The notes under the pieces were generated by a model, which had not been told where the DNA came from, searched no databases, and saw only the letters and a list, made by a program, of their open reading frames with translations. Positions 1 to 64,000 of a DNA stretch of 64,000 nucleotides are shown here, piece after piece. Location of the stretch: the NCBI GenBank assembly GCA_000002435.2, contig CM018790.1; one strand, given 5' to 3'. Both the position numbers and the translations under genes were made by a program. How positions within the stretch are numbered: the stretch's first letter is position 1; every line of letters begins with the position of its first letter. The DNA is from Giardia intestinalis (taxonomy: Eukaryota).

Positions 1-2
1 AC

Positions 3-3000
3 TCTTTATCCAATACACTGTCTGAGCCACTTGATAACGTTAACATTAGGGAGCCTGCACCTAAACTAGGTCCTGAACTACACAACTCAGAACCAGAACC
101 AGATGCAAATGCAAATGCAGAATTAGAAGCAAGCAATCAACAGGCACATGCGACCAAGGTAGTGTATGATGCTCAAGGAGATGTTGTTGAGATTGAAGGG
201 CTGCCAGCAGATCTTTACCCAGAGCTCATTATAGACTCCTTGTTGCACAACGACGACGTTGCCTTCCCCCGCTTTTCTAGAGTCGATACTATTGAAGCCG
301 AGCGAGCAAATCTGCCCTCTTTTGGCATGCAGTATTCTTTTCTCGAGCTACTGGGGAAGACAGATGTCCTGTTGATCAAGGGCTCGACTGGCTCTGGAAA
401 ATCGACCCAGATACCTCAGTTTCTTCTAGAGGGTGGATACTCATCTCTTGCATATCCTTATATGATGGCTGGAGCTTCCTGTCTTAAGCCCCAAAGGGAC
501 GCGCGGTATGGCTATGGGGGAAAGATTGTTGTGACCCAGCCACGACGCATTGCAGCTATTGGTGTAAGCAGTCGCATTGCAGAGGAGCTTGGACAAGCTG
601 TTGGGGACACTGCAGGCTATGTTATCAAGCAAAACAGTCGTGTCGACAACGGCGGAAAAGACAGCACCAGAGTGGTATTTGTAACAGAGGGTGTTTTACT
701 CAAGATGATAGAGGCAGATTTTTTGGTGTCTGACACGTCTATCATCATACTGGACGAAGCCCATGAGCGCACCATTAACCTAGATCTGCTTATAGGATTA
801 TTAGGAAGGATATGTGCTGCCAGACGATCTCTCTTTAACAACTGGTTGGCGAAATATAAAGATTTAATTCTCAATCTAACTTCCCAGTACACTAACTTCT
901 GCTCTGAGCCTAACTCACAGAAATCTAGAAATGGAAGGGTGTTTGGGGACGTTGGAGGGGGAGATGCCCTGGCTGCACAGCGATATTATGAAAAGGATAG
1001 GGACGCAGAACAAGAAGAGCAGGATGAAGATGAAGATGAGGATGACGAAGGGGAGAATGAAGAAGACGAAGAAGATAGCGAAGATCCAGATACTAGTAAT
1101 GAATCTATATCATGTCGTGAGACAACTGACTTGTCAAAGCTTACATTCCAGCGCTCTCGGTCGTTCTTTCAAGCAGCATTCTCGGAAAAGGAGGACCTAT
1201 CGCTGCCTGAGTACTTTGACTCAAAAGAATATACCACCCTTTTGAAAGAGTTCGCTGTGCTGTGCCGTGATCCGCCTCCAGCAACGCCACTAAAACTTAT
1301 AATCATGTCTGCCACGCTCCATCAAAAGGAGCTTTTAGAAAACGATGCACTGTTTCATTGCAAACCGTTAGTATTCGAGATCCCTATGCGTACATATCCT
1401 GTTGCCATTCACTACGAAATTGCGACAGAGCCCAATTATGTGCAAGCTGCAATCGACAAGGCGATTACGATACACAAATACTATGATCCAGGGTCAATAC
1501 TCATATTCCTAAGTGGAAAGAGAGAAATAGAGAGGTGCATAGATGGCCTTAACAGTAACTTGCTCCATAAAGGCACGCACGTGGAGAAGAAACACAATGA
1601 TAAAGCGCTGCGTAAACACCTCCATGACAAGCGTGCGTACAGAGACACTTTTGATAATACCATATTCGACCCAGTACAAGATGTAAGTGATGACGACGGA
1701 GAAGAAGGATATGAGTCTAATCCTGTACTAAGAATGCTCCAGGACTACGCTAACGAGGTCAAGGGAGAAGCACGACGAAACGAGCTAGAGGCCGCAGACC
1801 GATCTGTAGAGCCTTCACAACCTCTAACGCAAAACAGCCCAGCGTTCACGACTAACGACGCCATCTTCAACACATATAACACCGTGCTAACTTCAAATAA
1901 GATATCCAGCACAGGTCAGCAACAGGATGAACAAGAGGTTGAGCAGTTGATAAAAGAGTTTAAGGAATGCGAGGCGCAAAGGCACACAGGAGTCGTCAAG
2001 GCTGCACCTCCAGAACCTATAATCTTGCCGCTCTATGGAACCCTTGATATTGTCGAACAGTCTCGAATATTCTCTAAAGAATACCAAGACAAGGCTAAGC
2101 ACCGTCTTATTATTGTGTCTACAAACGTGGCAGAAGCGTCAATCACTATCCCCAACATTCGATATGTAGTGGACGCTGGCAAGGCAAAGGAGAAACAAGA
2201 GTACAATGCAGTTACCGCCCTCACTGTGCAGTTCATTTCAAAGGCAAATGCGGACCAGCGTGCTGGACGAGCTGGGAGAACAGCGCCAGGTCACTGCTTC
2301 CGGCTGTATTCTCCTGGCTTGTTTCAACGAATGCACGACTTTCCTGTTCCAGAGATCCTGCGCTTGCCTATAACAGGGCTTATTCTTGCAATGCTGAAAC
2401 TAGGGGCGTCAGATGTTCGGTCCTTCCCGTTTGTGACCCACCCAGGACCTGACAGACTTGACAAGGCACTTGCAGAGCTCGTAGTGCTGGATGCTATTCG
2501 AGAAAGGTCGGGGACCACGACCCTTATCGATCTGTACACCGGATCCTTCATCTCTACGGATAAAGAGAGTGGCACTAACACAAAGACCACCAAAACAAAC
2601 TATGCTCTTTCAAAGTTGGGCAACTTAATGGCTGCAATTCCCCTTTGTCCGAGGATGAGCAAGCTAGTCGTCAAGTCAGTGTTGTACTTCCACAAACAGC
2701 CCACAGCCCACGGGTCCTCATTTCTCATATATGCCGTTCTTCTTGCTAGTGGCTACTACAGTCAGCTGTCCACGATTGCGCCCATTCGCTGGCCCGTCAC
2801 AAGCGGCAGTGGGGATGCCCTCTCAAAGCTATTCACCATCTGTGCTCTTCTTTGCTTCAAGGATAAGCACTCTGCGTCGCGCTTTTGTAAGGAGTACTGT
2901 CTGCGCTATGACGAAGCGCATCAGGTACTTACCACCGCCATACAGATCTTCAATATCATTAATATCCCCCCATTCGATGATCTTTTCAAACAAGTGTATG

Positions 3001-4148
3001 CGCAGGCTCCCAATAAGGAGGTGATAATGTCGACTATAAAGGTGACAACGCCGGCCACATTTACCCCGGAGCTTAGAATGGTCATCAATTGGCTTCTGAT
3101 GCAGTCCTTTCCAGACCAGCTTGCATTCAGAGAATCCACAGACAGCGGGAAATATATCTTTCAAGGTGTGTCGGCCCGTGAACTCCTGAAAACGCCTAGT
3201 GAATACAGGGACCTGCAAGCGGTCGACAAGATACAGGGGAGTAACCGGTTCAACTTGACAACCCAGCAGGTAGACTTGTTCTTACAGTATAAGCCTTACA
3301 CAAACACTGGGGCCCTTTCTCACACGTCAGACATCTATTGCTGTGCTGATTCCATCCAGTCACTGCCACCTTGTGTCTTGTACACATCGGCTAGAGTAGA
3401 ACTCTACGTCAATAAGACGCTAGAGATGTCTGCGACCAACATTGAAGAAATCAAGAAGGCCCTTCGTATCTCTGTCCACTTGGAGGGCGTTGTGGAGGTT
3501 AGCAAAGCACTCCTCTGCCAAACACAGGACTTTCTGATCAGTCCGTGCTTCACTATGATGGAGCAAACCAAGCAGCGCTACGACAGACAAAAAGACATGC
3601 TGGTTGGGGAGTCCATGCTGCATTATGTGGGACTACCGTTGGTGGATGGGAGTAGCGAAGAGCCAGCTTTCTCCATGGGGTCCGTTCTTGTCGGATCTTG
3701 TACAGAGCTCTATCCGGGACGAAAGTACATTGATGAGCAACTGGAGGCAAAGATGTCCCCATGCATCCTGAGTACACTACTAAGATCTATCTATCACAGG
3801 AGGTTCCTGGCTGCAATTCTGGCAGGAGATATACTACCAGATCTTAAGTGCATCAGCGAAAAGGTCTCTGTGGCAATGAGGGATCTTTCAAATCCCCGCT
3901 GTAGGAAGTCCTCTAGAGAACTGGATATTGCTCTCCTCAACATACAGGAGTGTGAAGCTTACTCCAGGACTGGAATCATAAAGTATTATGAGGCACGCTG
4001 CGCAGGCCTGGACCAAAAACAACAGGAAGAACTAATAGGAAATGACCGCCTAACGACGAGCATCTCCCGCTGCTACAGGGCTGACTATAGCAAGGCATTT
4101 GTAGCCATTTGGAAGAGAAATGTTCAATTTATATTAAATGAAACCTGA
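3..4148 (+). CDS. DEAH-box RNA helicase, DHX37/Dhr1-like; 5' end runs off the window
   Basis: Walker A GSTGSGKSTQIPQF, motif II ILDEAHERT, motif III IMSATL, motif VI QRAGRAGR. The KLIIMSATL...LF...YPVAIHY and LPLYGTL patterns resemble Dhr1/DHX37. The ORF track starts at GTG 162, but I found no stop in that frame back to nt 3, so the true N-terminus lies upstream of the window. Confidence 0.9.
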   Translation, partial: SLSNTLSEPLDNVNIREPAPKLGPELHNSEPEPDANANAELEASNQQAHATKVVYDAQGDVVEIEGLPADLYPELIIDSLLHNDDVAFPRFSRVDTIEAERANLPSFGMQYSFLELLGKTDVLLIKGSTGSGKSTQIPQFLLEGGYSSLAYPYMMAGASCLKPQRDARYGYGGKIVVTQPRRIAAIGVSSRIAEELGQAVGDTAGYVIKQNSRVDNGGKDSTRVVFVTEGVLLKMIEADFLVSDTSIIILDEAHERTINLDLLIGLLGRICAARRSLFNNWLAKYKDLILNLTSQYTNFCSEPNSQKSRNGRVFGDVGGGDALAAQRYYEKDRDAEQEEQDEDEDEDDEGENEEDEEDSEDPDTSNESISCRETTDLSKLTFQRSRSFFQAAFSEKEDLSLPEYFDSKEYTTLLKEFAVLCRDPPPATPLKLIIMSATLHQKELLENDALFHCKPLVFEIPMRTYPVAIHYEIATEPNYVQAAIDKAITIHKYYDPGSILIFLSGKREIERCIDGLNSNLLHKGTHVEKKHNDKALRKHLHDKRAYRDTFDNTIFDPVQDVSDDDGEEGYESNPVLRMLQDYANEVKGEARRNELEAADRSVEPSQPLTQNSPAFTTNDAIFNTYNTVLTSNKISSTGQQQDEQEVEQLIKEFKECEAQRHTGVVKAAPPEPIILPLYGTLDIVEQSRIFSKEYQDKAKHRLIIVSTNVAEASITIPNIRYVVDAGKAKEKQEYNAVTALTVQFISKANADQRAGRAGRTAPGHCFRLYSPGLFQRMHDFPVPEILRLPITGLILAMLKLGASDVRSFPFVTHPGPDRLDKALAELVVLDAIRERSGTTTLIDLYTGSFISTDKESGTNTKTTKTNYALSKLGNLMAAIPLCPRMSKLVVKSVLYFHKQPTAHGSSFLIYAVLLASGYYSQLSTIAPIRWPVTSGSGDALSKLFTICALLCFKDKHSASRFCKEYCLRYDEAHQVLTTAIQIFNIINIPPFDDLFKQVYAQAPNKEVIMSTIKVTTPATFTPELRMVINWLLMQSFPDQLAFRESTDSGKYIFQGVSARELLKTPSEYRDLQAVDKIQGSNRFNLTTQQVDLFLQYKPYTNTGALSHTSDIYCCADSIQSLPPCVLYTSARVELYVNKTLEMSATNIEEIKKALRISVHLEGVVEVSKALLCQTQDFLISPCFTMMEQTKQRYDRQKDMLVGESMLHYVGLPLVDGSSEEPAFSMGSVLVGSCTELYPGRKYIDEQLEAKMSPCILSTLLRSIYHRRFLAAILAGDILPDLKCISEKVSVAMRDLSNPRCRKSSRELDIALLNIQECEAYSRTGIIKYYEARCAGLDQKQQEELIGNDRLTTSISRCYRADYSKAFVAIWKRNVQFILNET

Positions 4149-4157
4149 GCGAATTAA

Positions 4158-4472
4158 ATGTTACCGCAGGCACAGGGGAACACGAATGAGATAAGCCTCA
4201 GAGCTCCAGAAGGCGGCCGTAACATGGTCCTAGCTAAGCCTGACTTCAGTAATGCGCCGCAGACTGACGTGAAAAACCGTATAAGGTGTTTCCTAGATCG
4301 TGCTCGTGCTCTTCCAGAGTGTGCACCCAACGCTTCGGAGCCTATTGTGTTGGACAGTAACAGTGATTATTCGGGCGGTGAGCATGATGGGTCCCTTGGA
4401 GTGATCATGGATGTAATAGAAATAGGTCCCGCAGAATCACGGGAGAGGATTGAAGGCGGAGAAGCTACATGA
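4158..4472 (+). CDS. small hypothetical protein (104 aa), uncertain
   Basis: ATG preceded by A/T-rich gaattaaATG, 9 nt after the helicase stop. It fills an otherwise unusually long 316-bp convergent spacer and overlaps the 3' end of the HECT gene by 8 nt. No recognisable domain. Confidence 0.3.
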   Translation: MLPQAQGNTNEISLRAPEGGRNMVLAKPDFSNAPQTDVKNRIRCFLDRARALPECAPNASEPIVLDSNSDYSGGEHDGSLGVIMDVIEIGPAESRERIEGGEAT

Positions 4473-7400
4473 GCCCAAAGCCTTCGCAGCACTCGATGGC
4501 GCAGAGAAGCCTGTTCATGAGTGTTTCCTTTGAGCTGTAAGAAGGCAGACAAAGTATGTTAAAACAGGTATGGGCACCAGGCAATCGAGAGTCATCATCT
4601 CCATTTGGAATTATTTTAAGTCCTATGTTCTGCACGCCGCCAGCTGGCACCCTGTCGGAGCCGGTGATGAAGCGAAGGAGCCGCCGCTGCTGCTCTTGAG
4701 TCAGCTCTGCAACAATCCTCCAGAAGTTCTTTATATTAGGATGAGAGCTAGAATATGGGTTCTCGTAAGCTGTGAACGGCTCTAGAAGAGAGAAGTTCAG
4801 GTCTACTTCTCCGGTCAATGCCAGGTCCAGGTCAGACGCTGTGAACATGGCTAACGAGCGTGCCTTAGCCATACTAAGGAAGCCCGATCGGATGAATTCA
4901 AATATCTTTTTATTATATATCGTTGCAATTTGTTTGAGACGAATAAATAATGGTAAGGTTCGCAGATTGACCGGCAAAAGCTCTATATCATAAGGGGCTG
5001 TCAAGATATGGTGTCTATCTTTGACCAGCTCCTTAAGCTGCCACAGGATAGAGTTGGGAGGAAAACTATTAGAACAGAGAAAATCGCCGAAGTGTGAGAT
5101 TGTACGAACGCTGACAGTCCGGTTCATGGATACCAGTTCTTCGCTGACGATTTCTGTTAAGATGGCTCCGAGACCGACAAAAGTGAGAATAGGGTCACTA
5201 GACTCTTGTAAATTGACAGTCAACTGTGAGTCTTCGTTGTGAGCGTGTTTCCAGAGATTAGTGAGCGAGAAATACAGCTCCTCATCAACATCGTGCAAAT
5301 CCTCTCGTGTAATTACTGTGTAAGAGTGCCCTAGTAAAAGCTTGAAGAAGATAGGAGGAAATATTGAGGAAACGGTAGCGCCACTCACAAGCGAGATCCC
5401 CAACATGGCCCCAAGCTGGCAAAAGAGATTACGTAGATCATAGAGATAGCGTTCCTGAGTTGGTGACAGTGCATACTTCTCCGTAGTAAGAAAGTATGGG
5501 TCGTGGTTGGTACAATCTCTGATGCGCTGCCAATTAATATAATAGTATTGTGTCTCTGAATTAAACGTGAAATAGCCCTTGTGGTCAGTAATGAATGCTG
5601 GGAGCAAGTCATTGAATAGCTCTCGAGACGGGCCGCCAAAGTCTACGGCCGCCTCTCCCGAGAACTGAACTCTGATGGGTCTTCTAAGCAGAAGCCGGTG
5701 GACCGGGGAGAGCCACTCGTAAGATAGTTCTTCAGCTGCAAAGGACATGAAATACGCCAGGAAGTCTCCTGCAAGGGTCTTCCTCTCAGCGTTGATGCAG
5801 AGGAACGGGGATTGCCTCGAGCAGCGAATCATATACCCCAGTTCATACAACAAGATATTCAGCTTCGTCTGAGGATTCAGTAGAAACGGATATGAGCAGA
5901 AGGTGAAGAGTTTGGAAATAGCATGCTTATTTGTTTCCACTTCGCCGACTTTACCTACTATATTTTGATCAGCGTGTCTCGGTATGGCCAAGTGCAGCAT
6001 GTCTAGCATTCTTTCGTGGTTAGAATTGTAGATAGATGCAACAGTATCCGTAGTTGCGGTATTGCGAGGTACACTGATAATCGATCCTTCCACCAGACGA
6101 AAGGAACTTGTTTTGCGCTGAACAGGAGCGCTCGGCTTACGTAGCTTGTAGTAGCATCTAGGGCCTAAATATTGCTGCAGACGGGAAATCTCATATCCCA
6201 ACAGCTGGTCTAGAAGAGCTTCATCTAGGTCGAGGCTCGCAGTGACTATGTCCTCGTTGACATCCTGCAACGCTGTTCTTAACTCTTGAGGTATCAAGCT
6301 TTCTAATTGCAAATAAGCTTTGCTGGCCCTCAAAAAGTAGTTGTCTGGGTCGAACAATATTGCAAGGCATTGAGCATCGATTCTCCAATCGTAGGACGGT
6401 GATGATAGGAACTTATTGTGGAAGAGATCATTTGGAATAATTGGAACCATGTCCAGGCGCTGCACATCATCAGTAGCTCCTGCTAAGAATATTGTTTGCT
6501 GCAAGTTAGGTGGTAGAAGAAAAGATAGTGCGTCTGCTATAGATCTGAGATTACCATCGTTTAGGCACTGATGCTGTTGAGATATCCGTTCATAGATTTG
6601 TGGAGAGAGTTGGTTGTAGTTCAAGAGGCTCTTCAGTTGATTAGCTATTTCAGAATTAGCCAGTTGTGGAGTGGAATAACTGATTTCGAACAGCACCTGC
6701 GGTGCGATAAATGGAAACGTATAGCTTGTGAAGTTGTTGGACACGTAGAGTAACCTAGAAAGCTCACAAAGAGAACTCAGTGTGTGGTTAAAGTCCAGGA
6801 TGTCCACGAGAGTAAGCCTGTTGACATCATACGTATACTTTGACTGAGAATTCTCAGACCAAAATATCGGATCGTTAATCGGATAAACGATGCAGTGCTC
6901 CGCTCCAATTATTCTAGTGAACTGCCTAGGCTGGTCAAAACTATACACGTGGGCATTCCTGATAGGAGCACTGGGCTTTTGTTGAAGAATTCTTTCTAAG
7001 GTATTATTAATTGCAGCATTAGATAGGCGAACTAATGTGGTCAGTATGTGTACTGAAGTGTCTAGAGGAAGCGTGTTAAGAAAGGCACGCATCTTAATGC
7101 AAAGACGTAGACGTATGCCTGTATTTTCTTGCAGCGCTAAAAGGACGCTAGCTATTGAGTCTAAAAGGTGTGAACTAAGATTGAAGTAGCGTTCTGTCGA
7201 GAAGAGAAGCAGAAGAAGCATAAAAACATGCGCATCGGAACAGAAAAGAGACGGCTTGACGGCAATTGTTGCGAGAGCAGATTTGAAAAGGTCACCAAGC
7301 TTATTCATGAAGGCCAGTATGGGGAGCGGATCCTCACACTTATCATACTGCAAAAGAATTATCTCTTGAAAGAGTGTATAATTAAGATAGGCGTCGTGGA

Positions 7401-7941
7401 ACGTGGCGCAATTGTCCAGCAAAAAGTGCACGACTCCATCAGGACTGCCGCATCCGTGACACAGAGAAGTAACCAGATTAGCTAGCGCATCAAGGCTAAA
7501 AAACCTTCCCAGCACTTGCTTGTTATATGTCAAGAGCTTAGGCATATATTGCTCTAGAAATGCCCTATTAGAAGAGGACGGGTCCTGGAAGTTAACATGC
7601 CAAATAAGATGATTGAGCGGCCTGGCTGAATAGACGGTTGCAGAGAAGATGTCTGGATCGTCAAGATTGCGGACAACATGCATGACTCCTCTTTGCCACA
7701 TAAGCAGAATATGGCGGATAGACGGCTTGCATATGATGGAAGAACCGTGCGACCCAAGAAGCTCCTTCGCCAGATGCACTGTATCTTGAGGTGTCCACCC
7801 TTCTCCTCTGTGTCCACCATAGCTAAATCCAGAGGATGAAGCGCAATAGGAGTTGCTGCACTCTGCACTGCCACAGCCCTTCAGCAGCTGGACAGACAGG
7901 ATCGCCACCTCCATCGACGTAGGGGTGTGCTTGGCTTTCAT
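4465..7941 (-). CDS. HECT-domain E3 ubiquitin ligase with N-terminal AZUL-like zinc finger (UBE3A/E6AP-like)
   Basis: C-terminal HECT signature LPGAHTCFNILCLPSYSSKETL...EGFGLM with the catalytic Cys. N-terminal LKGCGSAECSNSYCASS resembles the UBE3A AZUL motif (GCGNEACTNEFCAS). ATG start confirmed at 7941-7939. Confidence 0.9.
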   Translation of the reverse strand: MKAKHTPTSMEVAILSVQLLKGCGSAECSNSYCASSSGFSYGGHRGEGWTPQDTVHLAKELLGSHGSSIICKPSIRHILLMWQRGVMHVVRNLDDPDIFSATVYSARPLNHLIWHVNFQDPSSSNRAFLEQYMPKLLTYNKQVLGRFFSLDALANLVTSLCHGCGSPDGVVHFLLDNCATFHDAYLNYTLFQEIILLQYDKCEDPLPILAFMNKLGDLFKSALATIAVKPSLFCSDAHVFMLLLLLFSTERYFNLSSHLLDSIASVLLALQENTGIRLRLCIKMRAFLNTLPLDTSVHILTTLVRLSNAAINNTLERILQQKPSAPIRNAHVYSFDQPRQFTRIIGAEHCIVYPINDPIFWSENSQSKYTYDVNRLTLVDILDFNHTLSSLCELSRLLYVSNNFTSYTFPFIAPQVLFEISYSTPQLANSEIANQLKSLLNYNQLSPQIYERISQQHQCLNDGNLRSIADALSFLLPPNLQQTIFLAGATDDVQRLDMVPIIPNDLFHNKFLSSPSYDWRIDAQCLAILFDPDNYFLRASKAYLQLESLIPQELRTALQDVNEDIVTASLDLDEALLDQLLGYEISRLQQYLGPRCYYKLRKPSAPVQRKTSSFRLVEGSIISVPRNTATTDTVASIYNSNHERMLDMLHLAIPRHADQNIVGKVGEVETNKHAISKLFTFCSYPFLLNPQTKLNILLYELGYMIRCSRQSPFLCINAERKTLAGDFLAYFMSFAAEELSYEWLSPVHRLLLRRPIRVQFSGEAAVDFGGPSRELFNDLLPAFITDHKGYFTFNSETQYYYINWQRIRDCTNHDPYFLTTEKYALSPTQERYLYDLRNLFCQLGAMLGISLVSGATVSSIFPPIFFKLLLGHSYTVITREDLHDVDEELYFSLTNLWKHAHNEDSQLTVNLQESSDPILTFVGLGAILTEIVSEELVSMNRTVSVRTISHFGDFLCSNSFPPNSILWQLKELVKDRHHILTAPYDIELLPVNLRTLPLFIRLKQIATIYNKKIFEFIRSGFLSMAKARSLAMFTASDLDLALTGEVDLNFSLLEPFTAYENPYSSSHPNIKNFWRIVAELTQEQQRRLLRFITGSDRVPAGGVQNIGLKIIPNGDDDSRLPGAHTCFNILCLPSYSSKETLMNRLLCAIECCEGFGLM

Positions 7942-8033
7942 GCGCAGATTATTTTTTGAAATTGCTCGTGATCTATTACATAGTTACTGCGGATTGCTCG
8001 GGAGTACAAAAGATTTAAACTGCCAGAAAGTGT

Positions 8034-10298
8034 TTACGTTACATCATGTTCCTTCTGCTCAAGAAATCCATCAAGTAGAATGAGCATAGGTTTGAACACG
8101 TACTCAGACTCTTTCTTTAGAGACGCTAGCTCATTATTCTGAAGAGGCTTGGCTGAGTACAGTGCATCTAGAAAGACAGCCATCAAAACCAAAAGAGGCA
8201 CAAGCGCCCAGATACACACCATGGTTAGAGTGTTAGTTGCTAGCCGCTGCAAGCCCAGCACTCCTATCTCATATAAAAGGACACAGATTGCCATCTCCAA
8301 AGCGCTGCCATCAAACCGTCCACCCTCAAAGATCCTGTGCCGTTCTAGATGGTGTACGTGACAGCGTGCATACAGAAAATCGGCACCAAAGAGCTGTGCG
8401 GCAGAGGCCATCATAAAGCAGAGCAGAATGGCCAGCGTGATCATAAGAATGCGAAGAAGAGTAAGAAACGCGTTTTTGCGCTTAATCCGCCGCACTGCCC
8501 GGATATTATATTCCAGCCGCCTTAGAATGCTAACGATCACTGCGTGGCAATCCCTGAGAATACGTTCGTTGTCAACAAAAATGGATTGCTCAAGGGACCA
8601 ACAGAGCTCATCGGTAGATGCTAAGAGCTCACCGATTCGGCTGGTAGAGGCACAACTTTGGTGTAAGCCGTTTCCAAGACCAACCTCTGAGCTTGCTGGG
8701 CCCTGAGAAATGATAGAGTGAGCATCATAAGTATTTGGGTTTACGACCCGGAGCATGGTGCCGCATTGGCTAATGAGCTTTCCGGCCATTGCGTTAACGA
8801 TTGCTTGTGAAGCAGCAAGGGTCTTAACTACATTTGACTGCTGCAGCGAATCAGCTAGTGTATAGTTCTGCTGCTGAGAGGGTGCCACTGACGAAGAAAG
8901 GAACTTATCCTGCTTGTCTGCAGATAAGGTCAAAGTAGAGATGCCCAAATGTGTTGGCTCCTGCGAGAGCTGTGGCAGTGCACCTGTTTCTACTTCGCTA
9001 GCTCCATACTGTTGCGGTCTGTTGCTTAGAGTAGCACTCAATTTAGTGACTTCAAGAACTATGTTTGACGTGTCGACAAGCGCTCTTGTTTGCTCATTAA
9101 GACATCTTATAGTATCGCATATATCTTGTTTTAGCCTCGTCGTTTTAGCCTGCTGGTTTGCCATTTTTGCATTGCCATAATGGGGGATACAGACTAGATT
9201 CATTTTGAAACGTCTGTATGGGGAGAGCAATATGAGTGACGAGGCGTACTCCTGAATGGCGTCAATACACGATTGTTTATCTGTAAGACGATCACACTTA
9301 GTAATTAGAATAGTTGTTTTTCCAAAAAGCTCATTTGATGAACTGATGTAGTGTAGTAGCCTTCCATTTTCCACAGAAAAGCCTTCGGTTTTTGTATCTA
9401 TACCACAGCTTGTTGTAAAAAGGATCTTATCAACTTGATGAAAGAGCGCCTTGATTGTGTTTTCAAACACTCGAGTTTCTGCCTTAGAAAAAAGCGAGCT
9501 CGGCTTGGCTTGTTTGCCTCGCTTGGACAGGTTGCTCAGAGAGCTGAGAATTCCTTTTGAAGTCGACGACTCTATCACGTAGCGGTAGAAAAATGGTACT
9601 TCGATGAAAATAAAGGGACACGTAGGCCCCATTAACTGGTCAGATGCTCCATGAAGTATGTTGTTACTCTGTGGTAAATGTGAGACAGACTTTTCTAACT
9701 TATCTATCGAATTATAGAGGGTAGCAGAATTAGACGAGACATCTTTATATCTAGAAGCCGAAGTAGATGAAGAATCACGTCCCCTTGGCAGCTGCTTAGT
9801 GCCCTCAGCAGTCGACTTAGTAGAGTAGTACATGGATTTCCCGGTGGGGGAGAGGTTCGCGTTGTGAAACCCACTTTGTAATTGGCTCTGGTCTGTTGAA
9901 AGCACCGATCCAGGAGTCTGCTTACTATATGAATTAAAAGCGCTGCAACGAATATGCGAGCCTGGGAATCCGTTTTCACGAAAGCAAGCATGGATGGATG
10001 GCAGTGTGTCTGCAAGACTGTCTGTAAAATAGGCAACATCGTTGACGCAAGGCACGTATATATTGATGCACATTCCCTCTGAGCGAAGCCTTGATCCGGT
10101 GATGTGACTTATAAGCGACGATTTTCCGCTGTAGTCCTCGCCAAGAACCAAAATCACTGGTCGTGGATTGGGAGCCTTAAAGGGGGTTGTAATGCGAAGT
10201 CTTTGACCAGCTGAGATTATGTGATGTACATATAGGTCTGAGATGGCTGCTCGTGTTTGCAAAGCCACATCTAAGCCTTGATCTGTATTAGAGATCAT
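8034..10298 (-). CDS. P-loop NTPase/GTPase-like membrane protein (dynamin/EHD-superfamily-like), hypothetical
   Basis: Walker A LVLGEDYSGKSSLISHITG and a TKCD (N/TKxD-like) G4 motif. Three hydrophobic helices near the C-terminus (LILMITLAILLCFMMASAA, ICVLLYEIGVLGL, VCIWALVPLLVLMAVFL). ATG start confirmed. Confidence 0.75.
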   Translation of the reverse strand: MISNTDQGLDVALQTRAAISDLYVHHIISAGQRLRITTPFKAPNPRPVILVLGEDYSGKSSLISHITGSRLRSEGMCINIYVPCVNDVAYFTDSLADTLPSIHACFRENGFPGSHIRCSAFNSYSKQTPGSVLSTDQSQLQSGFHNANLSPTGKSMYYSTKSTAEGTKQLPRGRDSSSTSASRYKDVSSNSATLYNSIDKLEKSVSHLPQSNNILHGASDQLMGPTCPFIFIEVPFFYRYVIESSTSKGILSSLSNLSKRGKQAKPSSLFSKAETRVFENTIKALFHQVDKILFTTSCGIDTKTEGFSVENGRLLHYISSSNELFGKTTILITKCDRLTDKQSCIDAIQEYASSLILLSPYRRFKMNLVCIPHYGNAKMANQQAKTTRLKQDICDTIRCLNEQTRALVDTSNIVLEVTKLSATLSNRPQQYGASEVETGALPQLSQEPTHLGISTLTLSADKQDKFLSSSVAPSQQQNYTLADSLQQSNVVKTLAASQAIVNAMAGKLISQCGTMLRVVNPNTYDAHSIISQGPASSEVGLGNGLHQSCASTSRIGELLASTDELCWSLEQSIFVDNERILRDCHAVIVSILRRLEYNIRAVRRIKRKNAFLTLLRILMITLAILLCFMMASAAQLFGADFLYARCHVHHLERHRIFEGGRFDGSALEMAICVLLYEIGVLGLQRLATNTLTMVCIWALVPLLVLMAVFLDALYSAKPLQNNELASLKKESEYVFKPMLILLDGFLEQKEHDVT

Positions 10299-10371
10299 CT
10301 AGCTTTTATTTCTCATTCACTGGTTAATTTCGAGCTAAGTTCCACCCGTGCAGCGGACCAGCCCTTCCCGC

Positions 10372-11996
10372 GCTTTGGGCCCGGGCGGGCACGCTCTGGC
10401 CTGCAGCGCCGCGACCTTCCAGGGCGTCTCCGGGGCCCGGCGAGGCACACCCGCCGCCGCGGGCTGTGCCGGCCGGCCACAGGCGGCTGCTGTTCGCTTC
10501 CTCGCGACCGCTTGCCACCCAGGGTCCTGCCTGTCGCTGAGGGTCCTCGGATCAGGCCCTGTCTCCGGCCAGCCGATCGAGCCGCTACCGGATCACCAGG
10601 AAGAGCAGACCCACCCATTCTGCGGCCGACACACTACCACTCTCGGAAGCGCTACGCACATAGAGAGTCTACAGCGCACTCAGCCTGACAGCTGTGATGA
10701 GCCAATACTCGACAACGCAGCATAGACAAGGGCACCGTCACGCATAGACGCCTCCACATAGTTTGCTTTGGTTCATTACGGCAAGCTTGCCAGCTGCTGT
10801 CCGACTAAATTACTCAAAGAGAACGGCTGCGGTGGACAACATTCTTGCTCATTGAATTTGAGATCCGATGATTCGGATGCCATCTAGTTCTGGTGGAGAA
10901 AGAGATCTCCATGAGTCCCTGCTGCAGGAATCACCAGTTCAGCTCTTGCACTACTGTTTCAGGGACACTCCGTCCCCTTTGCTTACTCCCCTTGGGCGCT
11001 AGAACTTGGGCACTGCCTATGTCTTGTTACATGGGTCGATGGCGCCCCCAACTTCCGTCGCAATGTCTCGTAGGGACCACCGACGTTAGTAGAGGCGTAG
11101 CTCAGATGGCGAGAGGCTGGGGCCTAACGATTAACATTGCTAAGCGTAAGAGCATCCAGAAGGTATGAAAAGTTTTCTTCCTGGGAACCCAGTCTCGAAA
11201 GAGCGGCTATCTGCAGCCCTCAGGGCGATCGCGAGTACATCAAAGCATCTGAAGCTGGTAATTGATACGCCATATGACTTCTACGAATCCTTCAACGGAC
11301 TGGTCAGGGTCTCTAGCTGAGATACTTGTTTCGGACCTGAAGAAGCCCATTGCGTTTTTGGCTATACAGGACAGCGGCAGCCTGGGGGTCCACCTACTGG
11401 GCGTCTACTACAGCAGCTGGCGGTGCCTGACATCATCGAGTAGATGGGTGCCGGTTGTAGAGAGAGACGGCCTAACGACGAACCGGTCCTGATCGCTTCT
11501 GATGCTTTGGATGACGCCTCGACAGACCGAAGCATCACCCCAAGTGTGCTGTGCAGATGGACCAGCCCACACGTCACTGAGCCAGACACACTGCACAGGA
11601 TGGGCGCCGATGCGGTCTCGTGCTGGGTGACGGAGCACCTCTGCGACCCATGAACCGAGGACTGGACCTCTCCCCTGATACCAGCGCATGGGAGTACTCC
11701 ATCGACATCCACGAATGCGTACCACAACCTCAAGATAGAGGCGCATGGGGAGCGCGCCCTCCCGGTCATACTCGGAACCGATGATCGCTTCATGGGGAGA
11801 CGAAGAGGCACCCGAGGAACGGGGTAGACACCGGGGTCGTGGCGTGCGATCTTTGTCGTAGAGCACCAAGACCTTGAAGTACATGGCCAGAGTCAACTGC
11901 TCTGAGGCCAGATCGCCGTGGATGATGCAGACCCGAGACAACGGATGCTCACTAGACATCAGACGAGAATTGACCCCGACGGGCCAGAGAGAAGGG
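10372..11996. repeat. Left arm of large inverted repeat (partner 18119-19771)
   Basis: Positions 10372-11531 are the exact reverse complement of 18612-19771, with left+right coordinate always 30143. I checked this by direct comparison of 10741-10800 with 19343-19402, and by three identical mirrored ORF pairs (10893-11168/18975-19250, 11262-11492/18651-18881, 10348-10725/19418-19768). From 11532 to about 11996 the arms still align but with many mismatches and indels. Confidence 0.95.
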
Positions 11997-12414
11997 AGGA
12001 ATCCTAGAGGCACCGCAAGAAACAGCAGGGACTCTTAAAAGAGACGGGGCATAGGAGTTCTTCCGCCGGGATTCGAGAACACCCGACTCTCGGATTTCTG
12101 ATCTCAGCTAATGTATGAGTGAGAGACTTGCCTAGAGTGGTGGTGGCTCGCATGAGAGACCACTCAGATAGCAAATGAGAGTAAATTAGGGGACCTTATT
12201 GAAAAAGAAACGGTGACCCGAGCTTCACCCATCGTGAAACAAGACCAAGGAGAAGCGCCATGGGTAGAGCAGAGAGTCTGCGAGAAGGCCTGAACCCCGA
12301 AAGGACCGATGTACGCATTCGGTCTGAGCATGCACCCATGAAACGGTAGAGAAATGTACCGGGCCCTGGATGTATCACTGGAGAGGACCCTCTTGTTATG
12401 TTATCAATGACCAA
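11560..12414 (-). pseudogene. Decayed protein-kinase-domain remnant (NEK-like), left copy
   Basis: Minus-strand ORF 11408-12013 reads ...SRVCIIHGDLASEQLTL (HRDLKxxN-like loop) ...LVLYDKD (DFG position) ...SSPHEAIIGSEYD (APE-like) ...YLEVVV... VLRHPARDRIGAHPV (subdomain XI-like). Upstream ORF 12196-12414 has HPGPGTFLYRF (Gly-loop-like). It is broken by stops and frameshifts. The right arm carries a more degraded copy (AVRHPARDRIGAHPVQCVWLS in ORF 18269-18781). Confidence 0.5.
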
Positions 12415-12523
12415 CAGTCGTCTCTGAACTGGTCAGAGCTTGAGCGAGGATCACACGCAAGATCTCTGGACAATCCTCAGATAGCCCCAGCAGCATAGTG
12501 TAATAAGCTACATACAACAATGC

Positions 12524-12538
12524 GTTTACTACCTAAGT
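12524..12538 (-). promoter_or_regulatory. VSP-type extended polyadenylation signal ACTTAGGTAGTAAAC
   Basis: The minus strand reads TAG ATGT ACTTAGGTAGTAAAC immediately after the VSP stop. This matches the published vsp consensus ACTYAGRTAGTRAAY, which contains the Giardia AGTRAAY poly(A) signal. Confidence 0.85.
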
Positions 12539-12542
12539 ACAT

Positions 12543-15245
12543 CTACGCCTTCCCGCGGCAGAGGAACCACCAACACAAGAAGCCCACAAGACCACCTACA
12601 ACAACGATCACAGCAACAGAGATGCCCGCGATCGCGCCAGTGCTGAGCCCGCTCTTGTTGACGCTTCCGCCGTTGTCAGTGCCATCCGTCTTGACGTAGC
12701 AGATGACAGAACCACTATTACCAGTTGGAGGATCGCAGCTTGCGCAGTTAGCGACACCCTGGATGCTACCGCTTGTCTCTGTACACAGCTTGCATGCTTT
12801 ACTGGCGTCCAAGTAACGGCCAGGTGGACAGGCGCTGCACTTATCGGGTTGATTGGCCACGGTGCATGTGGCACAAGTGGAATCGCATAATGGACACATG
12901 TTCGAGACAGCTGTCAAGCCATTCGCACATGTTTGGCATTTTCCATCCCCAGTGGGCGTTGTGCAGATGCTCTTCCCGGGGAGCCTGTCAGTCTTGTAGC
13001 ATCCGCCCTCCTGGATGAAGTATCCGGCGGCGCAGACCGTGCAAGCACCGTTAGCGGCAGTGGTGCAGAACAGAGTCCTGGCCGCATTGCTCGTGCAGAC
13101 GCCATTGAGCGGCACGTTGCTCCCCTTGCACTTCGAGCAGTACTTGGTACCTCCAATTGTTAGGCCGCACGTCTCGCACTCCGGGCCTTCCACGCATTGC
13201 TCCACGCACGTGCCGCCCTCATTAAGCTTGCTTTCGTCGGCGTACCTCAGCATCTTCCCGGCGGGACAGGCCGTGCACTTGGAAGCGCCGGCCCCGCTGC
13301 ACTCCGCACAGGAGGGGTCGCAGGGCGCGCACGTTTGTCCGGATAGATACGTTCCGACAGGGCAGGCATCTAAGCATGCCTTCTTCGTCGGGGTCAGATG
13401 CTTGCCTGGTTCACACGCCTCGCAAGTCTGCTTGTCCGAGGAGCACGTCTGGCAGTTCTCGATCGGGCAGTCGGCCGGCGCTGGGTTGCACGCCCTGTTA
13501 TCCCCGCTGGCCACGAATCCCGGCTTGCACGCCTCGCACGTCGCCTTGTCCGAGGAGCACGTCTGGCAGTTCTCGATCGGGCAGTCGGCCGGCGCTGGGT
13601 TGCACGCCCTGTTATCCCCGCTGGCCACGAATCCCGGCTTGCACGCCTCGCACGTCGCCTTGTCCGAGGAGCACGTCTGGCAGTTCTCGATCGGGCAGTC
13701 GGCCGGCGCTGGGTTGCACGCCCTGTTATCCCCGCTGGCCACGAATCCCGGCTTGCACGCCTCGCACGTCGCCTTGTCCGAGGAGCACGTCTGGCAGTTC
13801 TCGATCGGGCAGTCGGCCGGCGCTGGGTTGCACGCCCTGTTATCCCCGCTGGCCACGAATCCCGGCTTGCACGCCTCGCACGTCGCCTTGTCCGAGGAGC
13901 ACGTCTGGCAGTTCTCGATCGGGCAGTCGGCCGGCGCTGGGTTGCACGCCCTGTTATCCCCGCTGGCCACGAATCCCGGCTTGCACGCCTCGCACGTCGC
14001 CTTGTCCGAGGAGCACGTCTGGCAGTTCTCGATCGGGCAGTCGGCCGGCGCTGGGTTGCACGCCCTGTTATCCCCGCTGGCCACGAATCCCGGCTTGCAC
14101 GCCTCGCACGTCGCCTTGTCCGAGGAGCACGTCTGGCAGTTCTCGATCGGGCAGTCGGCCGGCGCTGGGTTGCACGCCCTGTTATCCCCGCTGGCCACGA
14201 ATCCCGGCTTGCACGCCTCGCACGTCGCCTTGTCCGAGGAGCACGTCTGGCAGTTCTCGATCGGGCAGTCGGCCGGCGCTGGGTTGCACGCCCTGTTATC
14301 CCCGCTGGCCACGAATCCCGGCTTGCACGCCTCGCACGTCGCCTTGTCCGAGGAGCACGTCTGGCAGTTCTCGATCGGGCAGTCGGCCGGCGCTGGGTTG
14401 CACGCCCTGTTATCCCCGCTGGCCACGAATCCCGGCTTGCACGCCTCGCACGTCGCCTTGTCCGAGGAGCACGTCTGGCAGTTCTCGATCGGGCAGTCGG
14501 CCGGCGCTGGGTTGCACGCCCTGTTATCCCCGCTGGCCACGAATCCCGGCTTGCACGCCTCGCACGTCGCCTTGTCCGAGGAGCACGTCTGGCAGTTCTC
14601 GATCGGGCAGTCGGCCGGCGCTGGGTTGCACGCCCTGTTATCCCCGCTGGCCACGAATCCCGGCTTGCACGCCTCGCACGTCGCCTTGTCCGAGGAGCAC
14701 GTCTGGCAGTTCTCGATCGGGCAGTCGGCCGGCGCTGGGTTGCACGCCCTGTTATCCCCGCTGGCCACGAATCCCGGCTTGCACGCCTCGCACGTCGCCT
14801 TGTCCGAGGAGCACGTCTGGCAGTTCTCGATCGGGCAGTCGGCCGGCGCTGGGTTGCACGCCCTGTTATCCCCGCTGGCCACGAATCCCGGCTTGCACGC
14901 CTCGCACGTCGCCTTGTCCGAGGAGCACGTCTGGCAGTTCTCGATCGGGCAGTCGGCCGGCGCTGGGTTGCACGCCCTGTTATCCCCGCTGGCCACGAAT
15001 CCCGGCTTGCACGCCTCGCACGTCGCCTTGTCCGAGGAGCACGTCTGGCAGTTCTCGATCGGGCAGTCGGCCGGCGCTGGGTTGCACGCCCTGTTATCCC
15101 CGCTGGCCACGAATCCCGGCTTGCACGCCTCGCACGTCGCCTTGTCCGAGGAGCACGTCTGGCAGTTCTCGATCGGGCAGTCGGTCGATACTGATGTACG
15201 GTGAGCCTGTGTCACTGTAAAAACTAGGAGAAATCCTACCAACAT
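12543..15245 (-). CDS. Variant-specific surface protein (VSP) with 38-aa tandem repeats
   Basis: N-terminal signal peptide MLVGFLLVFTVTQA, numerous CXXC motifs, a GGCY motif (IQEGGCYKTD), and a C-terminal TM helix followed by the invariant tail CRGKA. The start context cTAATGTT is Inr-like. Confidence 0.97.
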   Translation of the reverse strand: MLVGFLLVFTVTQAHRTSVSTDCPIENCQTCSSDKATCEACKPGFVASGDNRACNPAPADCPIENCQTCSSDKATCEACKPGFVASGDNRACNPAPADCPIENCQTCSSDKATCEACKPGFVASGDNRACNPAPADCPIENCQTCSSDKATCEACKPGFVASGDNRACNPAPADCPIENCQTCSSDKATCEACKPGFVASGDNRACNPAPADCPIENCQTCSSDKATCEACKPGFVASGDNRACNPAPADCPIENCQTCSSDKATCEACKPGFVASGDNRACNPAPADCPIENCQTCSSDKATCEACKPGFVASGDNRACNPAPADCPIENCQTCSSDKATCEACKPGFVASGDNRACNPAPADCPIENCQTCSSDKATCEACKPGFVASGDNRACNPAPADCPIENCQTCSSDKATCEACKPGFVASGDNRACNPAPADCPIENCQTCSSDKATCEACKPGFVASGDNRACNPAPADCPIENCQTCSSDKATCEACKPGFVASGDNRACNPAPADCPIENCQTCSSDKATCEACKPGFVASGDNRACNPAPADCPIENCQTCSSDKATCEACKPGFVASGDNRACNPAPADCPIENCQTCSSDKQTCEACEPGKHLTPTKKACLDACPVGTYLSGQTCAPCDPSCAECSGAGASKCTACPAGKMLRYADESKLNEGGTCVEQCVEGPECETCGLTIGGTKYCSKCKGSNVPLNGVCTSNAARTLFCTTAANGACTVCAAGYFIQEGGCYKTDRLPGKSICTTPTGDGKCQTCANGLTAVSNMCPLCDSTCATCTVANQPDKCSACPPGRYLDASKACKLCTETSGSIQGVANCASCDPPTGNSGSVICYVKTDGTDNGGSVNKSGLSTGAIAGISVAVIVVVGGLVGFLCWWFLCRGKA
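13432..15184. repeat. Perfect tandem repeat, 114-bp unit x about 15.4 copies, inside the VSP CDS
   Basis: The unit cttgtccgaggagcacgtctggcagttctcgatcgggcagtcggccggcgctgggttgcacgccctgttatccccgctggccacgaatcccggcttgcacgcctcgcacgtcgc recurs every 114 nt. It encodes ADCPIENCQTCSSDKATCEACKPGFVASGDNRACNPAP. All three plus-strand frames give identical translations in every unit, so the copies are identical or nearly so at nucleotide level. Confidence 0.97.
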
Positions 15246-15247
15246 TA
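15241..15247 (-). promoter_or_regulatory. Initiator-like element around the VSP start codon (TAATGTT)
   Basis: The minus strand reads c-TAATGTT-gg. This fits the PyAATGTT initiator described for 'VSP with INR' genes. Position only; no functional evidence. Confidence 0.45.
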
Positions 15248-15878
15248 GCCGGGTTAGTATGCCACTGCTCTTCTGTCAGGCCGGTGTATTGGCCGCGAGC
15301 AGTGAGAGACAGCCGCTCTTGCTCTCTCGATCAGTTGGACTGAAGAAGGATAAGATAGGAGCACGCCCACCGGAGGCCGGCTGATAGTGCAGTTCCCCCT
15401 GACTTCGATAGGAACAGGACCAGTGATGACTAGACTCAGACCGCACCTCTCTTGTGGAATGATTGTTCGGGGCGCACTCCTGTACATTGCTGTCACTGTA
15501 TCACTGGGCCCGCCTGCAAGTGCGCTCAGAGATCCCACGGGTAAGCTGCGCCCACTTCTCGACCGTCCGGAGACGATGGCTAGTTGTGGATAACATACTA
15601 AGAGCTCCTCTCCATCGATGCATCCAGAGCTCAGTGTGGTCCCAGTCGGCGTGCCCTGTCGAGGGTGCTCCATGTCGGCCTCCAGGATCCGGCCTGCTCA
15701 GGGCCATACAAGCCGTTAGTATGCCTCTCCTTGGCCTGCCATCGACAGCTCGCACTGGCCGCCCTGCTCGGGTAGTAGCCAAGGTCACTCCAAAGGGTGG
15801 CTCCGGATTGCAGTTAAGATTAGCGATGGCTGTTGGCTCCACTCCCCGTTCCAACTGCCGCGGAGGGCGCCCTGGGAG

Positions 15879-18016
15879 ATGCTAGTAACAGTGCAGTTAG
15901 CGGCTTTGCAGAGCCGATGGGCGCTGGTGGCATCCCCGTGCTCAGCGGGGGCCTTCAGTGTTATCTACTCTCCCAAGGGATGCCCCTACCTCGCCGTGAG
16001 AGAGATCCGGCTCGACGGTCTGGATCAGCACGGTGTGGATGCTAAAGCGTGGGCTGGTCGCCCTTCTTAACATCTTTCACCTGGGAGTCCTCAAGCACTA
16101 TCAAGTGATTGAAGACGAGGGCCTCATCTACGTCGTCACGGACCGGCACGACAAGACCCTTGAGCGCCTCCTCACCGAGCACAAACGAAGGAAGATCCCC
16201 GTCCCTATCGCTGTGATCCTCTCTGTCATGAAGCAGGTCGCTGCCGCCCTCGCCTACCTCCACGGCCTCAGCGGAGTGGGTGCCGACGGTCGCCCCTACA
16301 AGGGCCTCGTCCACCGCGACCTCAAGCTTGCGAACGTCCTCGTCAGCGCAGATGGTGAACACTTCATCATCGCCGACTTCGGCCTCTGTAAGGACGCCCT
16401 GAGATGCGGGAGCACCATTGCAGGCACGGCAGTATACATGGCCCCCGAGATTCTCCTCCGTAATGAGACCAGCCATGCTTCCGACGTGTGGAGCCTCGGG
16501 GTCATCATTTATGAATTAGTAACTCTGAGGAGACCGGACTTCTTGGGGGGCAAGGAGCCAGCAGAGGTCTTCGTCGACGGGTGGAGGCCGGACCTGAGCG
16601 GTGTCACTGATGGCTTCATAAAGAGTGTTCTGGAGAGGATATTCGTGCTGGAACCAGAGGAAAGACTGACGGCCAGGGAGCTGCACGAGACGCTCACTGC
16701 GGCTGACATCCCAGTTAGTGAGCTGAGGGGCAGTGCGTGATGCTGAGGTACAAGTGCGGATCCTTGGAGGCTGCGCTGAATGGCGCTAACGCCAGGATCG
16801 CGCTGCTGGAAGAGGAGGTTAAGACTAAGTCTACTAAGATTGACGCACTCGAAGAGCAAGGTAAGGAGCACCTAGCCATGATTAAGGCACTGGAGAGTAG
16901 GCTTGCACAGTTCGGTGACAGGATGAACACGACTGACCCTCAGTCCAGCCTCCTTTTGCTGCCCAGGCTGATGCGTGCCGCGCATACGAATAGCATGGAA
17001 ACCGTCTGGATGCTGCTTGAAGAAGGACTCGGCGTTGGCTAGCGTGACGAGCAGGGGCACGTCAGTCCCGTCGAGTTGCTTGTTGGGGAGGAGAGGGGCC
17101 TCCAGGACAGGAACGGCTGGACCCCCTGATGATCACCACAGAGGAGGGCTATGCAAGAGCTGCCTCCCTTCTGGTCCCATATGAGAAGGACCGGATCGGC
17201 AGCGAAGGCAAGACGGCCTTGGTGATTGCGGCAGAGGCAGGACATGGAACTGTGGTGGAGGCCATCGACCCAACCGATGAGAATGGCGTCACGGCGCTCA
17301 TGCGAGCTGTTAATAGAAACTACGTGGGGCCTGTGAAGGCAGTCATACTTAGCCAGAGAAGGAGGAAAACATACAAAGAGGTCATAGCAAGCGGATGGTA
17401 CATGCGCACAGGAACAGCTCTGATGATGGCTGCGGCACATGGATACGCAGAAATAGTAGAACTGCTAGTGGAACACGAAAAGGGGAGAAAGTAGGCGGTT
17501 GGGCCGCTCTCATATTCGCGGCACGGTGCGACCGTTCCAATGACCCCCTGGTGGACTATATTGGGCGCGTTGAGCTTTTGATGGAGTATGAGAGCAATAT
17601 CTCAGGGTGGACGGAGCTCATGTATGCAGTAGCACGAGGGCAGAAGGGAGTGTAGAGCTGCTCAAGCAGGAGACTGGGATACAGAATAACGATCATCAGA
17701 CTGTCCTCACGTGGACGGTGTGCAATGATCACCCAGAGTGTGTCAGGCCCCTGCTGAAGGACGAAGGCTGCATGCAAACGACCAAGGGGGGACCGCCCTT
17801 ATGAACGCAGCATATAGCAACACCGTGGAATGTGCAAGACTTCCTAAAGAAAACGAGAAGGAGCTGAAGACAATTTCTAGCTGCCATGGTCACTCGCCCG
17901 GTACCACTGCCCTCAATATCGCTAAGAAGAAGGATCGCAAAGAGATAGTAGACATCCTCCCAAACGAGATCTACTCTGCTTCATCAAGGTCGGCTTGCCA
18001 GCTCCTGTCCGAGTAA
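15879..18016 (+). pseudogene. NEK-family kinase + coiled-coil + ankyrin-repeat gene, disrupted by multiple frameshifts
   Basis: N-lobe (SAGAFSVIYS...YLAVREIRL) is in frame 0 (15879-16070). The catalytic core (LVHRDLKLANVLV, ADFGLCK, GTAVYMAPE, SDVWSLGVIIYELV) is in frame 1 (16033-16740). The coiled coil (16737-17042) is in frame 0. Ankyrin units (GKTALVIAAEAGH, GVTALMRAV, GTALMMAAAHGYAEIVELLV, GGTALMNAAYS, GTTALNIAKKKDRKEIVDIL) are spread over frames 2, 1, 0 and 2. Confidence 0.8.
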
Positions 18017-18118
18017 ATCCGTCCAGGATCCGGAGTCCGGATGCCGCCCACTCTGGAGAAGAGCCTTGTGCATCCCGCCTAGGAGCCATTGGGTGCTCCA
18101 CTATATGCTTCGGGGCGT

Positions 18119-19771
18119 CCCTTCTCTCTGGCCCGTCGGGGTCAGCCATCGCCTGATATCTAGTGAGCACCCGTTGTCCCGGGCCTTGCGTCGGTCACGG
18201 CGATCCTGTCTCAAGAGCAATTGACTCTGGCCATGTACTCTGGAGTAGCTTTGTGGTGCTGATGCTCCATGACGAAGATCGCGCCCCACGACCCCGGGTG
18301 TCGACTCCCGTTCCTCGGGGTGCCTCTTCATCTTCTCGTGGAGGGCACCATCTGTTCCATTATCAAGGATGCGCTCCCCGTGCGCCTCTGTCTTGGAGTC
18401 ATAGTACGCATTCGTGGATGCCAGCGGAGCACTCCCATGCGGTGGTGTCGGGGGAGAAGTATGGCCCTCCTATTCATGGATCGAAGGGCGCTCTTGCAGG
18501 CGGTCCGTCACCCAGCACGAGACCGCATCGGCGCCCATCCTGTGCAGTGCGTCTGGCTCAGTGACGTGTGGGCTGGTCCATCTGCACCGCAAAGCACGCT
18601 TGGGGGAATGATTCGGTCTGTCGAGGCGTCATCCAAAGCATCAGAAGCGATCAGGACCGGTTCGTCGTTAGGCCGTCTCTCTCTACAACCGGCACCCATC
18701 TACTCGATGATGTCAGGCACCGCCAGCTGCTGTAGTAGACGCCCAGTAGGTGGACCCCCAGGCTGCCGCTGTCCTGTATAGCCAAAAACGCAATGGGCTT
18801 CTTCAGGTCCGAAACAAGTATCTCAGCTAGAGACCCTGACCAGTCCGTTGAAGGATTCGTAGAAGTCATATGGCGTATCAATTACCAGCTTCAGATGCTT
18901 TGATGTACTCGCGATCGCCCTGAGGGCTGCAGATAGCCGCTCTTTCGAGACTGGGTTCCCAGGAAGAAAACTTTTCATACCTTCTGGATGCTCTTACGCT
19001 TAGCAATGTTAATCGTTAGGCCCCAGCCTCTCGCCATCTGAGCTACGCCTCTACTAACGTCGGTGGTCCCTACGAGACATTGCGACGGAAGTTGGGGGCG
19101 CCATCGACCCATGTAACAAGACATAGGCAGTGCCCAAGTTCTAGCGCCCAAGGGGAGTAAGCAAAGGGGACGGAGTGTCCCTGAAACAGTAGTGCAAGAG
19201 CTGAACTGGTGATTCCTGCAGCAGGGACTCATGGAGATCTCTTTCTCCACCAGAACTAGATGGCATCCGAATCATCGGATCTCAAATTCAATGAGCAAGA
19301 ATGTTGTCCACCGCAGCCGTTCTCTTTGAGTAATTTAGTCGGACAGCAGCTGGCAAGCTTGCCGTAATGAACCAAAGCAAACTATGTGGAGGCGTCTATG
19401 CGTGACGGTGCCCTTGTCTATGCTGCGTTGTCGAGTATTGGCTCATCACAGCTGTCAGGCTGAGTGCGCTGTAGACTCTCTATGTGCGTAGCGCTTCCGA
19501 GAGTGGTAGTGTGTCGGCCGCAGAATGGGTGGGTCTGCTCTTCCTGGTGATCCGGTAGCGGCTCGATCGGCTGGCCGGAGACAGGGCCTGATCCGAGGAC
19601 CCTCAGCGACAGGCAGGACCCTGGGTGGCAAGCGGTCGCGAGGAAGCGAACAGCAGCCGCCTGTGGCCGGCCGGCACAGCCCGCGGCGGCGGGTGTGCCT
19701 CGCCGGGCCCCGGAGACGCCCTGGAAGGTCGCGGCGCTGCAGGCCAGAGCGTGCCCGCCCGGGCCCAAAGC
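18119..19771. repeat. Right arm of large inverted repeat (partner 10372-11996)
   Basis: 18612-19771 is the exact reverse complement of 10372-11531. 18119-18611 aligns to 11532-11996 with substitutions and a net 28 bp of indels. Weak similarity may continue to about 18016 / about 12090. The arm starts directly after the stop of the NEK pseudogene. Confidence 0.95.
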
Positions 19772-19863
19772 ACAGATGATGGTTCATTTCATCTATTTAC
19801 TAGAAGGCAACTAGCCGAATAGTCTGATAAGTAGCCTCTTCTTATGCATGTTAACTGAATAAG

Positions 19864-22281
19864 TCATATAACTGGGATATAACAGCATCCAATAATAACC
19901 CAGACAGCCGCAATGGTTTCTGCATATCCAAAGACAGAAACGTGCAGTCCTATACGCAGTTTATCCCCATGTGCCTCAACTATACTACGACTTTTATCGT
20001 TTGAAAGAAGCGTCTCTACAATAGGTGGAGCATAGAATCTTAGGCTCCCCATGACCTGCAACGGATAAACTATCAGTGTTTCACGAGAAGAAACATAATT
20101 TTTGAGCGCTACCTTCAAAGTCTCATTGCCTAACTGGCCGATAGTTCCACCCATGAGGCGTGTCTGTTCCCAGGATGCTACTGTGGGCGCCAATATCATA
20201 GAAAGCTGTTCAGATCTGGGTGTTGTCAGTCCAAGTGTTTGCCTCCGTGCTTCAATAAGCCTCCATATATCTGCTGTTAAATAACTGGACAGTGTAGCGG
20301 CCAAGGAGGGGCCAAACGGTTTTAGTATATTCTGGTTTTGAAGCAAACGTGGAAGACGGGTAGAAGTCACTAGATAATCATCGTCATCCATGTTATAGTG
20401 ATAGACATAGCTATTATAGACGCGTTCTATCATGGACTGATTGAAAGCTTTCCAAAATAAGGGCCTGGATATATCTAGAGATATGCCATGTATAAGTTGT
20501 TTTTCAGGTATGTATTGTAGTCTATTTGTACTTTGAATATTAACAAAAAGCATGGTTTCATTGAAAATGCAGTCTATTGTCTCATACGGAAAATGAATAA
20601 CAGTTCCAGCAGAATCAGAGTGTTTATCTATCTTGTATTGACCTTCTGTTGGCAACGAGTGCAGCTCTATCATACCTCCATGATCCGATAACAAGCAGTC
20701 CCAGAATTGAATCACCTGTGCACAGAGTGTGATAACGAACGCAGAGCGGACACTCCTATTTCCAGACACATCCGATTTTAGCCCTGGAAGAGCGCATGTG
20801 CCCAGAGCAACGAATGCCGGTATCTGATATCCTCTCAGCATCGAGCACAAGAGAACTGCCTTGTCAAACGGTGTACCAGCACCGACAGATAGCGTGGTGA
20901 TAACTCGAGACCAGACTAGCTCGTTGTTTCCTGATAGTCCAGCGGTGGCTGGAGTTGATTGGCGTCCAGGTGCTGGCATAAGTTGGATAAAGCGCATGCA
21001 ATAGCTAGCCGTTGGAAGGTACGAGCTTGTAAAGGGAGTGATAAGAGTGGAAATAGGGACCACCATTCCATCATCCCGAAGAGCATGGAGCTGAACAAAA
21101 CGCTTGTCTAGTCCAACCGAACTGGGCTGCGAGCCAAGATAGTCTCTCATAAATACGCTTGCGGTCCTATCATATTCTGCAAGTGCTCTGGAGACTGATC
21201 TTTTTGAGGTTGTTAATATGTCTCTAAGGGAGCGGAAGGAGGCTTCTTCAGAGACATCTGCACTGGTCAGAAGGGGCGTGAAAGTGATTGAAACGTTAAG
21301 AGTACCTAGCCGTATTTTTTCGGTTGGAGTGTTGGGTCCTGGTGCTTGAGAATAAGGGTACATGGGAACACTAACTGCCCCAGCCAGCAGAGAATTGGCC
21401 TTGGTCAGCTCAGTGAAGAACTCCACAAAGCCAACTCGTCCATGTGCATGAAGATACTGCATTCCTGAATAGCTGTGGAACACCGCAAGAAAGGTAAGGT
21501 CAGTTACTTTGAGATCTGAAATTGCTCTGAAAGAAGTCAGCGGAGTGGAGGATATACAGAATCGAATCTTTGAAAACGCTAACGGTGCAAGCCCTATAGT
21601 AGCATCACTTCTTTCACACTTGATTGGCGGACAGACATGCCGCAAATTTCCAAGAGCTATTGTGAGGGTAATCACGCCTTCCTCACTGACGCCAGATTGC
21701 CCACCAAGATTGTTACTACACGGAGGAGCAAGCTCACCCGAGGTGATCTGAACCTCTAGATGTTGTTCTACAAGAGTTCTAGACTCTCTAGCAGCGTGAA
21801 GCGCTGTAAGCATTGAGACGGAATCTCTAACCACTTCACTCATAGCACGTGTTGCCTGACGCTCTGTACTATTTAAATCATCGTGTGTATTCATAGACAA
21901 TACATTAGGCTGTGTGCCCCCCTGGACAGACTCCAAATGGCGGCGAGCTTGCTCTCTTCTTTCCATACGTTCCTCTGCAGACATTGATATGCAATCTGTT
22001 GGCTCTGCAGTGGCCCCAGAGCACTTCGACCTGTGAATAGCATATGCCTCCTTCACTGTTTGCTTATCAAAGGCCTGGTCAAAGTATCTTTCTGCCAGTG
22101 AGTGTACTAAGTTGGACTTTTCCAGGTATACTAAGAGACGCTTTTCTACGTCCCGTGGGTTCATATCTCTATCTATCTTTAGCTCTGGGTCCTTGGACTC
22201 ACTGAGTTCCTGGAAAATGCTCTGCAGCTGCTCTTTTGTAAGCTCTCTTAGAACGAACGCCTTAATGCTCTGGGAGTCCAT
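19864..22281 (-). CDS. Hypothetical protein, possibly CC2D2A-like (C2 + transglutaminase-like fold)
   Basis: 805-aa ORF with ATG start. The C-terminal half contains AVLLCSMLRGYQIPAFVALGT, MLFVNIQS, LDISRPLFWKAFN and a terminal ...AAVWVIIGCCY. These resemble my recollection of human CC2D2A ([40 protein letters not shown], ...SVWIYVASL). The assignment is unverified. Confidence 0.85.
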   Translation of the reverse strand: MDSQSIKAFVLRELTKEQLQSIFQELSESKDPELKIDRDMNPRDVEKRLLVYLEKSNLVHSLAERYFDQAFDKQTVKEAYAIHRSKCSGATAEPTDCISMSAEERMERREQARRHLESVQGGTQPNVLSMNTHDDLNSTERQATRAMSEVVRDSVSMLTALHAARESRTLVEQHLEVQITSGELAPPCSNNLGGQSGVSEEGVITLTIALGNLRHVCPPIKCERSDATIGLAPLAFSKIRFCISSTPLTSFRAISDLKVTDLTFLAVFHSYSGMQYLHAHGRVGFVEFFTELTKANSLLAGAVSVPMYPYSQAPGPNTPTEKIRLGTLNVSITFTPLLTSADVSEEASFRSLRDILTTSKRSVSRALAEYDRTASVFMRDYLGSQPSSVGLDKRFVQLHALRDDGMVVPISTLITPFTSSYLPTASYCMRFIQLMPAPGRQSTPATAGLSGNNELVWSRVITTLSVGAGTPFDKAVLLCSMLRGYQIPAFVALGTCALPGLKSDVSGNRSVRSAFVITLCAQVIQFWDCLLSDHGGMIELHSLPTEGQYKIDKHSDSAGTVIHFPYETIDCIFNETMLFVNIQSTNRLQYIPEKQLIHGISLDISRPLFWKAFNQSMIERVYNSYVYHYNMDDDDYLVTSTRLPRLLQNQNILKPFGPSLAATLSSYLTADIWRLIEARRQTLGLTTPRSEQLSMILAPTVASWEQTRLMGGTIGQLGNETLKVALKNYVSSRETLIVYPLQVMGSLRFYAPPIVETLLSNDKSRSIVEAHGDKLRIGLHVSVFGYAETIAAVWVIIGCCYIPVI

Positions 22282-22347
22282 GCTTCTGTCTGCTAAAAAC
22301 AGAAGGGCACAAAATCAATTTTTGGTAGTCTCTAGGATCTCGAAAGC

Positions 22348-25300
22348 ATGCGCTTGAATGAGCTTCTGGAGCAATACGGGCTTCAGAACCTTGAAAACTT
22401 ATCTCCAGGATCTTTTACTGATCTCCTAGACACATACTGTCGCGAGTTAAATGGATCCGCTGGTAATGCCATAGATGTCCTAGAGGAGCAAGAAGAGCTT
22501 CCTAAGGCGATCGTTGTATGCATAAGGAAAGCGACATCCCTTCTTCTAGATTCCAGTCATAACCTAGCTGTCTGTCCTTCATTTTGCAAGTTTTGCTCCC
22601 TTCTCTTTACCTTACTCTCTGAATTATCCAACAAGAAGCTTTTGTCTCAATATTCTATGCTTCTCCTTCAATCGTTGGCCAAAATTGCGCACTCTTTGTC
22701 ATCCAGTAGCTCCTTCAGTTCACTCTTTTCTGCTTCACCCTCATCTCGACGTTCACTTTACACCAAGGACACGTATCTTGCAAGCCTTTCTACGTCCAGT
22801 ACACTCCTTATCAGTCTCATTTCTTCGGGGACGGAGTTGGCCACAATTACCTTACTTTCTAACTCCAACAGGTCGGACGGACGAGTTGCTAATTACATAC
22901 AGCTTTTAGAATTTATAGCTACACACGGACCCTTGCTATACTTTATTGGATGTGCAGATTTAGATGACGTACAAACTGAACACGTACAGGTACAGATGCT
23001 TGCAATGGTAGAAAAGATTATACCGTCTTCTATCTTACACATATTGACACATAGAGCTAGTTGTCTGAAGGTCAACACATCAGATGCCCCGGCATCCTCC
23101 GAATTGAAGCGCCTACTTGCAGGGATAAAGCAGTACATGTTCTCTATGTATGCTCTCAGCATATATGCCCAAGGCCACGAAGCTAAGCAGGATGCAGAGG
23201 GTAGTGAGTCATATAGTGAGGACTCTGATCAAAGACTCGATATAAATAATCAAGACAGCACCACGAGTTATTGGCTGTCAGATATCGATGCAAACTTTTC
23301 TCTAGATGAAATGAGCTTTCTTAGATTATACGCCAGCACTGGACTGAGCTCTTTGAACAAAGCACTCGTCCTTTTCATTACTTCCACACTACGAAAGACC
23401 TCTATGGATAGCATGAAGGAGTGGCTTGGTGAACTGTACTCGTTTATCCCTCCATCTGGAAGGCAAATTACTGCGTTAGCTATTCTTTTGATCGAAAGGT
23501 TATTCTCTAGAGGCTTGAAAAGCTATGCACCCCTCTCTGGCTTCTTATTAGATCTGTCTGAGGTGTATTTCATGATGACTGATATGGGCGTATCTGTGCG
23601 CATCATAGATATCTTTGTAGAGATTCAAGCAAGCGGGCCAATAGGCAGGGAATATGTCAGCACCGTTCTTTACCGTAATTTGCTTCGAAATAGATTATCT
23701 GCAACATCACTACGCAGAAGGCAGGCCATATACCTTCTCCAAGAGTTATTTCCAGTTTCCGAAGAGGCAGAGCTGATATCTCTGGACATCGACTCCTTAA
23801 TTTCTGCACTTGGAGACAGTGACACAACGGTTCGGGAGGCCGCTATGGCATGTTCTATTGCCATTCTATCCAAATACTACGACTGTATGCCGTTTGCAGG
23901 GCGATCTAAGCTTCTTTCCAATCTTCTTGAGAGCACTTTCGATATCTCATCTACTATTCGATCCTTGGCCATCAACGGGCTTGTAGAGCTGCACAAAGTG
24001 CCCTCTCTTCGTGCAGATATTAGCTCGTTTGCTTATAATAACCGAGAAAAGCTTTCTCTTCTGCTGCTGGACAGTACACAAAGTGGCGAATCGAATATCA
24101 AAGCATCTGTTCAGCACGCATACATACGGTTCATTTGCAGCATTGCGCACGATGCTGCGCTCCTCTCCACCTCTGAGACCTCTTCTGGCACATCACAATA
24201 CAAAGTACTGACTACGAGTATGCGACTATTTTATTGCACTATCTACTCGCAACTGTTTAGTGGAAATCTTGCCATTTTAAATAACATCTTTCCGACGCCA
24301 ATACAAACGCTACTAGATGCCCGAGAAGAAAGCAGCACGAGCAAGGAAGGGGCAGATTCATCTGGAGGCGAAGTCTTCTTGTCGTTTTTGCGAAATATAA
24401 TTGTTTCGATGGGATACCTTTCAGGTCCTTTAGTCGAAGCTGTGGTAAAGTATCTCAGTGACGATATAGACTCCATGAAACAGCCAGAAACACGGTTGCT
24501 GGGACATGCTGCTGTGCTGAAACTACTTCTATCTCTAGCCTGCTATCTTTACGAAATTATAACTGTGTCTATGGAGAACGAAGAGGTTATACGGTATGTG
24601 ACATATGAGCGTGATCATGAGTATGATACTGGTCAAATAGAGACAAAGTCTATCGAATCCACTATGGAATTCTGCAATCCTTTGTCAATGCTCTTACGAC
24701 TAATACCAGAAGTCTATAGCCATGTCTCGTTGGAACAGACCAACGTCTCTAAGTCTGAACTGCGAGCAAGGCGCCGGAGTATGGCCCCGCTGGTTGGTGA
24801 CCTCACCAGAGAGTGGTGCTCTGGCTGTAGTGTTAAGTTGCTAGCTTTTTTAAAAGAAATATGTTACACAGGCACGGATTCTAAAGCCTCTATGCATGCA
24901 ATGGTGTTAGCCTTCCATTTAGAAAAGGTAGTCATGCAGTTAGATTCTGAGCTCCGTGATAATGAGCATACAGAGGGCCCTCCATTTAAAGAATCTTATA
25001 GCACTGAGTTCTCCAATGCTGCTGTTTCTTTCGCTCGGTCCATTGGCCAATCGTACTTGATAGAGCCGGCAACTTGGTACCTTGAATGCTTGTGCCACAC
25101 CCACGACTGTGCTTTTATAAACGCTGAATGTGTGGATGTCATAGACCTTTCTATACTCATTGCAGAGCGAACGGACTATGAAGTTGATGAATCTTTGTTA
25201 GGGCTCTCTGGCGCCACAAACTACAAAAGGATCATAATGCGATATTATAGCAAGGATTATAGCAAGAGCTTCATAGGTGCTAACAATGCTCTCGATGTTG

Positions 25301-26073
25301 TCAAGGAGACGATAGTGGAGATGGCTCAGTTGCTGGTTAGTGTCTACTCATGGAAAACGAACAAGACAGAGAACGACAATCACAAGTACATGGAGCGATT
25401 GATACTAGCGTGCTGTTGCAAAGCATGGTCACTGCTATGCTACTTGTACACACATTGGTTGCTTAGTGACGATGATGTCCTGCCACGGGAGCTTGAAGAC
25501 ATGTGGACAGCAGGTATCAGTCTGGTATTATTTTTCTGCACTTATCTATTCAAGACTGTCTATCGTAGCAGTCTGGGAGATTCTGACATAATCATCTCAG
25601 ATAGATCTTATAGCATGCTGTCACTGTTAGCTGGGATTGGAATAGATGCTATGATAATATCACTCTTGATCAATCTAAGCATATCGTATAGCCCTTTGGC
25701 GACGCAGATTATTATACAGTTTCATAATTACTTCATGAAGAATGATGTTCGTAGCAGTTCTTTTACCTTAAGGGCAATATGTATTAACAACGAGGGCGTG
25801 CTAGGGAAAGTATTTAGTACTGAAGAGCTGGAAACAGGGCCGGGAGCCCTTATGTCTCTGCTTTTACAAAAGTGCACTTCAATCATGCTTGAGCGAGCAA
25901 AAGCACATGGCGCAGAGCGTCAGAGGTGTATACTTTGTATCGTCGATAGGCTGATCACTTCGAAATCTCTTGAAGATTTGAGCCTCCGCGACGCTATTTT
26001 TACTTCAATGGAGCCAGATTCCAAAAAAGTCTATTATGACCTCCTCTTGCTAGCCAAGTGCTTAGATCATTAG
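22348..26073 (+). CDS. Large hypothetical protein, probably alpha-solenoid (HEAT/ARM-like)
   Basis: 1241-aa ORF with ATG start, 66 bp from the divergent neighbour. It has Leu-rich helical repeats and one clear HEAT-like unit (LGDSDTTVREAAMACSIAILSKYYD). No specific family recognised. Confidence 0.85.
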   Translation: MRLNELLEQYGLQNLENLSPGSFTDLLDTYCRELNGSAGNAIDVLEEQEELPKAIVVCIRKATSLLLDSSHNLAVCPSFCKFCSLLFTLLSELSNKKLLSQYSMLLLQSLAKIAHSLSSSSSFSSLFSASPSSRRSLYTKDTYLASLSTSSTLLISLISSGTELATITLLSNSNRSDGRVANYIQLLEFIATHGPLLYFIGCADLDDVQTEHVQVQMLAMVEKIIPSSILHILTHRASCLKVNTSDAPASSELKRLLAGIKQYMFSMYALSIYAQGHEAKQDAEGSESYSEDSDQRLDINNQDSTTSYWLSDIDANFSLDEMSFLRLYASTGLSSLNKALVLFITSTLRKTSMDSMKEWLGELYSFIPPSGRQITALAILLIERLFSRGLKSYAPLSGFLLDLSEVYFMMTDMGVSVRIIDIFVEIQASGPIGREYVSTVLYRNLLRNRLSATSLRRRQAIYLLQELFPVSEEAELISLDIDSLISALGDSDTTVREAAMACSIAILSKYYDCMPFAGRSKLLSNLLESTFDISSTIRSLAINGLVELHKVPSLRADISSFAYNNREKLSLLLLDSTQSGESNIKASVQHAYIRFICSIAHDAALLSTSETSSGTSQYKVLTTSMRLFYCTIYSQLFSGNLAILNNIFPTPIQTLLDAREESSTSKEGADSSGGEVFLSFLRNIIVSMGYLSGPLVEAVVKYLSDDIDSMKQPETRLLGHAAVLKLLLSLACYLYEIITVSMENEEVIRYVTYERDHEYDTGQIETKSIESTMEFCNPLSMLLRLIPEVYSHVSLEQTNVSKSELRARRRSMAPLVGDLTREWCSGCSVKLLAFLKEICYTGTDSKASMHAMVLAFHLEKVVMQLDSELRDNEHTEGPPFKESYSTEFSNAAVSFARSIGQSYLIEPATWYLECLCHTHDCAFINAECVDVIDLSILIAERTDYEVDESLLGLSGATNYKRIIMRYYSKDYSKSFIGANNALDVVKETIVEMAQLLVSVYSWKTNKTENDNHKYMERLILACCCKAWSLLCYLYTHWLLSDDDVLPRELEDMWTAGISLVLFFCTYLFKTVYRSSLGDSDIIISDRSYSMLSLLAGIGIDAMIISLLINLSISYSPLATQIIIQFHNYFMKNDVRSSSFTLRAICINNEGVLGKVFSTEELETGPGALMSLLLQKCTSIMLERAKAHGAERQRCILCIVDRLITSKSLEDLSLRDAIFTSMEPDSKKVYYDLLLLAKCLDH

Positions 26074-26159
26074 CTTAAATGGGGGCGCATAATTAAATAA
26101 ACCGGGAGACTCCCCTGACAGTTTCCCTGCGTTCCAATAAAAAATACTGTGGCCTGATT

Positions 26160-28427
26160 ATGCCAACTATACTTCCACGCTTCACTTATGTTAAACGGTC
26201 TGGAGACGCACTGACGCCTCTGGGCTCATTTGTTTGTCTTTTTCTCATGGCGATGGACCTGTTCTATGCGTATGCCCTGTCCTCGCAGCTAAGAGTCACG
26301 CAGGAACTTATGTTTTCTATGCCAGCCCACATAATTTCCTTGACTACGATAGTAGGCTTTATTCTTGCTGGGTATATTTCGTTGCCACTTCGCGGCCTTC
26401 TCACCTGTACGCTTGTGGGGTCGGCTATCCCTGTTTTAATCTGCGGAATCGTCTTGACAGCGGGGGCAGCTCCTGTAAGCTCCTGTAGCTATGGACTTGC
26501 CGCATTTGTGGGGATTGCGCTCGGGATTCGTGTCCCCGGCATCTTTGTCTATATGCTTGATGTGAGTCGGAGCCGATTGGGGAACCGTTCAGGGCTCGTG
26601 ATCTCTGGATATCTCTTTGCCTTTTGTCTATGTCTAGTGCAGCAAGCGTTTCTTTACCAAGCCATTGGAATGACAACCTTGAACAAGGCGACCTCGTCTA
26701 CAACTTCGTCTGAATTGTCAGCACTATATACAACTGCCATAACGCCACATATTTCCTATCTGACACTTTCTTATGGCATTGTTTTATCCCTGGGAAGTCT
26801 TATTTTCGTTATTAGTGCAATGCCACACAAGCTTGATCCTAAATCCGGGGATTACAAGCCGCAAACAAAGCGCCAAAAAATTTCATCGTTCAGAGCTGTA
26901 TCCTCTGAGGTTGCAGCCCCTATTGTCTCTCCATTTCACATTACTGGGGTTAAAGTGGGAGATCAGTACATCGCGAATTCCTCTTCGCACTTGAGCACTG
27001 CAAGCCCCCGGACAGCCTATTCTAGCACCATCAAGACGCCTCTAGATATTGCACAGGCAGAGTCAAATCCCCATGCGGTTCTCTCGTCAACTACCAATGG
27101 GTCGGTTATGTTTGCGGTCCATAGCGTTAATACCATGAAGAATATGACCTTTGCAGCATATGAAACATCCTTCAATAATAGCGGTAACGATGTCCGACAT
27201 AACGGAGTGAAGACTCTTCGCCTGTTCAACAAGGGTGTCCACAATAGACTTGCGTATCAAATATGCGCCTTGGTGTGCTTGTTAGCGTCTCTGGAGATTC
27301 TGTTTGCCGCGCTAGCTTACGTTCAGTACAATCTCTCGTCTATAGGGCACCTGAGGACGATATTCCTCCGCCTGGTACCGGATCTGGACAAAATAGGAGG
27401 CTCTACGGGCAGCACTGATCCGTCTAAAAGGCTATATTTACAAAACCTTTTTGCGCTGGCAATCTGGTGCGGAGTCTCCTGCTTTTTATTGTTTATTTTT
27501 TCCATTCTCGCTGCATTTGTCTCTCCCTTGTTTATTAGTTATCGTCAGCGTCTCCTAGAGCTTCCTGGCACCAAGAAGCTAATTTACACGCTCGTAACAC
27601 CAGCTATCCTCTCGTTTCTTCTTCTTTACCTCCCCAATCTGTTAGTTGCTTTCTTCTGTGGTACCACACAGTGCCCCGGATATGAAAATCCATTCACGAT
27701 CTATTTCGTTATTATAATATCAGTATTTGGCGGGTCCTGTGTTCTGTTTCTTGTCTCCCTTAGTATTGCACACATTTATGAGTTTACAGAACAGCTCAAT
27801 CGAAAGTTTAGCCGCCCCATTATTAGGCTCATGGCTCTCCCTTTGATTATCAATCCTCTTGTTGCTCGTCTGTTGGTGTTCGACTTATCTCGCATACCAT
27901 ACTTTTCGGTAGTTTACTCCGAGCTCAATAACAGTTCTACGTCACAGGCACTTGTTCTGGTTGGCATTCTTATTAGCATAAGTGGGCTGCTTACTGCCCT
28001 GGGACTGATACTGATAGTGGTCGGTAAGGGACACGAGCATACGGCACAAGTGGACTTTGAAAAGATAGGGATAACCCTTAAGTCTCCAAATGCATCTCGG
28101 AAGGGCGCAGGTAGTCTTCAGAAGAAGCCCTTAAAAGATGATGAAGTGCTCCATGAAATCCCGAAGCCTTTTTCACGCGTGCTCGTGGAGCCATCCGATC
28201 AGTCCCAGAGCCATGAAGAAGCTCAAAGCACGGGGGATCAAAGCCACTGTCTGGAAAAGGCACATCCTAATCATCCGACCACTGACAACGGTCCTTTAAG
28301 CCGATCAATTTATCAACACGAGGTTGTCTGCGACTCGTCGACTCCCGCGTCTCCAGCAAGCATTTCTCCAAACACTACTATGACTAGCCAGTTACGTAGG
28401 CCAAGAGACAGCCTCACAGACCCTTAG
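26160..28427 (+). CDS. Multi-pass membrane protein (transporter-like), hypothetical
   Basis: 755-aa ORF with ATG start. There are about 6 hydrophobic helices in the N-terminal third, a Ser/Thr-rich soluble loop, further helices, and a hydrophilic C-terminal tail. Confidence 0.85.
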   Translation: MPTILPRFTYVKRSGDALTPLGSFVCLFLMAMDLFYAYALSSQLRVTQELMFSMPAHIISLTTIVGFILAGYISLPLRGLLTCTLVGSAIPVLICGIVLTAGAAPVSSCSYGLAAFVGIALGIRVPGIFVYMLDVSRSRLGNRSGLVISGYLFAFCLCLVQQAFLYQAIGMTTLNKATSSTTSSELSALYTTAITPHISYLTLSYGIVLSLGSLIFVISAMPHKLDPKSGDYKPQTKRQKISSFRAVSSEVAAPIVSPFHITGVKVGDQYIANSSSHLSTASPRTAYSSTIKTPLDIAQAESNPHAVLSSTTNGSVMFAVHSVNTMKNMTFAAYETSFNNSGNDVRHNGVKTLRLFNKGVHNRLAYQICALVCLLASLEILFAALAYVQYNLSSIGHLRTIFLRLVPDLDKIGGSTGSTDPSKRLYLQNLFALAIWCGVSCFLLFIFSILAAFVSPLFISYRQRLLELPGTKKLIYTLVTPAILSFLLLYLPNLLVAFFCGTTQCPGYENPFTIYFVIIISVFGGSCVLFLVSLSIAHIYEFTEQLNRKFSRPIIRLMALPLIINPLVARLLVFDLSRIPYFSVVYSELNNSSTSQALVLVGILISISGLLTALGLILIVVGKGHEHTAQVDFEKIGITLKSPNASRKGAGSLQKKPLKDDEVLHEIPKPFSRVLVEPSDQSQSHEEAQSTGDQSHCLEKAHPNHPTTDNGPLSRSIYQHEVVCDSSTPASPASISPNTTMTSQLRRPRDSLTDP

Positions 28428-28470
28428 CACCCCTGAAATAAGCATCAAAAACAAAGAGATCAATTTACAG

Positions 28471-28947
28471 TCAATACTCCTCAGGGATCGTATAACAACC
28501 CTCAGATAACATAAAGAGATGGTCCACGCTGATGTCAAAGGTAAAAAACAGGTGTTTTTGGCTACATGTAACCTTGCGGAGATCCATCATCTCAGGGAAC
28601 GCTGAACAGAATGTTATTGACTGAAAAACGCTGCGACAAAGGCTATGGTAATCGCTTGCGGTGAACTGAGGAGATTTAGGAGGAGCCGCGGTGCATTTTT
28701 TTGAGGGCGCAAAAACATCATTGTTGGCACCTAGGGAGGGAGATTGCGTTATTGGGGATCTAATATCTCGTGTAGTGGTGATAATAGGCGAATCCACCTC
28801 CTCGTGGAGAAAGTCTGGCTCTAGGTCGGGGACACTCAAAGGTGCGTCTTCGTACGATATATTGCGCTTTAGAACAGGCTCGTGTTCGTGTACAGTTGGT
28901 GAAATAATACAAGAAGAAGGTTCTGCTGGGGTGGGTGTCTGATTCAT
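28471..28947 (-). CDS. Small hypothetical protein (158 aa)
   Basis: ATG start with an A-rich upstream region (aaaaaatcacacccaaATG on the minus strand). No recognisable domain. Confidence 0.5.
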   Translation of the reverse strand: MNQTPTPAEPSSCIISPTVHEHEPVLKRNISYEDAPLSVPDLEPDFLHEEVDSPIITTTRDIRSPITQSPSLGANNDVFAPSKKCTAAPPKSPQFTASDYHSLCRSVFQSITFCSAFPEMMDLRKVTCSQKHLFFTFDISVDHLFMLSEGCYTIPEEY

Positions 28948-29226
28948 TTGGGTGTGATTTTTTGAAAGTCAAAATATGAAAAAGCGGAAGATTTTTTGAA
29001 GGTTAAAAGCGGGCTAGCTGACTTTGTCATAGGTTCTGTCTGCCAGCACTGTACCGCGCCCCAACCCTTCTGCTTGTCTGGGTTAGCTTTTAGATATCAA
29101 TCTTTTAATTTTTAACTATTATTTTTAGTGGATTAATTACATTCTAATCAACGTCCTACAAACTTACCAACGTATTCACGAAACTTCTGGTCCTAATTCA
29201 AGTATAATCTAGTCTAAAATTAGGGT

Positions 29227-31881
29227 CTAAATTTGGGACACGTCTCCCATGTCGCTTGCTAAAAGTCTTACACTATCTCCATCGAATCGGCGACGTTTAC
29301 GCTCCTCTAATTTCTTCTTGATAACGGTGAACCACAGAATAATGAACACAACGACGGCTACGAGCATGGCAACGCCAACGCCTATCCCAGCAGAGGCTTT
29401 TGCATTTAGCGTACAAGTGCCTGAATCATTTGTAAATCCACTATTACATATGCAGATGCCCTCTCCGCTATCAAAAAGTATGCTGCAAGATCCATGCCCG
29501 CTGCAAACGGTCCTTGAGGTAGATGAAGAGAAGCAGCCTAGCGGCATGCAAAATCCCGAAGTGTCATCCTTGCGAGAGCTGTCTCCCGAACAGAGGCACT
29601 CTGCCCCGTTTTCAGTAACAGCACAGCTGCCTTGTAAGCCACAAACACTCATGACACCGTCCCGCTGGTAGATGCAGGAGTCTGGGACACATCGGTCCGT
29701 CCCCAATGCGGTATATCCATAGTCGCACGAACAGATGTTCTCGGAAGAGCAAGATCCGTGACCACTACAGTATCCTTCCTCGCCCACACACGATCCTGGA
29801 ACACATTGTGCAACCCCATTGACAAAGACAATCGTGAATGGGAAGACACAGTCTTGGCACCACGCTCCAGAAAAACCTTCTTGGCACTTGCAGTAGTTTC
29901 CACCAGACGAAACCACACACTCCCCTCCGTGTTTGCAAGGAATGGTGGGGCACGACTGCTTATCGCATATGGCTCCAAACCAACCTTGCTCACACTTGCA
30001 AGCTGAGGTAGTTTCTCCTGTATTGGGGTCAGCAACTATCCGACAGGCTCCGTTACCAGAACACTCGGTCCCTTGTAGAGGGTCAATCTCGCATGGGTTT
30101 ATCTTACAGTCATGTCCATAAAAGTGCTCCAAGCACTCAGTGCACTCTCCGCTTTCAGAACACGTTCCCCCATTGCAGTTGGCATTGTCACCTTCGCAGT
30201 CATAGCGCTGGCAAAGGAGACCCTTGTAGTGCAGAGAGCACACACAACGGTGCAGAGAGACCTTTTTAACCACTGTACCGGCGCTAGTTGTAGAAACAAA
30301 CTCCTTCAGTGCACATGCCCCATTGCCAGAGCACTGCGGGGTGTCGGATCCGCAACCCTTGCGAGAGCAATCAGTCAAGTCTGACCCCGCAGGGCAGTTG
30401 CACGCCCAGCTTCCAAAGGAGTCTTGTACGCATGTCCCACCGTTACAGAGAGAATCCATACCATTGCAGCTGAACAGTTCGCATGCTGGACCACTGTATC
30501 CCGGTCTGCAGCGACATGTCAAGTCGCTACACGACCCACCGCCATTGCACTCTATATAGGTCTTTTGGACAGGAGCATCAGAAGATGTGAATTCCACTAT
30601 CTGGCAGGGGTTGTCCTGACACAGATTTCCTGTGTAGTTAGTTAAACACTTACAGGCATAAGAGCCTTCGACAAGCTTGCAGGCTCCACGACCCGAACAT
30701 ATGTTCTTCATGGAGTAATCTTTCTGATCATCTGGCAGCTGGGTGAGGCAATTTGTCGGAATGCAGTGCTGTGTCCCTATGAGCGCAGTATCGGGTGAAC
30801 AGCTACAGGACTTGGTGTCTGCATTACAGGATCCGTGGCCTGAGCAAACAATACCAGCGGAAATATCAGAGATGCATCCGTATGGGGTGCAGCTGTTGAT
30901 AGTCTTTGTAAAGTACTCCCCAATCCTGCAGGAATCGCAGTTTTCCCCAATCAGATTGTTCGGACATATGCACATGTGTAGAGCCTGGTCACAGATCAGT
31001 GGGGCAAAGCATACAGATGGATTAATAACGCAGTCCTCTAGGCTGCAGTCAGAGCCGACCCACCCTTCGTCGCAGTCACAGGTTGCATTATCAGGACCAT
31101 CATCACGACACGTGCCACGATCATTGCATTGCTTAACAATACTGTCCCCAATACTGTGGTAGATAATGCCACAGGGGTTCTTGCCACAGTCTGGTCCATA
31201 GTGATGGGGCTTGCACTTGCATTGCTTAGTCTGACGATCGCATGTATGCTTATCGTTGGTGCACACAAATAGGCCATTGGTGCAATCATAACTTTCGCAT
31301 GAGTGGCCATAGAAGCCAGCATTGCAATCACAGTAGTATCTAACGGGAGGAAGTTTCCCTGAGACCTCGGGGGCTTTCGTGCAAGTGCCACTACCACTGC
31401 AGTATTGATACTCCTTGGCAATGACATCATAGACAGGATTACATGTAGAAATGCTGCAATCGCCCTTATTGAAGCCAGGTTCACAGACACAAACGCCCGT
31501 CTCTGAGTCACATTTTTGCCCATTGCAGTCAGCAGGAGACGTACACATCTTCATCTCGCATGTATCCCCACTAAAGCCCTCCTCACAGACGCATTTATAC
31601 GTGCCATTGTCCTCTACGCACGTGCCAGCAAGGCTACATGCAACTGTCTTGTAAGGGCTTTCATGAAATATTGGCTGCTGCTCTCTGGGGTCTCTGTGAA
31701 TGCCACAAGGGTTAATCTCACACGAAATTCCGCTGACACCCTCAGGACACTTGCATCCAAACCAGTCGCACTGCCCAACATAACCACAGTCGTAATCAGT
31801 TAAACATGAAAAGGACGCCGCCGCGAATAGACTAATCACTAAAGTAATCATTAAAAAACTAATGTCATTTTTTCCTATCAT
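29227..31881 (-). CDS. High-cysteine membrane protein, EGF-like repeats (HCMP / Notch-like annotation class)
   Basis: Signal peptide (ISFLMITLVISLFAAASFS) and many EGF-like units (C..G.C....G.Y.C.C..G[FWY].G..C). A single TM helix GIGVGVAMLVAVVVFIILWFTVI is followed by a basic stop-transfer KKKLEERKRRR. There is no CRGKA tail, so it is not a VSP. Confidence 0.93.
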   Translation of the reverse strand: MIGKNDISFLMITLVISLFAAASFSCLTDYDCGYVGQCDWFGCKCPEGVSGISCEINPCGIHRDPREQQPIFHESPYKTVACSLAGTCVEDNGTYKCVCEEGFSGDTCEMKMCTSPADCNGQKCDSETGVCVCEPGFNKGDCSISTCNPVYDVIAKEYQYCSGSGTCTKAPEVSGKLPPVRYYCDCNAGFYGHSCESYDCTNGLFVCTNDKHTCDRQTKQCKCKPHHYGPDCGKNPCGIIYHSIGDSIVKQCNDRGTCRDDGPDNATCDCDEGWVGSDCSLEDCVINPSVCFAPLICDQALHMCICPNNLIGENCDSCRIGEYFTKTINSCTPYGCISDISAGIVCSGHGSCNADTKSCSCSPDTALIGTQHCIPTNCLTQLPDDQKDYSMKNICSGRGACKLVEGSYACKCLTNYTGNLCQDNPCQIVEFTSSDAPVQKTYIECNGGGSCSDLTCRCRPGYSGPACELFSCNGMDSLCNGGTCVQDSFGSWACNCPAGSDLTDCSRKGCGSDTPQCSGNGACALKEFVSTTSAGTVVKKVSLHRCVCSLHYKGLLCQRYDCEGDNANCNGGTCSESGECTECLEHFYGHDCKINPCEIDPLQGTECSGNGACRIVADPNTGETTSACKCEQGWFGAICDKQSCPTIPCKHGGECVVSSGGNYCKCQEGFSGAWCQDCVFPFTIVFVNGVAQCVPGSCVGEEGYCSGHGSCSSENICSCDYGYTALGTDRCVPDSCIYQRDGVMSVCGLQGSCAVTENGAECLCSGDSSRKDDTSGFCMPLGCFSSSTSRTVCSGHGSCSILFDSGEGICICNSGFTNDSGTCTLNAKASAGIGVGVAMLVAVVVFIILWFTVIKKKLEERKRRRFDGDSVRLLASDMGDVSQI

Positions 31882-31931
31882 TTTTCCTGTTCTTTTCGTG
31901 CGCTCATCTCTCTTCGGCTCAACACTGTCTA

Positions 31932-33278
31932 ATGATAAGCTCTCTGCTAATCATTCACGGGCTCACAGGTGGCATGGTGGCATACAGAGATTTCGTTCCC
32001 GAAGCCTCCAAGAAGGTCCAAGGCATCTTTACTAATCATATCTTGATAAACCCTGACGCTGAGCACTCCCCGCTTTTCTCAGTAGAGGACCTTAATATCT
32101 GTTTTATCAAGCATACAGACTGTTATTTGGTGGCTGCAAGTAGTACCAATGCAGATATCAATTCTGCTACCGCGTTCTCCATACTACATTCGCTGGTCAC
32201 CGTCCTAGACACCTTTCTTGACGGATTCACGAGCGCTCGCAAACTAGAATTGAACATAGTGGTCGTTCTGCGTGTCCTTGCAGAGTGTTCGAGCAACGGA
32301 CAGATCTTTAACTTTGACCTCTCGTTCCTGCAGAACTTAGCACGGCCAACACAGGTTTACGATACCTCTCGCAGCACAGGGAGTGTCGTTGTCCGAAAAA
32401 CGACCTTCCACCCTTCTCCAGTTTGGTCCCGTGAAAGACCTGCTCCGCTGACGTCATATGACGAGAACGAAATTGAGTTTACTATTTCTGAGCGAGCGGA
32501 TGTGGTGGTCGATCTGACAGGTAATAAGGTAGAATCCTGCGTCGTCTTGGGGGCTGTTAATGCCACTGTGCACCTTGTCAACTCTCCAGAGATCACGGTC
32601 ACCCTTTCGGATAACGTTAACATCAGCCAAGTACCCTCAAGTAAGCAAGCCAAGGGCGTTGCTGCCCAATCCCAGGCTTCAATTGAGCTATGTGATGTGC
32701 AGCTGCATAGAAGCGTTGACATAGCTAAGTTTCACATAGCTAAGAAGCTAGTATTCGTCCCCGTTGAAGAGGAGTTTAGGCTCTTCTCGTACAGGCTCAA
32801 TAAGGTCGATTCAGCGCCCATCCTCTGCATTGTCACCAACAGATCCAATCCCCAAAAGCCGCTGGAGCGCGAATACCATTTGAAGTTAGAAACGCTTTAT
32901 CCCAGTAGGATCATTTCAAAGCAGATTGTCATTTCTGTGCCTGTCATGATGAACATAGACTCGCCCAAATTGCAGACACGTCGCGGGATCATGAAGTATT
33001 GCCCTCATGAGCAAGTTGTCAAGTGGATCCTTGAGTCTCTTCCTGGGAAGCAGATATTTAAGGCGTTATTAAACTTTGGTGTACCTAGCAGACATAAGGA
33101 TCAGCTGGGTTGTGATGCTACGTCGCTGCGGCCTATTGTGATAGAATACACTATACCCTACCACCACATTAGCGGTCTGAATATAGACAAGTGCGTGGTT
33201 GACGCGGATTATAGTCCTGAAGTCACTGTTACCAAGTCACTGACTGGAATGGTTGTCATAAAACACACCATCGTGTAG
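31932..33278 (+). CDS. Clathrin adaptor (AP) complex medium/mu subunit
   Basis: N-terminal longin-like segment (MISSLLIIHGLTGGMVAYRDF...ICFIKHTDCYLVAASSTNADINSATAFSILHSLVTVLDTF). A mu-homology-domain pattern follows (DENEIEFTISERADVVVDLTGNKVESCVVLGAVNATVHLVNSPEITVTLSDN). The 448-aa length is typical of mu subunits. Confidence 0.75.
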   Translation: MISSLLIIHGLTGGMVAYRDFVPEASKKVQGIFTNHILINPDAEHSPLFSVEDLNICFIKHTDCYLVAASSTNADINSATAFSILHSLVTVLDTFLDGFTSARKLELNIVVVLRVLAECSSNGQIFNFDLSFLQNLARPTQVYDTSRSTGSVVVRKTTFHPSPVWSRERPAPLTSYDENEIEFTISERADVVVDLTGNKVESCVVLGAVNATVHLVNSPEITVTLSDNVNISQVPSSKQAKGVAAQSQASIELCDVQLHRSVDIAKFHIAKKLVFVPVEEEFRLFSYRLNKVDSAPILCIVTNRSNPQKPLEREYHLKLETLYPSRIISKQIVISVPVMMNIDSPKLQTRRGIMKYCPHEQVVKWILESLPGKQIFKALLNFGVPSRHKDQLGCDATSLRPIVIEYTIPYHHISGLNIDKCVVDADYSPEVTVTKSLTGMVVIKHTIV

Positions 33279-33452
33279 GTCTCTTCAGGTGCTTCTGCTC
33301 ATCATCTGAACTTTTGTACACTCCATCTACTTTACCAACGTCTGCACTTTACCTGCAGCCTCATCTCGCCCGCATCCATTCACTCTGCATCAGCTGTTTG
33401 AAAACTGAAAATTCCATCTTGTGCACGGATCCACAAGGTCCTTAGAAGTCGT

Positions 33453-33665
33453 CTACTTATTAGGCTGTGCATCGGGGGCCTGCAGGAGCGGCTTTTTCCT
33501 ATTGTTACTTAAAAACCACTGGCCAAGCCACAGCAACGGCTTGACAGGCCTCTCTTTAGCCAAGGCTATGGCGCCCTCATTGAGGTAGTGAATCATGTTT
33601 TGCTCAGATATATATTCCTGAATCTCTGCGTCTTCATACTCAACACCGGTGATGTAATCCGTCAT
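33453..33665 (-). CDS. DPY-30 domain protein
   Basis: HYLNEGAIALAKERPVKPLLWLGQWFLSNN matches the DPY-30/RIIa-like dimerisation motif (YLnktv.p.L.qGL..LAKeRP.dP..fLa.yLl.N). I prefer the second ATG (33665) because it follows gaaaattaag, a typical short A/T-rich Giardia leader. The ORF track starts at 33686. Confidence 0.75.
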   Translation of the reverse strand: MTDYITGVEYEDAEIQEYISEQNMIHYLNEGAIALAKERPVKPLLWLGQWFLSNNRKKPLLQAPDAQPNK

Positions 33666-33764
33666 CTTAATTTTCAAAAAAATCAAAAAAGTTAAAAAAG
33701 TTCCCGGATTTTTTTATCTTCTGCATGGAGGCAAAAGGTTGGTTTGCCGACTACTGAGGGGTTC

Positions 33765-36700
33765 CTAGGAAGTGGAAGAGCTAGAAAAAACCTCTTTGAC
33801 AAGTCCGTGAGAAACTCTACGGGCTTCCGCGGGTGAAAGTCCAAAGTACCTTAGGGTATTTTCTGTATCACCGGCTGGGGATAGCCCGTGATACAGCGCA
33901 AGATCGGCACATAAGGCATCATGGGAATCCTGTGCACCTTGAATGCTTTGCTCGTCCGTAGCACTAGCGATGTTCACTAAGCTAGTGAAGATGTTTTCCG
34001 CTAAATCTGCCACCCTCTTCGGTTTGTGGTATTCTTTAAGTGCCATTTTAATGATCTCATCGCATATTGCCTGGGACAATCCGAAGATACTTTGTCCAAA
34101 AATTCTGCTTGCGCCACCGCTCTGAGCCTCCAAAAATCGCACCATATTGAACTCCGATGAGCTGTCGGCAGATCCGCGAGCAGAGCAGACAATAGAGTTC
34201 CTTGTACTAGGGGCTGTACTCTTGTTTGCATCTGCGTGACCTTCCTGCCTTTTTCTTTTGTATTTAACTTTGATGACCACGCGTGCCCTTCCGTTGGAGT
34301 CTTGATAGTATTGGCCAGCATCTTCATCTCCATGATCTGACTCCGAGATGTAGCATATTAAGTCGCCAGTCTCCTGGTCAAACCTCCTGTAGTGTCGACG
34401 CACGCTCCCGTCCTCGGCCTCTTCTAGTGAATACTCTCTATCTTCGTAGGTATAGTCTACGTCGTCTTCAACAGCATCTACTTCACTGACTTCCTTTTGA
34501 TCGGACGTCTCTACAAATGGCGTCCGAGTACTGAGTTTAGCCATAGCTTTGTTCGCATAATATACTAGAATATCGTCAGAATGTGGGATTGGCCTCATTA
34601 GGCCATCTGAGCCTCTCACCAGGTGGCGCCTAGTTACCGAACGGCCTCCAACAATGATGTCCAGTTCTGAGGCAGTTTTCTCTATTTTGGATAATTCATA
34701 ATTTGCTGCTCTTGCCTTAATTAAGTGCTCCTTCAAATCAAACGGTTTCTGATTACCTGTCTTACCAGCCTGTTCAAAGAATGCATAGCTCATGTGATTT
34801 GCCTTTCTACCCGACTGTGCTACCTTCTGTAGCGCAAGATTGATGTCATCCCCTGATTGACGTGTAACGTATTTCAAGTATTGTAGTAGCTCACTCTCAA
34901 GTAATTCTAAATCTATCATAGATGGATCGTCATGCACACTCTTGTACATATCAGAGCTGTCTGCATGTGACGCCAGTAACTCTGGTCCTGATTCTAGTGG
35001 TTGGAGCATGTTGGAGGCCATTCTTCCACGAAGACAATTACGCTGAACTGATTTTGGTGCTCTGAATTGGGGATCGGGAGCAGGATGGGATTTGTCTCTC
35101 CGCATGATCAATAGATCTGTCAGTTCTATTGTAGAAATCGTCTGTATTGGGCCAATTCTTTCAGTTCCGGATGCTTTGACGGCTGGGTTTTGAGACACAT
35201 CGTTGTTAGCATCGCATGCCAGCAGCATATAAAAGACTGGATCACTGTTCCCCCAAGTGTCAAATGAAACTTGGATCGTACCTTTTGATGGAAGTTTTTC
35301 AATCTGCACGGGGAAGTACTCGACGGGGTCCTTTGGAGGGGCTTCTACTTCTGCCAACGACGGGACGTGCTGCTTAGACCGTTGAAACACTTGCTTTCGG
35401 AGATTAGTGGTCGATTTTGTAGCCATGCTCTTACGCAGATTGATTGATTTAGATGTGCTTGTTTGAATAGAATGGATATCACCCTCTGCAGCATTTAGCT
35501 TTAAATGGAGATCTGATAGTTTTGTGGTCATGCTGCTTACTAAGTTAGCACAGGCCGTTTGATCGGATTTCTCAAGACCTGGTGGTCTCCAACTTGAGTT
35601 GGTTGTGCTCCGTGACAAGTTAATGCAAAAATCGTGCTCTACACGTCCTCCTTTTTTATCTGAAATGTCCCTTGACGTGTAAATTGGAGTTCCACAAAGT
35701 GAGTGTTTAGAAAAGCGCTGGCGAACCTCACTCAAGGAAATATCAACGATGTGTTGGGCGACTACCTCGTTAAGCTGCACTATATCTAGGTTGGCTGACG
35801 GCACTCCACTCTTTGCTGGACAGATACCATTTCCTCCTACTGCACTACTTCTTGTCTGTACCGGTGTACTTATGGATCTCACAGAGCCATCTGCTTTACC
35901 TTGGGGCCTTGCAAGTATTGTTGCATGGTTGTTCATTAACTCTCTAAAGGGAATCCGTCGTATGGGATTGCTTCTGTCACGGAGGAGATTGTAGCGTATC
36001 AGTATATGAGGGACAGTTCGTGGAGATCCAACATCCACGTTAGTGAGTAGCTCCAAGTTTGTATCCGCCAAATCAGCACGGCAAATGCGCATAAGGTCAT
36101 CGTCACTGACTAGGTTGTGGAGTCCACGTAAGTTGGCATGAGTGCGTAGTCTCGTTATGTGCGGGTCATTGTGTCCTCCAGAGTCGCTAGATGTGTGAGG
36201 AGTCGTTCCAGTTGCTTTTAGATGCTCCAAGCGAAGCTCTTCTGCCTTTGAGGAGGCGTGTTGGGTGCTGCTGGTTGGGCTGGAAAGGGCATATCTGTCA
36301 CGTAGGTCTTGCTTGTCTGTGGATGACATTGTGCTTGAAAAGGAATGATCACACTGCTCTGCAGCAGCAGCTTGAGCAAGTCTTGTTGGCAATCGCTGTG
36401 TCCTGTTTTCCTTTTTGTCGAATTGTTGCGGCTGTGATAGTGGCGGCGGTGGCGGTGGCGGTGATTTCGATGATGATAATAAAGGTGATAAGTTGGGACT
36501 TGGAAGGGGAAGAGCCATACGTGTGGTTTTCTCTGTGGCAGCATCCAGGGAGGACACGATGGGCATAAGAGCTGAGGAAGATACAGCGGGGGGAGATTTT
36601 TCCACTGCTGGTTCTGAAGTAGAATCTGTTTCCATAGCTTGCTGCGAGTCTCCTACCAATTTATGGCGACATAGTTTTATGTGCGATGACAGCTTCATAA

Positions 36701-38267
36701 ATAGATCTTTATTAGACAGTGTTTTGTTTTGGGGTTGGCGCCATACAACAAAATACAAATTAGTTGCGTTATTCTGTTTGACACCCACAGAGATAGTATA
36801 ACTTTTAACATAATGAAGCGGCTTTTTCAAAGGCTGTACTTTTGATCTATCAAGTTGAGGATTTAGTTTTGCGTGCAGATCCCTGTACGTTAAAGGATGA
36901 TCAGTGTTCGCTTGCTTTATGGAATGCTTGTCATCTACAGCAGATTTAGGACTAGCTTCATTCGTCTCTCCAGCTAAATCGGTTTCAGAAGGTATGTCTG
37001 CCACGCAACCGCTGATAACAGGACCAACATATGTGTTACGTAGTACTTGTATCCCTCTCTGAAGCACTATGCTCCCGGGCTTTTGAGATATACCCAGATT
37101 TCGCGCCAAAACAGACCATTCACGTGTGTTGTAAGAATCTGCCTTTTCTAACAACTGTGATTCTTCCAAGGATATGACTCCTAGGCCCACCATTGTGTAT
37201 AGATATCTGACGAGGAGGATGACATATTGCCGTCCACGTATGGTATGATCAAATACGGCTTCTGTCGATAGGAGTGCAGCTAGCTTTGCAAAGAGAGGGA
37301 CCACAAAGCTTCGGGTAACCTCTCGGAGTAAGGGATACACCTCTATGAGAGTTCTAGATCTTATGTCTGCGTTGAATAACCGCGTAATGTAGGAGAGGAC
37401 TAGAATGGTATAGTTGGCATTACTAAGTAAATTAATTAGAGCCAACAGGAGGATGCGCAGGTCAACCATCCCTATCACAGCCTCTGCGAAGTAAATTAGC
37501 TGGTCTCTGTCCAGGATTGTAGCCGTTGCATACGATAACAGCTTAAGGAGATCGTTAATACTCTTAAGTACTACATCGATGTCTGTGCTCTGCGTGCTGG
37601 CATAAAGAGACCTAATATGCATAGGCCATCTGACCTTAATCTGAAAGAGCTCGGCACGGAGAGCGTCTGCGCTGCTGGCGTTAAGCAGAGAAGATAATGC
37701 GCCGTCGATCACGGCGTTCCTTTTGATATTAAGTGAAATTGACGCCATTGTAGATTTTGTTTGCTCGTCAAGTTGAAAAATGTTATTAATCCCTCCAATA
37801 TCACGTAAAATTTCATCATACTCAGCTCCTGAAACTAGATGCCCTATTTTATTTGTGAGATGCTTCTTGTGCCTGAACTGTGGGGACGCATCTTTGACCA
37901 TATGAAAATCGCCATGTTGATCTGAAACTGGCTCTGCACCCAAGTCTCGCAGCTGTCTACCATACTGAACTGTGGATCCAAAATACAGTTGGCCACTATA
38001 GCCATTAACGAGCTCTCGAAACGCGGGCCGAACAACTTGACAAGATACGTCTGCATAATTTTGTGGTTGACTATTACTACGCAATCTAGTTCTATTAATG
38101 GTTCGCAGATTGCTACAAGGGTCTCGTTGCTGGAGAGAACAAGCCCGCTTCCCAAGCTGCTTAAGGCCCTGAGACAGCCGCACTGCCTGCTTAGGATGTT
38201 TCATTGGAGGTTTATGAATATGCAGCACCACCTCATCCTGCTTGACATTGATGTAGTGAGCAAACAT
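33765..38267 (-). CDS. Very large hypothetical protein (1500 aa)
   Basis: Uninterrupted ORF with ATG start at 38267-38265. It contains a poly-Pro tract (SPPPPPPPLSQPQQ) and Ser/Thr-rich regions. No recognisable catalytic motif. Confidence 0.85.
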   Translation of the reverse strand: MFAHYINVKQDEVVLHIHKPPMKHPKQAVRLSQGLKQLGKRACSLQQRDPCSNLRTINRTRLRSNSQPQNYADVSCQVVRPAFRELVNGYSGQLYFGSTVQYGRQLRDLGAEPVSDQHGDFHMVKDASPQFRHKKHLTNKIGHLVSGAEYDEILRDIGGINNIFQLDEQTKSTMASISLNIKRNAVIDGALSSLLNASSADALRAELFQIKVRWPMHIRSLYASTQSTDIDVVLKSINDLLKLLSYATATILDRDQLIYFAEAVIGMVDLRILLLALINLLSNANYTILVLSYITRLFNADIRSRTLIEVYPLLREVTRSFVVPLFAKLAALLSTEAVFDHTIRGRQYVILLVRYLYTMVGLGVISLEESQLLEKADSYNTREWSVLARNLGISQKPGSIVLQRGIQVLRNTYVGPVISGCVADIPSETDLAGETNEASPKSAVDDKHSIKQANTDHPLTYRDLHAKLNPQLDRSKVQPLKKPLHYVKSYTISVGVKQNNATNLYFVVWRQPQNKTLSNKDLFMKLSSHIKLCRHKLVGDSQQAMETDSTSEPAVEKSPPAVSSSALMPIVSSLDAATEKTTRMALPLPSPNLSPLLSSSKSPPPPPPPLSQPQQFDKKENRTQRLPTRLAQAAAAEQCDHSFSSTMSSTDKQDLRDRYALSSPTSSTQHASSKAEELRLEHLKATGTTPHTSSDSGGHNDPHITRLRTHANLRGLHNLVSDDDLMRICRADLADTNLELLTNVDVGSPRTVPHILIRYNLLRDRSNPIRRIPFRELMNNHATILARPQGKADGSVRSISTPVQTRSSAVGGNGICPAKSGVPSANLDIVQLNEVVAQHIVDISLSEVRQRFSKHSLCGTPIYTSRDISDKKGGRVEHDFCINLSRSTTNSSWRPPGLEKSDQTACANLVSSMTTKLSDLHLKLNAAEGDIHSIQTSTSKSINLRKSMATKSTTNLRKQVFQRSKQHVPSLAEVEAPPKDPVEYFPVQIEKLPSKGTIQVSFDTWGNSDPVFYMLLACDANNDVSQNPAVKASGTERIGPIQTISTIELTDLLIMRRDKSHPAPDPQFRAPKSVQRNCLRGRMASNMLQPLESGPELLASHADSSDMYKSVHDDPSMIDLELLESELLQYLKYVTRQSGDDINLALQKVAQSGRKANHMSYAFFEQAGKTGNQKPFDLKEHLIKARAANYELSKIEKTASELDIIVGGRSVTRRHLVRGSDGLMRPIPHSDDILVYYANKAMAKLSTRTPFVETSDQKEVSEVDAVEDDVDYTYEDREYSLEEAEDGSVRRHYRRFDQETGDLICYISESDHGDEDAGQYYQDSNGRARVVIKVKYKRKRQEGHADANKSTAPSTRNSIVCSARGSADSSSEFNMVRFLEAQSGGASRIFGQSIFGLSQAICDEIIKMALKEYHKPKRVADLAENIFTSLVNIASATDEQSIQGAQDSHDALCADLALYHGLSPAGDTENTLRYFGLSPAEARRVSHGLVKEVFSSSSTS

Positions 38268-38325
38268 GAGGTGGAGAGTGGGTAGAAGAAATCAAGGCCT
38301 GCGGTTTATAAAATCTCTTTTTGGT

Positions 38326-41300
38326 ATGGCAGAGCTAAGGCTCTCAATACCTCCAGCCGTTCTTCAACAGATGGTTGCTTTGGCTGCTGAGATTACTATT
38401 ATTGAAAATGGTCTCGCTCAAGCACTTACTCTGGCAGACCGAACCAGATTTCGCACATCTACAGAGTTGACTAACTACCTCTCTCATAAGCTAGACAAGC
38501 ACTTCTACACTACCGTTAGCCAGCGGATTGGATTCCAGCGAGCGGCGTTTCTCTCTGCCTCTGCAGCTATGAAAGAAACGGCTGATACCTGTTTCGAAGA
38601 TTGGGGCTCCACCATAGATAGCTTTAAAAGGGGCGTGGAAAAGATACCAGTTCTGCAGGCAGAGATAAAGAGCTTTACAAGCACTACAGAGCATGGGCTG
38701 CAGGAAGACCTAAAGGACATAAAGACGATCAACCAATCTCTTATCAACCAAGAGAAAGAAGCGCACAGTCTCCTTACAGAAAGGATAGCAGCTCTACAAC
38801 AAAAGACTTTGGAAACTATCAAGCCAGTAGGGTCTCTGCACTCTACCATAGATGCGACAAAGGACGAGCTTCGACATCTTAAGTACCAGCAACGGCTACG
38901 GTCCCAAGCCAATGAAGATAAGTTCTCGTCTCTGCGGTCTGCTCTTGATAAAGGGAATTTTCAGGCTATTCGAAGAGACCGGGTATTTAAACAGGCAGAG
39001 TCAGATATTCTGGAAAAGCTCAACCCGCTTCTCTTTCACCATATGTCTGAGGAGAGTAACTCCTCAAAAGAGCAACTACGTAATCTGCACACCACCATCT
39101 CTACTCAGCTGTCTACGCTGCGCGACTGGGAAAACAAGTTGAACGCTATGGCATCAATCTTTACCAGAGATCACTACACTACCGTTAAAAAACCGGTGGA
39201 GAGATCCATTGAATCAATGCGCACTGAAATAGTAGCACAACAAGAGCGCGTAATACTAGACTTACGCTCCATTCGGGATGAGTTGAACAGTGCTTATCTT
39301 GAACACAAGCGCGGAACAGAACTTATTCGCAAAGTCAAGATCGAAATGGACACTATGAAGCAGAAGTGGCATCAGAGTATAGATCTTCTCAAGAAGAAGT
39401 ACATGCTCAACGACTTGGAAGAGTTGCGCCGTATTTACGAGAAGGAGATCCCAGAGGCCTCTAGATCCAAGGCTTTCGAGCTCTGTGCGGATGCTGAGAC
39501 GACACTGGCATCCACTGAGCAGGCTGTTAAGATGTGGAGCGATCTCATGGCCCAAAGGGTCGAGTCAGAAGATGCAAAAATGAAGAAAATGGAGCAGACG
39601 CTTAACAGACTCTTGAGCGAGTTGATTCTAACCACGCACACACGTTCTCTGGGAATAGATGAGTTGAATAGGCGGCTTTCCCACAAGGCCTTCGAGCTAA
39701 CTCAGCTTGTTGGTACCCGCATGGATGACGCTCAGTTCAAGCAAAAACTCGCAGAAAAGGTGAGCAAATCCGATACAGATATAGCATTTGGTGTGTATTG
39801 TCCTGCGGAACACGAAGAACAGGTCATCCCTCAGCCCCCTCGTGGTAGGATTAACGCCAGCAACTCATACCGTCCTCAATCTGCCAATAATATTAATAAG
39901 AAAGTATGGAGCGATAAGAAGATTGCTGAAGATAGCAGATTGCTTCGAGAGTATCAGAATCAGTGTGCACTAAAGAGCGAAGATTTCAGCTTTATCAAAT
40001 ACTTTACAACTGCAATCATGAACGAAAAATCCGGATTAATGAGTGACCCTTCTCTAGCAGATACGGAGTCGACTATATATGCAGGTCCACACGGTAATGC
40101 CGTACTTGATAGCGATCACGTCGCCACACACGTTTTGCAGGTCAGTCCCAGCTTGGTGCAACAGAGGGTTGCAGCCAGCCTAGCTCTCAGGGAGGCTTCT
40201 CAAAAGTCAATCAGCTCTCCGCTACCATTATCAGTCCCATCTGCTATGCCCGCTTCGAGTAAGGAGCAAATAAGGCTGCGCCCCGGAACCGAGGCCCTTT
40301 TCCCCAAGGAAAAAACTGCATCTACCGTATCACTGACTAATATTTACATGGCAGAGTCAGCGAGTGCCTCCCCAACAGAAGCAACCTCGCAGCACCAGCG
40401 ATTAAATCATACGGGTCGGAATCTCCGAGGACGCCGGTCGTACCATGCACGAATAGCACAAACTATTCTGAATGCAAACGAGGATCTAAACAAGCTAACT
40501 GACAGTATCGCCAAAGCAGAACGCGACCTAGAGGAAGCTGAAAGCAAGCGAGCCATAAATGCCGATTTGACCGGCATCAGAGTCAGAACGCGAGCTACCT
40601 CCGAAGGCATATCATCAAGGCACCAGCAGGTGATGTCTGTGCCCTCAAGCGTGCACGGAAGAAGTCGCTCTGGTAAGGTGGTATCCGCTGGCACTGAAAC
40701 GTCTCTGCTGCACGAAGATGATAAAGCCGTGATTTTCACAACCAGTGACATCAATCCAGAGGTCTTAGCGTATAGCAAATCGGAATCTAAAGATAATTAT
40801 AGAGCACAGAGATATCCTGATGGCATTAACCCCCGAACAGGTCTCTTCGAGGAAATTTCACCGTTCGAATATCAACAGCCCAGGGTAAAACATAGCACGG
40901 TCACAAAATCTACTCCTTCGTTGCCGGCCATGCCAGAAGAACTTGTGATTGTCAGTCACACTCTGGGGAAGGATCAGAATAGACAGCGACAACAGTTGAA
41001 CGCTCGACGCACAGTGCGCTCTGCTGTTCCCGTTGGCGAGCAATATCTGTTGAAGCAGTGTGAACCCCCACTAACCACCTCTATGGACGATATCTACGTT
41101 GAATCTGTCAATACCAACAAAGAGAGTGGCCTTACTAGCGCAGAGGCTAACAAGTTACCGAGAGCATACAGCGCCAATGCGGCTTTGAAAGCTAAAAGAG
41201 ATCTAGCTACTAACTCGCTTCTTGGCGATGAACCAGATAAGCTGGGGGCCTTTTTGACCATGGGCAACCCAGGGAGAGAATGCCTCCCTAAAATACTGGG

Positions 41301-41487
41301 CGGAATCATGGGCACACCGGTGCGCCTACCAGCGTCAAGACAAAGAAATCCGTCAAGGCAATCATGGGAAGAAAAAGCTCTTCGGCGGCTATCCCATGCT
41401 AGAGCAGAAGATCCCGCTACCAAATCAACAATCGACAACACCGAAAAGGTTCTGCGAGAGGCTGAAAAAGCTATTCACCAAGACTAA
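38326..41487 (+). CDS. Coiled-coil protein, hypothetical
   Basis: Long heptad-rich N-terminal half (about 500 aa) followed by a Ser/Pro-rich tail. The ORF-track ATG at 38266 overlaps the ATG of the divergent gene (cATG). The next in-frame ATG at 38326, after tataaaatctctttttggt, is the more plausible start. Confidence 0.8.
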   Translation: MAELRLSIPPAVLQQMVALAAEITIIENGLAQALTLADRTRFRTSTELTNYLSHKLDKHFYTTVSQRIGFQRAAFLSASAAMKETADTCFEDWGSTIDSFKRGVEKIPVLQAEIKSFTSTTEHGLQEDLKDIKTINQSLINQEKEAHSLLTERIAALQQKTLETIKPVGSLHSTIDATKDELRHLKYQQRLRSQANEDKFSSLRSALDKGNFQAIRRDRVFKQAESDILEKLNPLLFHHMSEESNSSKEQLRNLHTTISTQLSTLRDWENKLNAMASIFTRDHYTTVKKPVERSIESMRTEIVAQQERVILDLRSIRDELNSAYLEHKRGTELIRKVKIEMDTMKQKWHQSIDLLKKKYMLNDLEELRRIYEKEIPEASRSKAFELCADAETTLASTEQAVKMWSDLMAQRVESEDAKMKKMEQTLNRLLSELILTTHTRSLGIDELNRRLSHKAFELTQLVGTRMDDAQFKQKLAEKVSKSDTDIAFGVYCPAEHEEQVIPQPPRGRINASNSYRPQSANNINKKVWSDKKIAEDSRLLREYQNQCALKSEDFSFIKYFTTAIMNEKSGLMSDPSLADTESTIYAGPHGNAVLDSDHVATHVLQVSPSLVQQRVAASLALREASQKSISSPLPLSVPSAMPASSKEQIRLRPGTEALFPKEKTASTVSLTNIYMAESASASPTEATSQHQRLNHTGRNLRGRRSYHARIAQTILNANEDLNKLTDSIAKAERDLEEAESKRAINADLTGIRVRTRATSEGISSRHQQVMSVPSSVHGRSRSGKVVSAGTETSLLHEDDKAVIFTTSDINPEVLAYSKSESKDNYRAQRYPDGINPRTGLFEEISPFEYQQPRVKHSTVTKSTPSLPAMPEELVIVSHTLGKDQNRQRQQLNARRTVRSAVPVGEQYLLKQCEPPLTTSMDDIYVESVNTNKESGLTSAEANKLPRAYSANAALKAKRDLATNSLLGDEPDKLGAFLTMGNPGRECLPKILGGIMGTPVRLPASRQRNPSRQSWEEKALRRLSHARAEDPATKSTIDNTEKVLREAEKAIHQD

Positions 41488-41505
41488 ATCTGAGGTGAAA
41501 AATAA

Positions 41506-41925
41506 ATGCCCCCTGTCATTGCTTCGAACTTTGCTGTGAGCGGAGCGAACGATTATGTGACCACATCCAATGGCAGTGACTCCCGCCTGGACTGCACAGT
41601 TCCTTCTATTGCTCCAGCCGTTGACTTGGAAGGTTATGAGGGTACTACGTGGAGAGCCTGCGAAGATCTATCCAAAAGCGATCTAGTAAGTCCTCTGCGG
41701 ATTTTTGATGAAATACCACTGGCATCGATGCCACTAGTACGGATATTGTCGCCGGAATCTTTCTACCGTTCTTGCTTCAAAACAACCACGTCTATCACCT
41801 CTCCTAAGCCTCCCGCACGGCAAAGAAGCATGCTTCCAGACGATAGCGACGTCTCAGACATAACGTATGGTCACCAAAAGAACCGCCTCCCAGATCTATC
41901 ATGGCGCTTCAAGCCTATTCTTTAG
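41506..41925 (+). CDS. Small hypothetical protein (139 aa)
   Basis: ATG preceded by gtgaaaaataaATG, 18 nt after the upstream stop. Its 3' end overlaps the convergent gene by 27 nt. No domain recognised. Confidence 0.45.
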   Translation: MPPVIASNFAVSGANDYVTTSNGSDSRLDCTVPSIAPAVDLEGYEGTTWRACEDLSKSDLVSPLRIFDEIPLASMPLVRILSPESFYRSCFKTTTSITSPKPPARQRSMLPDDSDVSDITYGHQKNRLPDLSWRFKPIL

Positions 41926-42693
41926 CCTCTCCAACTGCCTTTTCAAGGCCAGATATTTGTAGATCTTGTCACCATATCTGTCTAGGTTGTCTCCGAAATA
42001 CTCTAAATGGCGTCTCATCTGACCTAGTAGATCAGCAGATTTCCTTAACGCGTCTATTAGTCCAGCAGAAAATGCTCTCAAACCACCACTACACTTCTTT
42101 TCAATTCCTTCCGCAACGGCGATACGCGAACGGCAGAGCAGATGCTGAAGACTAAGCAGCTGCTTGCCGTATTCCTGCCGTAGAACACTATAATCGAGTG
42201 TCTCCATAACCTTTGCGGTTCCAATCTTTTGTAAACAAGCCTCTAATGTAGTCGTTATAAGCCTGGTGCGTTCATCGTTAATTTCTGCCTCGAGACTGTG
42301 AAGATCAAGTCGGGCCTGGTCGAGGCTTTGAGAAAGGGTAGAGTGCCAGTTAACCATCCGCTGCGTATGCATCTCTGGAGCTGTGACGGGCTGCCCCATC
42401 TGCGAAGAGAGATCGGAGGCAATCTTCAAATACCTTGGTAGTCGAAGAATCTGCTTTTGGATAAAGTTGAAGACATACTCGCTGTCCTCCAGTATGTCAT
42501 AGTGCTTAAAATGCTGTCCAATAAGTGTAGATCGCAAGGATACAAGCTCTGCCAACTTCTGCATTTCCTGCTCGTGTTTGTACTTGAGTTCATCTAGATC
42601 TTTGTGCGCACATACAAGCTTTGCGTTTAGTGCATCTATAATATTAGAAACGAGAGGGTGAGAAGCAGTGAATCCATCTGCCTGCCTCAGCAT
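41899..42693 (-). CDS. Coiled-coil protein, hypothetical (264 aa)
   Basis: ATG start confirmed. Heptad-like helical sequence throughout. No family recognised. Confidence 0.7.
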   Translation of the reverse strand: MLRQADGFTASHPLVSNIIDALNAKLVCAHKDLDELKYKHEQEMQKLAELVSLRSTLIGQHFKHYDILEDSEYVFNFIQKQILRLPRYLKIASDLSSQMGQPVTAPEMHTQRMVNWHSTLSQSLDQARLDLHSLEAEINDERTRLITTTLEACLQKIGTAKVMETLDYSVLRQEYGKQLLSLQHLLCRSRIAVAEGIEKKCSGGLRAFSAGLIDALRKSADLLGQMRRHLEYFGDNLDRYGDKIYKYLALKRQLERLKNRLEAP

Positions 42694-42725
42694 GTTATTT
42701 TTACGTTTGGCTCTCCACCAGTAAC

Positions 42726-43784
42726 CTAGTAGACATCATCGTACTCCGGGGCCTGCTTTCTACGCCCGAGGTAACAGAGGCCGTCGACAAAGTCATTCAG
42801 GCTGTTCCCGGAGTGTCCCTTAACATGGACGAACTTTACTGTTCGGGATTGCATTTCAGCATAAATCCAGAGCAGAAGATCTTTGTTGAGAGGCTTTGCA
42901 TTTATGATATCTTTTCTATTAGGGTTTTGAGGGCAAAGCAACCCTTTTTTCTTCCACTGAGTAAGCCATACCCTGCAGCAATTGATTGCATACTGCGAGT
43001 CGGAGTATATGTGCAGAACGCTGCCCTGTGGGACGTTGAGCAAGGCACACAGGATACCCCGCAGCTCCATGCGATTATTAGTAGTGGATTTGTAACTGCG
43101 CGCAAACACATGCATCTCAGTAGCATTGAACAGCAGGCAGCCCCAGCCACCTGGGCCACCTGCACTGGGGGTTGAACCTCCATCTGTGAAGGCAACATAA
43201 TCCGGCGTACCGCTATCACTAAGGCTACTATTAGTGCCAGCTCTAGTTACAGAATTTGCTGATGCGGGGTTCTCTTTCCAAGCTCTTTCAGTGGCCTCCA
43301 TATGAAGCTTGGCTTCTGTGTAGCGTGCAAGATAATCTCTAGGAGATCCATTAGTGCTTTCTTCCAGAAATTTGAAGTGTGTGTCCGGTGCCAGGACTTT
43401 GGCCATGTCGACTAAATCGGCAGCCGACTTTCCATAAAACATGTCATAGCTCACAGGGGCAGCAGGCTCTGTGAATAAGCGCACAGCGTCATGAAGAGTG
43501 GTTGTTTTACTCTTTCTCTTTGACGGTAAAATATTGGCCTTTTTATCGCGAGAAGAGCCCTTGGAAACCTTGACAGATTTGTCCTTCGCTCTAATCTTCA
43601 CGTGCTCTGGGTCAATGTCTTTGTACCACCCAGAAGAAAATGGCTCGTCAGGGGTTCTGAACTTTTTGACTGTCAAGCCAGAAACTCCAGAAACGAGCTG
43701 TTTGACATAGTTCCAAGAGTATCCAATGTAGATCACGTTGGAACTACCGCGAGCGGCATAAACAGATTCAGCAGCAGGGTCCAT
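42726..43784 (-). CDS. Ribonuclease H1 with N-terminal hybrid-binding domain
   Basis: HBD-like VYAARGSSNVIYIGYSWNYVKQLVSGVSGLTVKKFRTPDE. RNase H core motifs GGWGCLL, TNNRMELRGIL, IYSDSQYAINC, W..W...G and HVKGHSGNSLNDFVDGL. The ORF-track start (43835) is a TTG; the first ATG is at 43784 (MDPAAES...). Confidence 0.9.
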   Translation of the reverse strand: MDPAAESVYAARGSSNVIYIGYSWNYVKQLVSGVSGLTVKKFRTPDEPFSSGWYKDIDPEHVKIRAKDKSVKVSKGSSRDKKANILPSKRKSKTTTLHDAVRLFTEPAAPVSYDMFYGKSAADLVDMAKVLAPDTHFKFLEESTNGSPRDYLARYTEAKLHMEATERAWKENPASANSVTRAGTNSSLSDSGTPDYVAFTDGGSTPSAGGPGGWGCLLFNATEMHVFARSYKSTTNNRMELRGILCALLNVPQGSVLHIYSDSQYAINCCRVWLTQWKKKGLLCPQNPNRKDIINAKPLNKDLLLWIYAEMQSRTVKFVHVKGHSGNSLNDFVDGLCYLGRRKQAPEYDDVY

Positions 43785-43834
43785 TGAAAGGGGACAAATG
43801 GAAGCAACTGCTAAAAAAGCAGCACTAAAAAACA

Positions 43835-45055
43835 ATGACGATCGCCCTTGCTCCCCTGGTCACAAAAAAGGACTGGCACGCGGTATCTGAGTCACTACAC
43901 ACCTTAGCATCATCGCCAGAGATGTACAAGGAGGACAGGGCTGGCTCACAAACTGACTTCCAGGGAATTCTTGAGTGTATCAAGGACTGTACACATGCTC
44001 TCGATAAGGTGGCTTTGGCCCATTTTTATGCAATCTACGTTCGATCGCTTCCTTTGTCTGAGGCTCTTGAGTTCGTTGAGAAGGAACGGGCTGTCTTTAA
44101 CCATCATCCAGAAGCCTTATCCGTGATAATTGCTCTGCAGTACCTTCTGTACACAGCGGAACTGGACCCCGTTACCCTTGAGCATGCTATGGCGTTCTCC
44201 TACGAGCGTCAACTGCTCGAGAGCCTGTCTTCTGGTGTATTCTCAGTGTCTTCATACGCCGAAATGATGGCCTTGGAGGCCGCAATTCGCTATGCCATCG
44301 TGGAGCACCGCTTCTACGACATCTATCTATTTTATCAGAAAATGGTTCAGATAGCCATTACGACCCCTTGGGCATACAGTATACTTAGTAACTACTTCTG
44401 CATTGCTGTATGCTCATCGTTCTGTATTTGTGACCATCCCATCGACCTGCTGAGCCTAGTCTATAACGTGTCAGGAAAGAAGAATGCAGAGCACCCGTGC
44501 ACGTGTGCCGATACAGACATAACCGGTAGCACAACCGATAACAATAATAGAGGCATCTGCTGTGGTAGCCCATATTGCATTTCAATGGACTCCATGCTAT
44601 CATCTCACTTTCCACTCAAGGAAACACCGGCCCATAATCTTTTGCTCCAGGTCACTGAGGGTATAGTGCCCAGTGATAGTGAGCTTCCAAAGGACGCAAA
44701 GTACGGGGTTAACTTCTTGTCAGTCAAAGACGGAATCCGCAGACAGGCCCTTCAGCACCGCTTCTGCAAGCTTTTGTATGATGCATCCCTGGCAAAGCGT
44801 AACAATTACCCCTACAGAGACCTTATGGACTCTCTTGAATTACCGAGTGTTCTAGACTTGGAGAGGTTTATATTGGACGCTATGAGGGCAAACCTTCTTG
44901 TGGGGACCTTAAACACGGTCTCGCAAACACTGACAGTGTCCATCATCCAAGCGCGGACAGTGTCGTCCAAGCAAGTCGTAGTCTTCAGCAAGCGCCTTCA
45001 GGAGTGGGCAGACAGAGTGGCGCATTGCCGATCCGTTTTAGATGAGTGCATGTAA
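43835..45055 (+). CDS. PCI-domain protein (proteasome lid Rpn9/PSMD13-like or eIF3m-like)
   Basis: The C-terminal YRDLMDSLELPSVLDLERFILDAMRANLLVGTLNTVSQTLTVSIIQARTVSSKQVVVFSKRLQEWADRV aligns by eye with the PSMD13 and EIF3M winged-helix tails (VE.lvmkAls.gLv.G.iD......v.w.qpR.l...q......rl..W...v). Confidence 0.6.
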   Translation: MTIALAPLVTKKDWHAVSESLHTLASSPEMYKEDRAGSQTDFQGILECIKDCTHALDKVALAHFYAIYVRSLPLSEALEFVEKERAVFNHHPEALSVIIALQYLLYTAELDPVTLEHAMAFSYERQLLESLSSGVFSVSSYAEMMALEAAIRYAIVEHRFYDIYLFYQKMVQIAITTPWAYSILSNYFCIAVCSSFCICDHPIDLLSLVYNVSGKKNAEHPCTCADTDITGSTTDNNNRGICCGSPYCISMDSMLSSHFPLKETPAHNLLLQVTEGIVPSDSELPKDAKYGVNFLSVKDGIRRQALQHRFCKLLYDASLAKRNNYPYRDLMDSLELPSVLDLERFILDAMRANLLVGTLNTVSQTLTVSIIQARTVSSKQVVVFSKRLQEWADRVAHCRSVLDECM

Positions 45056-45311
45056 ATCTAGCCCCGATGGTCCAATCTTTTTTTCCAGTCTTTTTTTTTG
45101 TAATTGTGGCTTCAATCTTAGTAAATAATTTTAATTGCTCCCTCATTAACTCTGATGGGAAGCAGTGTGTGTACAAGGGTATAGCGAAGATAGTGAGTAG
45201 CCGGCATGATCGTAGCATCATTTGAACATCAGTTGCATAAGTAGCTGGGGTTGAGGCTTTCATCTCTAGTTAGCAACCTTAAATGATTGGGAATTTTACT
45301 CAAAAAGTTAA

Positions 45312-46709
45312 ATGATCACCATTGAGACAGAACTGATCAACAGTACCATTGACGCCCTCAAGGAACTCATTTCTCGGCCCCCTCTCACTGAGAAATTGCT
45401 GTCTCGGCCTCCTTTCAAATACATTCTTGACATCTGCAAAGCGGTATCTGCAGCCACTGGCTTCCCATCTCCAGAATCTTGCAACTACGATGACATAACA
45501 GATAGGGAGGAGCGCACTGCCTTTTTAACTTCTATAATTGGCCAGATCACTGATCAACTAGGCGTCCCCGTTGACGTTCAAATTAAGTCTATCTTGGCCG
45601 GCAAAGACGTTCCGAAGACACTCCGGATGTTGGTTATGTTGGCACAGGCAGCAAAGTTGTTCAAAGTAAGATCTAATTCCTCCCAACCTCCACCACAGCA
45701 AGCTCCCAGAGAGACGGTTGCCTCTCCCCCGCAAGAAGATTTGGAAGCTCTTGCACGCGAGAAGGCTGAGAAGGAGCGCCAAAGAAGAGAACAAGAGCAG
45801 CAGGAACGTGAACGAAAAGAGCGAGAGCGTCAGGAAAAGGAACGTGAAGAAAGAGAAAAACATGAGTTAGAATCACGTGAACGGGCGGAAGCAGAGCAGT
45901 GGAAGCAGAAGCAGCAGCAGCAGCAACAACAACAGCAATCTGCTATCTCTCCTCAGAAGAGCCCTCCTAAGGTGCGCTTTGCTGACGATGACAAGACTAG
46001 AGTAGAAGAACACCAGCCCGTCATTGAGCGTCCGCATTTTAATAGGCCTCCTCCCTCTCAGCACTCTCGTCGCATGGCAGTAACAGCAACTTCGGAGCCG
46101 AGCGCACCCCAGCCCTCTGCCATGCGTCTGGTCAAAGTCGTCAGAGAAGAAAGTTCCGACGAAAGCAATCAAGACCTCAATCAAAACGCGGGCCAGGACG
46201 GCGGGTTTACAATGGGGCTTGACGCTGAATGGTGCGATGAAATGCTACCTGGTGAGTTTCCTTTGGATACTGGGGCGCCGGCACCCTCCAGCACTCATGG
46301 AGAGCTAGTGGCAAACATACTTGATACTGCAGAAGCATATAATGTGGCCCTGCACGGAGATGGTTCGAAAAAGCCCACGGGCTTGTCTACACAAAGAGAC
46401 AAGAAACCCATTGACTCTTATAGCCAACCCGTTCAGAAGCTCATCTCTCATATTTCAGCGATCATTAGAAAGTCTGTTCCTTACGCTAAGCACACTGCAT
46501 TCCTTGACGAACATATATTGACTATGCGGACAGAACTTCATACTGCCTCGGAAGCAGTTACAAAGTTGCTATCCACCAGTTTGAAACAAGAAAGCTCTCT
46601 CAAGCAAGCCAATAATGCTTGCGAGTCGAAGCTACACAGCCTTAAGGAGCAAATATATAGTCTTCGGCAAGCGCAGCTGGAGCTCCTCCATAGCACACTT
46701 GCGCTCTAG
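45312..46709 (+). CDS. IFT54: Intraflagellar transport protein IFT54 (TRAF3IP1/MIP-T3 homologue)
   Basis: N-terminal [36 protein letters not shown] matches human TRAF3IP1 ([33 protein letters not shown]). A charged ERK-rich middle region with a poly-Q tract and a C-terminal coiled coil complete the family architecture. Confidence 0.9.
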   Translation: [465 protein letters not shown]

Positions 46710-46794
46710 TCAGGGACAGGAGTGCGCTTTGATCGGCGAGTTGTCGGATCTCCTTTAAAAAGTAAAAAAATCGGTTTTTTGACTTTTTCAACCC

Positions 46795-49700
46795 ATGCTG
46801 CTTCCGGAGCGACAGATCATTCTGGTTCATAAGGACACATTTTTAATTTTTCTTGTGTTCTCAGGCGGCTATGCAACTTACATGCTTTATAAATCCTGTA
46901 GCGTCCATTTCGGTATAAGTGAGGCACATGAACCAACCACCTTCTACGAGTTAGAATATCATCAGGATGCGCAAATGACTTGCCAGCAGATTCAAAACAC
47001 CAATCCTCGAGATCGGTTCATTGAGCTCAGTGCATTTTTTCCGGCACATGAGACGCATGTGCTTGGTTTGACGGAGACATATGCTGTTCCGATCGAGCGT
47101 AACCTCCTCCACAAGATGTTTAGCTCTATACTACCCATTATTGACGTTAGCAAGCCGAATTTTGTGCCGCCGTCACCCGCAGCGCCATCTTCGCCACGCC
47201 GGAAACTGAATCTACCTGTTGCCAAAGTTGCAATGAACGCCAAAGCAAAGTTAAAGGGCAAGCTACAGGAGGATCCGCACTTGCCCAAGATACCAGACGA
47301 CTGCTCGGTGCTCCAGTACTCTATTGAGAAGAACTTAGTGGATATCCAGAATGAAGATGTAAGCCAGGATGATATCAATATACCGAGAGTTGTCTCGAAG
47401 TCCAGTCTGCCTACCCTTGCTCAGGTTCAGCAGGGAGGCCCGTTAGCCGTTTCTGCTCCAACCCCCAGTGTATTGCTTAGTATCCCAAGGGGCGACACCC
47501 CGCAGTCGTGCTTTGCATCTGTTCGGTCCGCTATATCAACTACGGTAATGAGCGCCATCTCTAGTGTGAGGACAAACAGAATTGGTCAAAGGTTGGGTTT
47601 GAATAAGGAAACTGAAAGCAACGACAGTTTGACTAACAGCAGTCAATCCACCACTTCAGGAGTCGCCAGCAATACGTTCTCGACCACCTCGCCCAATAAA
47701 GCCTATCCAGATATTAGACGCTCGATGACTGAAGCCACTTTGACTGGGGCCCTCTTGGATAGTACAGGCAATCTTTTAGTCTTTTCAAATTTTTACAAGC
47801 GTAATTTTGTTCTGCGACTACCACAAGGGACAGGTAGCGCACTCTCGTTTGGCATATGCAATCAATATGTGCCGGGCAATCCTGCAACTCTCAAGAAGCT
47901 TACATTTAGGCTTAGAATGGTTACCTTTCCGGTTATCAACTACTCAAATTGCTGCCTATTCGCCTCTGAGATGATTTTGAACTTTCATCACGCAACCCTA
48001 ACCACGTTTCTCCTTACAGAGACCGCGCACCTCAAGTACTCGTTCCCCTCTATCATTGCAGCCGATAAGAACACTATAGATAGCTCTATAGATTATTTAT
48101 ATAAGCAAGACTTCAAAGTAATAAGCAAAGCCCTTCTCACAGAGCCCAAAGACCTTATACATCGATACTACTTTTTCAAGGTGAATCCGCAAGATCCAGA
48201 GTTCTTATCGGTCCATGATTATTCATCAGCTACCATCTTTATTCAAAAGCAGCTTACCAAGAGGCTGGCAACAGACTTTTTGGTGGGGTGTGCTGCTCTT
48301 TCTGTCCATAGCATTCCAAAGATATATCTTCCAGACCTGTCTCTACTCAAGGACCAGGAGCAAGAAGAGCTGAAGCCGGCAGAACCTCCTAAACTAACAT
48401 TTGGTTCTTCTCCATCTCATCCCAAGAACACAGATAGTCCTAACAGCAAGTGCGTCGATAACGATGCAGAGACCCAGGACAGCAATATGAGCACAGTCTA
48501 TAGTCTAAGCGCTCAGAGCTATGCTGATTTCGAAATGCTGAAGAGCAATGGTATTGTCTTACCGACCTCAGTCTCTACCAAACCACTAACAGGTCTTGAT
48601 GCACTCCACGCCTGTCACAAATCTTTACTCAGTATCCTTACTCATCAACGGTCATACTTTCTCGGCGTTTTCCCCATGCGCCCTTTTACCCTCAGCTACA
48701 CTGACCCTCGGAAGATCATGACCACTTGCGACAAGAAGACCCTCTACACCATCAACATTCTAATAGAGCCTGCTGATACCGCAACTAAGGAGAGCATAGG
48801 GCACACGCTTCGGTCATTGCCGTCGCTAAGTAGCTCAATCAACCCCAACATAAGCACATATCTAATTCTTACATTCCCAAAAGACAAGGTGCTAGGAACA
48901 ATAGTCAACTCTGCATACGGTGACCACAATATTGCCGGGGTTTATGTATACAACAAGCACAGCGAGCACATCACCCAGACGCTGGAGCGGACATTTAGTA
49001 CATTCAGCATCCTTGACCCGGTATCCAAACGGCGATCTCTTAGCAATCTTCAGTCCCTCCTCCCAGAGTACTGCGCCCTTTCCTTTGGCTCTAACACGAA
49101 ACAGCTCATAGCCTCCACCATCAGCAGCGACAGTAATTCGGGAATGGCCCATGACGATGACGACGATAACGATACGACTGTCGATGCAGACGATGTCACC
49201 AACGTGGTGTTCAGTCAGTTTCTCCACCAGGACCTCTACGACCATGGGCTATCGCCCACTGTCACAGGAGAGACGCGGCACCTGCTGGAACTGCATTTGG
49301 AACGCTTGGTAGAGAACATTTATTCTCTCGTATATGCTAAGATATATAATAGCGTCATTTCAGCGCTGAACTGCAACTTCTTGATCAATTTCACCGGGTG
49401 CAGCAGCGTTGGTAAAACAGAACTGGTGGACTCGTTTTTGGGAGCAGATGGCGCAGCCTGTATTCAGGAATCTTCATACACAAGCCTAGAGCGCGTGCAC
49501 GCTTACCTGGATGGCAATTTTAACCACCCTTTTGTCATTGACCATGAGGACTTGCTTCGTGAGCTGGTGAAGTACCGTTTGAAGTGTGTACGAGATGGAT
49601 GTTTGTTCAGTCTCTACGAGGGGAACCTGTCTGTGTACAACCCGTCTGTTCTTGACAAAGCGGAGCGATCCCTTGTATTACACCTTCATACAAATCAGGC

Positions 49701-49950
49701 CACTGCTCACTACAGGAAGTATCAGCAGTCGCTGCGTGCAAACGGGAACAAGACCTTCATTAATCAGATATGGCCATGCTATGTGTGGTACAGAGACAAT
49801 GTTTTGTCGGCTGCAAAGAAGTATATCAGCATCCTCAACTATGACACAACGCAGCACAAGCCCGAGGAAACCTACTCGTATCTGATGTACCTATTGGGGC
49901 GCATTGTGGATGCCCACAATCAAAACACCTCCAAGGGCTCGTTAGTGTAG
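46795..49950 (+). CDS. Large hypothetical protein with a C-terminal Walker-A-like motif
   Basis: 1051-aa ORF with ATG after A/T-rich aaaaagtaaaaaaatcggttttttgactttttcaaccc. Motif FTGCSSVGKTELVD (GxxxxGKT) at about 49396-49419. Otherwise unrecognised. Confidence 0.8.
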   Translation: MLLPERQIILVHKDTFLIFLVFSGGYATYMLYKSCSVHFGISEAHEPTTFYELEYHQDAQMTCQQIQNTNPRDRFIELSAFFPAHETHVLGLTETYAVPIERNLLHKMFSSILPIIDVSKPNFVPPSPAAPSSPRRKLNLPVAKVAMNAKAKLKGKLQEDPHLPKIPDDCSVLQYSIEKNLVDIQNEDVSQDDINIPRVVSKSSLPTLAQVQQGGPLAVSAPTPSVLLSIPRGDTPQSCFASVRSAISTTVMSAISSVRTNRIGQRLGLNKETESNDSLTNSSQSTTSGVASNTFSTTSPNKAYPDIRRSMTEATLTGALLDSTGNLLVFSNFYKRNFVLRLPQGTGSALSFGICNQYVPGNPATLKKLTFRLRMVTFPVINYSNCCLFASEMILNFHHATLTTFLLTETAHLKYSFPSIIAADKNTIDSSIDYLYKQDFKVISKALLTEPKDLIHRYYFFKVNPQDPEFLSVHDYSSATIFIQKQLTKRLATDFLVGCAALSVHSIPKIYLPDLSLLKDQEQEELKPAEPPKLTFGSSPSHPKNTDSPNSKCVDNDAETQDSNMSTVYSLSAQSYADFEMLKSNGIVLPTSVSTKPLTGLDALHACHKSLLSILTHQRSYFLGVFPMRPFTLSYTDPRKIMTTCDKKTLYTINILIEPADTATKESIGHTLRSLPSLSSSINPNISTYLILTFPKDKVLGTIVNSAYGDHNIAGVYVYNKHSEHITQTLERTFSTFSILDPVSKRRSLSNLQSLLPEYCALSFGSNTKQLIASTISSDSNSGMAHDDDDDNDTTVDADDVTNVVFSQFLHQDLYDHGLSPTVTGETRHLLELHLERLVENIYSLVYAKIYNSVISALNCNFLINFTGCSSVGKTELVDSFLGADGAACIQESSYTSLERVHAYLDGNFNHPFVIDHEDLLRELVKYRLKCVRDGCLFSLYEGNLSVYNPSVLDKAERSLVLHLHTNQATAHYRKYQQSLRANGNKTFINQIWPCYVWYRDNVLSAAKKYISILNYDTTQHKPEETYSYLMYLLGRIVDAHNQNTSKGSLV

Positions 49951-52314
49951 TTACTCCCTGCAATTTTCTAATACCTTCTTTAGTTTTGTAGTGAATGCTT
50001 GCTGCTCTGCTGCTCTAAGCTTATTGAGTTCATCGACTCTGTATGCCGCTTCTTCTGCTCTTCGCTGGGCCTCAACAAGCTGTTCGTTAGCGGATCTATA
50101 CATTGCTTTGACCTTTCCGAGGGCAACACTGAGGCCCTGCTCTCTGCCGGCAGACTCTGCAACAAAGCGCTTGGCCTCGTTCAGCTCGGTCATGAGGACA
50201 CGTAGCCTATCGTCACAGTCTTTTCTAACTCGCTGAATCTCTGATTGGGCCCGGGAGTTAAGATTGGTTGCACCTTCTCCGCCACCATAGCTTCCCAGGG
50301 CGGCTATCATTTCTGTGAATATGTTTAATATTGCATCCGAAATAGGAGGTATCATATACCCGTTGTTTAGCCGCTTAACACGCGATGTCTGCTGAGCGGC
50401 GCCTCCTGATTCAATGTTGAAGAGGATGGATGGGTTGAAGGCGTGTGGAGACATATTGAATCTTTTGGAGAGAAGGACACCGATATCTATAGGTTCTAGC
50501 AAGAAGCTGCTGCTGGTCCCCTGTGCCACGACCTTTTTGGTGTAGTGAACTGCTTCGGTGCTCAGGATAAGCATGTTGTAAATAAACAAGTTTCTATGTT
50601 CTACATCAGTTGAAAGTTGCTCTATAGATTTAAGAAGATTGGTCACTTCTATGGCATGAAGATTTGCCGCTTGTTTTGCTTGATGGCTGTGCTCGCGTAT
50701 TTGCTGCTGCAACGTCAGTGTCATGGTGTTCAACTGCTCGATCTTCGAGGCGTTCTCGTCTAGCTCTTTGTGAGCTAGCTGGAGCTGCTCTTCCAACTCC
50801 TTGACCTGCTTGGCCTTATCCTCAATGACGAGACTCTGCTCTGTCTCTCCCTGAGATAGCCGAATGCATTCCTGGCGGGACTTCTCACCCTCAGAGAGTG
50901 CGTGTTGGAGGCTAACACGAAGGCCTTCAGACTCCTTTGCCAGCAGATCACATTGTGTACATTTTTGGTTATAGTCCGAAAGCAGATCATTGAAGTTGGA
51001 CTTGACACTGTCCATTTCTTTCATTATTTCCTTGACGTTCCCCAGCCTCTTCTCATACTGGGCACAGGTCTCGGTCAGGGCTGTGACATTTTCGGACAGG
51101 GTCTGGTTCTTCTTATTTGCCTGGGAAAGCTTGTCCTTGTATACACCCAGGGTGATGTCATGCTCATCTGTTAGTGTCTTAATCTTTAACTTTAGCCGTG
51201 CAATCTCAATCTCGTTTCTTACGACTTGCTTGTAGTCACACTTGGCCACCTCGGCAGGAGAACATGTGGTGAGTGGCGAGTTCGCTGAGGAGAGCACTCT
51301 TTCAGTAGCAAGAAGGTCTGTCACCCCTCCGCTCCCAGAGATGCTTGCTGATGAGTGAGAGGGAATTCTCTCTGGAAGATTGGGGGCCTCTGATCTGAAA
51401 AGTTGACTTGGCTGGTGGTCTATTGAGGAGATTACTGAACTAGGTTTAGATATTCGTGGACCTAAAAGGCCAGAGGATCCTTGGCCTCTGCAAGTGCTTG
51501 GTGTGCCTGCAGATTCTTGCGTAACATCGGCAACTGCACGGAGGGCCTCAAAATCGGCTGCTAATTGCTTATGCTTTTCTAGAAGAGAATTATAGCTATC
51601 TCTATAGAACTGTGATGCATCAGGAGGCGCGGGAGGCGCTCCCGGGTGGCTGCTATGTGCAAATGTGGTTTCGCTGCCAGAAGACCCCTTGAAAGACTCT
51701 ATTTCTGTTTTTAGCTGCGTGATGTACTGATGCGCATCGTGTAGTTGACGCTCTAACGCTCTATTCTTATCTCGGAGCTTCTGACAAATTAGTTTAAGTG
51801 CATGAGCATAATTGTATATGCGTTCTATTGCGCCTAGTGAGTTGTCCGATTCAGTCTTGCCAAGGTCAACATCAGGACCTGATGCATACAGAGCATCTAT
51901 TATTCTATTCCTGTTTTTGGGCATACCGGCACTCAGTAGCTTTTCCTCTGCCGCCGCGCTGTTGTACTGATAGGCTTCATCAAGTCCTTGCTCCTGATCG
52001 TCAGTCAGGAAGTCCAAATAAACGTGTGCCCCGTCGTTGGTCTCCGCAGCAGAGTCTGTCAGGGTATTAATTATACTTCTGCTGCGGCTTAAATCATCAT
52101 CAAATCTACTACTACAATCAGAATCTAGAGCGGCGCTTACGTTCACGCCTTCGTGAAGCAGCTGCTTAACTGCTTGGTCGCGGTACACGGAGAGATCCTC
52201 CTGCAGTAACCGATCGACCTCGTCGTCAAACTGTCGGACTTGAAATTGCTGATAGGACCCGGAAGGATCGGTCTGAAGATCTATGTTAGCCACTAGTGAG
52301 AGATTTGGGCGCAT
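49951..52314 (-). CDS. Coiled-coil protein, hypothetical
   Basis: Extended heptad regions (for example LERQLHDAHQYITQLKTEIESF and KVKELEEQLQLAHKELDENASKIEQL). The ORF-track start (52380) is a TTG; the first in-frame ATG is at 52314. The stop codon abuts the stop of the convergent upstream gene with no spacer. Confidence 0.8.
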   Translation of the reverse strand: MRPNLSLVANIDLQTDPSGSYQQFQVRQFDDEVDRLLQEDLSVYRDQAVKQLLHEGVNVSAALDSDCSSRFDDDLSRSRSIINTLTDSAAETNDGAHVYLDFLTDDQEQGLDEAYQYNSAAAEEKLLSAGMPKNRNRIIDALYASGPDVDLGKTESDNSLGAIERIYNYAHALKLICQKLRDKNRALERQLHDAHQYITQLKTEIESFKGSSGSETTFAHSSHPGAPPAPPDASQFYRDSYNSLLEKHKQLAADFEALRAVADVTQESAGTPSTCRGQGSSGLLGPRISKPSSVISSIDHQPSQLFRSEAPNLPERIPSHSSASISGSGGVTDLLATERVLSSANSPLTTCSPAEVAKCDYKQVVRNEIEIARLKLKIKTLTDEHDITLGVYKDKLSQANKKNQTLSENVTALTETCAQYEKRLGNVKEIMKEMDSVKSNFNDLLSDYNQKCTQCDLLAKESEGLRVSLQHALSEGEKSRQECIRLSQGETEQSLVIEDKAKQVKELEEQLQLAHKELDENASKIEQLNTMTLTLQQQIREHSHQAKQAANLHAIEVTNLLKSIEQLSTDVEHRNLFIYNMLILSTEAVHYTKKVVAQGTSSSFLLEPIDIGVLLSKRFNMSPHAFNPSILFNIESGGAAQQTSRVKRLNNGYMIPPISDAILNIFTEMIAALGSYGGGEGATNLNSRAQSEIQRVRKDCDDRLRVLMTELNEAKRFVAESAGREQGLSVALGKVKAMYRSANEQLVEAQRRAEEAAYRVDELNKLRAAEQQAFTTKLKKVLENCRE

Positions 52315-52383
52315 ATAAGCACCTACTCCGCCTGTCTTTTTTCCTTTCACGTCCGAGTCATGAAGCTCCCCTCCCACCAAGAT

Positions 52384-54600
52384 TTACTTCGTATTACTGC
52401 ATGGTACTGATCTCAAAAGAAGCGTGACGATGTGTTGTACCTTGACGAAGTCAACACGAGAGAATTGTCCTCTTCCACAGGCAGCTATCAAAAGAGAGGC
52501 AACACTGGCTGCATATTCTGGACCCTCGTGTTCCGCAATAAGACTAACAGCTTCCTTGTTCAGTGCAAAGGCAGACAACTCCAGAGCAGTCTCGCCAGCC
52601 ACAGAACACCGCCCTCCCTCATAAGGAAGTAACAAACATATGTGTTCAATGCACCCTACTTGCGACGCGTACATCAACGCTGTAATACCAGCGGGCGTGC
52701 ACCTGCCCGCCTCTCCCGCCTCGATCAACGCCTTGCACTCGTTCTGCAGGGTCTTACCAGATTGACAAACGCACATGAGAGATGTATTCTGTTCAGCATT
52801 TACCATGCCTGCTTCAATAGATAGCAAAGTAGTATACAAATTGACTAAAGCGTCTACACCCAAGAGGCACGCCTTTGTTAAAAGACCGCGGCGCGATGCG
52901 ATAATAAGAGCGGTGTCTCCAGTGAAAAGGGCATGAAACGAGGCCATGTGAAGTAAGCGACATGCATTTTTAGCCAGCTGAGCAAGTGCTTCGGGATCCT
53001 CCTCCGATTCCGCCATAACGAGCAGAGATTGTAGCATAGTCAGCCCAGTTTGGATTCGTACAAGTTCATGATTCGCTAGGTAGTTTGCGACAGCGCGATA
53101 CCCTCTCTGCATGGCGAAAGTTCCTGCAGTAGTACCATCCTCCGTCATTGTTCCAGCATATTGATCTACAAGCCCAATGACTGCTTGCTCCAGCCCGTTT
53201 AGTGCAGCATACATTAGAGGTGTATAGGCATGCTTTGAAGGTGGTAGAAAGACAGTGGTAGAGGGTGATCTTATAACAGGGCAGCGACGAGTGCCATAAT
53301 GAATGATCCGATTGATTGTCGACGCGGAAATATCTGTTAGATAAGTTGCACTGCTAGATAACCTAGATATGTCTATCAGTGCCTGTACAGCGCTGGTGCC
53401 GTTCAGCCAAAGGTAGCGGAGCGCATACTGGCCATCATTGTCCATGGCATTGAGTGTATCAAGGTTCAACACACAAACCAGATCAAGCCAGCAAGCAGTA
53501 CTTACACGAAGAAAACCATTGATGGCCAAGCGATGCAAGGCCGTCATATTCTTTTGGTCTCTGCGGAGACCTTCGATGTGCAGCAGGAGCCGTGCTTGAG
53601 CCAAATCGCAAGCTTCTAGGGCACGCATATATCTAGTCACACCTTTGCTATCTACTTCCAAGACACCCATTTGTACATCGAGCACAGGTTGCAATGCCGC
53701 TCGCACGGTGTCGTAAGCAGCAGAAAAGTCTATGCGATGGACTGCAAATGGATTGGAAAGCGCCCGAAGCAGGTTAAAAAACCAATCTATTTGCGAAGTA
53801 TTCACGTAATTGTACAGTAACTGCACGCTTGATGAGTTCAGACCTTTGGTTATTTTCTGAACAACCAGGGAATGGAGATAGTGAACCGTGGCATGAAACT
53901 CAGATACGGTGGGAAATTTTAAGGCGACCTTTCTATTGGCAGCTAAGAGCTCTAAGCACAGCATACCCACCTTATGGAGCAGGACCTGAAGTCCACTTGC
54001 ACTGTCCCGCCGGGGCTTTGGTGTACTACACTGACCAGATATGAATTGGCTGAACTTAGGTTCCAACTTAATATACCCGTTGGGGGTCAGCCAGATATTC
54101 GATGGTGTTAAACAATCTGAAAATATGTGCCAGGGAAAGTCTGGCCAAGAGTTACATGAGCGGAGGTAATCGCAAAGACTGAGTAGCTGGACTAAAACGG
54201 AAAGGATAAGGTAAACTGGAAAAGGTCGAGATGCTTTTTTTCGAGAGTGGGTCAGCAACAGGTCAGTGAGCCGCACTGATCCAGTAGGGATCCAAGATGC
54301 AAGCATGAGGGTGTGGAGATAGCGACACGAAGACACCTTAACTACTGCTGGGAGGACTCGTTGTACCACTCCCTCAGACACGGATTGCTTCTGGAAGCTT
54401 GCTGCGCCGCAAAGGGGGAGAGTGTAATGACTAAGTGTTAGTGTAAGGTGGTAAGTCTTGAGCAAGACGCGAATCCCGGCTAGCTGCTTCTTTGTAGATT
54501 GTCTGATAATATGAGAAATATAACGTGGAGACCCATTAACTGCGGATAGAGCGTAGGCCTCTAGCGGACCTGCAAACGCTACGAAAATGTGACGTGTCAC
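52384..54600 (-). CDS. NEK-like pseudokinase + ankyrin-repeat protein (Protein 21.1 class); start codon unresolved
   Basis: The N-terminal kinase-like fold lacks HRD/DFG (SNIWLTPNGYIKLEPKFSQF). It is followed by at least 6 ankyrin-type units (MTALHRLAINGF, YTPLMYAALNGLEQAVIGLV, GDTALIIASRRGLL, NTSLMCVCQSGK, GITALMYASQVGCIEHICLLL, GETALELSA). The frame opens after a stop at 54613-54615 and has no in-frame ATG for about 98 codons. The ORF-track start is a GTG. Confidence 0.75.
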   Translation of the reverse strand: MTRHIFVAFAGPLEAYALSAVNGSPRYISHIIRQSTKKQLAGIRVLLKTYHLTLTLSHYTLPLCGAASFQKQSVSEGVVQRVLPAVVKVSSCRYLHTLMLASWIPTGSVRLTDLLLTHSRKKASRPFPVYLILSVLVQLLSLCDYLRSCNSWPDFPWHIFSDCLTPSNIWLTPNGYIKLEPKFSQFISGQCSTPKPRRDSASGLQVLLHKVGMLCLELLAANRKVALKFPTVSEFHATVHYLHSLVVQKITKGLNSSSVQLLYNYVNTSQIDWFFNLLRALSNPFAVHRIDFSAAYDTVRAALQPVLDVQMGVLEVDSKGVTRYMRALEACDLAQARLLLHIEGLRRDQKNMTALHRLAINGFLRVSTACWLDLVCVLNLDTLNAMDNDGQYALRYLWLNGTSAVQALIDISRLSSSATYLTDISASTINRIIHYGTRRCPVIRSPSTTVFLPPSKHAYTPLMYAALNGLEQAVIGLVDQYAGTMTEDGTTAGTFAMQRGYRAVANYLANHELVRIQTGLTMLQSLLVMAESEEDPEALAQLAKNACRLLHMASFHALFTGDTALIIASRRGLLTKACLLGVDALVNLYTTLLSIEAGMVNAEQNTSLMCVCQSGKTLQNECKALIEAGEAGRCTPAGITALMYASQVGCIEHICLLLPYEGGRCSVAGETALELSAFALNKEAVSLIAEHEGPEYAASVASLLIAACGRGQFSRVDFVKVQHIVTLLLRSVPCSNTK

Positions 54601-54866
54601 AGGCCCAGAATTTTACGGATTGAGATAGGGCCGACAAGCGTGAAAAAAATGTGTTGCAGCATTTGTAAAATAAAAACAGAAGATTTTAAAGGGCAGTTTA
54701 ACATTTCAATGAACTACTATTAGAAAAACCGTGCTATCTACTGGTTGTGTTCACTACTTTATGTGACAGAGGTATTTCGATAAAAGAATTTTCCCTCAGA
54801 GTCTAATTTCTTGGAAAAAAGTTGCTTTTACAGGCGTGAGATCTTTTGAAAACTGTTGAGAGCCAA

Positions 54867-55760
54867 ATGGCGTACAGCGACTGGGCTAAGAGTCAATATA
54901 TGGAGTTGAATGAACTAGGGTGCAACGGAAAGCTTTCCTTACACAGTGCGCGTGTGAGGTCGTCCGGGGACGCGGTTTCCTTCTGGCGCATCGGTATATC
55001 TGGCCTCCCCGATTCTGTACTGGATGCAATCGTCGTGGAAGTCCAGCATGTCAAGGACTATCAGCATCCAGCACTAATAAAGGTAACCAATGTGTATGCT
55101 GATGTAGACGACCTGTATGTGTACATAGAGATGGAACCTGTCAACTGCACCTTGAAGGACTATGCGAAGCAACACATCAGCGCTCAGAGTAAAGTTCCCG
55201 AGCAAGTTGTTTGGGACACGGCAAGCTCTTTATTAGAGGGTCTTTCATACCTTCACTTGCTTGAAAATCCTACCCCGTTTCTATCAACGAGCTCCTCTAG
55301 TCTGATGGATGCTACCAACAACAGTAGAAGCGTTAATATTGTTGGAGTTCACGCCAGTATCACGTCGTCAACCGTCTTAGTAACGCAGGAGGGCCATATA
55401 AAGCTCGGTGTCTTTGGGCTTTCCGCGACCCTCGATGAACTGTATTCGCTCGGATATTATGACGTCCCGCACTGCTTCCGAGCACCTGAGGTGACAAAGT
55501 ACAAGCACAGCTTAAAGAGCGACGTTTGGGCACTTGGAGCAACCCTTGTGGATATGTGCGTGGGAACGCTTTCTTCTCGTGATGACTTCCCGGTCAATCC
55601 TGGCTCATTGGAGCACCCAGATCTTTCAGACTATCTAGCGCAATATACACCAAGGCTTAGAAAGTTCCTAGGTGTGTGTCTGCGCTTCGATGTGACAAAG
55701 AGGCATCTGACTAATGGGTTGATGGACGAGCTGGCTAGTCTGAAACCGAACGGAGTGTAA
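54867..55760 (+). CDS. Protein-kinase-like protein, probably catalytically inactive
   Basis: Kinase fold is recognisable (HPALIKVTNVY...LYVYIEMEP, LLEGLSYLH, IKLGVFGLS, FRAPEV, SDVWALGATLVDMC). The catalytic loop reads GVHASITSSTVLV instead of HRDxxxxN, and DFG is VFG. The first ATG is at 54867; the ORF-track start at 54846 is a TTG. Confidence 0.8.
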   Translation: MAYSDWAKSQYMELNELGCNGKLSLHSARVRSSGDAVSFWRIGISGLPDSVLDAIVVEVQHVKDYQHPALIKVTNVYADVDDLYVYIEMEPVNCTLKDYAKQHISAQSKVPEQVVWDTASSLLEGLSYLHLLENPTPFLSTSSSSLMDATNNSRSVNIVGVHASITSSTVLVTQEGHIKLGVFGLSATLDELYSLGYYDVPHCFRAPEVTKYKHSLKSDVWALGATLVDMCVGTLSSRDDFPVNPGSLEHPDLSDYLAQYTPRLRKFLGVCLRFDVTKRHLTNGLMDELASLKPNGV

Positions 55761-55802
55761 ATGTGTCATTTTGCTGCGTGGCCTCTGCATGTACGCGTGG
55801 GT

Positions 55803-57188
55803 TCACCCATAAGCTGTTCTAGGTACCCTCTGTTTGAGGGACTCGACAATATCGGTAAGGTAGAAGACTTGAGCTTTCAATTCAAGCACTTCCGATCGCG
55901 TCTTGTGAAGCTCTTGCTCAAGCTGTATGTTTCGGCCTTTGAGAAGAGCCATCTCGCTTTGCAAAGCTTTGACGCCTAAAGGCACAATTTCTTGATTGCA
56001 GTGAGCTCCAGGCTTGCTCTGTGGACCAACAGGCGCAGTGTTACTGGAAGCATTAGCCGATACCGATCTATATGCCTTCTGAGTCTTGGTATTGCTGCCT
56101 CGCGCGGGAGAAAGCGCCGTTAGAGTATAGTTCATGGTTGGGGTTGCTGCTCTCTGGCTGGATGAAGATCTTCGAGTCAGCATTCGCGACAAAGTTCCCT
56201 CTATGAGTGGTATGTTAGATACCTGCAAAGACCCATTGAGCGAAAAGAGAGGGTTCTTGGTAAAAAGGGCTCGGGGTGTACTAGGCTGAGCTCCATTCGG
56301 ATGAAACTCTGCTTGTGGAATAGGGATCGTGCTGGATGATTCTGTTTTGCAAGCATTGATACGATAGAGAATGTCGATAATTTCCTCTGGGAGGTCAATC
56401 GACCCCGTCCGCATAATAATCCTGCACAGCTTCTTGTGGACCACACCAGTGACATCAGTAAAAAGCGCTGGGCGTATATTGGACGGAAACATAATGAACA
56501 CTCCGCTTATAGAGTCGTACACCCTGACCAACTCTCGACCCGATGCTTGGAAAAAACTCAAGATATACCTGTTTTGGAAGATAACTGTCATGTGGTAGGC
56601 ATCACAAACAGCGTCATCTACTATCAGCTCGTTGACGGTGATTTTGTTTCCCTTCTTGAGAAGCTTGAGAATGCCCAGCTCGCTATGAGTACCCTTCCTG
56701 CGAAGGACAAGTAGCAATATGGTTCCCTCAAAGCTATGTGCAAAGAGCGGAACACCATTTATATCTATGTCAGTAGATGAGAAGATATGTGTTTCAAGCT
56801 CAAAGACGTAGACCCTTGAGTGGCCTGGAGCGGACGCTACAGTAGTTTCCGTGAGGATAATGTATATGTGGCTGTGCGTAGCGGCAATAACACCTTGGTG
56901 GCCCACCGGACCTGACCCTATGGCCTTGAAACTTAGGGTAGAGTCTATTAAGAAGAGGCTGCCCTGGGACAATTGATAAAGATAAGCAGTACACGCAGCT
57001 CTGTCTCTTGCTAAGTCAGGGCTTATAGACTCATGTGTCCACGTGAAGACGCAGGTCTCGCGGTCGACGTTTGCAAGTCTCGAAGGAACAATTGCGGGCG
57101 TGTGCTCCCATGTACCTGTGCTTGACATCTTCAGTACACGGGTGCACCCCCTACTAAGAGCGTATAGCTGTCCATTCAGTGAAAACAT
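55803..57188 (-). CDS. Hypothetical protein, possible beta-propeller N-terminus + C-terminal coiled coil
   Basis: 461-aa ORF with ATG start. It has repeated beta-strand-like segments (GQLYALS, LYQLSQGSLFLID, SHIYIIL, RVYVFELE) and a terminal heptad region (LQSEMALLKGRNIQLEQELHKTRSEVLELKAQV). The fold assignment is weak. Confidence 0.7.
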   Translation of the reverse strand: MFSLNGQLYALSRGCTRVLKMSSTGTWEHTPAIVPSRLANVDRETCVFTWTHESISPDLARDRAACTAYLYQLSQGSLFLIDSTLSFKAIGSGPVGHQGVIAATHSHIYIILTETTVASAPGHSRVYVFELETHIFSSTDIDINGVPLFAHSFEGTILLLVLRRKGTHSELGILKLLKKGNKITVNELIVDDAVCDAYHMTVIFQNRYILSFFQASGRELVRVYDSISGVFIMFPSNIRPALFTDVTGVVHKKLCRIIMRTGSIDLPEEIIDILYRINACKTESSSTIPIPQAEFHPNGAQPSTPRALFTKNPLFSLNGSLQVSNIPLIEGTLSRMLTRRSSSSQRAATPTMNYTLTALSPARGSNTKTQKAYRSVSANASSNTAPVGPQSKPGAHCNQEIVPLGVKALQSEMALLKGRNIQLEQELHKTRSEVLELKAQVFYLTDIVESLKQRVPRTAYG

Positions 57189-57235
57189 CCTCCAAAGTCT
57201 GATTGTTTACTTTCTCGCCCAGGAGCTCTAAAATA

Positions 57236-57631
57236 TTAGGCCGGCGACCCTCTTCTAAGATCTCTGGTTCTCAGAGCATCATAGTCATAGCCTTGCAGAA
57301 GACGTGGAGGTCCTTGAAGCATTCCTATGTGCAAGGGTTCTATCATCTTGTGTATACCCACCCAGGAGTGAGCCACATTGCACGCTTCCGTAATATCATA
57401 GCCAAAGAAGGGGCGCAGAATGTCTTTTCCAGCAGGATGCCAGTCTAAATATTGCGTGATGTCGTAGACACGACCACGGTAGGTGACCCAACAGTCATCC
57501 TCTGAACGATGCTCATAAACCTGGTTTGCCGTGTAATTGGTATTGGCTGCTACATGCGCCGGGACTCCCTTAATCCGCCTGTGCTGCATGAGAAACGCCA
57601 CTCCAGATGGGCGACCATGATGTTCACTCAT
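57236..57631 (-). CDS. Cytochrome b5-like haem-binding protein
   Basis: DCWVTYRGRVYDITQYLDWHPAGKDILRPFFGYDITEAC..AHSW matches the cyt b5 core (W....g.VYDvT.fl..HPGG...l....G.D.T..F...HS), with both axial His positions present. Confidence 0.85.
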   Translation of the reverse strand: MSEHHGRPSGVAFLMQHRRIKGVPAHVAANTNYTANQVYEHRSEDDCWVTYRGRVYDITQYLDWHPAGKDILRPFFGYDITEACNVAHSWVGIHKMIEPLHIGMLQGPPRLLQGYDYDALRTRDLRRGSPA

Positions 57632-57652
57632 TAAAATTATGGTGAAATTCCT

Positions 57653-57688
57653 GTGACTTTGGACGTGACCTTGGACGTGACCTTGGAC
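57653..57688. repeat. 12-nt tandem repeat x3 (gtgacYttggac) in the intergenic spacer
   Basis: gtgactttggac gtgaccttggac gtgaccttggac lies in the 72-bp spacer between the cytochrome b5 start (57631) and the DJ-1 stop (57704). Confidence 0.9.
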
Positions 57689-57703
57689 GGAGCCCCGTAC
57701 CTT

Positions 57704-58264
57704 CTACTTGTCAATAAGATGCAAAAGCATCCCCTTCGTTACTTCAGCATGCTTCTCTGGAGTCACAAGCAATTCCAGGGCCTTGACAGCGAAGAGAAGA
57801 GCTGTCGCTGGCCCCTGGGAAGTTAGGAACTTGCCGTCAACCACAACAGGCTCGTCGACGAATTGAGCACCGTTTGCAACTAGCCCGTCCTTCATGGCAG
57901 GATAGCAGGTTGCACGCTTGTCCTTCAAAAGACCCCATGACGCTAGGGAAGCAGAGGGGGCCGCGCATATAGCCATGACCCACTTGCCGTGCCGGCTGTG
58001 ATTCTCCGTTAAAGCCTTGATAACACCATTCGTTTGCATTTCCTTCCAGCCAGGTCCGCCAGGTAGCACAATGGCGTCATAGAGCGTGTTGCCAATCTCA
58101 GAGACCAGGGCGTCCGTGTGTACAGTGACCCCGTGAGCACCCTTTTGGACTTTCTCGGTGCCTGCAAGTGTCACAGACACTCCGCCACGACGGAGAACGT
58201 CCACCACTGTGACACACTCGATGGGCTCGAAGCCTTCGACAACGCAGACAAGTGCAGAGGGCAT
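57704..58264 (-). CDS. DJ-1/PfpI (ThiJ) family protein
   Basis: CVVEGFEPIECVTVVDVLRRGGVSVTLAG, DAIVLPGGPG, nucleophile-elbow AICAAP, VVVDGKFLTSQGPATALLFAVKALELL. The 186-aa length is typical of the family. Confidence 0.9.
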   Translation of the reverse strand: MPSALVCVVEGFEPIECVTVVDVLRRGGVSVTLAGTEKVQKGAHGVTVHTDALVSEIGNTLYDAIVLPGGPGWKEMQTNGVIKALTENHSRHGKWVMAICAAPSASLASWGLLKDKRATCYPAMKDGLVANGAQFVDEPVVVDGKFLTSQGPATALLFAVKALELLVTPEKHAEVTKGMLLHLIDK

Positions 58265-58336
58265 GGATTTGAAAAGATATTAAAGCATCTTCTTAAAATG
58301 GCGATAGTAAAGAGTATTATCGCAATATCATTTTAA

Positions 58337-58843
58337 ATGCAAGCAATCAACTTGTCTGATCTCCCCCCAGACGCGCGCATTGAGAATGAGCGATCGATAG
58401 AAGAGAGGTGGGCGGAGACGGCTGCGAAGTATGCCGAGATAATAGAAAAGCTTCTAGTTTCTGCAGGCCGCAAATCAATAGATCACCTTCACCGGATGCG
58501 CTTTACTCCCATGGATAATGAGATGTACCGGATCTTCAGAACAGCATTTCCTGAGCTGAATGTTAAGTGCATTGATGTGGCCAGTCTGAAGTCTGCAGAA
58601 GAAAAGGCGAAGTGGTATTTGATATTGGAGAGCTGGAAGGATTCTCTCAAGGATTACAATACGGGAACACTTTTAAGAATTGACTGCGCCGCCCCCCTTT
58701 CCCCAGAGAATTCCTGCATCGTTCCTCGCAGTCAGTTCTATTGCATAGAGATTGCGCGCTGCCGTGAGGGTCTAAATGATGAGTTCGTCCAGTCAGTTAT
58801 CGATGGAAGGCAGACCACTGCGAAGCTCGATTCACATGCATGA
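58337..58843 (+). CDS. PBDC1 (polysaccharide biosynthesis domain-containing 1 / CXorf26) family protein
   Basis: LKSAEEKAKWYLILESWKDSLKDYNTGTLLRIDCAAPLSPENSCIVPRSQFYCIEIARCREGLND aligns with human PBDC1 (LKSESAKEKWRPFCLKFNGIVEDFNYGTLLRLDCSQGYTEENTIFAPRIQFFAIEIARNREGYN). Confidence 0.85.
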   Translation: MQAINLSDLPPDARIENERSIEERWAETAAKYAEIIEKLLVSAGRKSIDHLHRMRFTPMDNEMYRIFRTAFPELNVKCIDVASLKSAEEKAKWYLILESWKDSLKDYNTGTLLRIDCAAPLSPENSCIVPRSQFYCIEIARCREGLNDEFVQSVIDGRQTTAKLDSHA

Positions 58844-58896
58844 GGGCAATCTGCCAACAGGGATAGCAGAGGAGGATAAGTGTTAAGGAATAAACT

Positions 58897-59757
58897 ATGT
58901 GTACGTGCTTTTCCAATATTAGGTCCATCACCCCTGGCCCAGGAAGCTATGAGGCAACACCGTTCAGCGTCTACAAGCCTCGCACACCGTCGGTTCACAT
59001 CTCTACGCGGCTGAAGAGTGGCAAGCGCGATGGCCCGGGGCCGGGAAGATATGATTTCAACGAGCTTTCTTCTTCGTTTCTGTCGGGTATACAGAGCCAC
59101 AATTCCTCTCAGCAACTAACCAAGGCTCAGCTGACCCGAGCTCATCTGTCAGACTTTGGAGGAACGCAGTCAGGGATGCTAAGCGCGGATAGCTCTTACC
59201 TGAGTGCTACAATGAGTAGATCGACCACCCCGATCCTCATATACTCAGAGGACATGCAGACAACGGCCCAGACCGAACTAAGCAGGAGCAGCACCCACAC
59301 TAAGGCACCAGCACACTCCTTTGGCGCTTGTGGTCGCTCAGCAGGGGGGCCGTTTGACGTTAGATACGCCATGGATTTCTCGAACATAGGACCGAAATAC
59401 ACCCCCAAAACGTCCCTTACTAAGACGGCAAGCCCTGCTATACACATCGGGTCGCGGCTTCCAGACCTTTCCGCGCGGTCTAATACCCCCGGGCCTGGGA
59501 GTTACTCCCTAGACAGAAATCCGGACTTTTCGGTACAATCTAGAGCAGATATCATTAGGAGGCGTGCCCTTCTTGCATCTCGCTCCAAGAGACAGGCTGA
59601 TAACGTTGCTAGTTCAGTGTCTGAGAAGTTTATACCAGAAGCCTCCAAGCCGCGAAGCTACTGTCCTCATCTCTCAACAACTATACTACCAAGCGTCCGA
59701 GGCCCTGCATTTACCCTTTCCAGTCGCACGCCCCTGCGGATTTTCGGCCAGTATTAG
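58897..59757 (+). CDS. STPG / SHIPPO-repeat (sperm-tail PG-rich) protein, upstream ORF
   Basis: Repeated PGPGxY motifs (TPGPGSYEA, GPGPGRYDF, TPGPGSYSLD) alternate with P.F[ST] segments (GPAFTLSSRTP). ATG start at 58897. The ORF ends at TAG 59755-59757. Confidence 0.85.
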   Translation: MCTCFSNIRSITPGPGSYEATPFSVYKPRTPSVHISTRLKSGKRDGPGPGRYDFNELSSSFLSGIQSHNSSQQLTKAQLTRAHLSDFGGTQSGMLSADSSYLSATMSRSTTPILIYSEDMQTTAQTELSRSSTHTKAPAHSFGACGRSAGGPFDVRYAMDFSNIGPKYTPKTSLTKTASPAIHIGSRLPDLSARSNTPGPGSYSLDRNPDFSVQSRADIIRRRALLASRSKRQADNVASSVSEKFIPEASKPRSYCPHLSTTILPSVRGPAFTLSSRTPLRIFGQY

Positions 59758-59955
59758 CCGCAGAGTTAAAAATCCACGCCCACTTTCTTTGATTGTATTA
59801 AGGGCTCTACCCCAGGCCCTGGATCGTATGATGTCCCGGTACTGGATTTTATACAGCCATCTACCCCATCATTTAGCATAGGCTTGAAGCACCCTACTCC
59901 AAGGGATTTGACTCCGGGCCCAGGAACATACAACGTAAACCAGGGGGACGAAGCA

Positions 59956-61260
59956 ATGCGTAAGGGCCCCAAGAACCTCACTATTGGAGTTAAGCTACCA
60001 GACCATCACATACAGGAGACTCCAGGACCAGGGACCTATGAAACCCAACGGGCTTTTGAGGTAAAGCCAAAGGCACTCTCGTTCTCCGACAGGCATGCAG
60101 ATCCTTATGAGCAAGAACGCCTAATGACGCCGAGTCCGACACGTTACAACCCGTCTTTATCCCTGAAGCAGGTTCAGGATAAGGTTTTGCCATGCACGTT
60201 CAAGTCCAGCGTGACTCCACGAGGCCCATTTGATGATCTGGCCCACACGCCAGGTCCGTCAGCATACTCTGTCAATGACAGCATGACAACACCTCGTGCA
60301 AGCAGGGCTTGTATCGGAAATAAGCAACCGGTTAGCTATGACAATCAGGTCCCTGGCCCTGGTTCATATGATAATGTTATGAAAGAGTACATAGAGATGA
60401 CGACACCATCATCTCCTGCTTTCACTCTGCACGGGAAGCTTGAACACGGCGGACCATTTGACGTTCATGCGGTGAGGGAATATGCCTCCGTAGGCCCAGG
60501 AACATACACACTGGACAAGCTCGTTAGCAACGGCGGACTTATTTTGCCCCACGCTGCCAATCTTTCTGGTAGACATCCCGATCCTCTCGAAAGGGAAAAA
60601 CAGCTTACGCCAGGCCCGGGCTCATATTTCAAGGAAGGCGCTGGCGCACAGACAACTCCGCAATACGATCCGCTGGGGACCAAGGGATGCAAATTTGGAG
60701 TACGGCCTGCAGATCTTACCTTCATCTCATCACAGTCTGGATTAGGAACACATGATAATACTGCCGTGGGTCCAGGGACTTACACACCTAGATCAGTGAC
60801 TCCGCGCACTCCTGGGGGCGTACTGAGCTTCAAGCACGCAAATCCTTTACGAACCCTTGGAGATGGGCCTGGTAAATATGATATTAGCAGCGCAGTTACC
60901 GCAACGCTTCCCTCGTCACCGCAGCCGACTATGCATAACGGTCGGGCCAACGACTTAAACAGCCCATTTACAACCCGCTTTGATTGCAGCTGCCTAGGTG
61001 GGCCTGGTACATATGCTTTGGGGGAGAAGCTTCGAGGTAGTAGGCTTCGGGGTGCGCGCGCACTGATCTCTAGCGACACTTCACGAGGGTCTTCTAGTGG
61101 TAGGGTAGGCCCATCAATTGGGATACGATATACACGGATACGGCAGCAGAATACTCCTGGGCCGGGTGAGTATGACATATCTTCAGCGCCGCGTGGACCC
61201 TCGTTCTCATTTAGATCCCGCACCCCTTTGGCGGTAGGAACAGGTGAGCCTATGAAGTAA
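59956..61260 (+). CDS. STPG / SHIPPO-repeat protein, downstream ORF (first ATG 59956; frame open and repeat-bearing from 59770)
   Basis: Many PGPGxY units (TPGPGTYNV, TPGPGTYET, VPGPGSYDN, SVGPGTYTLD, TPGPGSYFK, AVGPGTYTP, GDGPGKYDI, LGGPGTYAL, TPGPGEYDI). It is in the same reading frame (frame 1) as the upstream STPG ORF. One further unit (STPGPGSYDV...STPSFSIG) lies in-frame at 59809-59880, before any ATG. Confidence 0.8.
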   Translation: MRKGPKNLTIGVKLPDHHIQETPGPGTYETQRAFEVKPKALSFSDRHADPYEQERLMTPSPTRYNPSLSLKQVQDKVLPCTFKSSVTPRGPFDDLAHTPGPSAYSVNDSMTTPRASRACIGNKQPVSYDNQVPGPGSYDNVMKEYIEMTTPSSPAFTLHGKLEHGGPFDVHAVREYASVGPGTYTLDKLVSNGGLILPHAANLSGRHPDPLEREKQLTPGPGSYFKEGAGAQTTPQYDPLGTKGCKFGVRPADLTFISSQSGLGTHDNTAVGPGTYTPRSVTPRTPGGVLSFKHANPLRTLGDGPGKYDISSAVTATLPSSPQPTMHNGRANDLNSPFTTRFDCSCLGGPGTYALGEKLRGSRLRGARALISSDTSRGSSSGRVGPSIGIRYTRIRQQNTPGPGEYDISSAPRGPSFSFRSRTPLAVGTGEPMK

Positions 61261-61278
61261 TACTGCTACTCCCTTCTG

Positions 61279-63999
61279 TCAATCCTCTATCTCCATGACC
61301 CCATCATACCACTGCTTCGGTGGAAGGTTCTTGGAGTATGGGTTGCCAAATGCTATTTTCAAACCCTCAAGCTTTATTCTAACAGTCTTACTAATGGCCT
61401 TTCCGACCTGCCCAACCGATTGGTAGACGTCTATAACGTTGCAGAATTCGCTGGAGTAGAATAGCAGACTGTCTGTCAGCTCAATAAAGGCAAGCATTAA
61501 GTCATCGCGCAACGACAGGGTAGAGAGCCACTCAGCCTTCTCCGCAAACCACTTTTGGATGTCTAGTACGATATAGTTAAAAACGTTCTTGAAATACGTG
61601 CCTGCAAGCTGTTCCGACCACCCATATACACGGGCAAGGCTGGTATAGAGCGAAAATGTACTTAGCGCCAGCTTCAACACCTCAGTACGCAGAAGAGCGC
61701 TTCTCTCTGGCCTTTTTATATAATCTTTTCCGACAGCAGGAGCTCCCGCAGCTTGCTCCAAACTGGCCACTTCACTTGTGTAATTTTCAGGGAGGACTCC
61801 GTAGATGTTCCCTCCAACAATTACATAATCCTTGAACACCTTGCAGGTAAATGCCAGGAGATTGCAACCTGCAAACACCTCATTAGTGAGAAGGTGCAAG
61901 TGGTCCTTGAGGGCTAGGCGCTTCTGCTGAATGAAGAAGGCATCGAGGGGCTTTGCAGGGGGGTCCGAGAGGGCCTTGATGTGAGCAGTCACGATGCTGT
62001 CGAGGGTCATGGTTGCATTAACGAGAATGTTAAAGACACGCAAAAAAGCATAAATATCGTCGCCTTCCACCTTGATTTCAAAGGAGTCCGGATTGATGAC
62101 CTTTGGAAAGACCTTCTCCAGCGTATATGTGCACCCGCAGTTAGCAACAAAGATCTGCCACATGCGCTCGTCACTCACTGCATTGCTTATTCCGTCAATT
62201 ATCAGGTCTGTATGTATGTTCCCATGTATATAGGACTGCAGGAAGTACTTTCGAAGTTCTGGATTCAGCGACAGCTTCTTGGTACGGAGGGCATTGACAA
62301 CTATCGTGAGAGCAACCTCGTGATATTGTGAGCTATTAAATAAGCAGAGAAGCATTGACTGGGAGTTGATCAATCGGTGGTAGCTTCCAACAATGGCCTC
62401 CGTAAAGAGAGCAATCTCGTCAGACCTCACCATTTCGCCCATAAATAGGCCAACTTCCTGTATGTCCCTAGTGATCTTTACAAAAATGGGCTCTGGTGCC
62501 GCAGACTGCATCTGGGTGGGGTCTATGATTTTGCCATCTTCCTGAGGTTTGACAGATTCGGAAACCTTGGTGCTAGGGAGCCGCAACATGAAAGACACAG
62601 ATTCCTTGATGTAAGCGTCTATCGTGGTGCATGTGTTGAAGAATCCATATGCTCTTCCACGCTCTAAACTTACAGATAGAATAGTTGCAGCGGCGTGTCG
62701 AATGTATCTGAAGAACTCAATTGCATAGTTAAATAACTGTAAGTTGTCCTTACCGTGCACTTTTGCCAACTCTGTGCTCCCCTCTGGTATCTCATTAAAG
62801 AGAGAAAAGTTATGTGTGTCTTTTAGAAGATTCATAATTGCAAATGTAAGCCCCTTTACCTTACGAGTGGTGTCAGAAATGTAGAATAAGTGATCGCGAA
62901 CGAGGTGATGCGCTGGATGGTTAAGCACGCAAGCGGTGATGCCTAGAAGTAACTTGGACATTTGTATGTATTCGGGGTTAAGCTGAAAGAACGAAGGGCT
63001 TCCCTTCTTGTCAGCAGTTGTGATTTGCTGTTGGAGCATGGCCTGGTCGATTCCCTCTATCCGTATCAGTTTCGTCTCACTCTCTTGTGCTGTGGCTGCA
63101 CCCTGTGCGGCATCAGCACCTTTGGCATCAGAAGACGGTCTCTCCGAGACTTGCTTTTGTGATTGGTGAAGGTTGGTCAGCATAGCTGTTTCATAGAGCT
63201 CTCGGGGCGGTACTGTATTAAAAGCGGTGTTGGCAAGAGCAAACAAGCAAGACTCCAGATTGAGCACCATGCGGCGGCTCAAGTAGAACGGCACGTGAGG
63301 CTTTGTATATGACTGGTAAAACTCATCGAGCACCTGGAGCGAGGGAATAGACTTGAAGCTGTTCCTGATGTTTATGCTATTTCCCTGTAGCATGTTCGCC
63401 TTCAAGACCTGGGCACAGATGTCGAGATAGACGTGAATGGCCCCTGACAGAAGTGTAAACGCGTTTATGTATGCTGCACGGAACAAGATCTCTCTTTTTT
63501 CCTTGGTTCTTATCGTCTTAAGCCGGGTCCTAGAGGCCTCTAAGACAGACTCGAGCTTGCTCTGGGGATAGTCAGTTATGGAAAGAGTAGACATGATATG
63601 GATGTCCAGATTCTTCACCTTTGTGAGCCGCGCTTGTAATTCTCGTATGTTTTGTCCGGGGAGGCGATTAAGGTAGTATTTGTCGATTGCGTTGGAGCGG
63701 TCTCCCTCTGCCTCCATGCCCATGGATATAATAGAGGTGTAGTCGCTCAGCAGCGAAGGTGCATCATTGACTATCCGACTGCAATCTACTATAGTATTTT
63801 GGACAACTCTACGCAAGTCAATCTTAGGTTCAGAAGATGACTCCGTTAATATGCGATAAAAATTGTGATTGGTTGCAGTGGACGGGTTCTTGAGTACATT
63901 AAACGTATTGAAATCGAAAAAGAATAGCAGAGCTAAGGCTAGGCATAGATACGGCTTCAAAATAGTTGCCTCAGAGTTAATGTAGAAGAACAGGAACGT
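61279..63999 (-). CDS. Large hypothetical protein; 5' end probably beyond the window
   Basis: The ORF of at least 893 aa has a TTG as its ORF-track start (63960). The frame stays open to the right edge of the window (no stop through 63999). It begins with a hydrophobic leader-like segment (KPYLCLALALLFFF). No family recognised. Confidence 0.8.
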   Translation of the reverse strand, partial: TFLFFYINSEATILKPYLCLALALLFFFDFNTFNVLKNPSTATNHNFYRILTESSSEPKIDLRRVVQNTIVDCSRIVNDAPSLLSDYTSIISMGMEAEGDRSNAIDKYYLNRLPGQNIRELQARLTKVKNLDIHIMSTLSITDYPQSKLESVLEASRTRLKTIRTKEKREILFRAAYINAFTLLSGAIHVYLDICAQVLKANMLQGNSINIRNSFKSIPSLQVLDEFYQSYTKPHVPFYLSRRMVLNLESCLFALANTAFNTVPPRELYETAMLTNLHQSQKQVSERPSSDAKGADAAQGAATAQESETKLIRIEGIDQAMLQQQITTADKKGSPSFFQLNPEYIQMSKLLLGITACVLNHPAHHLVRDHLFYISDTTRKVKGLTFAIMNLLKDTHNFSLFNEIPEGSTELAKVHGKDNLQLFNYAIEFFRYIRHAAATILSVSLERGRAYGFFNTCTTIDAYIKESVSFMLRLPSTKVSESVKPQEDGKIIDPTQMQSAAPEPIFVKITRDIQEVGLFMGEMVRSDEIALFTEAIVGSYHRLINSQSMLLCLFNSSQYHEVALTIVVNALRTKKLSLNPELRKYFLQSYIHGNIHTDLIIDGISNAVSDERMWQIFVANCGCTYTLEKVFPKVINPDSFEIKVEGDDIYAFLRVFNILVNATMTLDSIVTAHIKALSDPPAKPLDAFFIQQKRLALKDHLHLLTNEVFAGCNLLAFTCKVFKDYVIVGGNIYGVLPENYTSEVASLEQAAGAPAVGKDYIKRPERSALLRTEVLKLALSTFSLYTSLARVYGWSEQLAGTYFKNVFNYIVLDIQKWFAEKAEWLSTLSLRDDLMLAFIELTDSLLFYSSEFCNVIDVYQSVGQVGKAISKTVRIKLEGLKIAFGNPYSKNLPPKQWYDGVMEIED

Positions 64000-64000
64000 C

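Follow-up and report, generated by a model that had tools for sequence, protein, structure and literature searches.

Antigenic variation in Giardia is thought to operate without DNA rearrangement, and a VSP locus that is built like an invertible element is for this reason worth checking. Such a locus lies in the window analysed here, a stretch of 64,000 nt of the Giardia intestinalis genome with WB C6 as its source isolate. An intact VSP gene and a NEK-ankyrin pseudogene are enclosed there by two long arms in inverted orientation, and the question is whether these arms form a switch that turns the VSP around, or whether they have another origin and another fate.

Structure and reality of the inverted repeat

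The repeat search returned an inverted repeat whose arms are 100% complementary over 1183 nt (coordinate sum 30143), and no other inverted repeat of 60 nt or more in the 64-kb window. The coordinates of all features are collected in Table 1. Beyond the perfect core the arms continue imperfectly, with 94 nt at 96% identity and then 79–87%, up to positions 11997 and 18118. Aligned by BLAST over 1660 columns, the left and right arms are 93.6% identical, and all of the differences (67 mismatches and 24 gaps) fall within the inner ~440 nt. At the outer edge 100% identity gives way to unrelated sequence within 2 nt; at the inner edge it falls off gradually, in a manner resembling the end of a conversion tract. 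The arms are about 1.65 kb long and are spaced 6.1–7.0 kb apart, with a loop of about 6.1 kb, and no third copy of an arm was found in the window by blastn (word size 9). An earlier note on this DNA had described 10372-11996 and 18119-19771 as reverse complements with the same coordinate sum, which both the repeat search and BLAST confirm. Its placement of one VSP gene (minus strand) and one frameshifted NEK-ankyrin gene (plus strand) between the arms agrees with the Pfam results, and the spacers of 73 and 92 nt that it gave to the flanking genes at 10298 and 19864 are correct. The arms that it called perfect over 1.16 kb are indeed perfect, although over the slightly different length measured here.

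Table 1. Features of the inverted repeat, its loop and its flanks (positions in the window).
Feature	Coordinates	Strand	Basis or remark
Conserved left flank gene GL50803_17385, 754 aa	8034..10298	-	Start 73 nt from arm
Left arm, full extent	10372..11997	+	Arm-arm alignment; equal extent in DH
Perfect core, left arm	10372..11554	+	1183 nt, 100% identical to 18589-19771
Duplicate of CEP76-downstream segment, now beside the 754-aa gene	10389..10597	+	Derived copy
Dead 5'-truncated non-LTR ORF remnant (C-terminal half)	11070..11903	+	tblastn; 3' end toward loop
Intact VSP gene, 900 aa	12543..15245	-	Pfam E=3e-164
114-nt tandem array in VSP	13414..15184	-	15.5 copies, 99% matches
NEK kinase, coiled-coil and ankyrin pseudogene	15879..18014	+	Pfam fragments; tblastn with DH ORFs
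Right arm, full extent	18118..19771	-	Arm-arm alignment
Mirror retrotransposon ORF remnant, right arm	18184..19073	-	tblastn; C-terminus better kept, 69-71% aa over 35 residues
Perfect core, right arm	18589..19771	-	1183 nt
Native CEP76-downstream intergenic segment	19546..19754	-	Orthologous to and collinear with P15 L007 12557-12769
Conserved right flank gene, CEP76-like, 805 aa	19864..22281	-	Stop 92 nt from arm

The VSP protein combines a signal peptide with 15.5 copies of a 38-aa repeat and a CRGKA tail, and its gene has the initiator TAATGTT at 15245. It is probably vsp100 (GL50803_33279), since the supplement of Adam 2010 gives that gene as a TR114 VSP of 748 aa (PMC2996952), which matches the repeat found here and equals 900 - 4x38. 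The NEK-ankyrin pseudogene stands head-to-head with the VSP and is spread over several frames, with at least four frame breaks.

Consensus polishing can exaggerate the identity of a perfect repeat, and one of the arms could in principle have been made by mis-assembly or polishing. We consider this extremely improbable. Both outer-edge junctions are found in short-read contigs from dozens of independent assemblage A samples; for k=31 as for k=141 these contigs stop precisely k-1 nt after entering an arm from its outer edge, and the same 30-mer is attached to both unique flanks, in opposite orientations. One contig extends 1137 nt into the left arm with zero differences from the window. The 2007 annotation already includes ORFs of the locus, the gene spacing is base-identical in two ONT assemblies, and isolate DH has the same structure. 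The repeat is real, which settles the possible assembly artefact that the earlier note had wanted checked.

Native DNA and a retroelement relic in the arms

Three parts make up each arm. The first is native intergenic sequence, ~225 nt that derive from the region downstream of the CEP76-like gene; the second is a stretch of ~470 nt without assigned origin (about 10600-11070 in the left arm); and the third is what remains of a non-LTR retrotransposon ORF, 5'-truncated and reduced to a decayed C-terminal half, whose 3' end faces inward. The native segment of the right arm has a match of 71% in assemblage E isolate P15 (214 nt, E=2.8e-7), and a match of the adjoining spacer (19862-19782) is collinear with it; in P15 no segment of this type was found upstream of the 754-aa gene. 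The copy beside that gene in WB is therefore the derived duplicate. The relic was detected by tblastn with the Giardia reverse-transcriptase proteins P0063, P0067, P0068 and P0070 as queries (E=1e-9 to 2e-17, spanning aa ~105-491 of ~494); the matches are scattered across several frames with stop codons, and all six frames are closed. This retroelement nature of the arms had been overlooked in the earlier note, whose account of the arm structure was otherwise accurate. Further searches of the arms gave no tRNA (ARAGORN), no credible Pfam domain in any ORF of at least 60 aa, no VSP remnant (tblastn with the VSP C-terminus) and, in Rfam at E<=1, only chance-level snoRNA-like matches far under the gathering scores.

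Dead interstitial non-LTR relics of Giardia (GilD-type) were reportedly described by Arkhipova and Morrison in 2001, as cited in PMC7000408. The remnants found here resemble them in being 5'-truncated, in having a frameshifted and stopped RT/endonuclease ORF and in lying near VSP genes, but differ in forming an inverted pair inside a larger duplication together with host intergenic DNA; their family may be GilD, GilM or GilT. The presence of a dead ORF remnant in each arm could also be the result of two independent insertions of one retrotransposon family in opposite orientation, with no segmental duplication. The inner parts, only 83.5% identical, look as expected for old separate copies, and in P15 the copies at this locus have a different polarity. 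Two insertions are nevertheless unlikely, as ~225 nt of each arm are orthologous to DNA that in P15 lies natively downstream of CEP76 and that an insertion would not carry, the outer and inner end points are identical for both copies in WB as well as in DH, and the outer 1183 nt are identical. The same native DNA bears on whether the whole cassette could be a foldback-type DNA transposon, that is, a mobile element of 9.4 kb that carries a VSP as cargo between long terminal inverted repeats. Such an element would leave repeats of this kind, abrupt at their outer ends, between two conserved genes; however, the outer part of the right arm is native DNA that has kept its ancestral position, no target-site duplication or direct repeat is present at the outer edges, no transposase domain was found, and the window holds no other copy, which makes this explanation scarcely credible.

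Exchange between the arms and orientation of the loop

Isolate DH (sub-assemblage A2) carries the same repeat, with outer and inner edges identical in position, and its two arms agree at 100% over 437 nt and at 99.2% over 375 nt. Between WB and DH the outer parts of the arms are 92-100% identical per 100-nt bin (about 3-8% difference) and the inner parts about 81-82%, against 98.8-99.4% for the flanking genes; the cassette thus differs by about 14% where the flanks differ by about 1%. Left and right outer arms are 100% identical within WB and 100% within DH, compared with about 95-97% between WB and DH. For the inner arms the values are 83.5% within WB, 98.7% within DH and 93.0% between the two P15 copies, compared with 70-82% between isolates. 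The arms group by isolate, not by side, and, as far as sequence comparison can tell, this pattern is one of concerted evolution by arm-to-arm gene conversion. We read the 1183-nt perfect core of WB as a recent gene-conversion tract. The inner WB arms are only 83.5% identical over ~440 nt, and conversion there would therefore have ceased long ago.

In assemblage E (P15) a related retroelement inverted repeat is present at the same locus, but its copies point the other way, with their 3' ends outward, and the genes that it encloses are different ones. No single simple inversion or deletion that would link the P15 and WB layouts was found to fit. Assemblage B has no detectable similarity to the WB arms in contigs that do not reach across the locus: on the CEP76 side all of them end 155 nt beyond the stop codon and on the other side about 200 nt short of the 754-aa gene, and the two contig ends share only a 12-mer, too little to demonstrate an inverted repeat. 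A further assemblage (ERR3333380) has neither arm similarity nor an inverted repeat.

We think it likely that the locus as a whole is an old inverted segmental duplication with relic arms, which has been homogenised by gene conversion and is most likely without a dedicated regulatory role. It would be a palindrome (arms ~1.65 kb, loop ~6.1 kb) set at a synteny break between two conserved assemblage A genes, and repeated arm-to-arm gene conversion, to which the concerted evolution points, would keep the arms alike. The latest conversion tract would have covered the outer 1183 nt and about 94 nt at 96% in WB, and essentially the whole arm in DH. The repeat itself would be a by-product of a retroelement-associated duplication that keeps the locus recombinogenic, and a crossover between the arms would invert the loop with the VSP still on its own promoter. 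Y-chromosome palindromes are known to be homogenised by gene conversion, and inverted segmental duplications are known to mediate inversion. The human Y palindromes likewise have arms that are near-identical within a lineage and diverged between lineages, a unique spacer, and the potential to serve as an inversion substrate (NAHR). The Giardia arms, in contrast, are far smaller and without functional genes, no inversion polymorphism was observed for them, and homogenisation no longer reaches the inner quarter of the WB arms.

Since the arms exchange sequence, as seen from the concerted evolution in WB and DH, homologous recombination between them could plausibly invert the loop. One and the same orientation of the cassette is seen in all five of the assemblies that resolve it (WB Sanger 2007, WB PacBio 2020, WB ONT 2020, beaver ONT 2020 and DH, the last resting on the 454 assembler's threading of a near-perfect repeat). 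No loop inversion was found among these five, which are assembled sequences rather than reads, so that a minority isomer could escape. The loop contains the VSP ORF together with its initiator, and a flip would for this reason not part the VSP from its promoter. An invertible antigen cassette, in which recombination between the arms flips the VSP/NEK loop often enough to serve antigenic variation or silencing, would have, in the perfect 1183-nt core, enough identity for homologous recombination, and the arms demonstrably exchange sequence. In line with this, 162 intra-isolate inversions have been predicted in WB from ONT data, and VSPs are enriched in some structural variants (PMC7048089). Against it stand the single orientation in five assemblies (a coin-flip chance of about 6%), the promoter-gene linkage that a flip leaves intact, the lack of a recombinase gene, with no recombinase domain found by Pfam, and the absence of the loop genes from the part of the published structural-variant table (Pollo 2020) that was covered, a part without the contig names in question; we therefore regard such a cassette as unlikely. 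The proposal in the earlier note that the arms are an inversion substrate stands as to plausibility, while inversion itself is unseen; its picture of the VSP locus as an invertible unit finds no support, nor does a switch, with promoter and ORF flipping together and no alternative orientation found. In the comparison of isolates that it had suggested, DH and the beaver isolate have the WB orientation, and P15 differs in polarity and genes. The loop of 6-7 kb also makes cruciform or hairpin extrusion improbable.

The bacterial invertible switches (hin, fim and shufflons) share with this locus a segment that is bounded by inverted repeats and contains a surface-antigen gene. They have short repeats and a dedicated recombinase, and when the segment turns over a promoter is uncoupled or coding ends are exchanged, whereas the Giardia locus has 1.65-kb arms and no recombinase, and promoter and gene flip jointly.

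RNAi and antisense transcripts have been implicated in VSP control, and small RNAs have been reported from Giardia retroelements. The arms are complementary over 1.2-1.6 kb, and a 9.4-kb read-through transcript or convergent transcription of the arms could form a dsRNA hairpin that feeds RNAi and helps to silence the VSP. This would, however, require a transcript of more than 9 kb over two genes, and Giardia transcription units are short; moreover, the arms contain no VSP sequence, so small RNAs derived from them would not target a VSP. A role of this kind is very unlikely.

Relation to known VSP duplications and implications

Between 14 and 20 inverted duplicated VSP pairs have already been described in Giardia (PMC2996952, PMC7000408, bioRxiv 10.1101/2022.03.07.483299, PMC7048089), with reverse-transcriptase remnants or NEK between the pair members (PMC7000408, PMC2996952, bioRxiv 10.1101/2022.03.07.483299). 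Retrotransposon relics surround the known pairs as well, and the statement in the earlier note that no VSP locus of such an organisation is known was overstated, given these published duplications and relics (PMC2996952, PMC7000408, bioRxiv 10.1101/2022.03.07.483299, PMC7048089). The inverted VSP pairs of WB (vsp1267 type; PMC2996952, PMC7000408) likewise are kb-scale, identical or near-identical inverted copies on one chromosome, with abrupt divergence points, frequently RT remnants and NEK genes nearby, and breaks in short-read assemblies. In those pairs, however, the VSP ORFs are themselves the arms and a remnant or NEK, if any, occupies the spacer, which measures 2.2-3.8 kb and can reach 12.4 kb, whereas here relic and intergenic DNA are the arms and a single VSP and the NEK pseudogene lie in the 6.1-7.0 kb spacer. 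The VSP is single-copy and the arms have no VSP similarity, so that a pair of identical VSPs is lacking; the other traits of VSP-associated inverted duplications, namely inverted near-identical copies, abrupt edges and association with retroelement and NEK sequences, are all present. Adam 2010 lists vsp100 solely as a tandem-repeat VSP and in no inverted arrangement (PMC2996952). The locus is a variant of the known inverted VSP duplications and not a new switch, and the combination of relic arms with a single VSP in the loop is a layout without description in the Giardia VSP literature examined.

Low-frequency crossovers might still give mixed loop orientations within a clone, and the orientation, or convergent transcription of the relic arms, might affect the choice of VSP to be expressed. 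This is quite unlikely, a little more so than a frequently flipping cassette, but if true it would add a DNA-level layer to an antigenic variation that is now viewed as purely epigenetic or RNA-based.

A VSP locus built like an invertible element thus turns out, when checked, to be a real palindrome that is recombinationally active and stable in orientation. Beside the known head-to-head and tail-to-tail VSP duplications it stands as a third layout, in which relics form the arms and the loop holds the VSP, and it offers a clean case of repeat arms that evolve in concert, seen across sub-assemblages A1 and A2. The locus is also a convenient, well-anchored site at which to measure the rates of mitotic gene conversion and crossover in Giardia: unique flanking sequence borders each arm at one end, and at the opposite end its inner part is sequence-tagged.

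Structure and composition of the inverted repeat

The two arms have perfectly complementary cores (see table), inward of which their similarity falls to 96% and then to 79-87% with indels, ending at 11997 and 18118. Over their full lengths (1626 and 1654 nt) they are 93.6% identical when compared with each other by BLAST, and all mismatches and gaps are confined to the inner ~440 nt. The outer edge is sharp: identity begins on both sides at GCTTTGGGCCC, and the bases before it are unrelated. An earlier note had placed an inverted repeat here, around a loop with one variant surface antigen (VSP) gene and one frameshifted gene of the NEK kinase family with ankyrin repeats; the repeat was recovered as described, and Pfam and ORF analysis agree with the loop content. 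No second inverted repeat of at least 60 nt and no third copy of the arm were found within the 64-kb window. Exact protein look-ups assign the window to Giardia intestinalis WB C6.

The repeat is genuine and not an assembly artefact. Independent assemblage-A short-read contigs from many samples break off precisely k-1 nt into the arms, counted from their outer edges: those with k=31 end 122 nt past the stop of the CEP76-like gene on the right (92+30) and 103 nt ahead of the start of the 754-aa gene on the left (73+30), and those of a k=141 assembly end at 214 nt. Read as its reverse complement, the last 30-mer of a right-flank contig equals the first 30-mer of a left-flank contig, and one short-read contig enters the left arm by 1137 nt with zero differences from the window.

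Features of the locus (window coordinates unless a contig is named)
Feature	Position	Strand	Remarks
Perfect arm cores	10372-11554 / 18589-19771	inverted	1183 nt, 100% complementary
Retroelement ORF remnant, left arm	11070-11903	+	
Retroelement ORF remnant, right arm	19073-18184	-	mirror position
VSP gene	12543-15245	-	900 aa; Pfam VSP, E=3e-164
VSP tandem array	13414-15184		114-nt unit, 15.5 copies
NEK pseudogene	~15879-18014	+	kinase, coiled-coil and ankyrin parts; several frames
Small loop ORFs GL50803_104063, GL50803_104062			2007 annotation
Left flanking gene GL50803_17385	start 10298	-	754 aa; protein look-up
Right flanking gene KAE8302296.1/XP_001706158.1	19864-22281	-	805 aa; CEP76 domains (Pfam)
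Weak GL50803_104063 sites in GS	utg731_pilon 332780-333142; 338550-338912	-; +	Pollo 2020 BGS annotation

The arms are closed in all six reading frames and contain no VSP sequence, no tRNA, no credible Rfam match and no Pfam domain in their ORFs. In P15, an assemblage E isolate, an ORF with a reverse-transcriptase domain sits 3' of the CEP76 orthologue, and Giardia relatives of its product were used as queries against the WB arms. These proteins match the arms in stop-broken pieces and differing frames (residues ~105-491 of ~494 aa, E down to 2e-17), which identifies the inner two-thirds of each arm as what is left, in decayed form, of the C-terminal half of a non-LTR retrotransposon ORF truncated at its 5' end; the relics face the loop with their 3' ends. 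Directly extending the spacer match, the segment 19754-19546 aligns collinearly with P15 DNA 3' of CEP76 at 71% identity and is native intergenic DNA. Because P15 has this segment after CEP76 and no counterpart upstream of its 754-aa gene, 10389-10597 is its duplicate. Two plain retroelement insertions were considered and rejected, as the outermost part of the arms is native CEP76-downstream DNA. With both this native segment and the relic duplicated, the arms are best read, on sequence comparison, as a segmental inverted duplication that includes the relic. The ~470 nt per arm between the two pieces (10600-11070; 19073-19543) gave no match; they are 92-97% conserved in DH, an isolate of sub-assemblage A2 (WB belongs to A1).

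The product of the loop VSP gene has a signal peptide and a CRGKA tail, and the canonical initiator TAATGTT lies at its start. In the supplement of Adam et al. 2010 (PMC2996952), vsp100 (GL50803_33279) is given as TR114 with 11 copies, 748 aa and TAATGTT, and is flagged only as a tandem-repeat VSP. Since 748 aa equals 900 minus four 38-aa repeats, the loop gene is probably vsp100 with its array fully resolved, at 15.5 copies against the 11 of the 2007 assembly list. The DH version is collapsed (392 aa), and the long ORFs of 729, 614 and 598 aa on the strand opposite the array arise from the repeat as by-products. The kinase part of the WB NEK pseudogene breaks near residues 55-60 and 279-281; the DH copy (AHGT01000023, 477-2555; ORFs of 411, 160 and 101 aa) is less decayed, and some of its breaks could be 454 sequencing errors. 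The 805-aa flanking gene has CEP76 peptidase-like and C-terminal domains and is named 'Centrosomal protein' in WB; the annotation of its DH orthologue (99% identical) as 'Ankyrin repeat protein' looks like an error.

Probable concerted evolution of the arms

The DH contig AHGT01000023 is collinear with the window from 18510 to 10242, with the inner right arm, NEK pseudogene, VSP, left arm and 754-aa gene in the order and on the strands of WB, and the outer and inner repeat edges are identical in both isolates. The DH arms are 100% identical to each other over the outermost 437 nt and 99.2% over the innermost 375 nt, while WB and DH share 92-100% per 100-nt bin in the outer arm, ~81% in the inner arm and 98.8-99.4% in the flanking genes. 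In a joint alignment the inner arms group by isolate (left against right, 83.5% in WB and 98.7% in DH; the two P15 arms, 93.0%), with 70-82% for all pairs between isolates; where the WB arms differ, DH matches the left one 31 times and the right one 33 times. Because of this grouping by isolate, we read the arms as evolving in concert through arm-to-arm gene conversion. The repeat would be older than the A1/A2 split and would have been homogenised afterwards, by conversion that may have spanned the entire arm in DH and only the outer 1183 nt plus ~94 nt at 96% in WB, where the inner parts diverged. The sharp outer edge fits a structural boundary, and the gradual inner decay the end of a conversion tract.

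The cassette as a whole (window 10372-19771 against AHGT01000023 1-6543) is only ~84-87% identical between WB and DH, compared with the flanking genes, and the C-terminal part of the VSP has 78% amino acid identity. Divergence climbs from 1% in the flanks to 3-8% in the outer arms and 14-19% in the inner arms and loop; a cassette that has diverged so far beyond its flanks would either be evolving very fast or descend from an old haplotype.

At the same locus, P15 (ACVC01000033 12953-16146, ACVC01000066 1-6819) has a 1246-nt inverted repeat whose arms are 91% identical and show homology to the relic portion of the WB arms. Its relic 3' ends face outward to the flanking genes, opposite to the WB polarity, one of them lying 22 nt upstream of the ATG of the 754-aa gene. 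The partly assembled inter-arm region holds a much longer copy of the retroelement, in which zinc-finger-like ORFs precede a reverse-transcriptase domain, together with a GTPase-like gene of 765 aa and an ankyrin protein of 910 aa; no VSP or NEK was seen in the assembled part. A single rearrangement linking the P15 and WB layouts was considered, and none fits.

Contigs of assemblage B and of one further assemblage likewise break near both flanking genes; the sequence next to these genes has no detectable similarity to the WB arms and revealed no inverted repeat. All assemblage B short-read contigs end exactly 155 nt past the CEP76 stop, and others begin ~195-209 nt before the 754-aa gene, so that a repeat or heterozygous region must begin there too; the sole inverted sequence shared by the two contig ends is the 12-mer TGCTCCTCCCGC. 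In the ONT assembly of GS (assemblage B), a contig that has nothing to do with the locus carries two weak matches to the ankyrin ORF GL50803_104063, inverted relative to each other and separated by 5.4 kb, which hints at another inverted duplication with an ankyrin or NEK gene.

Orientation of the loop

Loop orientation was compared in the five assemblies that resolve the locus: WB Sanger 2007, WB ONT hybrid, WB PacBio 2020 (the window itself), a beaver isolate and DH. An inversion would shift GL50803_104062 by ~2.4 kb and onto the other strand. RefSeq protein numbers of WB Sanger 2007 are monotonic (XP_001706158 at 19864, 161 at 17129, 162 at 16042 and 166 at 8034), which implies the order of the window, assuming that accession order tracks contig order. 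In the WB ONT hybrid (Pollo et al.), GL50803_104062, GL50803_104063 and the right-flank gene GL50803_103849 lie at utg176 732446, 733530 and 754667, i.e. window positions 16045, 17129 and 38266 plus a constant offset of 716401; in the beaver-isolate ONT hybrid, whose contig is reversed, the three share a coordinate sum of 615609. DH also agrees with the window, with the reservation that its order depends on how a 454 assembler resolved a nearly perfect repeat. Since gene positions fit the window's order in all five, a single orientation predominates at the assembly level.

The flip-flop inversion of the cassette put forward in the earlier note thus finds no counterpart in these assemblies (one orientation in 5/5). 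Its interpretation is partly supported: the arms recombine, for which WB and DH give evidence in the form of gene conversion only, and no flipping is seen. The VSP initiator and ORF are both within the loop, so that inversion would leave them connected, and by Pfam no recombinase is encoded among the window genes or arm ORFs. The locus is without switch logic. Hairpins and cruciforms become rapidly less likely to form as the spacer grows, and one of 6-7 kb would lie well past the effective range.

Relation to known inverted VSP duplications

With no recombinase encoded, the locus does not fit a site-specific inverton. A foldback transposon was likewise rejected, there being no target-site duplication and no transposase, and the outer arm being native DNA. 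Adam et al. 2010 reported 14 inverted pairs of identical VSPs, with 2.2-3.8 kb between the members and abrupt divergence points (PMC2996952), and Xu et al. 2020 listed 19 pairs, with a reverse-transcriptase remnant between four of seven diverging pairs and a NEK in one (PMC7000408). Retrotransposon relics surround duplicated VSP pairs according to a 2022 preprint (bioRxiv 10.1101/2022.03.07.483299), and Pollo et al. 2020 (PMC7048089) predicted 162 inversions within WB and found some of the variants to be enriched in VSPs. The locus has the same ingredients, namely a VSP, a NEK, a retroelement relic and a kilobase inverted duplication, and can be grouped with them as a retroelement-associated inverted duplication. 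The arrangement is however the opposite one: the relic forms the arms and a lone VSP sits in the loop, so that the feature defining a VSP pair is missing, the arms being without VSP. No description of this layout was found in the VSP-duplication literature examined.

Taken together, the locus is likely an inverted segmental duplication of old date, built around a dead retrotransposon; gene conversion would maintain it, and it probably has no function of its own. Being well anchored, it lends itself above all to measurements of mitotic recombination in Giardia and illustrates concerted evolution clearly, and its layout, with relic arms and the VSP in the loop, adds a variant to the retroelement-associated inverted duplications already known at VSP loci.

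Follow-up and report, generated by a model that had tools for sequence, protein, structure and literature searches.

Fourteen identical inverted VSP pairs have been described in Giardia isolate WB, with flanks that are "nearly identical up to a point of abrupt divergence" (Adam et al. 2010, PMC2996952), and abrupt boundaries at Giardia VSP inverted pairs are thus an already described feature. Reverse-transcriptase remnants and NEK genes have been found between VSP pairs, and the surroundings of VSP genes have been reported to be gene-poor and variable, with synteny breaking at these gene families (Xu et al. 2020, PMC7000408). The same kind of VSP pairs is presented in the G. muris genome paper, which suggests gene conversion.

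Here we describe an inverted repeat from the WB reference of Giardia intestinalis (contig CM018790.1), lying in a window of 64,000 nucleotides, the whole stretch of DNA that was analysed. This locus behaves like the known Giardia VSP inverted pairs, yet it is not a VSP pair. It resembles the pairs of WB in that it belongs to the same genome, its perfect inverted repeats lie a few kb apart and end at an abrupt point of divergence, VSP genes, NEK/ankyrin genes and reverse-transcriptase remnants are found nearby, and short-read and Sanger contigs break at it. The WB inverted VSP pairs carry a VSP ORF in each arm, whereas the arms described here are non-coding and one VSP gene is found in the spacer between them. 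In addition, the arms are still ~78% homologous beyond the abrupt point, unlike those of the WB pairs, because both arms carry copies of one repeat family. Outside Giardia, arm-to-arm gene conversion is known from the palindromes of the human Y chromosome and from the inverted repeats of plastids. The present locus is like these systems in that the two arms of one genome resemble each other more than orthologous arms of different lineages do, and in that the limits of the identical sequence are sharp. It differs from them in its much smaller scale, in that the limit falls inside diverged transposon remnants rather than at a unique spacer, and in that the arms seem to exchange sequence not just with each other but, on top of this, with copies elsewhere.

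The inverted repeat and its identity step

The inverted repeat has GL50803_17385 on one side and a CEP76-like gene on the other, and both of these ORFs match proteins of Giardia intestinalis WB C6 exactly. It encloses a single VSP gene and a frameshifted NEK-ankyrin gene, both in a spacer of 6-7 kb, and no VSP ORF lies in the arms themselves. The repeat finder, together with local and global alignments, places the arms at 10372-11997 and 18118-19771, in inverted orientation. The features of the locus, in window coordinates, are as follows.

8034-10298, minus strand: GL50803_0017385 (GL50803_17385), exact match to KAE8302294.1 / XP_001706166.1, with its start codon 73 bp outside the left arm
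10372-10752 (mirror 19391-19771): GC-rich outermost segment of the arms by composition, 65-69% G+C
10372-11531: perfect block of the left arm, 1160 bp, 1160/1160 identical to the reverse complement of 18612-19771
11532-11550: divergent patch of the left arm, 19 bp, with 4 substitutions and a 5-bp indel (15/24 columns identical; counterpart 18588-18611)
11551-11634: near-identical stretch of the left arm, 84 bp, 83/84 identical (counterpart 18504-18587)
11635-11997: diverged inner part of the left arm, 75% identical to 18118-18503, with indels
12543-15245, minus strand: VSP gene in the spacer, 900 aa, C-terminus CRGKA (Pfam VSP, E 3e-164)
~15879-18016, plus strand: NEK-type kinase and ankyrin-repeat gene, in several frames in WB (Pkinase, E 2.5e-31, on 16033-16740)
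18118-18611: inner part of the right arm from the arm alignments, comprising the patch, the near-identical stretch and the diverged part
18612-19771: perfect block of the right arm, 1160 bp, mirror of 10372-11531
19864-22281, minus strand: CEP76-like "centrosomal protein", exact match to KAE8302296.1 (Pfam CEP76_C and CEPT76_peptidase), with its stop codon 92 bp outside the right arm

The VSP gene contains a tandem array of 15.5 copies of a 114-bp repeat at 13414-15184 (Tandem Repeats Finder), and the counterpart of the NEK-ankyrin gene in isolate DH consists of a 411-aa kinase ORF and ankyrin ORFs. The arms (10372-11997/18118-19771) hold no long ORF and have no match in Pfam or Rfam. A scan of the window at Rfam gathering thresholds returned no RNA genes, and an E-value scan of 10250-12600 returned only a chance-level snoRNA match (E 0.18).

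From their outer ends to 11531/18612 the two arms are identical at every position. The earliest mismatches are found at 11532 (G/T), 11536 (C/T) and 11537 (A/C), followed by one at 11545, after which the right arm carries a 5-bp insertion (18588-18592). The repeat finder reported 10372-11554/18589-19771 as a segment of 100% complementarity, with shorter and less alike pieces after it. Across the inner 466 bp, 392 of 500 alignment columns are identical (78.4%) and 40 are gap columns; the sum of paired coordinates falls from 30143 to 30115 towards the spacer, the right arm being 28 bp longer. A maximum-likelihood two-rate model sets the change point after 11531 and improves on a single-rate model by 138.6 log-likelihood units, which indicates that the decay is stepwise and not gradual. 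The first-pass annotation had claimed perfect identity as far as 11531/18612, the first three mismatch positions, the drift of the coordinate sum and a sharp step, and all of these are reproduced by the computed alignment, which contains no mismatch within 10372-11531. On a finer scale the step is a staircase, with 62.5% identity over 11532-11550, 98.8% over 11551-11634 and 75% over 11635-11997. Counted on the alignment, the 84 bp of 11551-11634 differ from other copies of the repeat family at ~9 sites, and this stretch looks like an older or patchy conversion tract.

Retroelement remnants and their dispersed relatives

Most of each arm can be aligned with a family of retroelement copies found at other Giardia loci. 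In the coordinates below and in what follows, L001-L022 denote the 22 loci that were fetched for comparison (~270 kb of Giardia DNA).

10963-12193, plus strand: remnant of a 5'-truncated dead non-LTR retrotransposon in the left arm (nhmmer, L017 169-1412 against 12193-10963, E 1.7e-169)
18026-19180, minus strand: retrotransposon remnant in the right arm (nhmmer, L017 against 18026-19028, E 3.8e-149), its outer limit of 19180 being taken as the mirror of 10963
12044-12193: 3'-terminal segment of the retroelement, left arm only (L018 1131-1281 against 12044-12183 on the plus strand, E 2.3e-13)
10753-10997 (mirror 19146-19390), plus strand: second, inverted copy of the 3'-terminal type, inside the perfect block (nhmmer, L015 7524-7758, E 7e-11)

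The left-arm remnant spans the step and runs 196 bp past the inner end of the repeat, and the right-arm remnant begins directly after the stop codon of the ankyrin ORF. In sense translation, a protein of isolate P15 annotated as "Reverse transcriptase/endonuclease, putative" aligns through its residues 341-501 with 11106-11486 on the plus strand (tblastn, E 7e-13) and with 19037-18657, and through residues 527-652 with 18628-18311; the E-value for the right arm is 2e-15. The P15 ORF itself contains a Pfam RVT_1 domain (E 3.8e-25), and its PDB matches include LINE-1 ORF2 reverse transcriptases. At the DNA level, the arms are colinear in nhmmer alignments with L017 (from DH) and L021 (from P15), two copies in which the repeat family extends into the reverse-transcriptase region. 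This combination of protein alignment and colinearity with L017 identifies each arm as the site of a 5'-truncated, degenerate non-LTR retrotransposon with its 3' end towards the spacer. The window copy keeps only the C-terminal end of the reverse-transcriptase domain onward and is interrupted by many stop codons; a Pfam search of the six frames of 10300-12200 returned no match and hence no recognisable reverse-transcriptase domain. Shortly downstream of the step lies a degenerate Cys motif, "CVLCGARMDTNH" in P15 and "SVLCGADG" in the right arm, which is interpreted as the CCHC motif that non-LTR elements with an endonuclease possess.

Several copies of the family show inverted sequence at their ends. 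The body of L018 matches the minus strand and its far end matches the plus strand, as a terminal inverted repeat would, and when copies are compared by alignment and by nhmmer, near-end sequence recurs in inverted form at the far ends of L016, L018 and L015. Inside single copies, terminal inverted repeats gave a weak match and the repeat finder was mostly negative. Within the window, 17964-18071 matches 10756-10850 (nhmmer, E 2.8e-7), and 45 bp of the inverted copy at 10753-10997 correspond to the ankyrin gene's 3' end (10766-10810 against 17974-18018, blastn). GilD / Genie 2 is reportedly a "dead" family of Giardia non-LTR retrotransposons. Its copies are degenerate, occupy internal chromosomal sites and contain an ORF of the reverse-transcriptase-plus-endonuclease type with stop codons, and Genie 2 has inverted terminal repeats of ~130-170 bp ("up to 172 bp"). 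The inverted 3'-terminal sequences described here presumably fit the inverted repeats of Genie 2/GilD; the putative assignment of the arm remnants to this family is based on the P15 annotation and on structural resemblance.

These results replace an earlier reading of the arms, in which an older inverted duplication of a kinase gene was proposed and the step was said to coincide with the end of a kinase-domain remnant. Pfam detects no kinase in the ORFs of the arms or of the family members (E <= 0.01 and <= 10) or in the six frames of 10300-12200, and the kinase domain of the neighbouring NEK gene, searched against the arms with tblastn, gives no E-value below 0.12. The peptide quoted as the kinase remnant, "HPARDRIGAHPVQCVWLS", is present, at 11576-11629 on the minus strand (~11 bp from the position first given), where it is an antisense reading of the retrotransposon ORF remnant. 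With this, the proposed agreement between the step and a kinase-domain end falls away, and the annotation should be corrected from "kinase remnant", a plausible-looking misreading, to the antisense strand of a retroelement pseudogene.

The family to which the arms belong is dispersed. Searches with a 201-aa ORF that crosses the step in the left arm matched 14 short "hypothetical" ORFs in several Giardia assemblies, and these relatives are alike even in shifted frames, which implies a repeat family at the DNA level. Copies elsewhere include L014, L016 and L017 in DH, L015 and L018-L020 in ENA assemblies, and two in P15; three copies at other loci lie no more than ~5 kb from a VSP gene. Copies from other loci cross 11531 without a break, and the step is therefore not the boundary of an element. 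The proposal of a self-bounded 1,160-bp element also finds no counterpart at the other end, as no sampled family copy ends at 10372. Copies with both ends, 10372 and 11531, were found neither in the window nor among the 22 fetched loci, and among the latter the segment 10372-10963 was found only in the orthologous DH locus and in a single P15 counterpart. A concatenate of outer-block ORFs (666 aa), searched against 5.8 billion proteins, had no match among the at most 8,000 candidates scored; given this ceiling and the GC-rich, low-complexity frames of the query, the negative carries little weight.

In a twelve-sequence alignment over 18300-18500, the left and right arms of WB are identical at a fraction of 0.79, while the right arm reaches 0.90 with L017, which is a different locus in DH, and the left arm reaches 0.85 with DH, L015 and L018. 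By this measure the inner arms of WB are not each other's nearest relatives, and each is closer to copies elsewhere. The variants at the step follow the same pattern. For example, the left-arm variant at 11532-11550, including the 5-bp deletion, is common to L017 and L015, and the right-arm variant (GGGAATGATTCGG) is common, at the protein level, to the family member P0027. These differences are thus polymorphisms of the family and not new point mutations.

Comparison with isolates DH and P15

Isolate DH (AII) has the same architecture and the same outer boundary as WB. The DH assembly is built from short reads and represents the locus by two stretches that extend from unique flanks, by which the underlying reads are presumed to be anchored. 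One (L003) leads from the left flank across the left arm and both spacer genes (VSP and NEK) to a point 375 bp inside the inner right arm; the other (L006) enters from the right flank and covers the outermost 437 bp of the right arm, so that the comparison covers the locus on either side of the right-arm middle (window-equivalent 18510-19337). In the outermost stretch (437 of the 1,160 bp compared), the left and right arms of DH are identical at 437/437 positions. WB and DH differ from each other at 14 sites in these 437 bp, and the differences occupy the same positions on both arms. Had the arms decayed independently since the split between WB and DH, a similar number of arm-to-arm differences would be expected within each strain; the count is zero in both, which is the pattern of concerted evolution and demonstrates it for the outer 437 bp at the level of sequence comparison. 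The arms are accordingly more alike within WB (1160/1160) and within DH (437/437) than between WB and DH. The locus offers a clean case of concerted evolution that can be dated, in an organism about whose recombination there is debate: 14 substitutions separate sub-assemblages AI and AII, and each is present on both arms.

The inner arms present a different picture. Those of DH are 99.2% alike (372/375) and only ~79% identical to either inner arm of WB, from which it follows that the position of the step is lineage-specific and that ectopic replacement must have occurred. Three inner-arm haplotypes in two close relatives would need at least two replacements from outside the locus. Between ~11400 and 18510, identity of WB with DH ranges from 73 to 98% and averages ~86%, compared with 93-98% in the outer arm and 98-100% in the adjacent gene. 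The spacer thus turns over faster than its neighbours, with ~14% divergence against 0-2% in the adjacent gene.

In P15 (assemblage E), two element modules are found, one (L001) upstream of the orthologue of 17385 and one (L021) downstream of the CEP76 orthologue. The two copies share 90.2% identity, including uninterrupted matches of 251 and 106 bp, and their alignment bears the same patchy signature as the WB arms. Within the 17385-side sequence examined, the GC-rich segment of P15 is present only beside the CEP76-like gene (71% identical, L021 12400-12769 against 19882-19546). This suggests that the copy of the segment beside GL50803_17385 in assemblage A is derived. Relative to both flanking genes, the element in P15 has the opposite orientation to that in WB; synteny breaks at the element, and the L021 copy has an intact ORF with a reverse-transcriptase domain. 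This reversal of orientation points to a locus history more complex than a model of conversion between the arms provides for, and an inversion between the inverted termini of the element was considered as a possible source. In a more distant CEP76 orthologue (L022), no arm homology was found in the 892 bp between the gene and the end of the contig.

Evolutionary explanations of the step

We consider it likely that the step reflects gene conversion between the arms that stops where the retroelement paralogues become too diverged. In this model, the two non-coding arms, each made up of a GC-rich flank and an inward-pointing dead retroelement, bracket a VSP-NEK/ankyrin cassette. Repeated non-reciprocal copying from arm to arm (intrachromosomal gene conversion) would keep the outer 1,160 bp identical. 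The inner ~470 bp represent two lineages of one dispersed retroelement family, and some of this inner sequence at least would have been imported by ectopic conversion from copies elsewhere. Because the inner retroelement parts exchange with paralogues at other loci, the two arms would be heterologous there, and since these parts are so dissimilar (~75-79%, with several indels), arm-to-arm tracts could not cross them and would stop at the first cluster of heterology, 11532-11550, with one older or patchy tract reaching 11634. It should be noted that conversion is inferred here from two strains, WB and DH, and not from direct observation, and that the mechanism, the role of heterology in halting the tracts and the sequence of events are likewise deduced. 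As regards the order, either homogenisation of the full length was followed by overwriting of the inner parts, or prior heterology limited the tracts. Homogenisation of the outer block by gene conversion had been put forward in the first-pass annotation, and the idea is supported by the DH arms, which are identical over 437 bp and carry the 14 differences from WB on both sides.

A broader reading, which we regard as rather unlikely, is that the outer arms and the dead retroelements of the inner arms together may form a recombination frame, in which ectopic recombination would swap the VSP-NEK cassette or parts of it and arm-to-arm conversion would repair the frame. If this were true, the machinery behind VSP repertoire diversity would include remnants of retroelements. 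The break points within dead retrotransposon remnants make this a concrete locus for testing cassette exchange mediated by such remnants.

Other explanations place the origin of the identity elsewhere. One alternative is that exactly 1,160 bp were duplicated in inverted orientation, once and recently, with no ongoing conversion and with one end in a pre-existing diverged copy of the retroelement; differences would then have had too little time to build up in the block. Such an event would agree with the inner arms being independent lineages of the family, and the restriction of the P15 GC-rich segment to the CEP76 side would make the duplication the step that produced the 17385-side copy in assemblage A. 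We nevertheless judge it improbable, since DH has the same outer boundary and identical arms, while 14 of its 437 compared sites depart from WB, in each case on both arms. A duplication before the split of the two strains would have left differences between the arms, and a later origin would require two lineages to have duplicated the segment separately between identical end points. Such a duplication can account for the origin of the repeat, but not for the upkeep of its identity. The related suggestion of a younger block superimposed on an older duplication stands in part, as it agrees with the one-sided GC-rich segment in P15 and with inner parts that are older and have diverged independently. 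In its stronger form it holds that two insertions of a 1.16-kb mobile element, inverted relative to each other, were made into an older inverted kinase-gene duplication; this version has very little to recommend it and is contradicted by the loci sampled. The block is sharply bounded at both ends, as an inserted element would be, but the dispersed family crosses 11531 unbroken, the segment 10372-10963 is absent from the fetched loci apart from the orthologous DH locus and the single P15 counterpart, the search with outer-block ORFs retrieved no homologues among the candidates scored, and no kinase signal was detected.

Equally slight is the chance that the perfect identity is an artefact of assembly or polishing, or the product of strong purifying selection on a functional non-coding element in the outer block. 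Consensus polishing can homogenise repeats; however, the WB reference was assembled from ~200x PacBio reads and polished with Quiver (PMC7000408), and an ORF in an independent database record (P0023) matches 18269-18781 exactly, across the step in the right arm. This record, probably an earlier WB annotation, was the sole match in exact look-ups with the ORFs of the arms. Short-read contigs stop ~27-29 bp inside both outer arm ends, one representative contig being present in at least 20 samples, and right-arm contigs of other samples end at ~19742-19744. For these reasons an assembly artefact is an unlikely cause, and the arm portions of DH that extend from unique flanks are equally identical. 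Selection could be invoked on the grounds that the arms come close to genes without reaching them, on one side the promoter side of GL50803_17385 and on the other the 3' end of the CEP76-like gene. The outer block, however, has no Rfam or Pfam match, and its greater divergence between WB and DH (93-98% identity, against 98-100% in the flanking gene) indicates that selection is not the explanation. Repeated conversion between the arms thus remains the reading that we prefer.

A further observation bears on the recombination-frame reading. WB and DH, with flanking genes that are 98-100% alike, have three inner-arm haplotypes that are only ~80% alike, and the spacer is ~86% identical between the two strains; these may be traces of cassette swapping.

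Outer ends of the inverted repeat and its GC-rich margin

On the left, the repeat stops 73 bp short of the start codon of GL50803_17385, on its upstream side (gap 10299-10371), and on the right it ends 92 bp downstream of the stop codon of the CEP76-like gene (gap 19772-19863), with no microhomology at either outer junction. The repeat seems to reach the maximal extent that spares the control regions of the neighbouring genes. Its outermost segment (10372-10752 and 19391-19771) has a G+C content of 65-69%, compared with approximately 40-50% in the flanking genes, lacks ORF support and has no match in Pfam or Rfam. Contig L022, which carries a more distant orthologue of CEP76, offers 892 bp of sequence downstream of that gene, and the segment was not found there; beside the CEP76-like gene in P15 (assemblage E) it is 71% conserved.

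The locus in P15 and related retroelement copies

Synteny with P15 breaks exactly at the inverted-repeat locus (L001 1-6819; L021 12418-16146). On one P15 contig (L001), the element copy adjoining the 17385 orthologue is followed by two genes missing from the window, one of 765 aa and an ankyrin gene of 910 aa. On the other (L021), an intact 373-aa RVT_1 ORF adjoins the CEP76 orthologue; a nearly identical version of this ORF lies on a different P15 contig. Relative to both flanking genes, the P15 element module is inverted in comparison with WB.

The retroelement family also displays an indel polymorphism of ~35-42 bp located 15 bp outside the point at which arm identity drops (~18626/18627; 11516/11517 in the left arm). 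The insert is present in P15 and at loci L016 and L014, and is missing from both WB arms, DH, L015, L017 and L018. As a result, the BLAST match between L014 and the window appears to break off within a few bp of the identity drop.

Several copies of the family are short, and both of their ends appear to carry the same terminal sequence of ~130-150 bp, inverted relative to each other.

Short retroelement-family copies (about 1.0-1.2 kb) and matching terminal sequence in the window
L016 7432-8640, short copy, isolate DH (AII)
L018 240-1281, short copy, ENA assembly
L015 7524-8645, short copy, ENA assembly
L017 176-1412, short copy, isolate DH (AII)
Window 10753-10997, matching terminal sequence
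Window 12044-12193, matching terminal sequence

One terminus subtype joins an ankyrin/NEK gene without a break at the gene's 3' end (…CTGTCCGAGTAAATCC). These short copies may have arisen by internal deletion or by inversion, or may represent a still mobile unit.

Genes of the spacer

The NEK kinase and ankyrin gene of the WB spacer (15879-18016) is broken over at least five frames, whereas its DH counterpart (L003 477-2555), with which it shares only 77-98% identity, has a 411-aa kinase ORF and two ankyrin ORFs. Given these DH ORFs, the WB gene is either a WB-specific pseudogene or retains leftover indel errors in the WB sequence.

The VSP gene (12543-15245, minus strand) contains a tandem repeat:
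13414-15184, 15.5 copies of a 114-bp (38-aa) unit, 99% identity

As a by-product, this repeat also generates the long antisense ORFs at 13015-15220. In the list of Adam et al. 2010 (PMC2996952), vsp100 (GL50803_33279) has 11 copies and 748 aa; as four further 38-aa copies would bring it to 900 aa, the window gene fits vsp100 by arithmetic, and four copies were probably collapsed in the old assembly. The VSP 3' flank (12203-12660) is also a dispersed sequence (77% identical), and at DH locus L016 it forms an inverted pair of its own (33-375 and 2367-2709, ~2 kb apart).

What the first reader, a model, noticed from the sequence alone, without database searches (positions are those of the whole stretch)
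13432..15184. 15.4 perfectly identical 114-bp (38-aa) repeats make up about two-thirds of a VSP
Seen: the 114-bp unit recurs without a visible substitution from 13432 to 15184. All three antisense reading frames repeat identically. Each unit encodes two CXXC motifs (CPIENCQTCSSDKATCEACKPGFVASGDNRACNPAP). A 16th unit diverges after about 45 bp into the unique C-terminal region. Known: a few Giardia VSP/CRP proteins contain tandem repeats whose copy number varies between lines. Inference: perfect identity over 1.75 kb implies very recent expansion or continuous homogenisation. Copy number is probably unstable and may be mis-estimated by short-read assembly. The repeats are an immunodominant-epitope candidate.
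Basis: partly seen in the sequence, partly recalled or inferred. Interest (0 to 1): 0.6.

Follow-up and report, generated by a model that had tools for sequence, protein, structure and literature searches.

The report
Known Giardia VSP with perfect repeats
This is the already annotated Giardia surface-antigen gene VSP-100 (GL50803_33279), whose outer part is 15 identical copies of a 38-residue cysteine-rich module; the repeat is real and its copy number was under-counted in the older genome assembly, but both the gene and the repeat are already catalogued.

Summary
Window 13431-15184 is a perfect 114-nt tandem array (1,754 nt, 15.39 copies). It lies inside a 900-aa ORF (12543-15245, minus strand) that is a canonical Giardia variant-specific surface protein.

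The window is chromosome 2 of Giardia WB. The gene is GL50803_0033279 (XP_001706163.2, VSP-100).

- Adam et al. 2010 list it as "TR114, 11 copies, 748 aa, 106 Cys, 36 CXXC". The window protein minus four units gives exactly those numbers.
- A 2022 preprint lists the 900-aa form and this same 114-nt consensus.
- Three proteomic studies detected the protein.

Perfect repeats are normal for the 30-36 repeat-bearing WB VSPs.

A paralogue (GL50803_114162) has a near-identical leader and the same array junction. Its units differ at the same 16 of 114 nt in each of the three compared. That indicates concerted evolution rather than a one-off recent expansion.

An AlphaFold model shows each unit as two beta-hairpins resembling furin-like or EGF-like modules.

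Verdict: real, correctly interpreted, already known, low interest. One side observation deserves a note. A 1.65-kb inverted repeat, whose outer 1,160 nt are identical, brackets the VSP and a decayed NEK kinase.

The parts
12543..15245 (-). Complete coding sequence of VSP-100 / GL50803_0033279 (900 aa plus stop)
   Evidence: ORF. Pfam VSP PF03302 E=3e-164. 130 Cys (14.4%) and 44 CXXC. The 2,703 nt / 900 aa length and the printed, truncated start of the sequence match the entry in bioRxiv 10.1101/2022.03.07.483299 Table S2.
15183..15245 (-). Leader and pre-repeat segment (aa 1-21, MLVGFLLVFTVTQAHRTSVST)
   Evidence: The first 61 nt differ at only 2 silent sites from the paralogue GL50803_114162.
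15241..15247 (-). Initiator-like element TAATGTT overlapping the start codon
   Evidence: Sequence. Adam 2010 Table S1 lists TAATGTT for vsp100.
13431..15184 (-). Perfect tandem array: 15 full 114-nt units plus the first 44 nt of a 16th
   Evidence: The unit is identical to consensus 23 of the 2022 preprint.
13361..13474 (-). 16th (edge) unit: 44 nt perfect, then diverged (77/114 identical). It encodes DCPIENCQTCSSDKQTCEACEPGKHLTPTKKACLDAC
   Evidence: At the three sites 45, 46 and 50 it carries the paralogue's bases (CAGACT), not those of the 15 homogenised units.
12636..13360 (-). Non-repeated cysteine-rich ectodomain, including the GGCY motif
   Evidence: Pfam VSP E=1e-108 on the C-terminal 314 aa. 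The 309 aa from the edge unit to the C-terminus are 88% identical to DH protein ESU39795 and mosaic against WB GL50803_112867.
12546..12635 (-). Transmembrane helix (AIAGISVAVIVVVGGLVGFLCWWFL) and cytoplasmic CRGKA tail
   Evidence: Modelled as a helix at residues 477-496 of the 499-aa construct.
12524..12530 (-). AGTAAAC polyadenylation-type signal 13 nt after the stop codon
   Evidence: The motif TACTTAGGTAGTAAACGCAT is listed for this gene in the 2022 preprint's supplement.
15260..15742 (-). Upstream non-coding region shared with other MLVGFLLV-type VSP genes
   Evidence: tblastn hits to upstream-extended gene calls P0037, P0025 and P0066 (58-85% identity). Conserved VSP upstream regions are a known feature (PMC2996952).
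10372..11997 (.). Left arm of an inverted repeat that brackets the locus (context, not part of the gene)
   Evidence: Positions 10372-11531 are identical to the reverse complement of 18612-19771.
18118..19771 (.). Right arm of the inverted repeat
   Evidence: Short-read contigs stop at or inside the arms.

Best explanation
The feature is the repeat domain of the known Giardia WB surface antigen VSP-100 (GL50803_0033279, chromosome 2).

Shown: the gene is intact and has every hallmark of a VSP. Its extracellular part begins with 15 identical 38-residue modules. Published proteomic studies report the protein.

Modelled: each module has 6 Cys and 2 CXXC and folds as two beta-hairpins of the furin-like/EGF-like kind. 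The array should therefore form a long, stiff, disulfide-rich or metal-binding stalk that presents the same epitope 15 times at the outer surface of the coat.

Inferred: the identity of the units is kept by repeated unequal exchange or gene conversion within the array (concerted evolution). The same process changes copy number, so alleles, clones and assemblies can differ by whole units. Amino-acid changes that arise in one unit either vanish or sweep through the array. In this way paralogous arrays become antigenically different while each stays internally uniform. Expression would follow the usual one-VSP-at-a-time switching.
For: Identity of the gene:
- The neighbouring proteins are 100% identical to WB proteins KAE8302293, KAE8302294, KAE8302296 and KAE8302297 on a 1,539,535-nt contig.
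- The 2022 preprint's Table S2 lists GL50803_0033279 / XP_001706163.2, chromosome 2, 2,703 nt / 900 aa, with a matching printed start of the sequence and 16 hits of this unit. Its consensus 23 equals the window unit.
- Adam 2010 Table S1 gives vsp100 = GL50803_33279, TR114, 11 copies, 748 aa, 106 Cys, 36 CXXC, chromosome 2, TAATGTT. The window protein minus 4 units gives 748 aa, 106 Cys and 36 CXXC.

VSP hallmarks: Pfam VSP E=3e-164, plus CRGKA, a transmembrane segment, an initiator element and a polyadenylation signal.

Expression: proteomic detection in PMC3986054, PMC7775365 and PMC5070761.

Concerted evolution:
- Paralogue GL50803_114162 has the same leader and the same array start.
- Its pre-repeat 61 nt are 97% identical to this gene, but its units differ at 16 of 114 nt, and at the same sites in each of the three units compared.
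- Its first unit keeps the D found in this gene's units.
- The edge unit here keeps CAGACT, as in the paralogue.
- 13 of the 14 differing codons change the amino acid, and all Cys are kept.

Copy-number growth by whole units between assemblies: +4 units for this gene, +5 for 114162, +5 for CRP136 and +1 for 112867.

Fold: AlphaFold2 gave mean pLDDT 86, with about 71-88 per 10-residue block across the repeats. Each unit forms two hairpins. Foldseek matches R-spondin furin-like repeats (probability 1.0), the megalin/LRP2 receptor ectodomain and TNFR cysteine-rich domains.
Against: - No read-level data could be examined, so the copy number and allelic state in the four genome copies are not verified here.
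- The dN/dS contrast between paralogous units (about 4.4) rests on 16 differences and is not significant (one-sided Fisher p=0.10).
- Immunodominance and stalk function are analogies, not tests.
- The exact protein and any orthologue carrying this unit are absent from the large protein collection searched. Variation between isolates could therefore not be measured.
Confidence: 0.88

Rival explanations
1. Assembly or polishing artefact: the perfect identity, the figure of 15.4 copies, or both were produced by the long-read assembler and consensus polishing rather than being present in the genome.
For: Repeat copy numbers do depend on the assembly: 11 copies in the Sanger-based list against 15.4 here. 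Adam 2010 warns that repeats may be condensed by assembly. Short-read assemblies break around this locus.
Against: The reference was built from PacBio reads with N50 12.7 kb, about seven times the array length, so single reads span it with unique anchors (PMC7000408). The same pipeline kept a single-unit P-to-L variant in the paralogous array of GL50803_114162, so polishing does not erase unit-specific differences. The old 748-aa entry differs from this one by exactly four units' worth of residues, Cys and CXXC. Perfect units are also seen in many other WB VSPs.
Confidence: 0.06
2. A single very recent burst of amplification from one unit, with no continuing homogenisation. The units are identical only because there has been no time to diverge.
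For: 100% identity over 15 units fits a very young array. The Giardia WB genome shows little sequence variation in general (background knowledge, not tested here).
Against: The paralogue on chromosome 4 has an array that starts at the same junction, with the same unit phase and a near-identical leader. The array therefore most simply predates the gene duplication. Yet the units of each gene have since acquired 16 differences that are fixed in the units examined. Edge units in both genes keep the other gene's state, which is the classic signature of homogenisation acting on interior units.
Confidence: 0.12
3. A silent or decaying VSP copy, such as a pseudogene or recombination cassette, whose repeats have no role at the cell surface.
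For: The locus is gene-poor, sits beside a decayed NEK kinase, and is bracketed by repeats. Many WB VSP-like genes are pseudogenes: 208 pseudo-VSPs in PMC7000408.
Against: The ORF is intact at 900 aa, with a leader, an initiator element, a polyadenylation signal, a transmembrane segment and a CRGKA tail. It is annotated as a VSP, not a pseudo-VSP. Peptides were detected in three proteomic studies, and its transcript was differentially expressed in an iron-depletion experiment.
Confidence: 0.03

Closest known systems
VSP-100 / vsp100 / GL50803_33279 (XP_001706163) of Giardia WB, as catalogued by Adam et al. 2010 and in the 2022 preprint on cysteine-rich protein families
   Same: It is the same gene. 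Chromosome 2, the TAATGTT initiator, the 114-nt unit sequence, and the 900-aa length in the current reference all match.
   Different: The 2010 entry has 11 copies and 748 aa. The window, like the current reference, has 15.4 copies and 900 aa, exactly four units more.
vsp129 / GL50803_114162 (chromosome 4), the other WB VSP with a 114-nt repeat
   Same: Same leader peptide, same array junction, same unit length and Cys spacing. The pre-repeat region is 97% identical.
   Different: The units are only 86% identical in DNA (98/114). They differ at 13 of 38 residues, and the three units compared at DNA level show the same differences. Its array contains one variant unit, and its total length is 864 aa.
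VSPA6 / CRP170 (GL50803_221693; 195-nt unit, about 22 copies) and vspC5 (105-nt unit, about 25 copies)
   Same: A short leader is followed directly by many near-identical cysteine-rich units. Allelic variation in copy number is documented, and the VSPA6 repeat is reported as immunodominant (PMC2996952).
   Different: Unit length and sequence differ. In vspC5 the repeats run up to the conserved 3' end, whereas here a non-repeated ectodomain of about 280 aa follows. Neither immunodominance nor allelic variation has been tested for VSP-100.
CRP136 / GL50803_103142 (120-nt, 40-aa unit)
   Same: Similar unit size and the same MLVGFLLV-type leader. Copy number also rose between assemblies, from 22 to 28.
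   Different: The unit sequence is not recognisably similar.
GL50803_112867 (WB, P0002/P0121) and DH protein ESU39795 (P0001)
   Same: These are the closest relatives of the non-repeated C-terminal half in the collection searched: 88% identity to ESU39795, and 86-100% identity over part of 112867. Both carry their own N-terminal repeats.
   Different: Their repeat units are about 101 aa (112867) and about 70 aa (ESU39795, two imperfect copies by eye), and are not recognisably similar to this one. Identity to 112867 drops to 40-63% in the membrane-proximal ectodomain, a mosaic pattern.
Furin-like cysteine-rich repeats (R-spondin Fu1-Fu2) and EGF-like or TNFR cysteine-rich modules
   Same: The predicted fold of each unit is two disulfide-braced beta-hairpins. 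Foldseek probability is 1.0 for R-spondin Fu1-Fu2. Pfam cEGF gives weak hits.
   Different: The likeness is in fold only (21-25% identity). No PDB chain matched by sequence. Nothing suggests receptor-ligand function.

Membership tests
Giardia variant-specific surface proteins (VSP, Pfam PF03302) | Significant match to the VSP profile | tested here: met
   E=3e-164, 547 bits against a cut-off of 31.4. The C-terminal 314 aa alone give E=1e-108.
Giardia variant-specific surface proteins (VSP, Pfam PF03302) | C-terminal hydrophobic membrane anchor followed by the pentapeptide CRGKA | tested here: met
   The protein ends ...AIAGISVAVIVVVGGLVGFLCWWFLCRGKA. This segment is modelled as a helix.
Giardia variant-specific surface proteins (VSP, Pfam PF03302) | About 11-14% cysteine, mostly in CXXC motifs, plus the GGCY motif | tested here: met
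   130 Cys (14.4%) and 44 CXXC. GGCY is present in ...FIQEGGCYKTD....
Giardia variant-specific surface proteins (VSP, Pfam PF03302) | N-terminal signal peptide | tested here: inconclusive
   A hydrophobic leader MLVGFLLVFTVTQA is present and is shared with many annotated VSPs. No signal-peptide predictor was run here. The reference annotation kept as 'VSP' only genes with a SignalP-predicted leader (PMC7000408), and this gene is labelled VSP.
Giardia variant-specific surface proteins (VSP, Pfam PF03302) | Mutually exclusive, switching surface expression | not testable with these tools
   Only bulk proteomic detection is available.
Tandem-repeat-containing VSPs of WB (30 genes in Adam 2010; 36 of 136 in the 2022 preprint) | In-frame tandem repeat of 105-516 nt directly after the leader, listed in the published catalogues | tested here: met
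   The 114-nt unit starts at nt 62 of the CDS. It is listed as TR114 and as consensus 23.
Tandem-repeat-containing VSPs of WB (30 genes in Adam 2010; 36 of 136 in the 2022 preprint) | Copy number that differs between alleles, lines or assemblies | tested here: met
   Between assemblies only: 11 against 15.4 copies. Allelic or clonal variation was not testable.
Furin-like / EGF-like cysteine-rich repeat fold | Small beta-hairpin modules braced by conserved Cys pairs | tested here: met
   AlphaFold2 pLDDT is about 71-88 per 10-residue block across the repeats, with two hairpins per unit. Foldseek matches R-spondin Fu1-Fu2 with probability 1.0. This is fold likeness only. Disulfide bonding against metal binding was not tested.

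The most novel reading that the evidence does not exclude
The VSP-100 gene and a decayed NEK kinase lie in a 6.1-kb segment bracketed by a 1.65-kb inverted repeat whose outer 1,160 nt are identical. The outer boundary of this repeat is conserved in more divergent Giardia A isolates. Recombination between the arms could flip the segment or keep the arms identical. The same local recombination activity could drive the homogenisation and copy-number changes of the 114-nt array. Orientation and copy-number states might then differ among the four genome copies and affect whether this VSP can be expressed. Separately, the almost purely amino-acid-changing divergence between the two paralogous 114-nt arrays could reflect immune-driven diversification that spreads by concerted evolution.
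Probability: 0.1. Interest if true: 0.45.

Novelty: already known. Interest (0 to 1): 0.1.

Why it matters
For antigen biology it matters little, because the gene, its repeat and the caveat about copy number are already published.

It remains useful as a worked example in three ways:
- Repeat-bearing antigen genes are under-counted by older and short-read assemblies. Here the deficit is exactly four units.
- Peptide-based and read-based quantification of such genes needs care.
- Two paralogous arrays in one genome show textbook concerted evolution, with mostly amino-acid-changing differences. That could be used to study how Giardia diversifies repeated epitopes.

The inverted repeat around the locus is a cheap target for anyone holding long reads.

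Tried and rejected
- **Exact look-up of the 900-aa protein.** It is not in the 15-billion-protein collection. The homologue search returned no protein with this unit. The best hit is 79% identical over the C-terminal 39% only. Isolate-to-isolate comparison of the array was therefore impossible. A second search with the unit alone was judged pointless and was not run.
- **Local BLASTP of two units against the fetched proteins.** The best hit was 38% identical in the visible part of the truncated output. These are generic cysteine-module matches.
- **Short-read contigs crossing the array.** I looked for them through interior ORFs (16033-16740, 16039-16740, 17129-17494). None is on record.
- **Structural-variant tables of the nanopore study PMC7048089.** Neither 33279 nor 17385 is mentioned in the text held.
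- **Rfam on 10000-20000.** No match.
- **Pfam on ORFs of the inverted-repeat arms.** No match.
- **PDB sequence search.** No match.
- **Paper search for inverted repeats flanking VSP genes.** Nothing relevant.
- **Long plus-strand ORFs through the array as antisense genes.** Considered and rejected. They exist only because the unit lacks stop codons in those frames.
- **Pseudo-VSP fragments in the inverted-repeat arms.** Considered and rejected. tblastn with 121 VSPs hit only the conserved upstream region.
Full report
**Observation**

The sequence satisfies w[i]=w[i+114] for 1,640 consecutive positions. This defines a perfect periodic block at window 13431-15184: 1,754 nt, or 15.39 copies. Tandem Repeats Finder gives 13414-15184, period 114, 15.5 copies, 99% matches and no indels. 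Its extra 17 nt are the degenerate continuation of the last unit.

The block lies in a 900-aa minus-strand ORF at 12543-15245. The unit DCPIENCQTCSSDKATCEACKPGFVASGDNRACNPAPA occurs 15 times, at aa 22-591. It has 6 Cys and two CXXC motifs, and the repeats make up 65% of the protein. The 16th unit (13361-13474) is identical for 44 nt and then diverges.

The three long plus-strand ORFs through the array exist only because the unit has a stop codon in one of six frames.

**What it is**

The ORF is a canonical Giardia VSP:
- Pfam VSP scores E=3e-164.
- The protein has 14.4% Cys and 44 CXXC motifs.
- It has a hydrophobic anchor followed by CRGKA.
- A TAATGTT initiator overlaps the ATG.
- An AGTAAAC signal lies 13 nt after the stop.

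The flanking proteins at 4465-7941, 8034-10298, 19864-22281 and 22348-26073 are identical to WB proteins KAE8302293, KAE8302294, KAE8302296 and KAE8302297, which lie on a 1,539,535-nt contig. The window is therefore Giardia WB chromosome 2.

Adam et al. 2010 (PMC2996952, Table S1) list vsp100 = GL50803_33279 as TR114, 11 copies, chromosome 2, TAATGTT, 748 aa, 106 Cys, 36 CXXC. Removing four units from the window protein gives exactly 748 aa, 106 Cys and 36 CXXC.

The 2022 preprint 10.1101/2022.03.07.483299 lists GL50803_0033279 / XP_001706163.2 on NC_051857.1 with 2,703 nt / 900 aa. Its printed (truncated) sequence begins like the window gene, and it records 16 hits of its repeat types 23 and 16. 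Its consensus 23 is the window unit, letter for letter.

The protein, named VSP-100 in one of the studies, was detected by mass spectrometry in three studies. Its transcript was differentially expressed in an iron-depletion experiment. The feature is thus an annotated, catalogued and expressed gene.

**How ordinary the perfect identity is**

Adam 2010 counts 30 repeat-bearing VSPs with units of 105-516 nt and 2 to more than 20 copies. The preprint counts 36 of 136.

Other WB VSPs retrieved here also carry perfect or near-perfect units. P0042 has 10.5 units of 75 aa, P0079 has 12.2 of 75 aa, P0075 has 9.2 of 64 aa, and P0121 has 5.2 of 101 aa. Perfect identity is the rule for this class, not an oddity of this gene.

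**Copy number**

Four genes grew by whole units between the Sanger-era list and the PacBio reference:
- 33279: +4 units
- 114162: +5 units (674 to 864 aa)
- CRP136: +5 units (1274 to 1474 aa)
- 112867: +1 unit (741 to 842 aa)

Adam 2010 had already warned about this and cited allelic copy-number variation for vspA6 and vspC5.

The reference used reads with N50 12.7 kb, so a 1.75-kb array is easily spanned. The paralogous array keeps a single-unit P-to-L variant, which shows that polishing does not erase unit differences. I rate an assembly artefact at about 6%.

**Mechanism**

The most informative comparison is with GL50803_114162 on chromosome 4, using the first 399 nt and about 375 aa printed in the preprint's supplement.
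- The two genes share the leader and the exact array start.
- The 61 nt before the array differ at 2 silent sites.
- The units differ at 16 of 114 nt, and at the same 16 sites in each of the three units compared.
- The first unit of 114162 keeps the D of 33279.
- The edge unit of 33279 keeps CAGACT, as in 114162.

The array therefore most simply predates the gene duplication, and each array has since been homogenised on its own. This is concerted evolution by unequal exchange or conversion, with edge units lagging behind. That is an inference from the pattern, not an observation of the process.

Thirteen of the 14 differing codons change the amino acid, while all six Cys are kept. The dN/dS ratio is about 4.4, but with only 16 differences it is not significant (one-sided p=0.10).

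**Structure**

I modelled 5.4 units plus the C-terminal half with AlphaFold2, using 83 homologues in the alignment. Mean pLDDT was 86, and about 71-88 per 10-residue block across the repeats. Each unit forms two beta-hairpins.

Foldseek against the PDB matched R-spondin furin-like repeats with probability 1.0. It also matched the megalin/LRP2 receptor ectodomain and TNFR cysteine-rich domains. No PDB chain matched by sequence.

The array is thus best pictured as a rod of 15 identical furin-like/EGF-like modules at the membrane-distal end of the coat protein. Immunodominance is an analogy with VSPA6 and is untested here.

**Relatives of the non-repeated half**

The 309 residues from the edge unit to the C-terminus are 88% identical to DH protein ESU39795. 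Against WB GL50803_112867 they are mosaic: 86-100% identical over residues 30-150 of that stretch, then 40-63%, then 100% in the anchor. This agrees with the recombination among VSP genes reported by Adam 2010.

About 480 nt upstream of the ATG are conserved with other MLVGFLLV-type VSP genes. This feature is also already known.

**Surroundings**

The locus is bracketed by an inverted repeat with arms at 10372-11997 and 18118-19771: 1,660 aligned nt at 93% identity. The outer 1,160 nt are identical, the next 23 nt hold five mismatches, and identity then decays to about 80-90%.

Between the arms lie only the VSP and, head to head with it, a NEK-type kinase broken over several frames (16033-18016). 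It consists of a Pkinase domain missing profile positions 1-52, a coiled coil, and ankyrin pieces. It is probably a pseudogene.

Short-read evidence shows that the repeat is real:
- Short-read contigs stop at or inside the arms.
- The arm assembles as a lone contig of about 1.2 kb in many runs.
- In more divergent isolates, contigs stop exactly k-1 nt inside the same outer boundary.

The repeat is therefore real and conserved in position. I found no description of it in the papers searched. Whether the segment inverts is untested.

**Verdict**

The feature is an already described member of a well-known class. Interest is 0.1. The only loose ends worth a look are the inverted repeat and the amino-acid-biased divergence between the two 114-nt arrays.

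Noticed in passing
window 10372-11997 and 18118-19771: A large inverted repeat brackets the VSP locus. The outer 1,160 nt (10372-11531 against 19771-18612) are identical, the next 23 nt hold 5 mismatches, and the inner part decays to about 80-90% identity. The arm ORFs tested have no Pfam match, and the 10000-20000 region has no Rfam match. The arm assembles as a lone contig of about 1.2 kb in many short-read runs, and its outer boundary is conserved in more divergent isolates. Inversion of the 6.1-kb interior is possible but untested.
   Followed up: partly
window 16033-18016 (+): A NEK-type kinase lies head to head with the VSP and is broken across frames. The pieces are a Pkinase domain lacking profile positions 1-52 (16033-16740), a coiled coil in another frame (16737-17042), and ankyrin fragments (17129-17494, 17738-18016). 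It is probably a pseudogene. By accession numbering, only one protein appears to be annotated between the two flanking genes.
   Followed up: partly
window 15260-15742 (-): About 480 nt upstream of the VSP start are homologous to the upstream regions of other MLVGFLLV-type VSP genes. This shows up as 58-85% identity to gene calls that were wrongly extended upstream (P0037, P0025, P0066). It matches the known group of VSPs with near-identical 5' flanks.
   Followed up: partly
window 12546-13474 (-): The 309 residues from the edge unit to the C-terminus are 88% identical to a DH (assemblage A2) VSP that has different N-terminal repeats. Against WB GL50803_112867 they are mosaic (86-100%, then 40-63%, then 100%). 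This suggests past recombination between VSP genes.
   Followed up: partly
window 13015-15220 (+): Three long plus-strand ORFs (729, 614 and 598 aa) run through the array. They are by-products of a unit with a stop codon in only one of six frames, not genes.
   Followed up: yes
window 12543-15245 (-): The exact 900-aa protein, its 748-aa older version and the paralogue GL50803_114162 did not appear in the large protein collection, although their neighbours are present in 75-160 data blocks. The reason is unknown, and it blocked the comparison between isolates.
   Followed up: no
window 29227-31881 (-): The 884-aa ORF, a high-cysteine membrane protein or Notch-like protein, equals the older entry XP_001708796.1. 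The current annotation (KAE8302300.1) is 874 aa, presumably through a different start codon.
   Followed up: no
window 57653-57689 and 1012-1072: Two short tandem repeats were reported by Tandem Repeats Finder: a 12-nt unit with 3.1 copies, and a 21-nt unit with 2.9 copies. They were not examined.
   Followed up: no

What the first reader, a model, noticed from the sequence alone, without database searches (positions are those of the whole stretch)
59740..59960. Two STPG/SHIPPO ORFs are in the same frame, separated only by two in-frame stops, with repeats continuing before any ATG
Seen: ORF 58897-59757 and ORF 59884-61260 are both in frame 1. The junction reads ...SSRTPLRIFGQY-TAG-PQS-TAA-KSTPTFFDCIKGSTPGPGSYDVPVLDFIQPSTPSFSIGLKHPTPRDLTPGPGTYNV... 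So a complete PGPGxY/P.F[ST] unit (59809-59880) and part of another lie in-frame downstream of the stops but upstream of the first ATG (59956). Inference: this was, or still is, one gene of about 788 codons. The possibilities are a recent double-nonsense split, stop-codon read-through, non-AUG reinitiation, or sequencing error. I found no Giardia-type intron (GTATGT...ACTAACACACAG) spanning the stops.
Basis: seen in the sequence. Interest (0 to 1): 0.6.

Follow-up and report, generated by a model that had tools for sequence, protein, structure and literature searches.

The report
Giardia gene starting at ACG, not ATG
The two Giardia ORFs are two old neighbouring genes rather than one split gene, and the second appears to begin at a conserved ACG codon where the Giardia muris gene has ATG, so its true start is missing from every reference annotation.

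Summary
In this Giardia intestinalis WB window, GL50803_9086 (58897-59757) and GL50803_14861 share a frame. They are separated by TAG (59755) and TAA (59767), and SHIPPO-repeat coding runs for 60 codons before the first ATG (59956).

The "one gene" reading fails.
- The stop after ...RIFGQY is kept in five G. duodenalis lineages and in G. muris.
- The stop-to-ACG spacer is 21/22/23/22/23 nt, so the ORFs are in frame only in assemblage A.
- G. muris has the same two tandem genes, each with its own ATG and stop.

This rules out read-through, a recent nonsense split and sequencing error. No intron with canonical borders restores the frame in all lineages.

What is unusual is the start of the downstream gene.
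- Purifying selection (omega 0.06-0.11) begins exactly at ACG 59776.
- ACG is invariant in all lineages and aligns without gaps to Met1 of G. muris GMRT_15873.
- No ATG is conserved: codon 61 is absent in B and E, and codon 117 is absent in one other lineage.
- The spacer holds an invariant GAG(A)TTAAAAA that matches the Giardia transcription-initiator consensus, predicting a leader of about 8 nt.

Best explanation: the downstream gene has its own promoter and initiates at ACG on a short-leader mRNA. This is inferred from sequence. No transcript or peptide data were available.

The parts
58897..59757 (+). Upstream gene GL50803_9086 (286 aa, SHIPPO/STPG repeats), including its stop TAG at 59755-59757
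   Evidence: ORF, Pfam PF07004, identity to GL50803_009086. Orthologues of 286-291 aa all end ...RIFGQY*. The G. muris orthologue (440 aa) aligns Met1 to Met1 and ends at the homologous ...CIFDHI*.
59755..59775 (+). Intergenic spacer of 21 nt in WB, counted from the stop codon to the base before ACG. It contains both of the 'in-frame stops'.
   Evidence: Spacer lengths are 21 (A), 22 (E), 23 (B), 22 (L004) and 23 (L002), and 28 nt in G. muris. All indels fall here and are not multiples of three. The 5' half is variable (CCGCA/CTGTG/GTCGCG/TCACA/CCACA).
59763..59773 (+). Conserved AT-rich element GAG(A)TTAAAAA[T/G], the predicted transcription initiator of the downstream gene. The TAA at 59767-59769 is part of it.
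   Evidence: GAG(A)TTAAAAA is invariant in all five lineages, whereas only 13% of four-fold sites are invariant across them. It is one mismatch from AAATTAAAAAT, a top TSS-seq consensus variant, and from AATTAAAAA of Holberton and Marshall (PMC3792122). Function as a promoter is inferred and was not measured.
59776..59778 (+). ACG, the proposed initiation codon of GL50803_14861
   Evidence: Invariant in all five G. duodenalis lineages. It aligns without gaps to ATG/Met1 of G. muris GMRT_15873. It is the first near-cognate codon after the in-frame TAA. All spacer indels lie 5' of it, and the synonymous-only variation starts immediately 3' of it.
59776..59955 (+). Sixty codons of N-terminal coding sequence missing from the WB annotation (TPTFFDCIKGSTPGPGSYDV...NQGDEA)
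   Evidence: omega is 0.058-0.108 against 0.051-0.106 after the ATG. Variable columns by codon position are 15/13/48. There are no stops in frame and 3-4 in each other frame. It contains the best Pfam SHIPPO repeat.
59956..59958 (+). ATG currently annotated as the start in WB; this is internal Met61
   Evidence: The codon is ATA in assemblage B and ACA in assemblage E. The first ATG there is codon 117, and codon 117 is Leu in L002.
59776..61260 (+). Proposed full downstream gene (494 codons plus TAA at 61258-61260)
   Evidence: Collinear with G. muris GMRT_15873 from residue 3 to residue 490 of 494, E = 2e-89. The length is 494 codons in all five lineages.
59745..59760 (+). Possible 4-bp hairpin (CGGC/GCCG) around the stop codon of 9086; uncertain
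   Evidence: RNAalifold shows two pairs with changes on both sides, but they come from a single phylogenetic split. Weak evidence; its function is unknown.

Best explanation
These are two separate, anciently tandem SHIPPO-repeat genes. The upstream gene (GL50803_9086) ends at TAG 59755. The 21-nt spacer carries an AT-rich Giardia initiator (GAGTTAAAAAT, 59763-59773), from which the downstream gene (GL50803_14861) is transcribed with a leader of about 8 nt. Translation of that mRNA starts at ACG 59776. This near-cognate codon replaced the ancestral ATG before the G. duodenalis assemblages diverged, and it gives a 494-residue protein whose first 60 residues (116 in the assemblage B and E annotations) are missing from current annotations. 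The shared frame and the 'two in-frame stops' are accidents of the 21-nt spacer length in assemblage A. What is shown: the two-gene architecture, the conserved stop, the variable frame, coding constraint from ACG onward, the lack of any conserved ATG, and the homology of ACG to the ATG of the outgroup. What is inferred: the transcription start in the spacer, and decoding of ACG by initiator tRNA.
For: (1) The stop after RIFGQY is conserved in A, E, B, L004 and L002 and is homologous in G. muris. (2) Spacer lengths of 21/22/23/22/23 nt put the ORFs in frame only in A. (3) G. muris has PBDC1, SHIPPO-A (440 aa) and SHIPPO-B (518 aa), with a 28-nt stop-to-ATG spacer. (4) BLASTP aligns the window translation from ACG against GMRT_15873 as 3-490 to 3-515 with no N-terminal offset, E = 2e-89, so codon 1 ACG corresponds to Met1. 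A second homologue, P0186, also starts at that position. (5) omega before the ATG is 0.06-0.11, equal to omega after it, at dS of 0.9-2.3. In the first 11 codons, six of the seven variable codons change only synonymously. (6) Met61 is absent in B and E and Met117 is absent in L002. (7) In four of the five lineages an in-frame TAA lies two codons before ACG, and the codon just before ACG varies freely as TCC/GTC/CCC. (8) GAG(A)TTAAAAA is invariant, while only 13% of four-fold sites are, and it matches the TSS-seq initiator consensus (PMC3792122). Other genes in the window have similar A-rich tracts 3-25 nt before their ATG. (9) Giardia mRNAs have 1-14 nt leaders and the ribosomes are reported not to scan (PMC3610916). 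A cap-proximal near-cognate codon is therefore a plausible start.
Against: I had no transcript 5' end, ribosome footprint or peptide for this locus. The TSS-seq supplements do not list it, and the stored RNA-seq table is truncated. I found no published case of non-AUG initiation for a cellular Giardia gene. The invariant third base of ACG has about a 13% chance of being invariant even if the codon were an ordinary Thr codon. The AT-rich element could instead, or also, be the polyadenylation signal of the upstream gene (AGTTAA-like). ACG is usually an inefficient start in scanning eukaryotes.
Confidence: 0.65

Rival explanations
1. C-to-U RNA editing converts ACG to AUG in the mRNA, so initiation is canonical at the RNA level, as happens for some plant organelle start codons.
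For: It would explain the strict conservation of ACG, rather than any Thr codon, at the position of the ancestral ATG.
Against: To my knowledge no mRNA C-to-U editing is known in Giardia. Among all close relatives in the protein collection there is no 494-aa product starting with M-PTFF, such as would be called on an edited or ATG-bearing contig. However, it is unclear how many of those contigs derive from RNA.
Confidence: 0.05
2. The two ORFs are on one bicistronic mRNA. After terminating at TAG 59755, ribosomes re-initiate 21 nt downstream at the non-AUG codon (coupled termination and re-initiation).
For: The spacing between stop and restart is short and conserved at 18-20 nt. The flanks are conserved, and there may be a small hairpin at the stop.
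Against: The conserved element matches the transcription-initiator consensus rather than any known re-initiation signal. In G. muris the downstream gene has an ordinary A-rich context with its own ATG. Re-initiation would still need a non-AUG start, so it adds a step without removing the difficulty.
Confidence: 0.1
3. A very short non-canonical intron (for example 27 nt, 59751-59777, GT...AC) is removed, fusing the two ORFs into one protein of about 780 aa in all lineages.
For: Any excision that covers the whole spacer restores the frame in every lineage, because all the indels lie inside it. GTATTA at 59751 resembles the Giardia 5' splice site GTATGT. A GT-AC excision of 27 nt or 33 nt is conserved in position.
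Against: No GT-AG, GC-AG or AT-AC excision near the junction is conserved. The only conserved ones with an AG 3' border (CT-AG of 69 and 87 nt, AT-AG of 63 nt) lack the Giardia splice motifs and would delete constrained codons on both sides. There is no CTRACACACAG branch/3' motif. A survey of 70 transcriptomes lists no intron in either gene (PMC10711314). In G. muris the junction is a normal stop, spacer and ATG, and the sequence after the spacer is a family N-terminus.
Confidence: 0.04
4. Stop-codon read-through of TAG and TAA makes a 788-aa fusion protein, at least in assemblage A where the frames coincide.
For: The ORFs share a frame in WB and in L001.
Against: The frames differ in B, E, L004, L002 and G. 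muris. The spacer evolves as non-coding sequence with non-triplet indels. Two stops would have to be read through. The downstream protein is conserved equally well in lineages where read-through cannot work.
Confidence: 0.03
5. The N-terminal region is not translated, and the protein starts at the first downstream ATG, as currently annotated.
For: This is the current annotation in WB, GS and P15. Logan contig L010 happens to begin 12 nt before ATG 59956.
Against: omega is 0.06-0.11 over the 60 pre-ATG codons at saturated dS. The annotated ATGs are not conserved between assemblages. The region is homologous to the translated N-terminus of the G. muris protein. Contig ends are not transcript ends.
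Confidence: 0.05

Closest known systems
Exclusive non-AUG initiation of cellular eukaryotic genes (for example GUG of eIF4G2/DAP5, AUU of TEAD1, ACG/UUG starts of yeast ALA1/GRS1 isoforms; my own knowledge, and the review PMC5666671 listed)
   Same: A near-cognate codon stands where relatives have AUG. Coding constraint extends upstream of the first AUG, and the near-cognate codon is conserved across lineages.
   Different: Those cases work through scanning with a Kozak context and long leaders. Here the predicted leader is about 8 nt, in an organism reported not to scan, so position next to the cap would define the start rather than context. There is no experimental proof here.
Giardia AT-rich initiator / short-leader gene architecture (Holberton and Marshall AATTAAAAA; TSS-seq consensus, PMC3792122)
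   Same: The spacer element GAG(A)TTAAAAAT is one or two mismatches from the listed consensus variants. It sits a few bases before the first codon, as it does in ordinary Giardia genes.
   Different: The codon that follows is ACG, not ATG.
Programmed stop-codon read-through
   Same: In assemblage A only, there is an in-frame stop followed by conserved coding sequence.
   Different: The frame is not conserved between lineages. There are two stops, the spacer is non-coding, and the downstream sequence is an independent N-terminus.
Giardia cis-spliced introns (GTATGT ... CTRACACACAG; PMC10711314)
   Same: The site starts with a GTAT-like sequence and would be very short, like the 29-41 nt Giardia introns.
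   Different: There is no conserved AG (or AT-AC) border that restores the frame, no branch/3' motif, and the transcriptome survey did not find it.
SHIPPO / STPG (sperm-tail PG-rich, ODF3/CIMAP1-like) repeat proteins
   Same: Both genes match Pfam PF07004 with multiple PGPGxY ... PxFS units. Homologues are widespread in ciliated and flagellated eukaryotes.
   Different: They form a Giardia-specific tandem pair with a shared N-terminal motif. Their localisation and function were not examined here.

Membership tests
SHIPPO/STPG repeat proteins (Pfam PF07004) | Score above the Pfam gathering threshold for SHIPPO-rpt | tested here: met
   upstream ORF 48.8 bits and downstream 114.3 bits against a cut-off of 20.
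Programmed stop-codon read-through | Upstream and downstream ORFs in the same frame in orthologues | tested here: not met
   Spacers of 21/22/23/22/23 nt, and 28 nt in G. muris. The ORFs are in frame only in assemblage A.
Programmed stop-codon read-through | Coding constraint starts immediately after the stop, in the upstream frame | tested here: not met
   The 5' half of the spacer is variable with non-triplet indels. Constraint starts at ACG.
Single gene recently split (nonsense mutations or gene fission) | The outgroup or other lineages carry one continuous ORF | tested here: not met
   All five G. duodenalis lineages and G. muris have two ORFs with a homologous stop.
Spliceosomal intron, Giardia type | Conserved GT/CT-AG (or AT-AC) borders whose removal restores the frame, plus the GTATGT and CTRACACACAG motifs | tested here: not met
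   An exhaustive enumeration within +/-45 nt found only GT-AC or other non-canonical borders near the junction. The only conserved excisions with an AG 3' border (CT-AG of 69 and 87 nt, AT-AG of 63 nt) lack both motifs and would delete constrained codons. No motif is present, and the locus is not in the RNA-seq survey.
Non-AUG (near-cognate) translation initiation | Purifying selection on in-frame codons upstream of the first AUG | tested here: met
   omega 0.058-0.108 over 60 codons; codon-position variability 15/13/48.
Non-AUG (near-cognate) translation initiation | A conserved near-cognate codon at the 5' limit of the constrained region, with no in-frame AUG available | tested here: met
   ACG is invariant. 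A TAA lies two codons upstream in four of five lineages, and no ATG is conserved.
Non-AUG (near-cognate) translation initiation | The near-cognate codon is homologous to AUG in relatives | tested here: met
   Ungapped alignment to Met1 of G. muris GMRT_15873. P0186 starts at the same position.
Non-AUG (near-cognate) translation initiation | Direct evidence: initiating ribosome footprints, an N-terminal peptide, or mutational analysis | not testable with these tools
   No ribosome-profiling or peptide data for Giardia were reachable.
Giardia AT-rich initiator promoter | Match to the AT-rich TSS consensus a few nt upstream of the first codon | tested here: met
   AGATTAAAAAT against AAATTAAAAAT is one mismatch; WB GAGTTAAAAAT has two. 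The motif alone is not enriched in the window: 6 matches against 3.7 expected. Conservation is the evidence.
Giardia AT-rich initiator promoter | A mapped capped 5' end at the element | not testable with these tools
   The TSS-seq supplements held do not list this locus.

The most novel reading that the evidence does not exclude
A conserved Giardia protein has been made solely from an ACG start codon since before the G. duodenalis assemblages diverged, on an mRNA with a leader of about 8 nt. That would mean that in this non-scanning eukaryote the start site is set mainly by distance from the cap. AUG would then be dispensable, and other Giardia genes may likewise be annotated from the wrong, downstream ATG.
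Probability: 0.5. Interest if true: 0.7.

Novelty: new member of a known kind. Interest (0 to 1): 0.55.

Why it matters
If confirmed, this would be, as far as I could find, the first cellular Giardia gene shown to use a non-AUG start. It would be a natural test case for how an organism with 1-14 nt leaders and no scanning picks its start codon. On the practical side, it shows that the gene model is truncated by 60 residues in WB and by 116 in GS and P15, and that the apparent 'split gene' is an artefact of spacer length in assemblage A. It also gives a simple comparative recipe for finding further mis-started genes: constraint upstream of the first ATG, an initiator motif, and an outgroup ATG.

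Tried and rejected
- **Introns.** I enumerated every excision within +/-45 nt that restores the frame in four lineages with identical border dinucleotides. No GT-AG, GC-AG or AT-AC candidate was conserved. Only GT-AC of 27 or 33 nt, and CT-AG or AT-AG excisions of 63-87 nt that would delete constrained codons, came out. The first, unfiltered enumeration was uninformative.
- **Known RNA families.** Rfam found nothing in 59400-60200 at E <= 1.
- **RNA structure.** The consensus fold of the junction gave only a weak 4-bp hairpin.
- **Bypassing.** Take-off and landing codons for ribosomal bypassing do not match. The second GTATTAR copy, at 59795, is not conserved in assemblage B and would land on a stop.
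- **IRE1/XBP1-type splicing.** The CCGCAG resemblance exists only in WB.
- **Literature.** Searching for the gene identifiers gave 0 papers. The TSS-seq supplements do not list the locus. The Franzén RNA-seq table is truncated in storage. Li and Wang 2004 is not held.
- **Other loci and contigs.** P0164/L008 is a non-syntenic SHIPPO gene from another organism. Contig L010 starts near ATG 59956, but it is an error-prone assembly contig and says nothing about transcript ends. Looking for RNA-derived contigs through P0104 returned only genomic contexts.
- **Abandoned side check.** I looked briefly at another ORF with a long open stretch before its ATG (52384-54306, minus strand) and dropped it.
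Full report
**Identity of the locus**

The window is Giardia intestinalis (duodenalis) WB, assemblage A. The ORF at 58897-59757 is exactly GL50803_009086 (286 aa). The product from ATG 59956 is exactly GL50803_0014861 (434 aa). The upstream neighbour is the PBDC1-family gene.

**Checking the observation**

Both ORFs are in frame 1, with TAG at 59755-57, TAA at 59767-69 and the first in-frame ATG at 59956.
- Both halves match Pfam SHIPPO-rpt. In the translation from 59770, the best-scoring repeat lies at 59809-59895, upstream of that ATG.
- The junction is identical in independent read sets.
- The two exact proteins are recorded on 205 and 84 contigs. Sequencing error is therefore excluded.

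**Comparative anatomy within G. duodenalis**

I fetched the orthologous locus from the following lineages:
- another assemblage-A-like isolate (L001)
- assemblage B (L003; GSB_152233/152234, GL50581_200)
- assemblage E isolate P15 (L006; GLP15_3247)
- two further lineages, 75-78% identical in protein (L002, L004/L005)

Synonymous divergence between lineages is 0.9-2.3, so neutral sites are close to saturation. Four facts follow.

1. **The stop is conserved.** The upstream ORF ends at the same place in every lineage (...SRTPLRIFGQY, then TAG or TAA).
2. **The frame is not conserved.** The stretch from the stop to an invariant ACG is 21, 22, 23, 22 and 23 nt in A, E, B, L004 and L002. Three independent single-base indels lie in it. 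The ORFs therefore share a frame only in assemblage A, which has lost one A in GAG(A)TTAAAAAT.
3. **The spacer has a variable half and an invariant half.** Its 5' half varies freely. Its 3' half, GAG(A)TTAAAAA, is invariant. Only 21 of 162 four-fold degenerate sites (13%) are invariant across the same five lineages, so 10-11 invariant bases in a row cannot be neutral.
4. **A coding signature starts exactly at ACG 59776.** In the first eleven codons, six of the seven variable codons differ only synonymously. Over the 60 codons up to the WB ATG, omega is 0.058-0.108, against 0.051-0.106 for the rest of the gene. Variable columns by codon position are 15/13/48.

The annotated ATG is not conserved either. 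It is ATA in B and ACA in E. The next Met, at codon 117, is Leu in L002. No single ATG could serve all lineages.

**The outgroup**

An exhaustive profile search found Giardia muris GMRT_15873 (518 aa, E = 9e-80). Its locus (L009) has PBDC1, then a 440-aa SHIPPO gene, then the 518-aa gene. The two SHIPPO genes are separated by TAG plus 25 nt.

- The 440-aa protein aligns with GL50803_9086 from Met1 to Met1. Its C-terminus (...RGPAFSMSGRTKMCIFDHI*) is homologous to ...RGPAFTLSSRTPLRIFGQY*.
- The 518-aa protein aligns with the window translation from ACG as residues 3-490 to residues 3-515, with no offset.
- At the N-terminus, MSTIFDSIRSDTPGPGRY lines up with (ACG)PTFFDCIKGSTPGPGSY. ACG 59776 is therefore the positional homologue of the G. 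muris ATG.
- The upstream genes begin with the same motif (MCTCFSNIRSITPGPG in WB, MATFFSEMQTISPGPG in G. muris). A further homologue, P0186, begins MPTIFDEVVATGPGP at the same alignment position.

The sequence after the spacer is thus a family N-terminus, not the middle of a repeat array. The pair is an old tandem duplication, not a split gene.

**What this rules out**

- **Recent double-nonsense split:** the stop predates the split between G. muris and G. duodenalis.
- **Stop-codon read-through:** the frame is wrong in four of five lineages and in G. muris, the spacer is non-coding, and there are two stops.
- **Canonical intron:** an enumeration of all frame-restoring excisions with conserved borders found no GT-AG, GC-AG or AT-AC candidate. 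Near the junction there are only GT-AC or other non-canonical borders, plus longer CT-AG or AT-AG excisions that would remove constrained codons. There is no Giardia branch/3' motif, and a survey of 70 transcriptomes lists no intron in either gene.
- **Known RNA family:** none found.

**Most likely mechanism**

The invariant element matches the Giardia transcription-initiation consensus obtained by TSS-seq. The listed variants include AAATTAAAAAT, the earlier consensus is AATTAAAAA, and the major start is an A in the middle of the motif (PMC3792122). Other genes in the window have similar A-rich tracts 3-25 nt before their ATG.

Placing the start at the first A of AAAAA (59768) gives an 8-nt leader. 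That is inside the 1-14 nt range reported for Giardia, whose ribosomes are reported not to scan (PMC3610916). ACG is the first near-cognate codon after the in-frame TAA, and the only one conserved in frame.

I therefore propose that the downstream gene is transcribed from the spacer and translated from ACG, giving a 494-residue protein. The steps shown are the gene architecture, the selection pattern and the homology. The steps inferred are the transcription start and decoding of ACG by initiator tRNA.

The rivals that keep some weight are:
- termination and re-initiation on a bicistronic mRNA, which still needs a non-AUG start
- ACG-to-AUG editing
- a non-canonical mini-intron
- A-specific read-through at trace level
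- translation from a downstream ATG only, as currently annotated

**Comparison with known systems**

Non-AUG initiation of cellular genes is well known in scanning eukaryotes. I found no report of it for a Giardia gene and no paper that mentions these gene identifiers. I classify this as a new member of a known kind. Its distinctive feature is that the start codon sits next to the cap in an organism reported not to scan.

**Verdict**

The single-gene, read-through and split readings are rejected. The substantive result is a well-supported but experimentally untested conserved ACG start, together with a mis-annotated N-terminus in all Giardia reference genomes.

Noticed in passing
window 59745-59760: A 4-bp hairpin (CGGC / GCCG, loop CAGUAUUA) encloses the stop codon of GL50803_9086. 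Two pairs change on both sides between assemblages A/E and B/L004/L002, so that GGC goes with TAG and GGT/GAT goes with TAA. This is only one phylogenetic split, so the evidence is weak.
   Followed up: partly
window 59884-61260 and orthologues: Public annotations of the downstream gene disagree on its start: 434 aa in WB, 378 aa in GS and P15, and 458 aa in DH and BAH15c1, where TTG is read as Met. The DH entry ESU36758.1 is named 'Superfamily I DNA helicase', which nothing in the sequence supports.
   Followed up: partly
window 59751-59757 and 59795-59801: GTATTAR occurs twice, 44 nt apart, once at the stop of the upstream gene and once in codons 7-9 of the downstream gene. The second copy is not kept in assemblage B.
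   Followed up: partly
L010 (Logan SRR26410989), equal to window 59944-61524: A 1580-nt contig with three homopolymer indels begins 12 nt before ATG 59956 and runs 264 nt past the stop. It could hint at a second, internal transcript start in assemblage A, but contig ends cannot be interpreted that way.
   Followed up: partly
L009 3138-3644 versus window 58337-58843: The PBDC1 gene next to the SHIPPO pair lies on the opposite strand in G. muris and on the same strand in G. duodenalis, which indicates a local inversion. The genes further out also differ between the two species.
   Followed up: no
window 12543-15245: A 900-aa ORF on the minus strand is overlapped almost fully by ORFs of 598-729 aa in plus-strand frames. 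I did not determine which strand is the real gene.
   Followed up: no
window 52384-54612 (minus strand) and 327-4148: Two other long ORFs have more than 100 open codons upstream of their first ATG. They could be checked the same way for mis-placed or non-AUG starts. The 327-4148 case may simply run off the window.
   Followed up: no
window 61279-63960 (minus strand): This ORF is the C-terminal part of a protein-kinase gene of about 1870 aa that continues beyond the window end. Its stop lies only 18 nt from the stop of the SHIPPO gene, so the convergent 3' ends must overlap.
   Followed up: no
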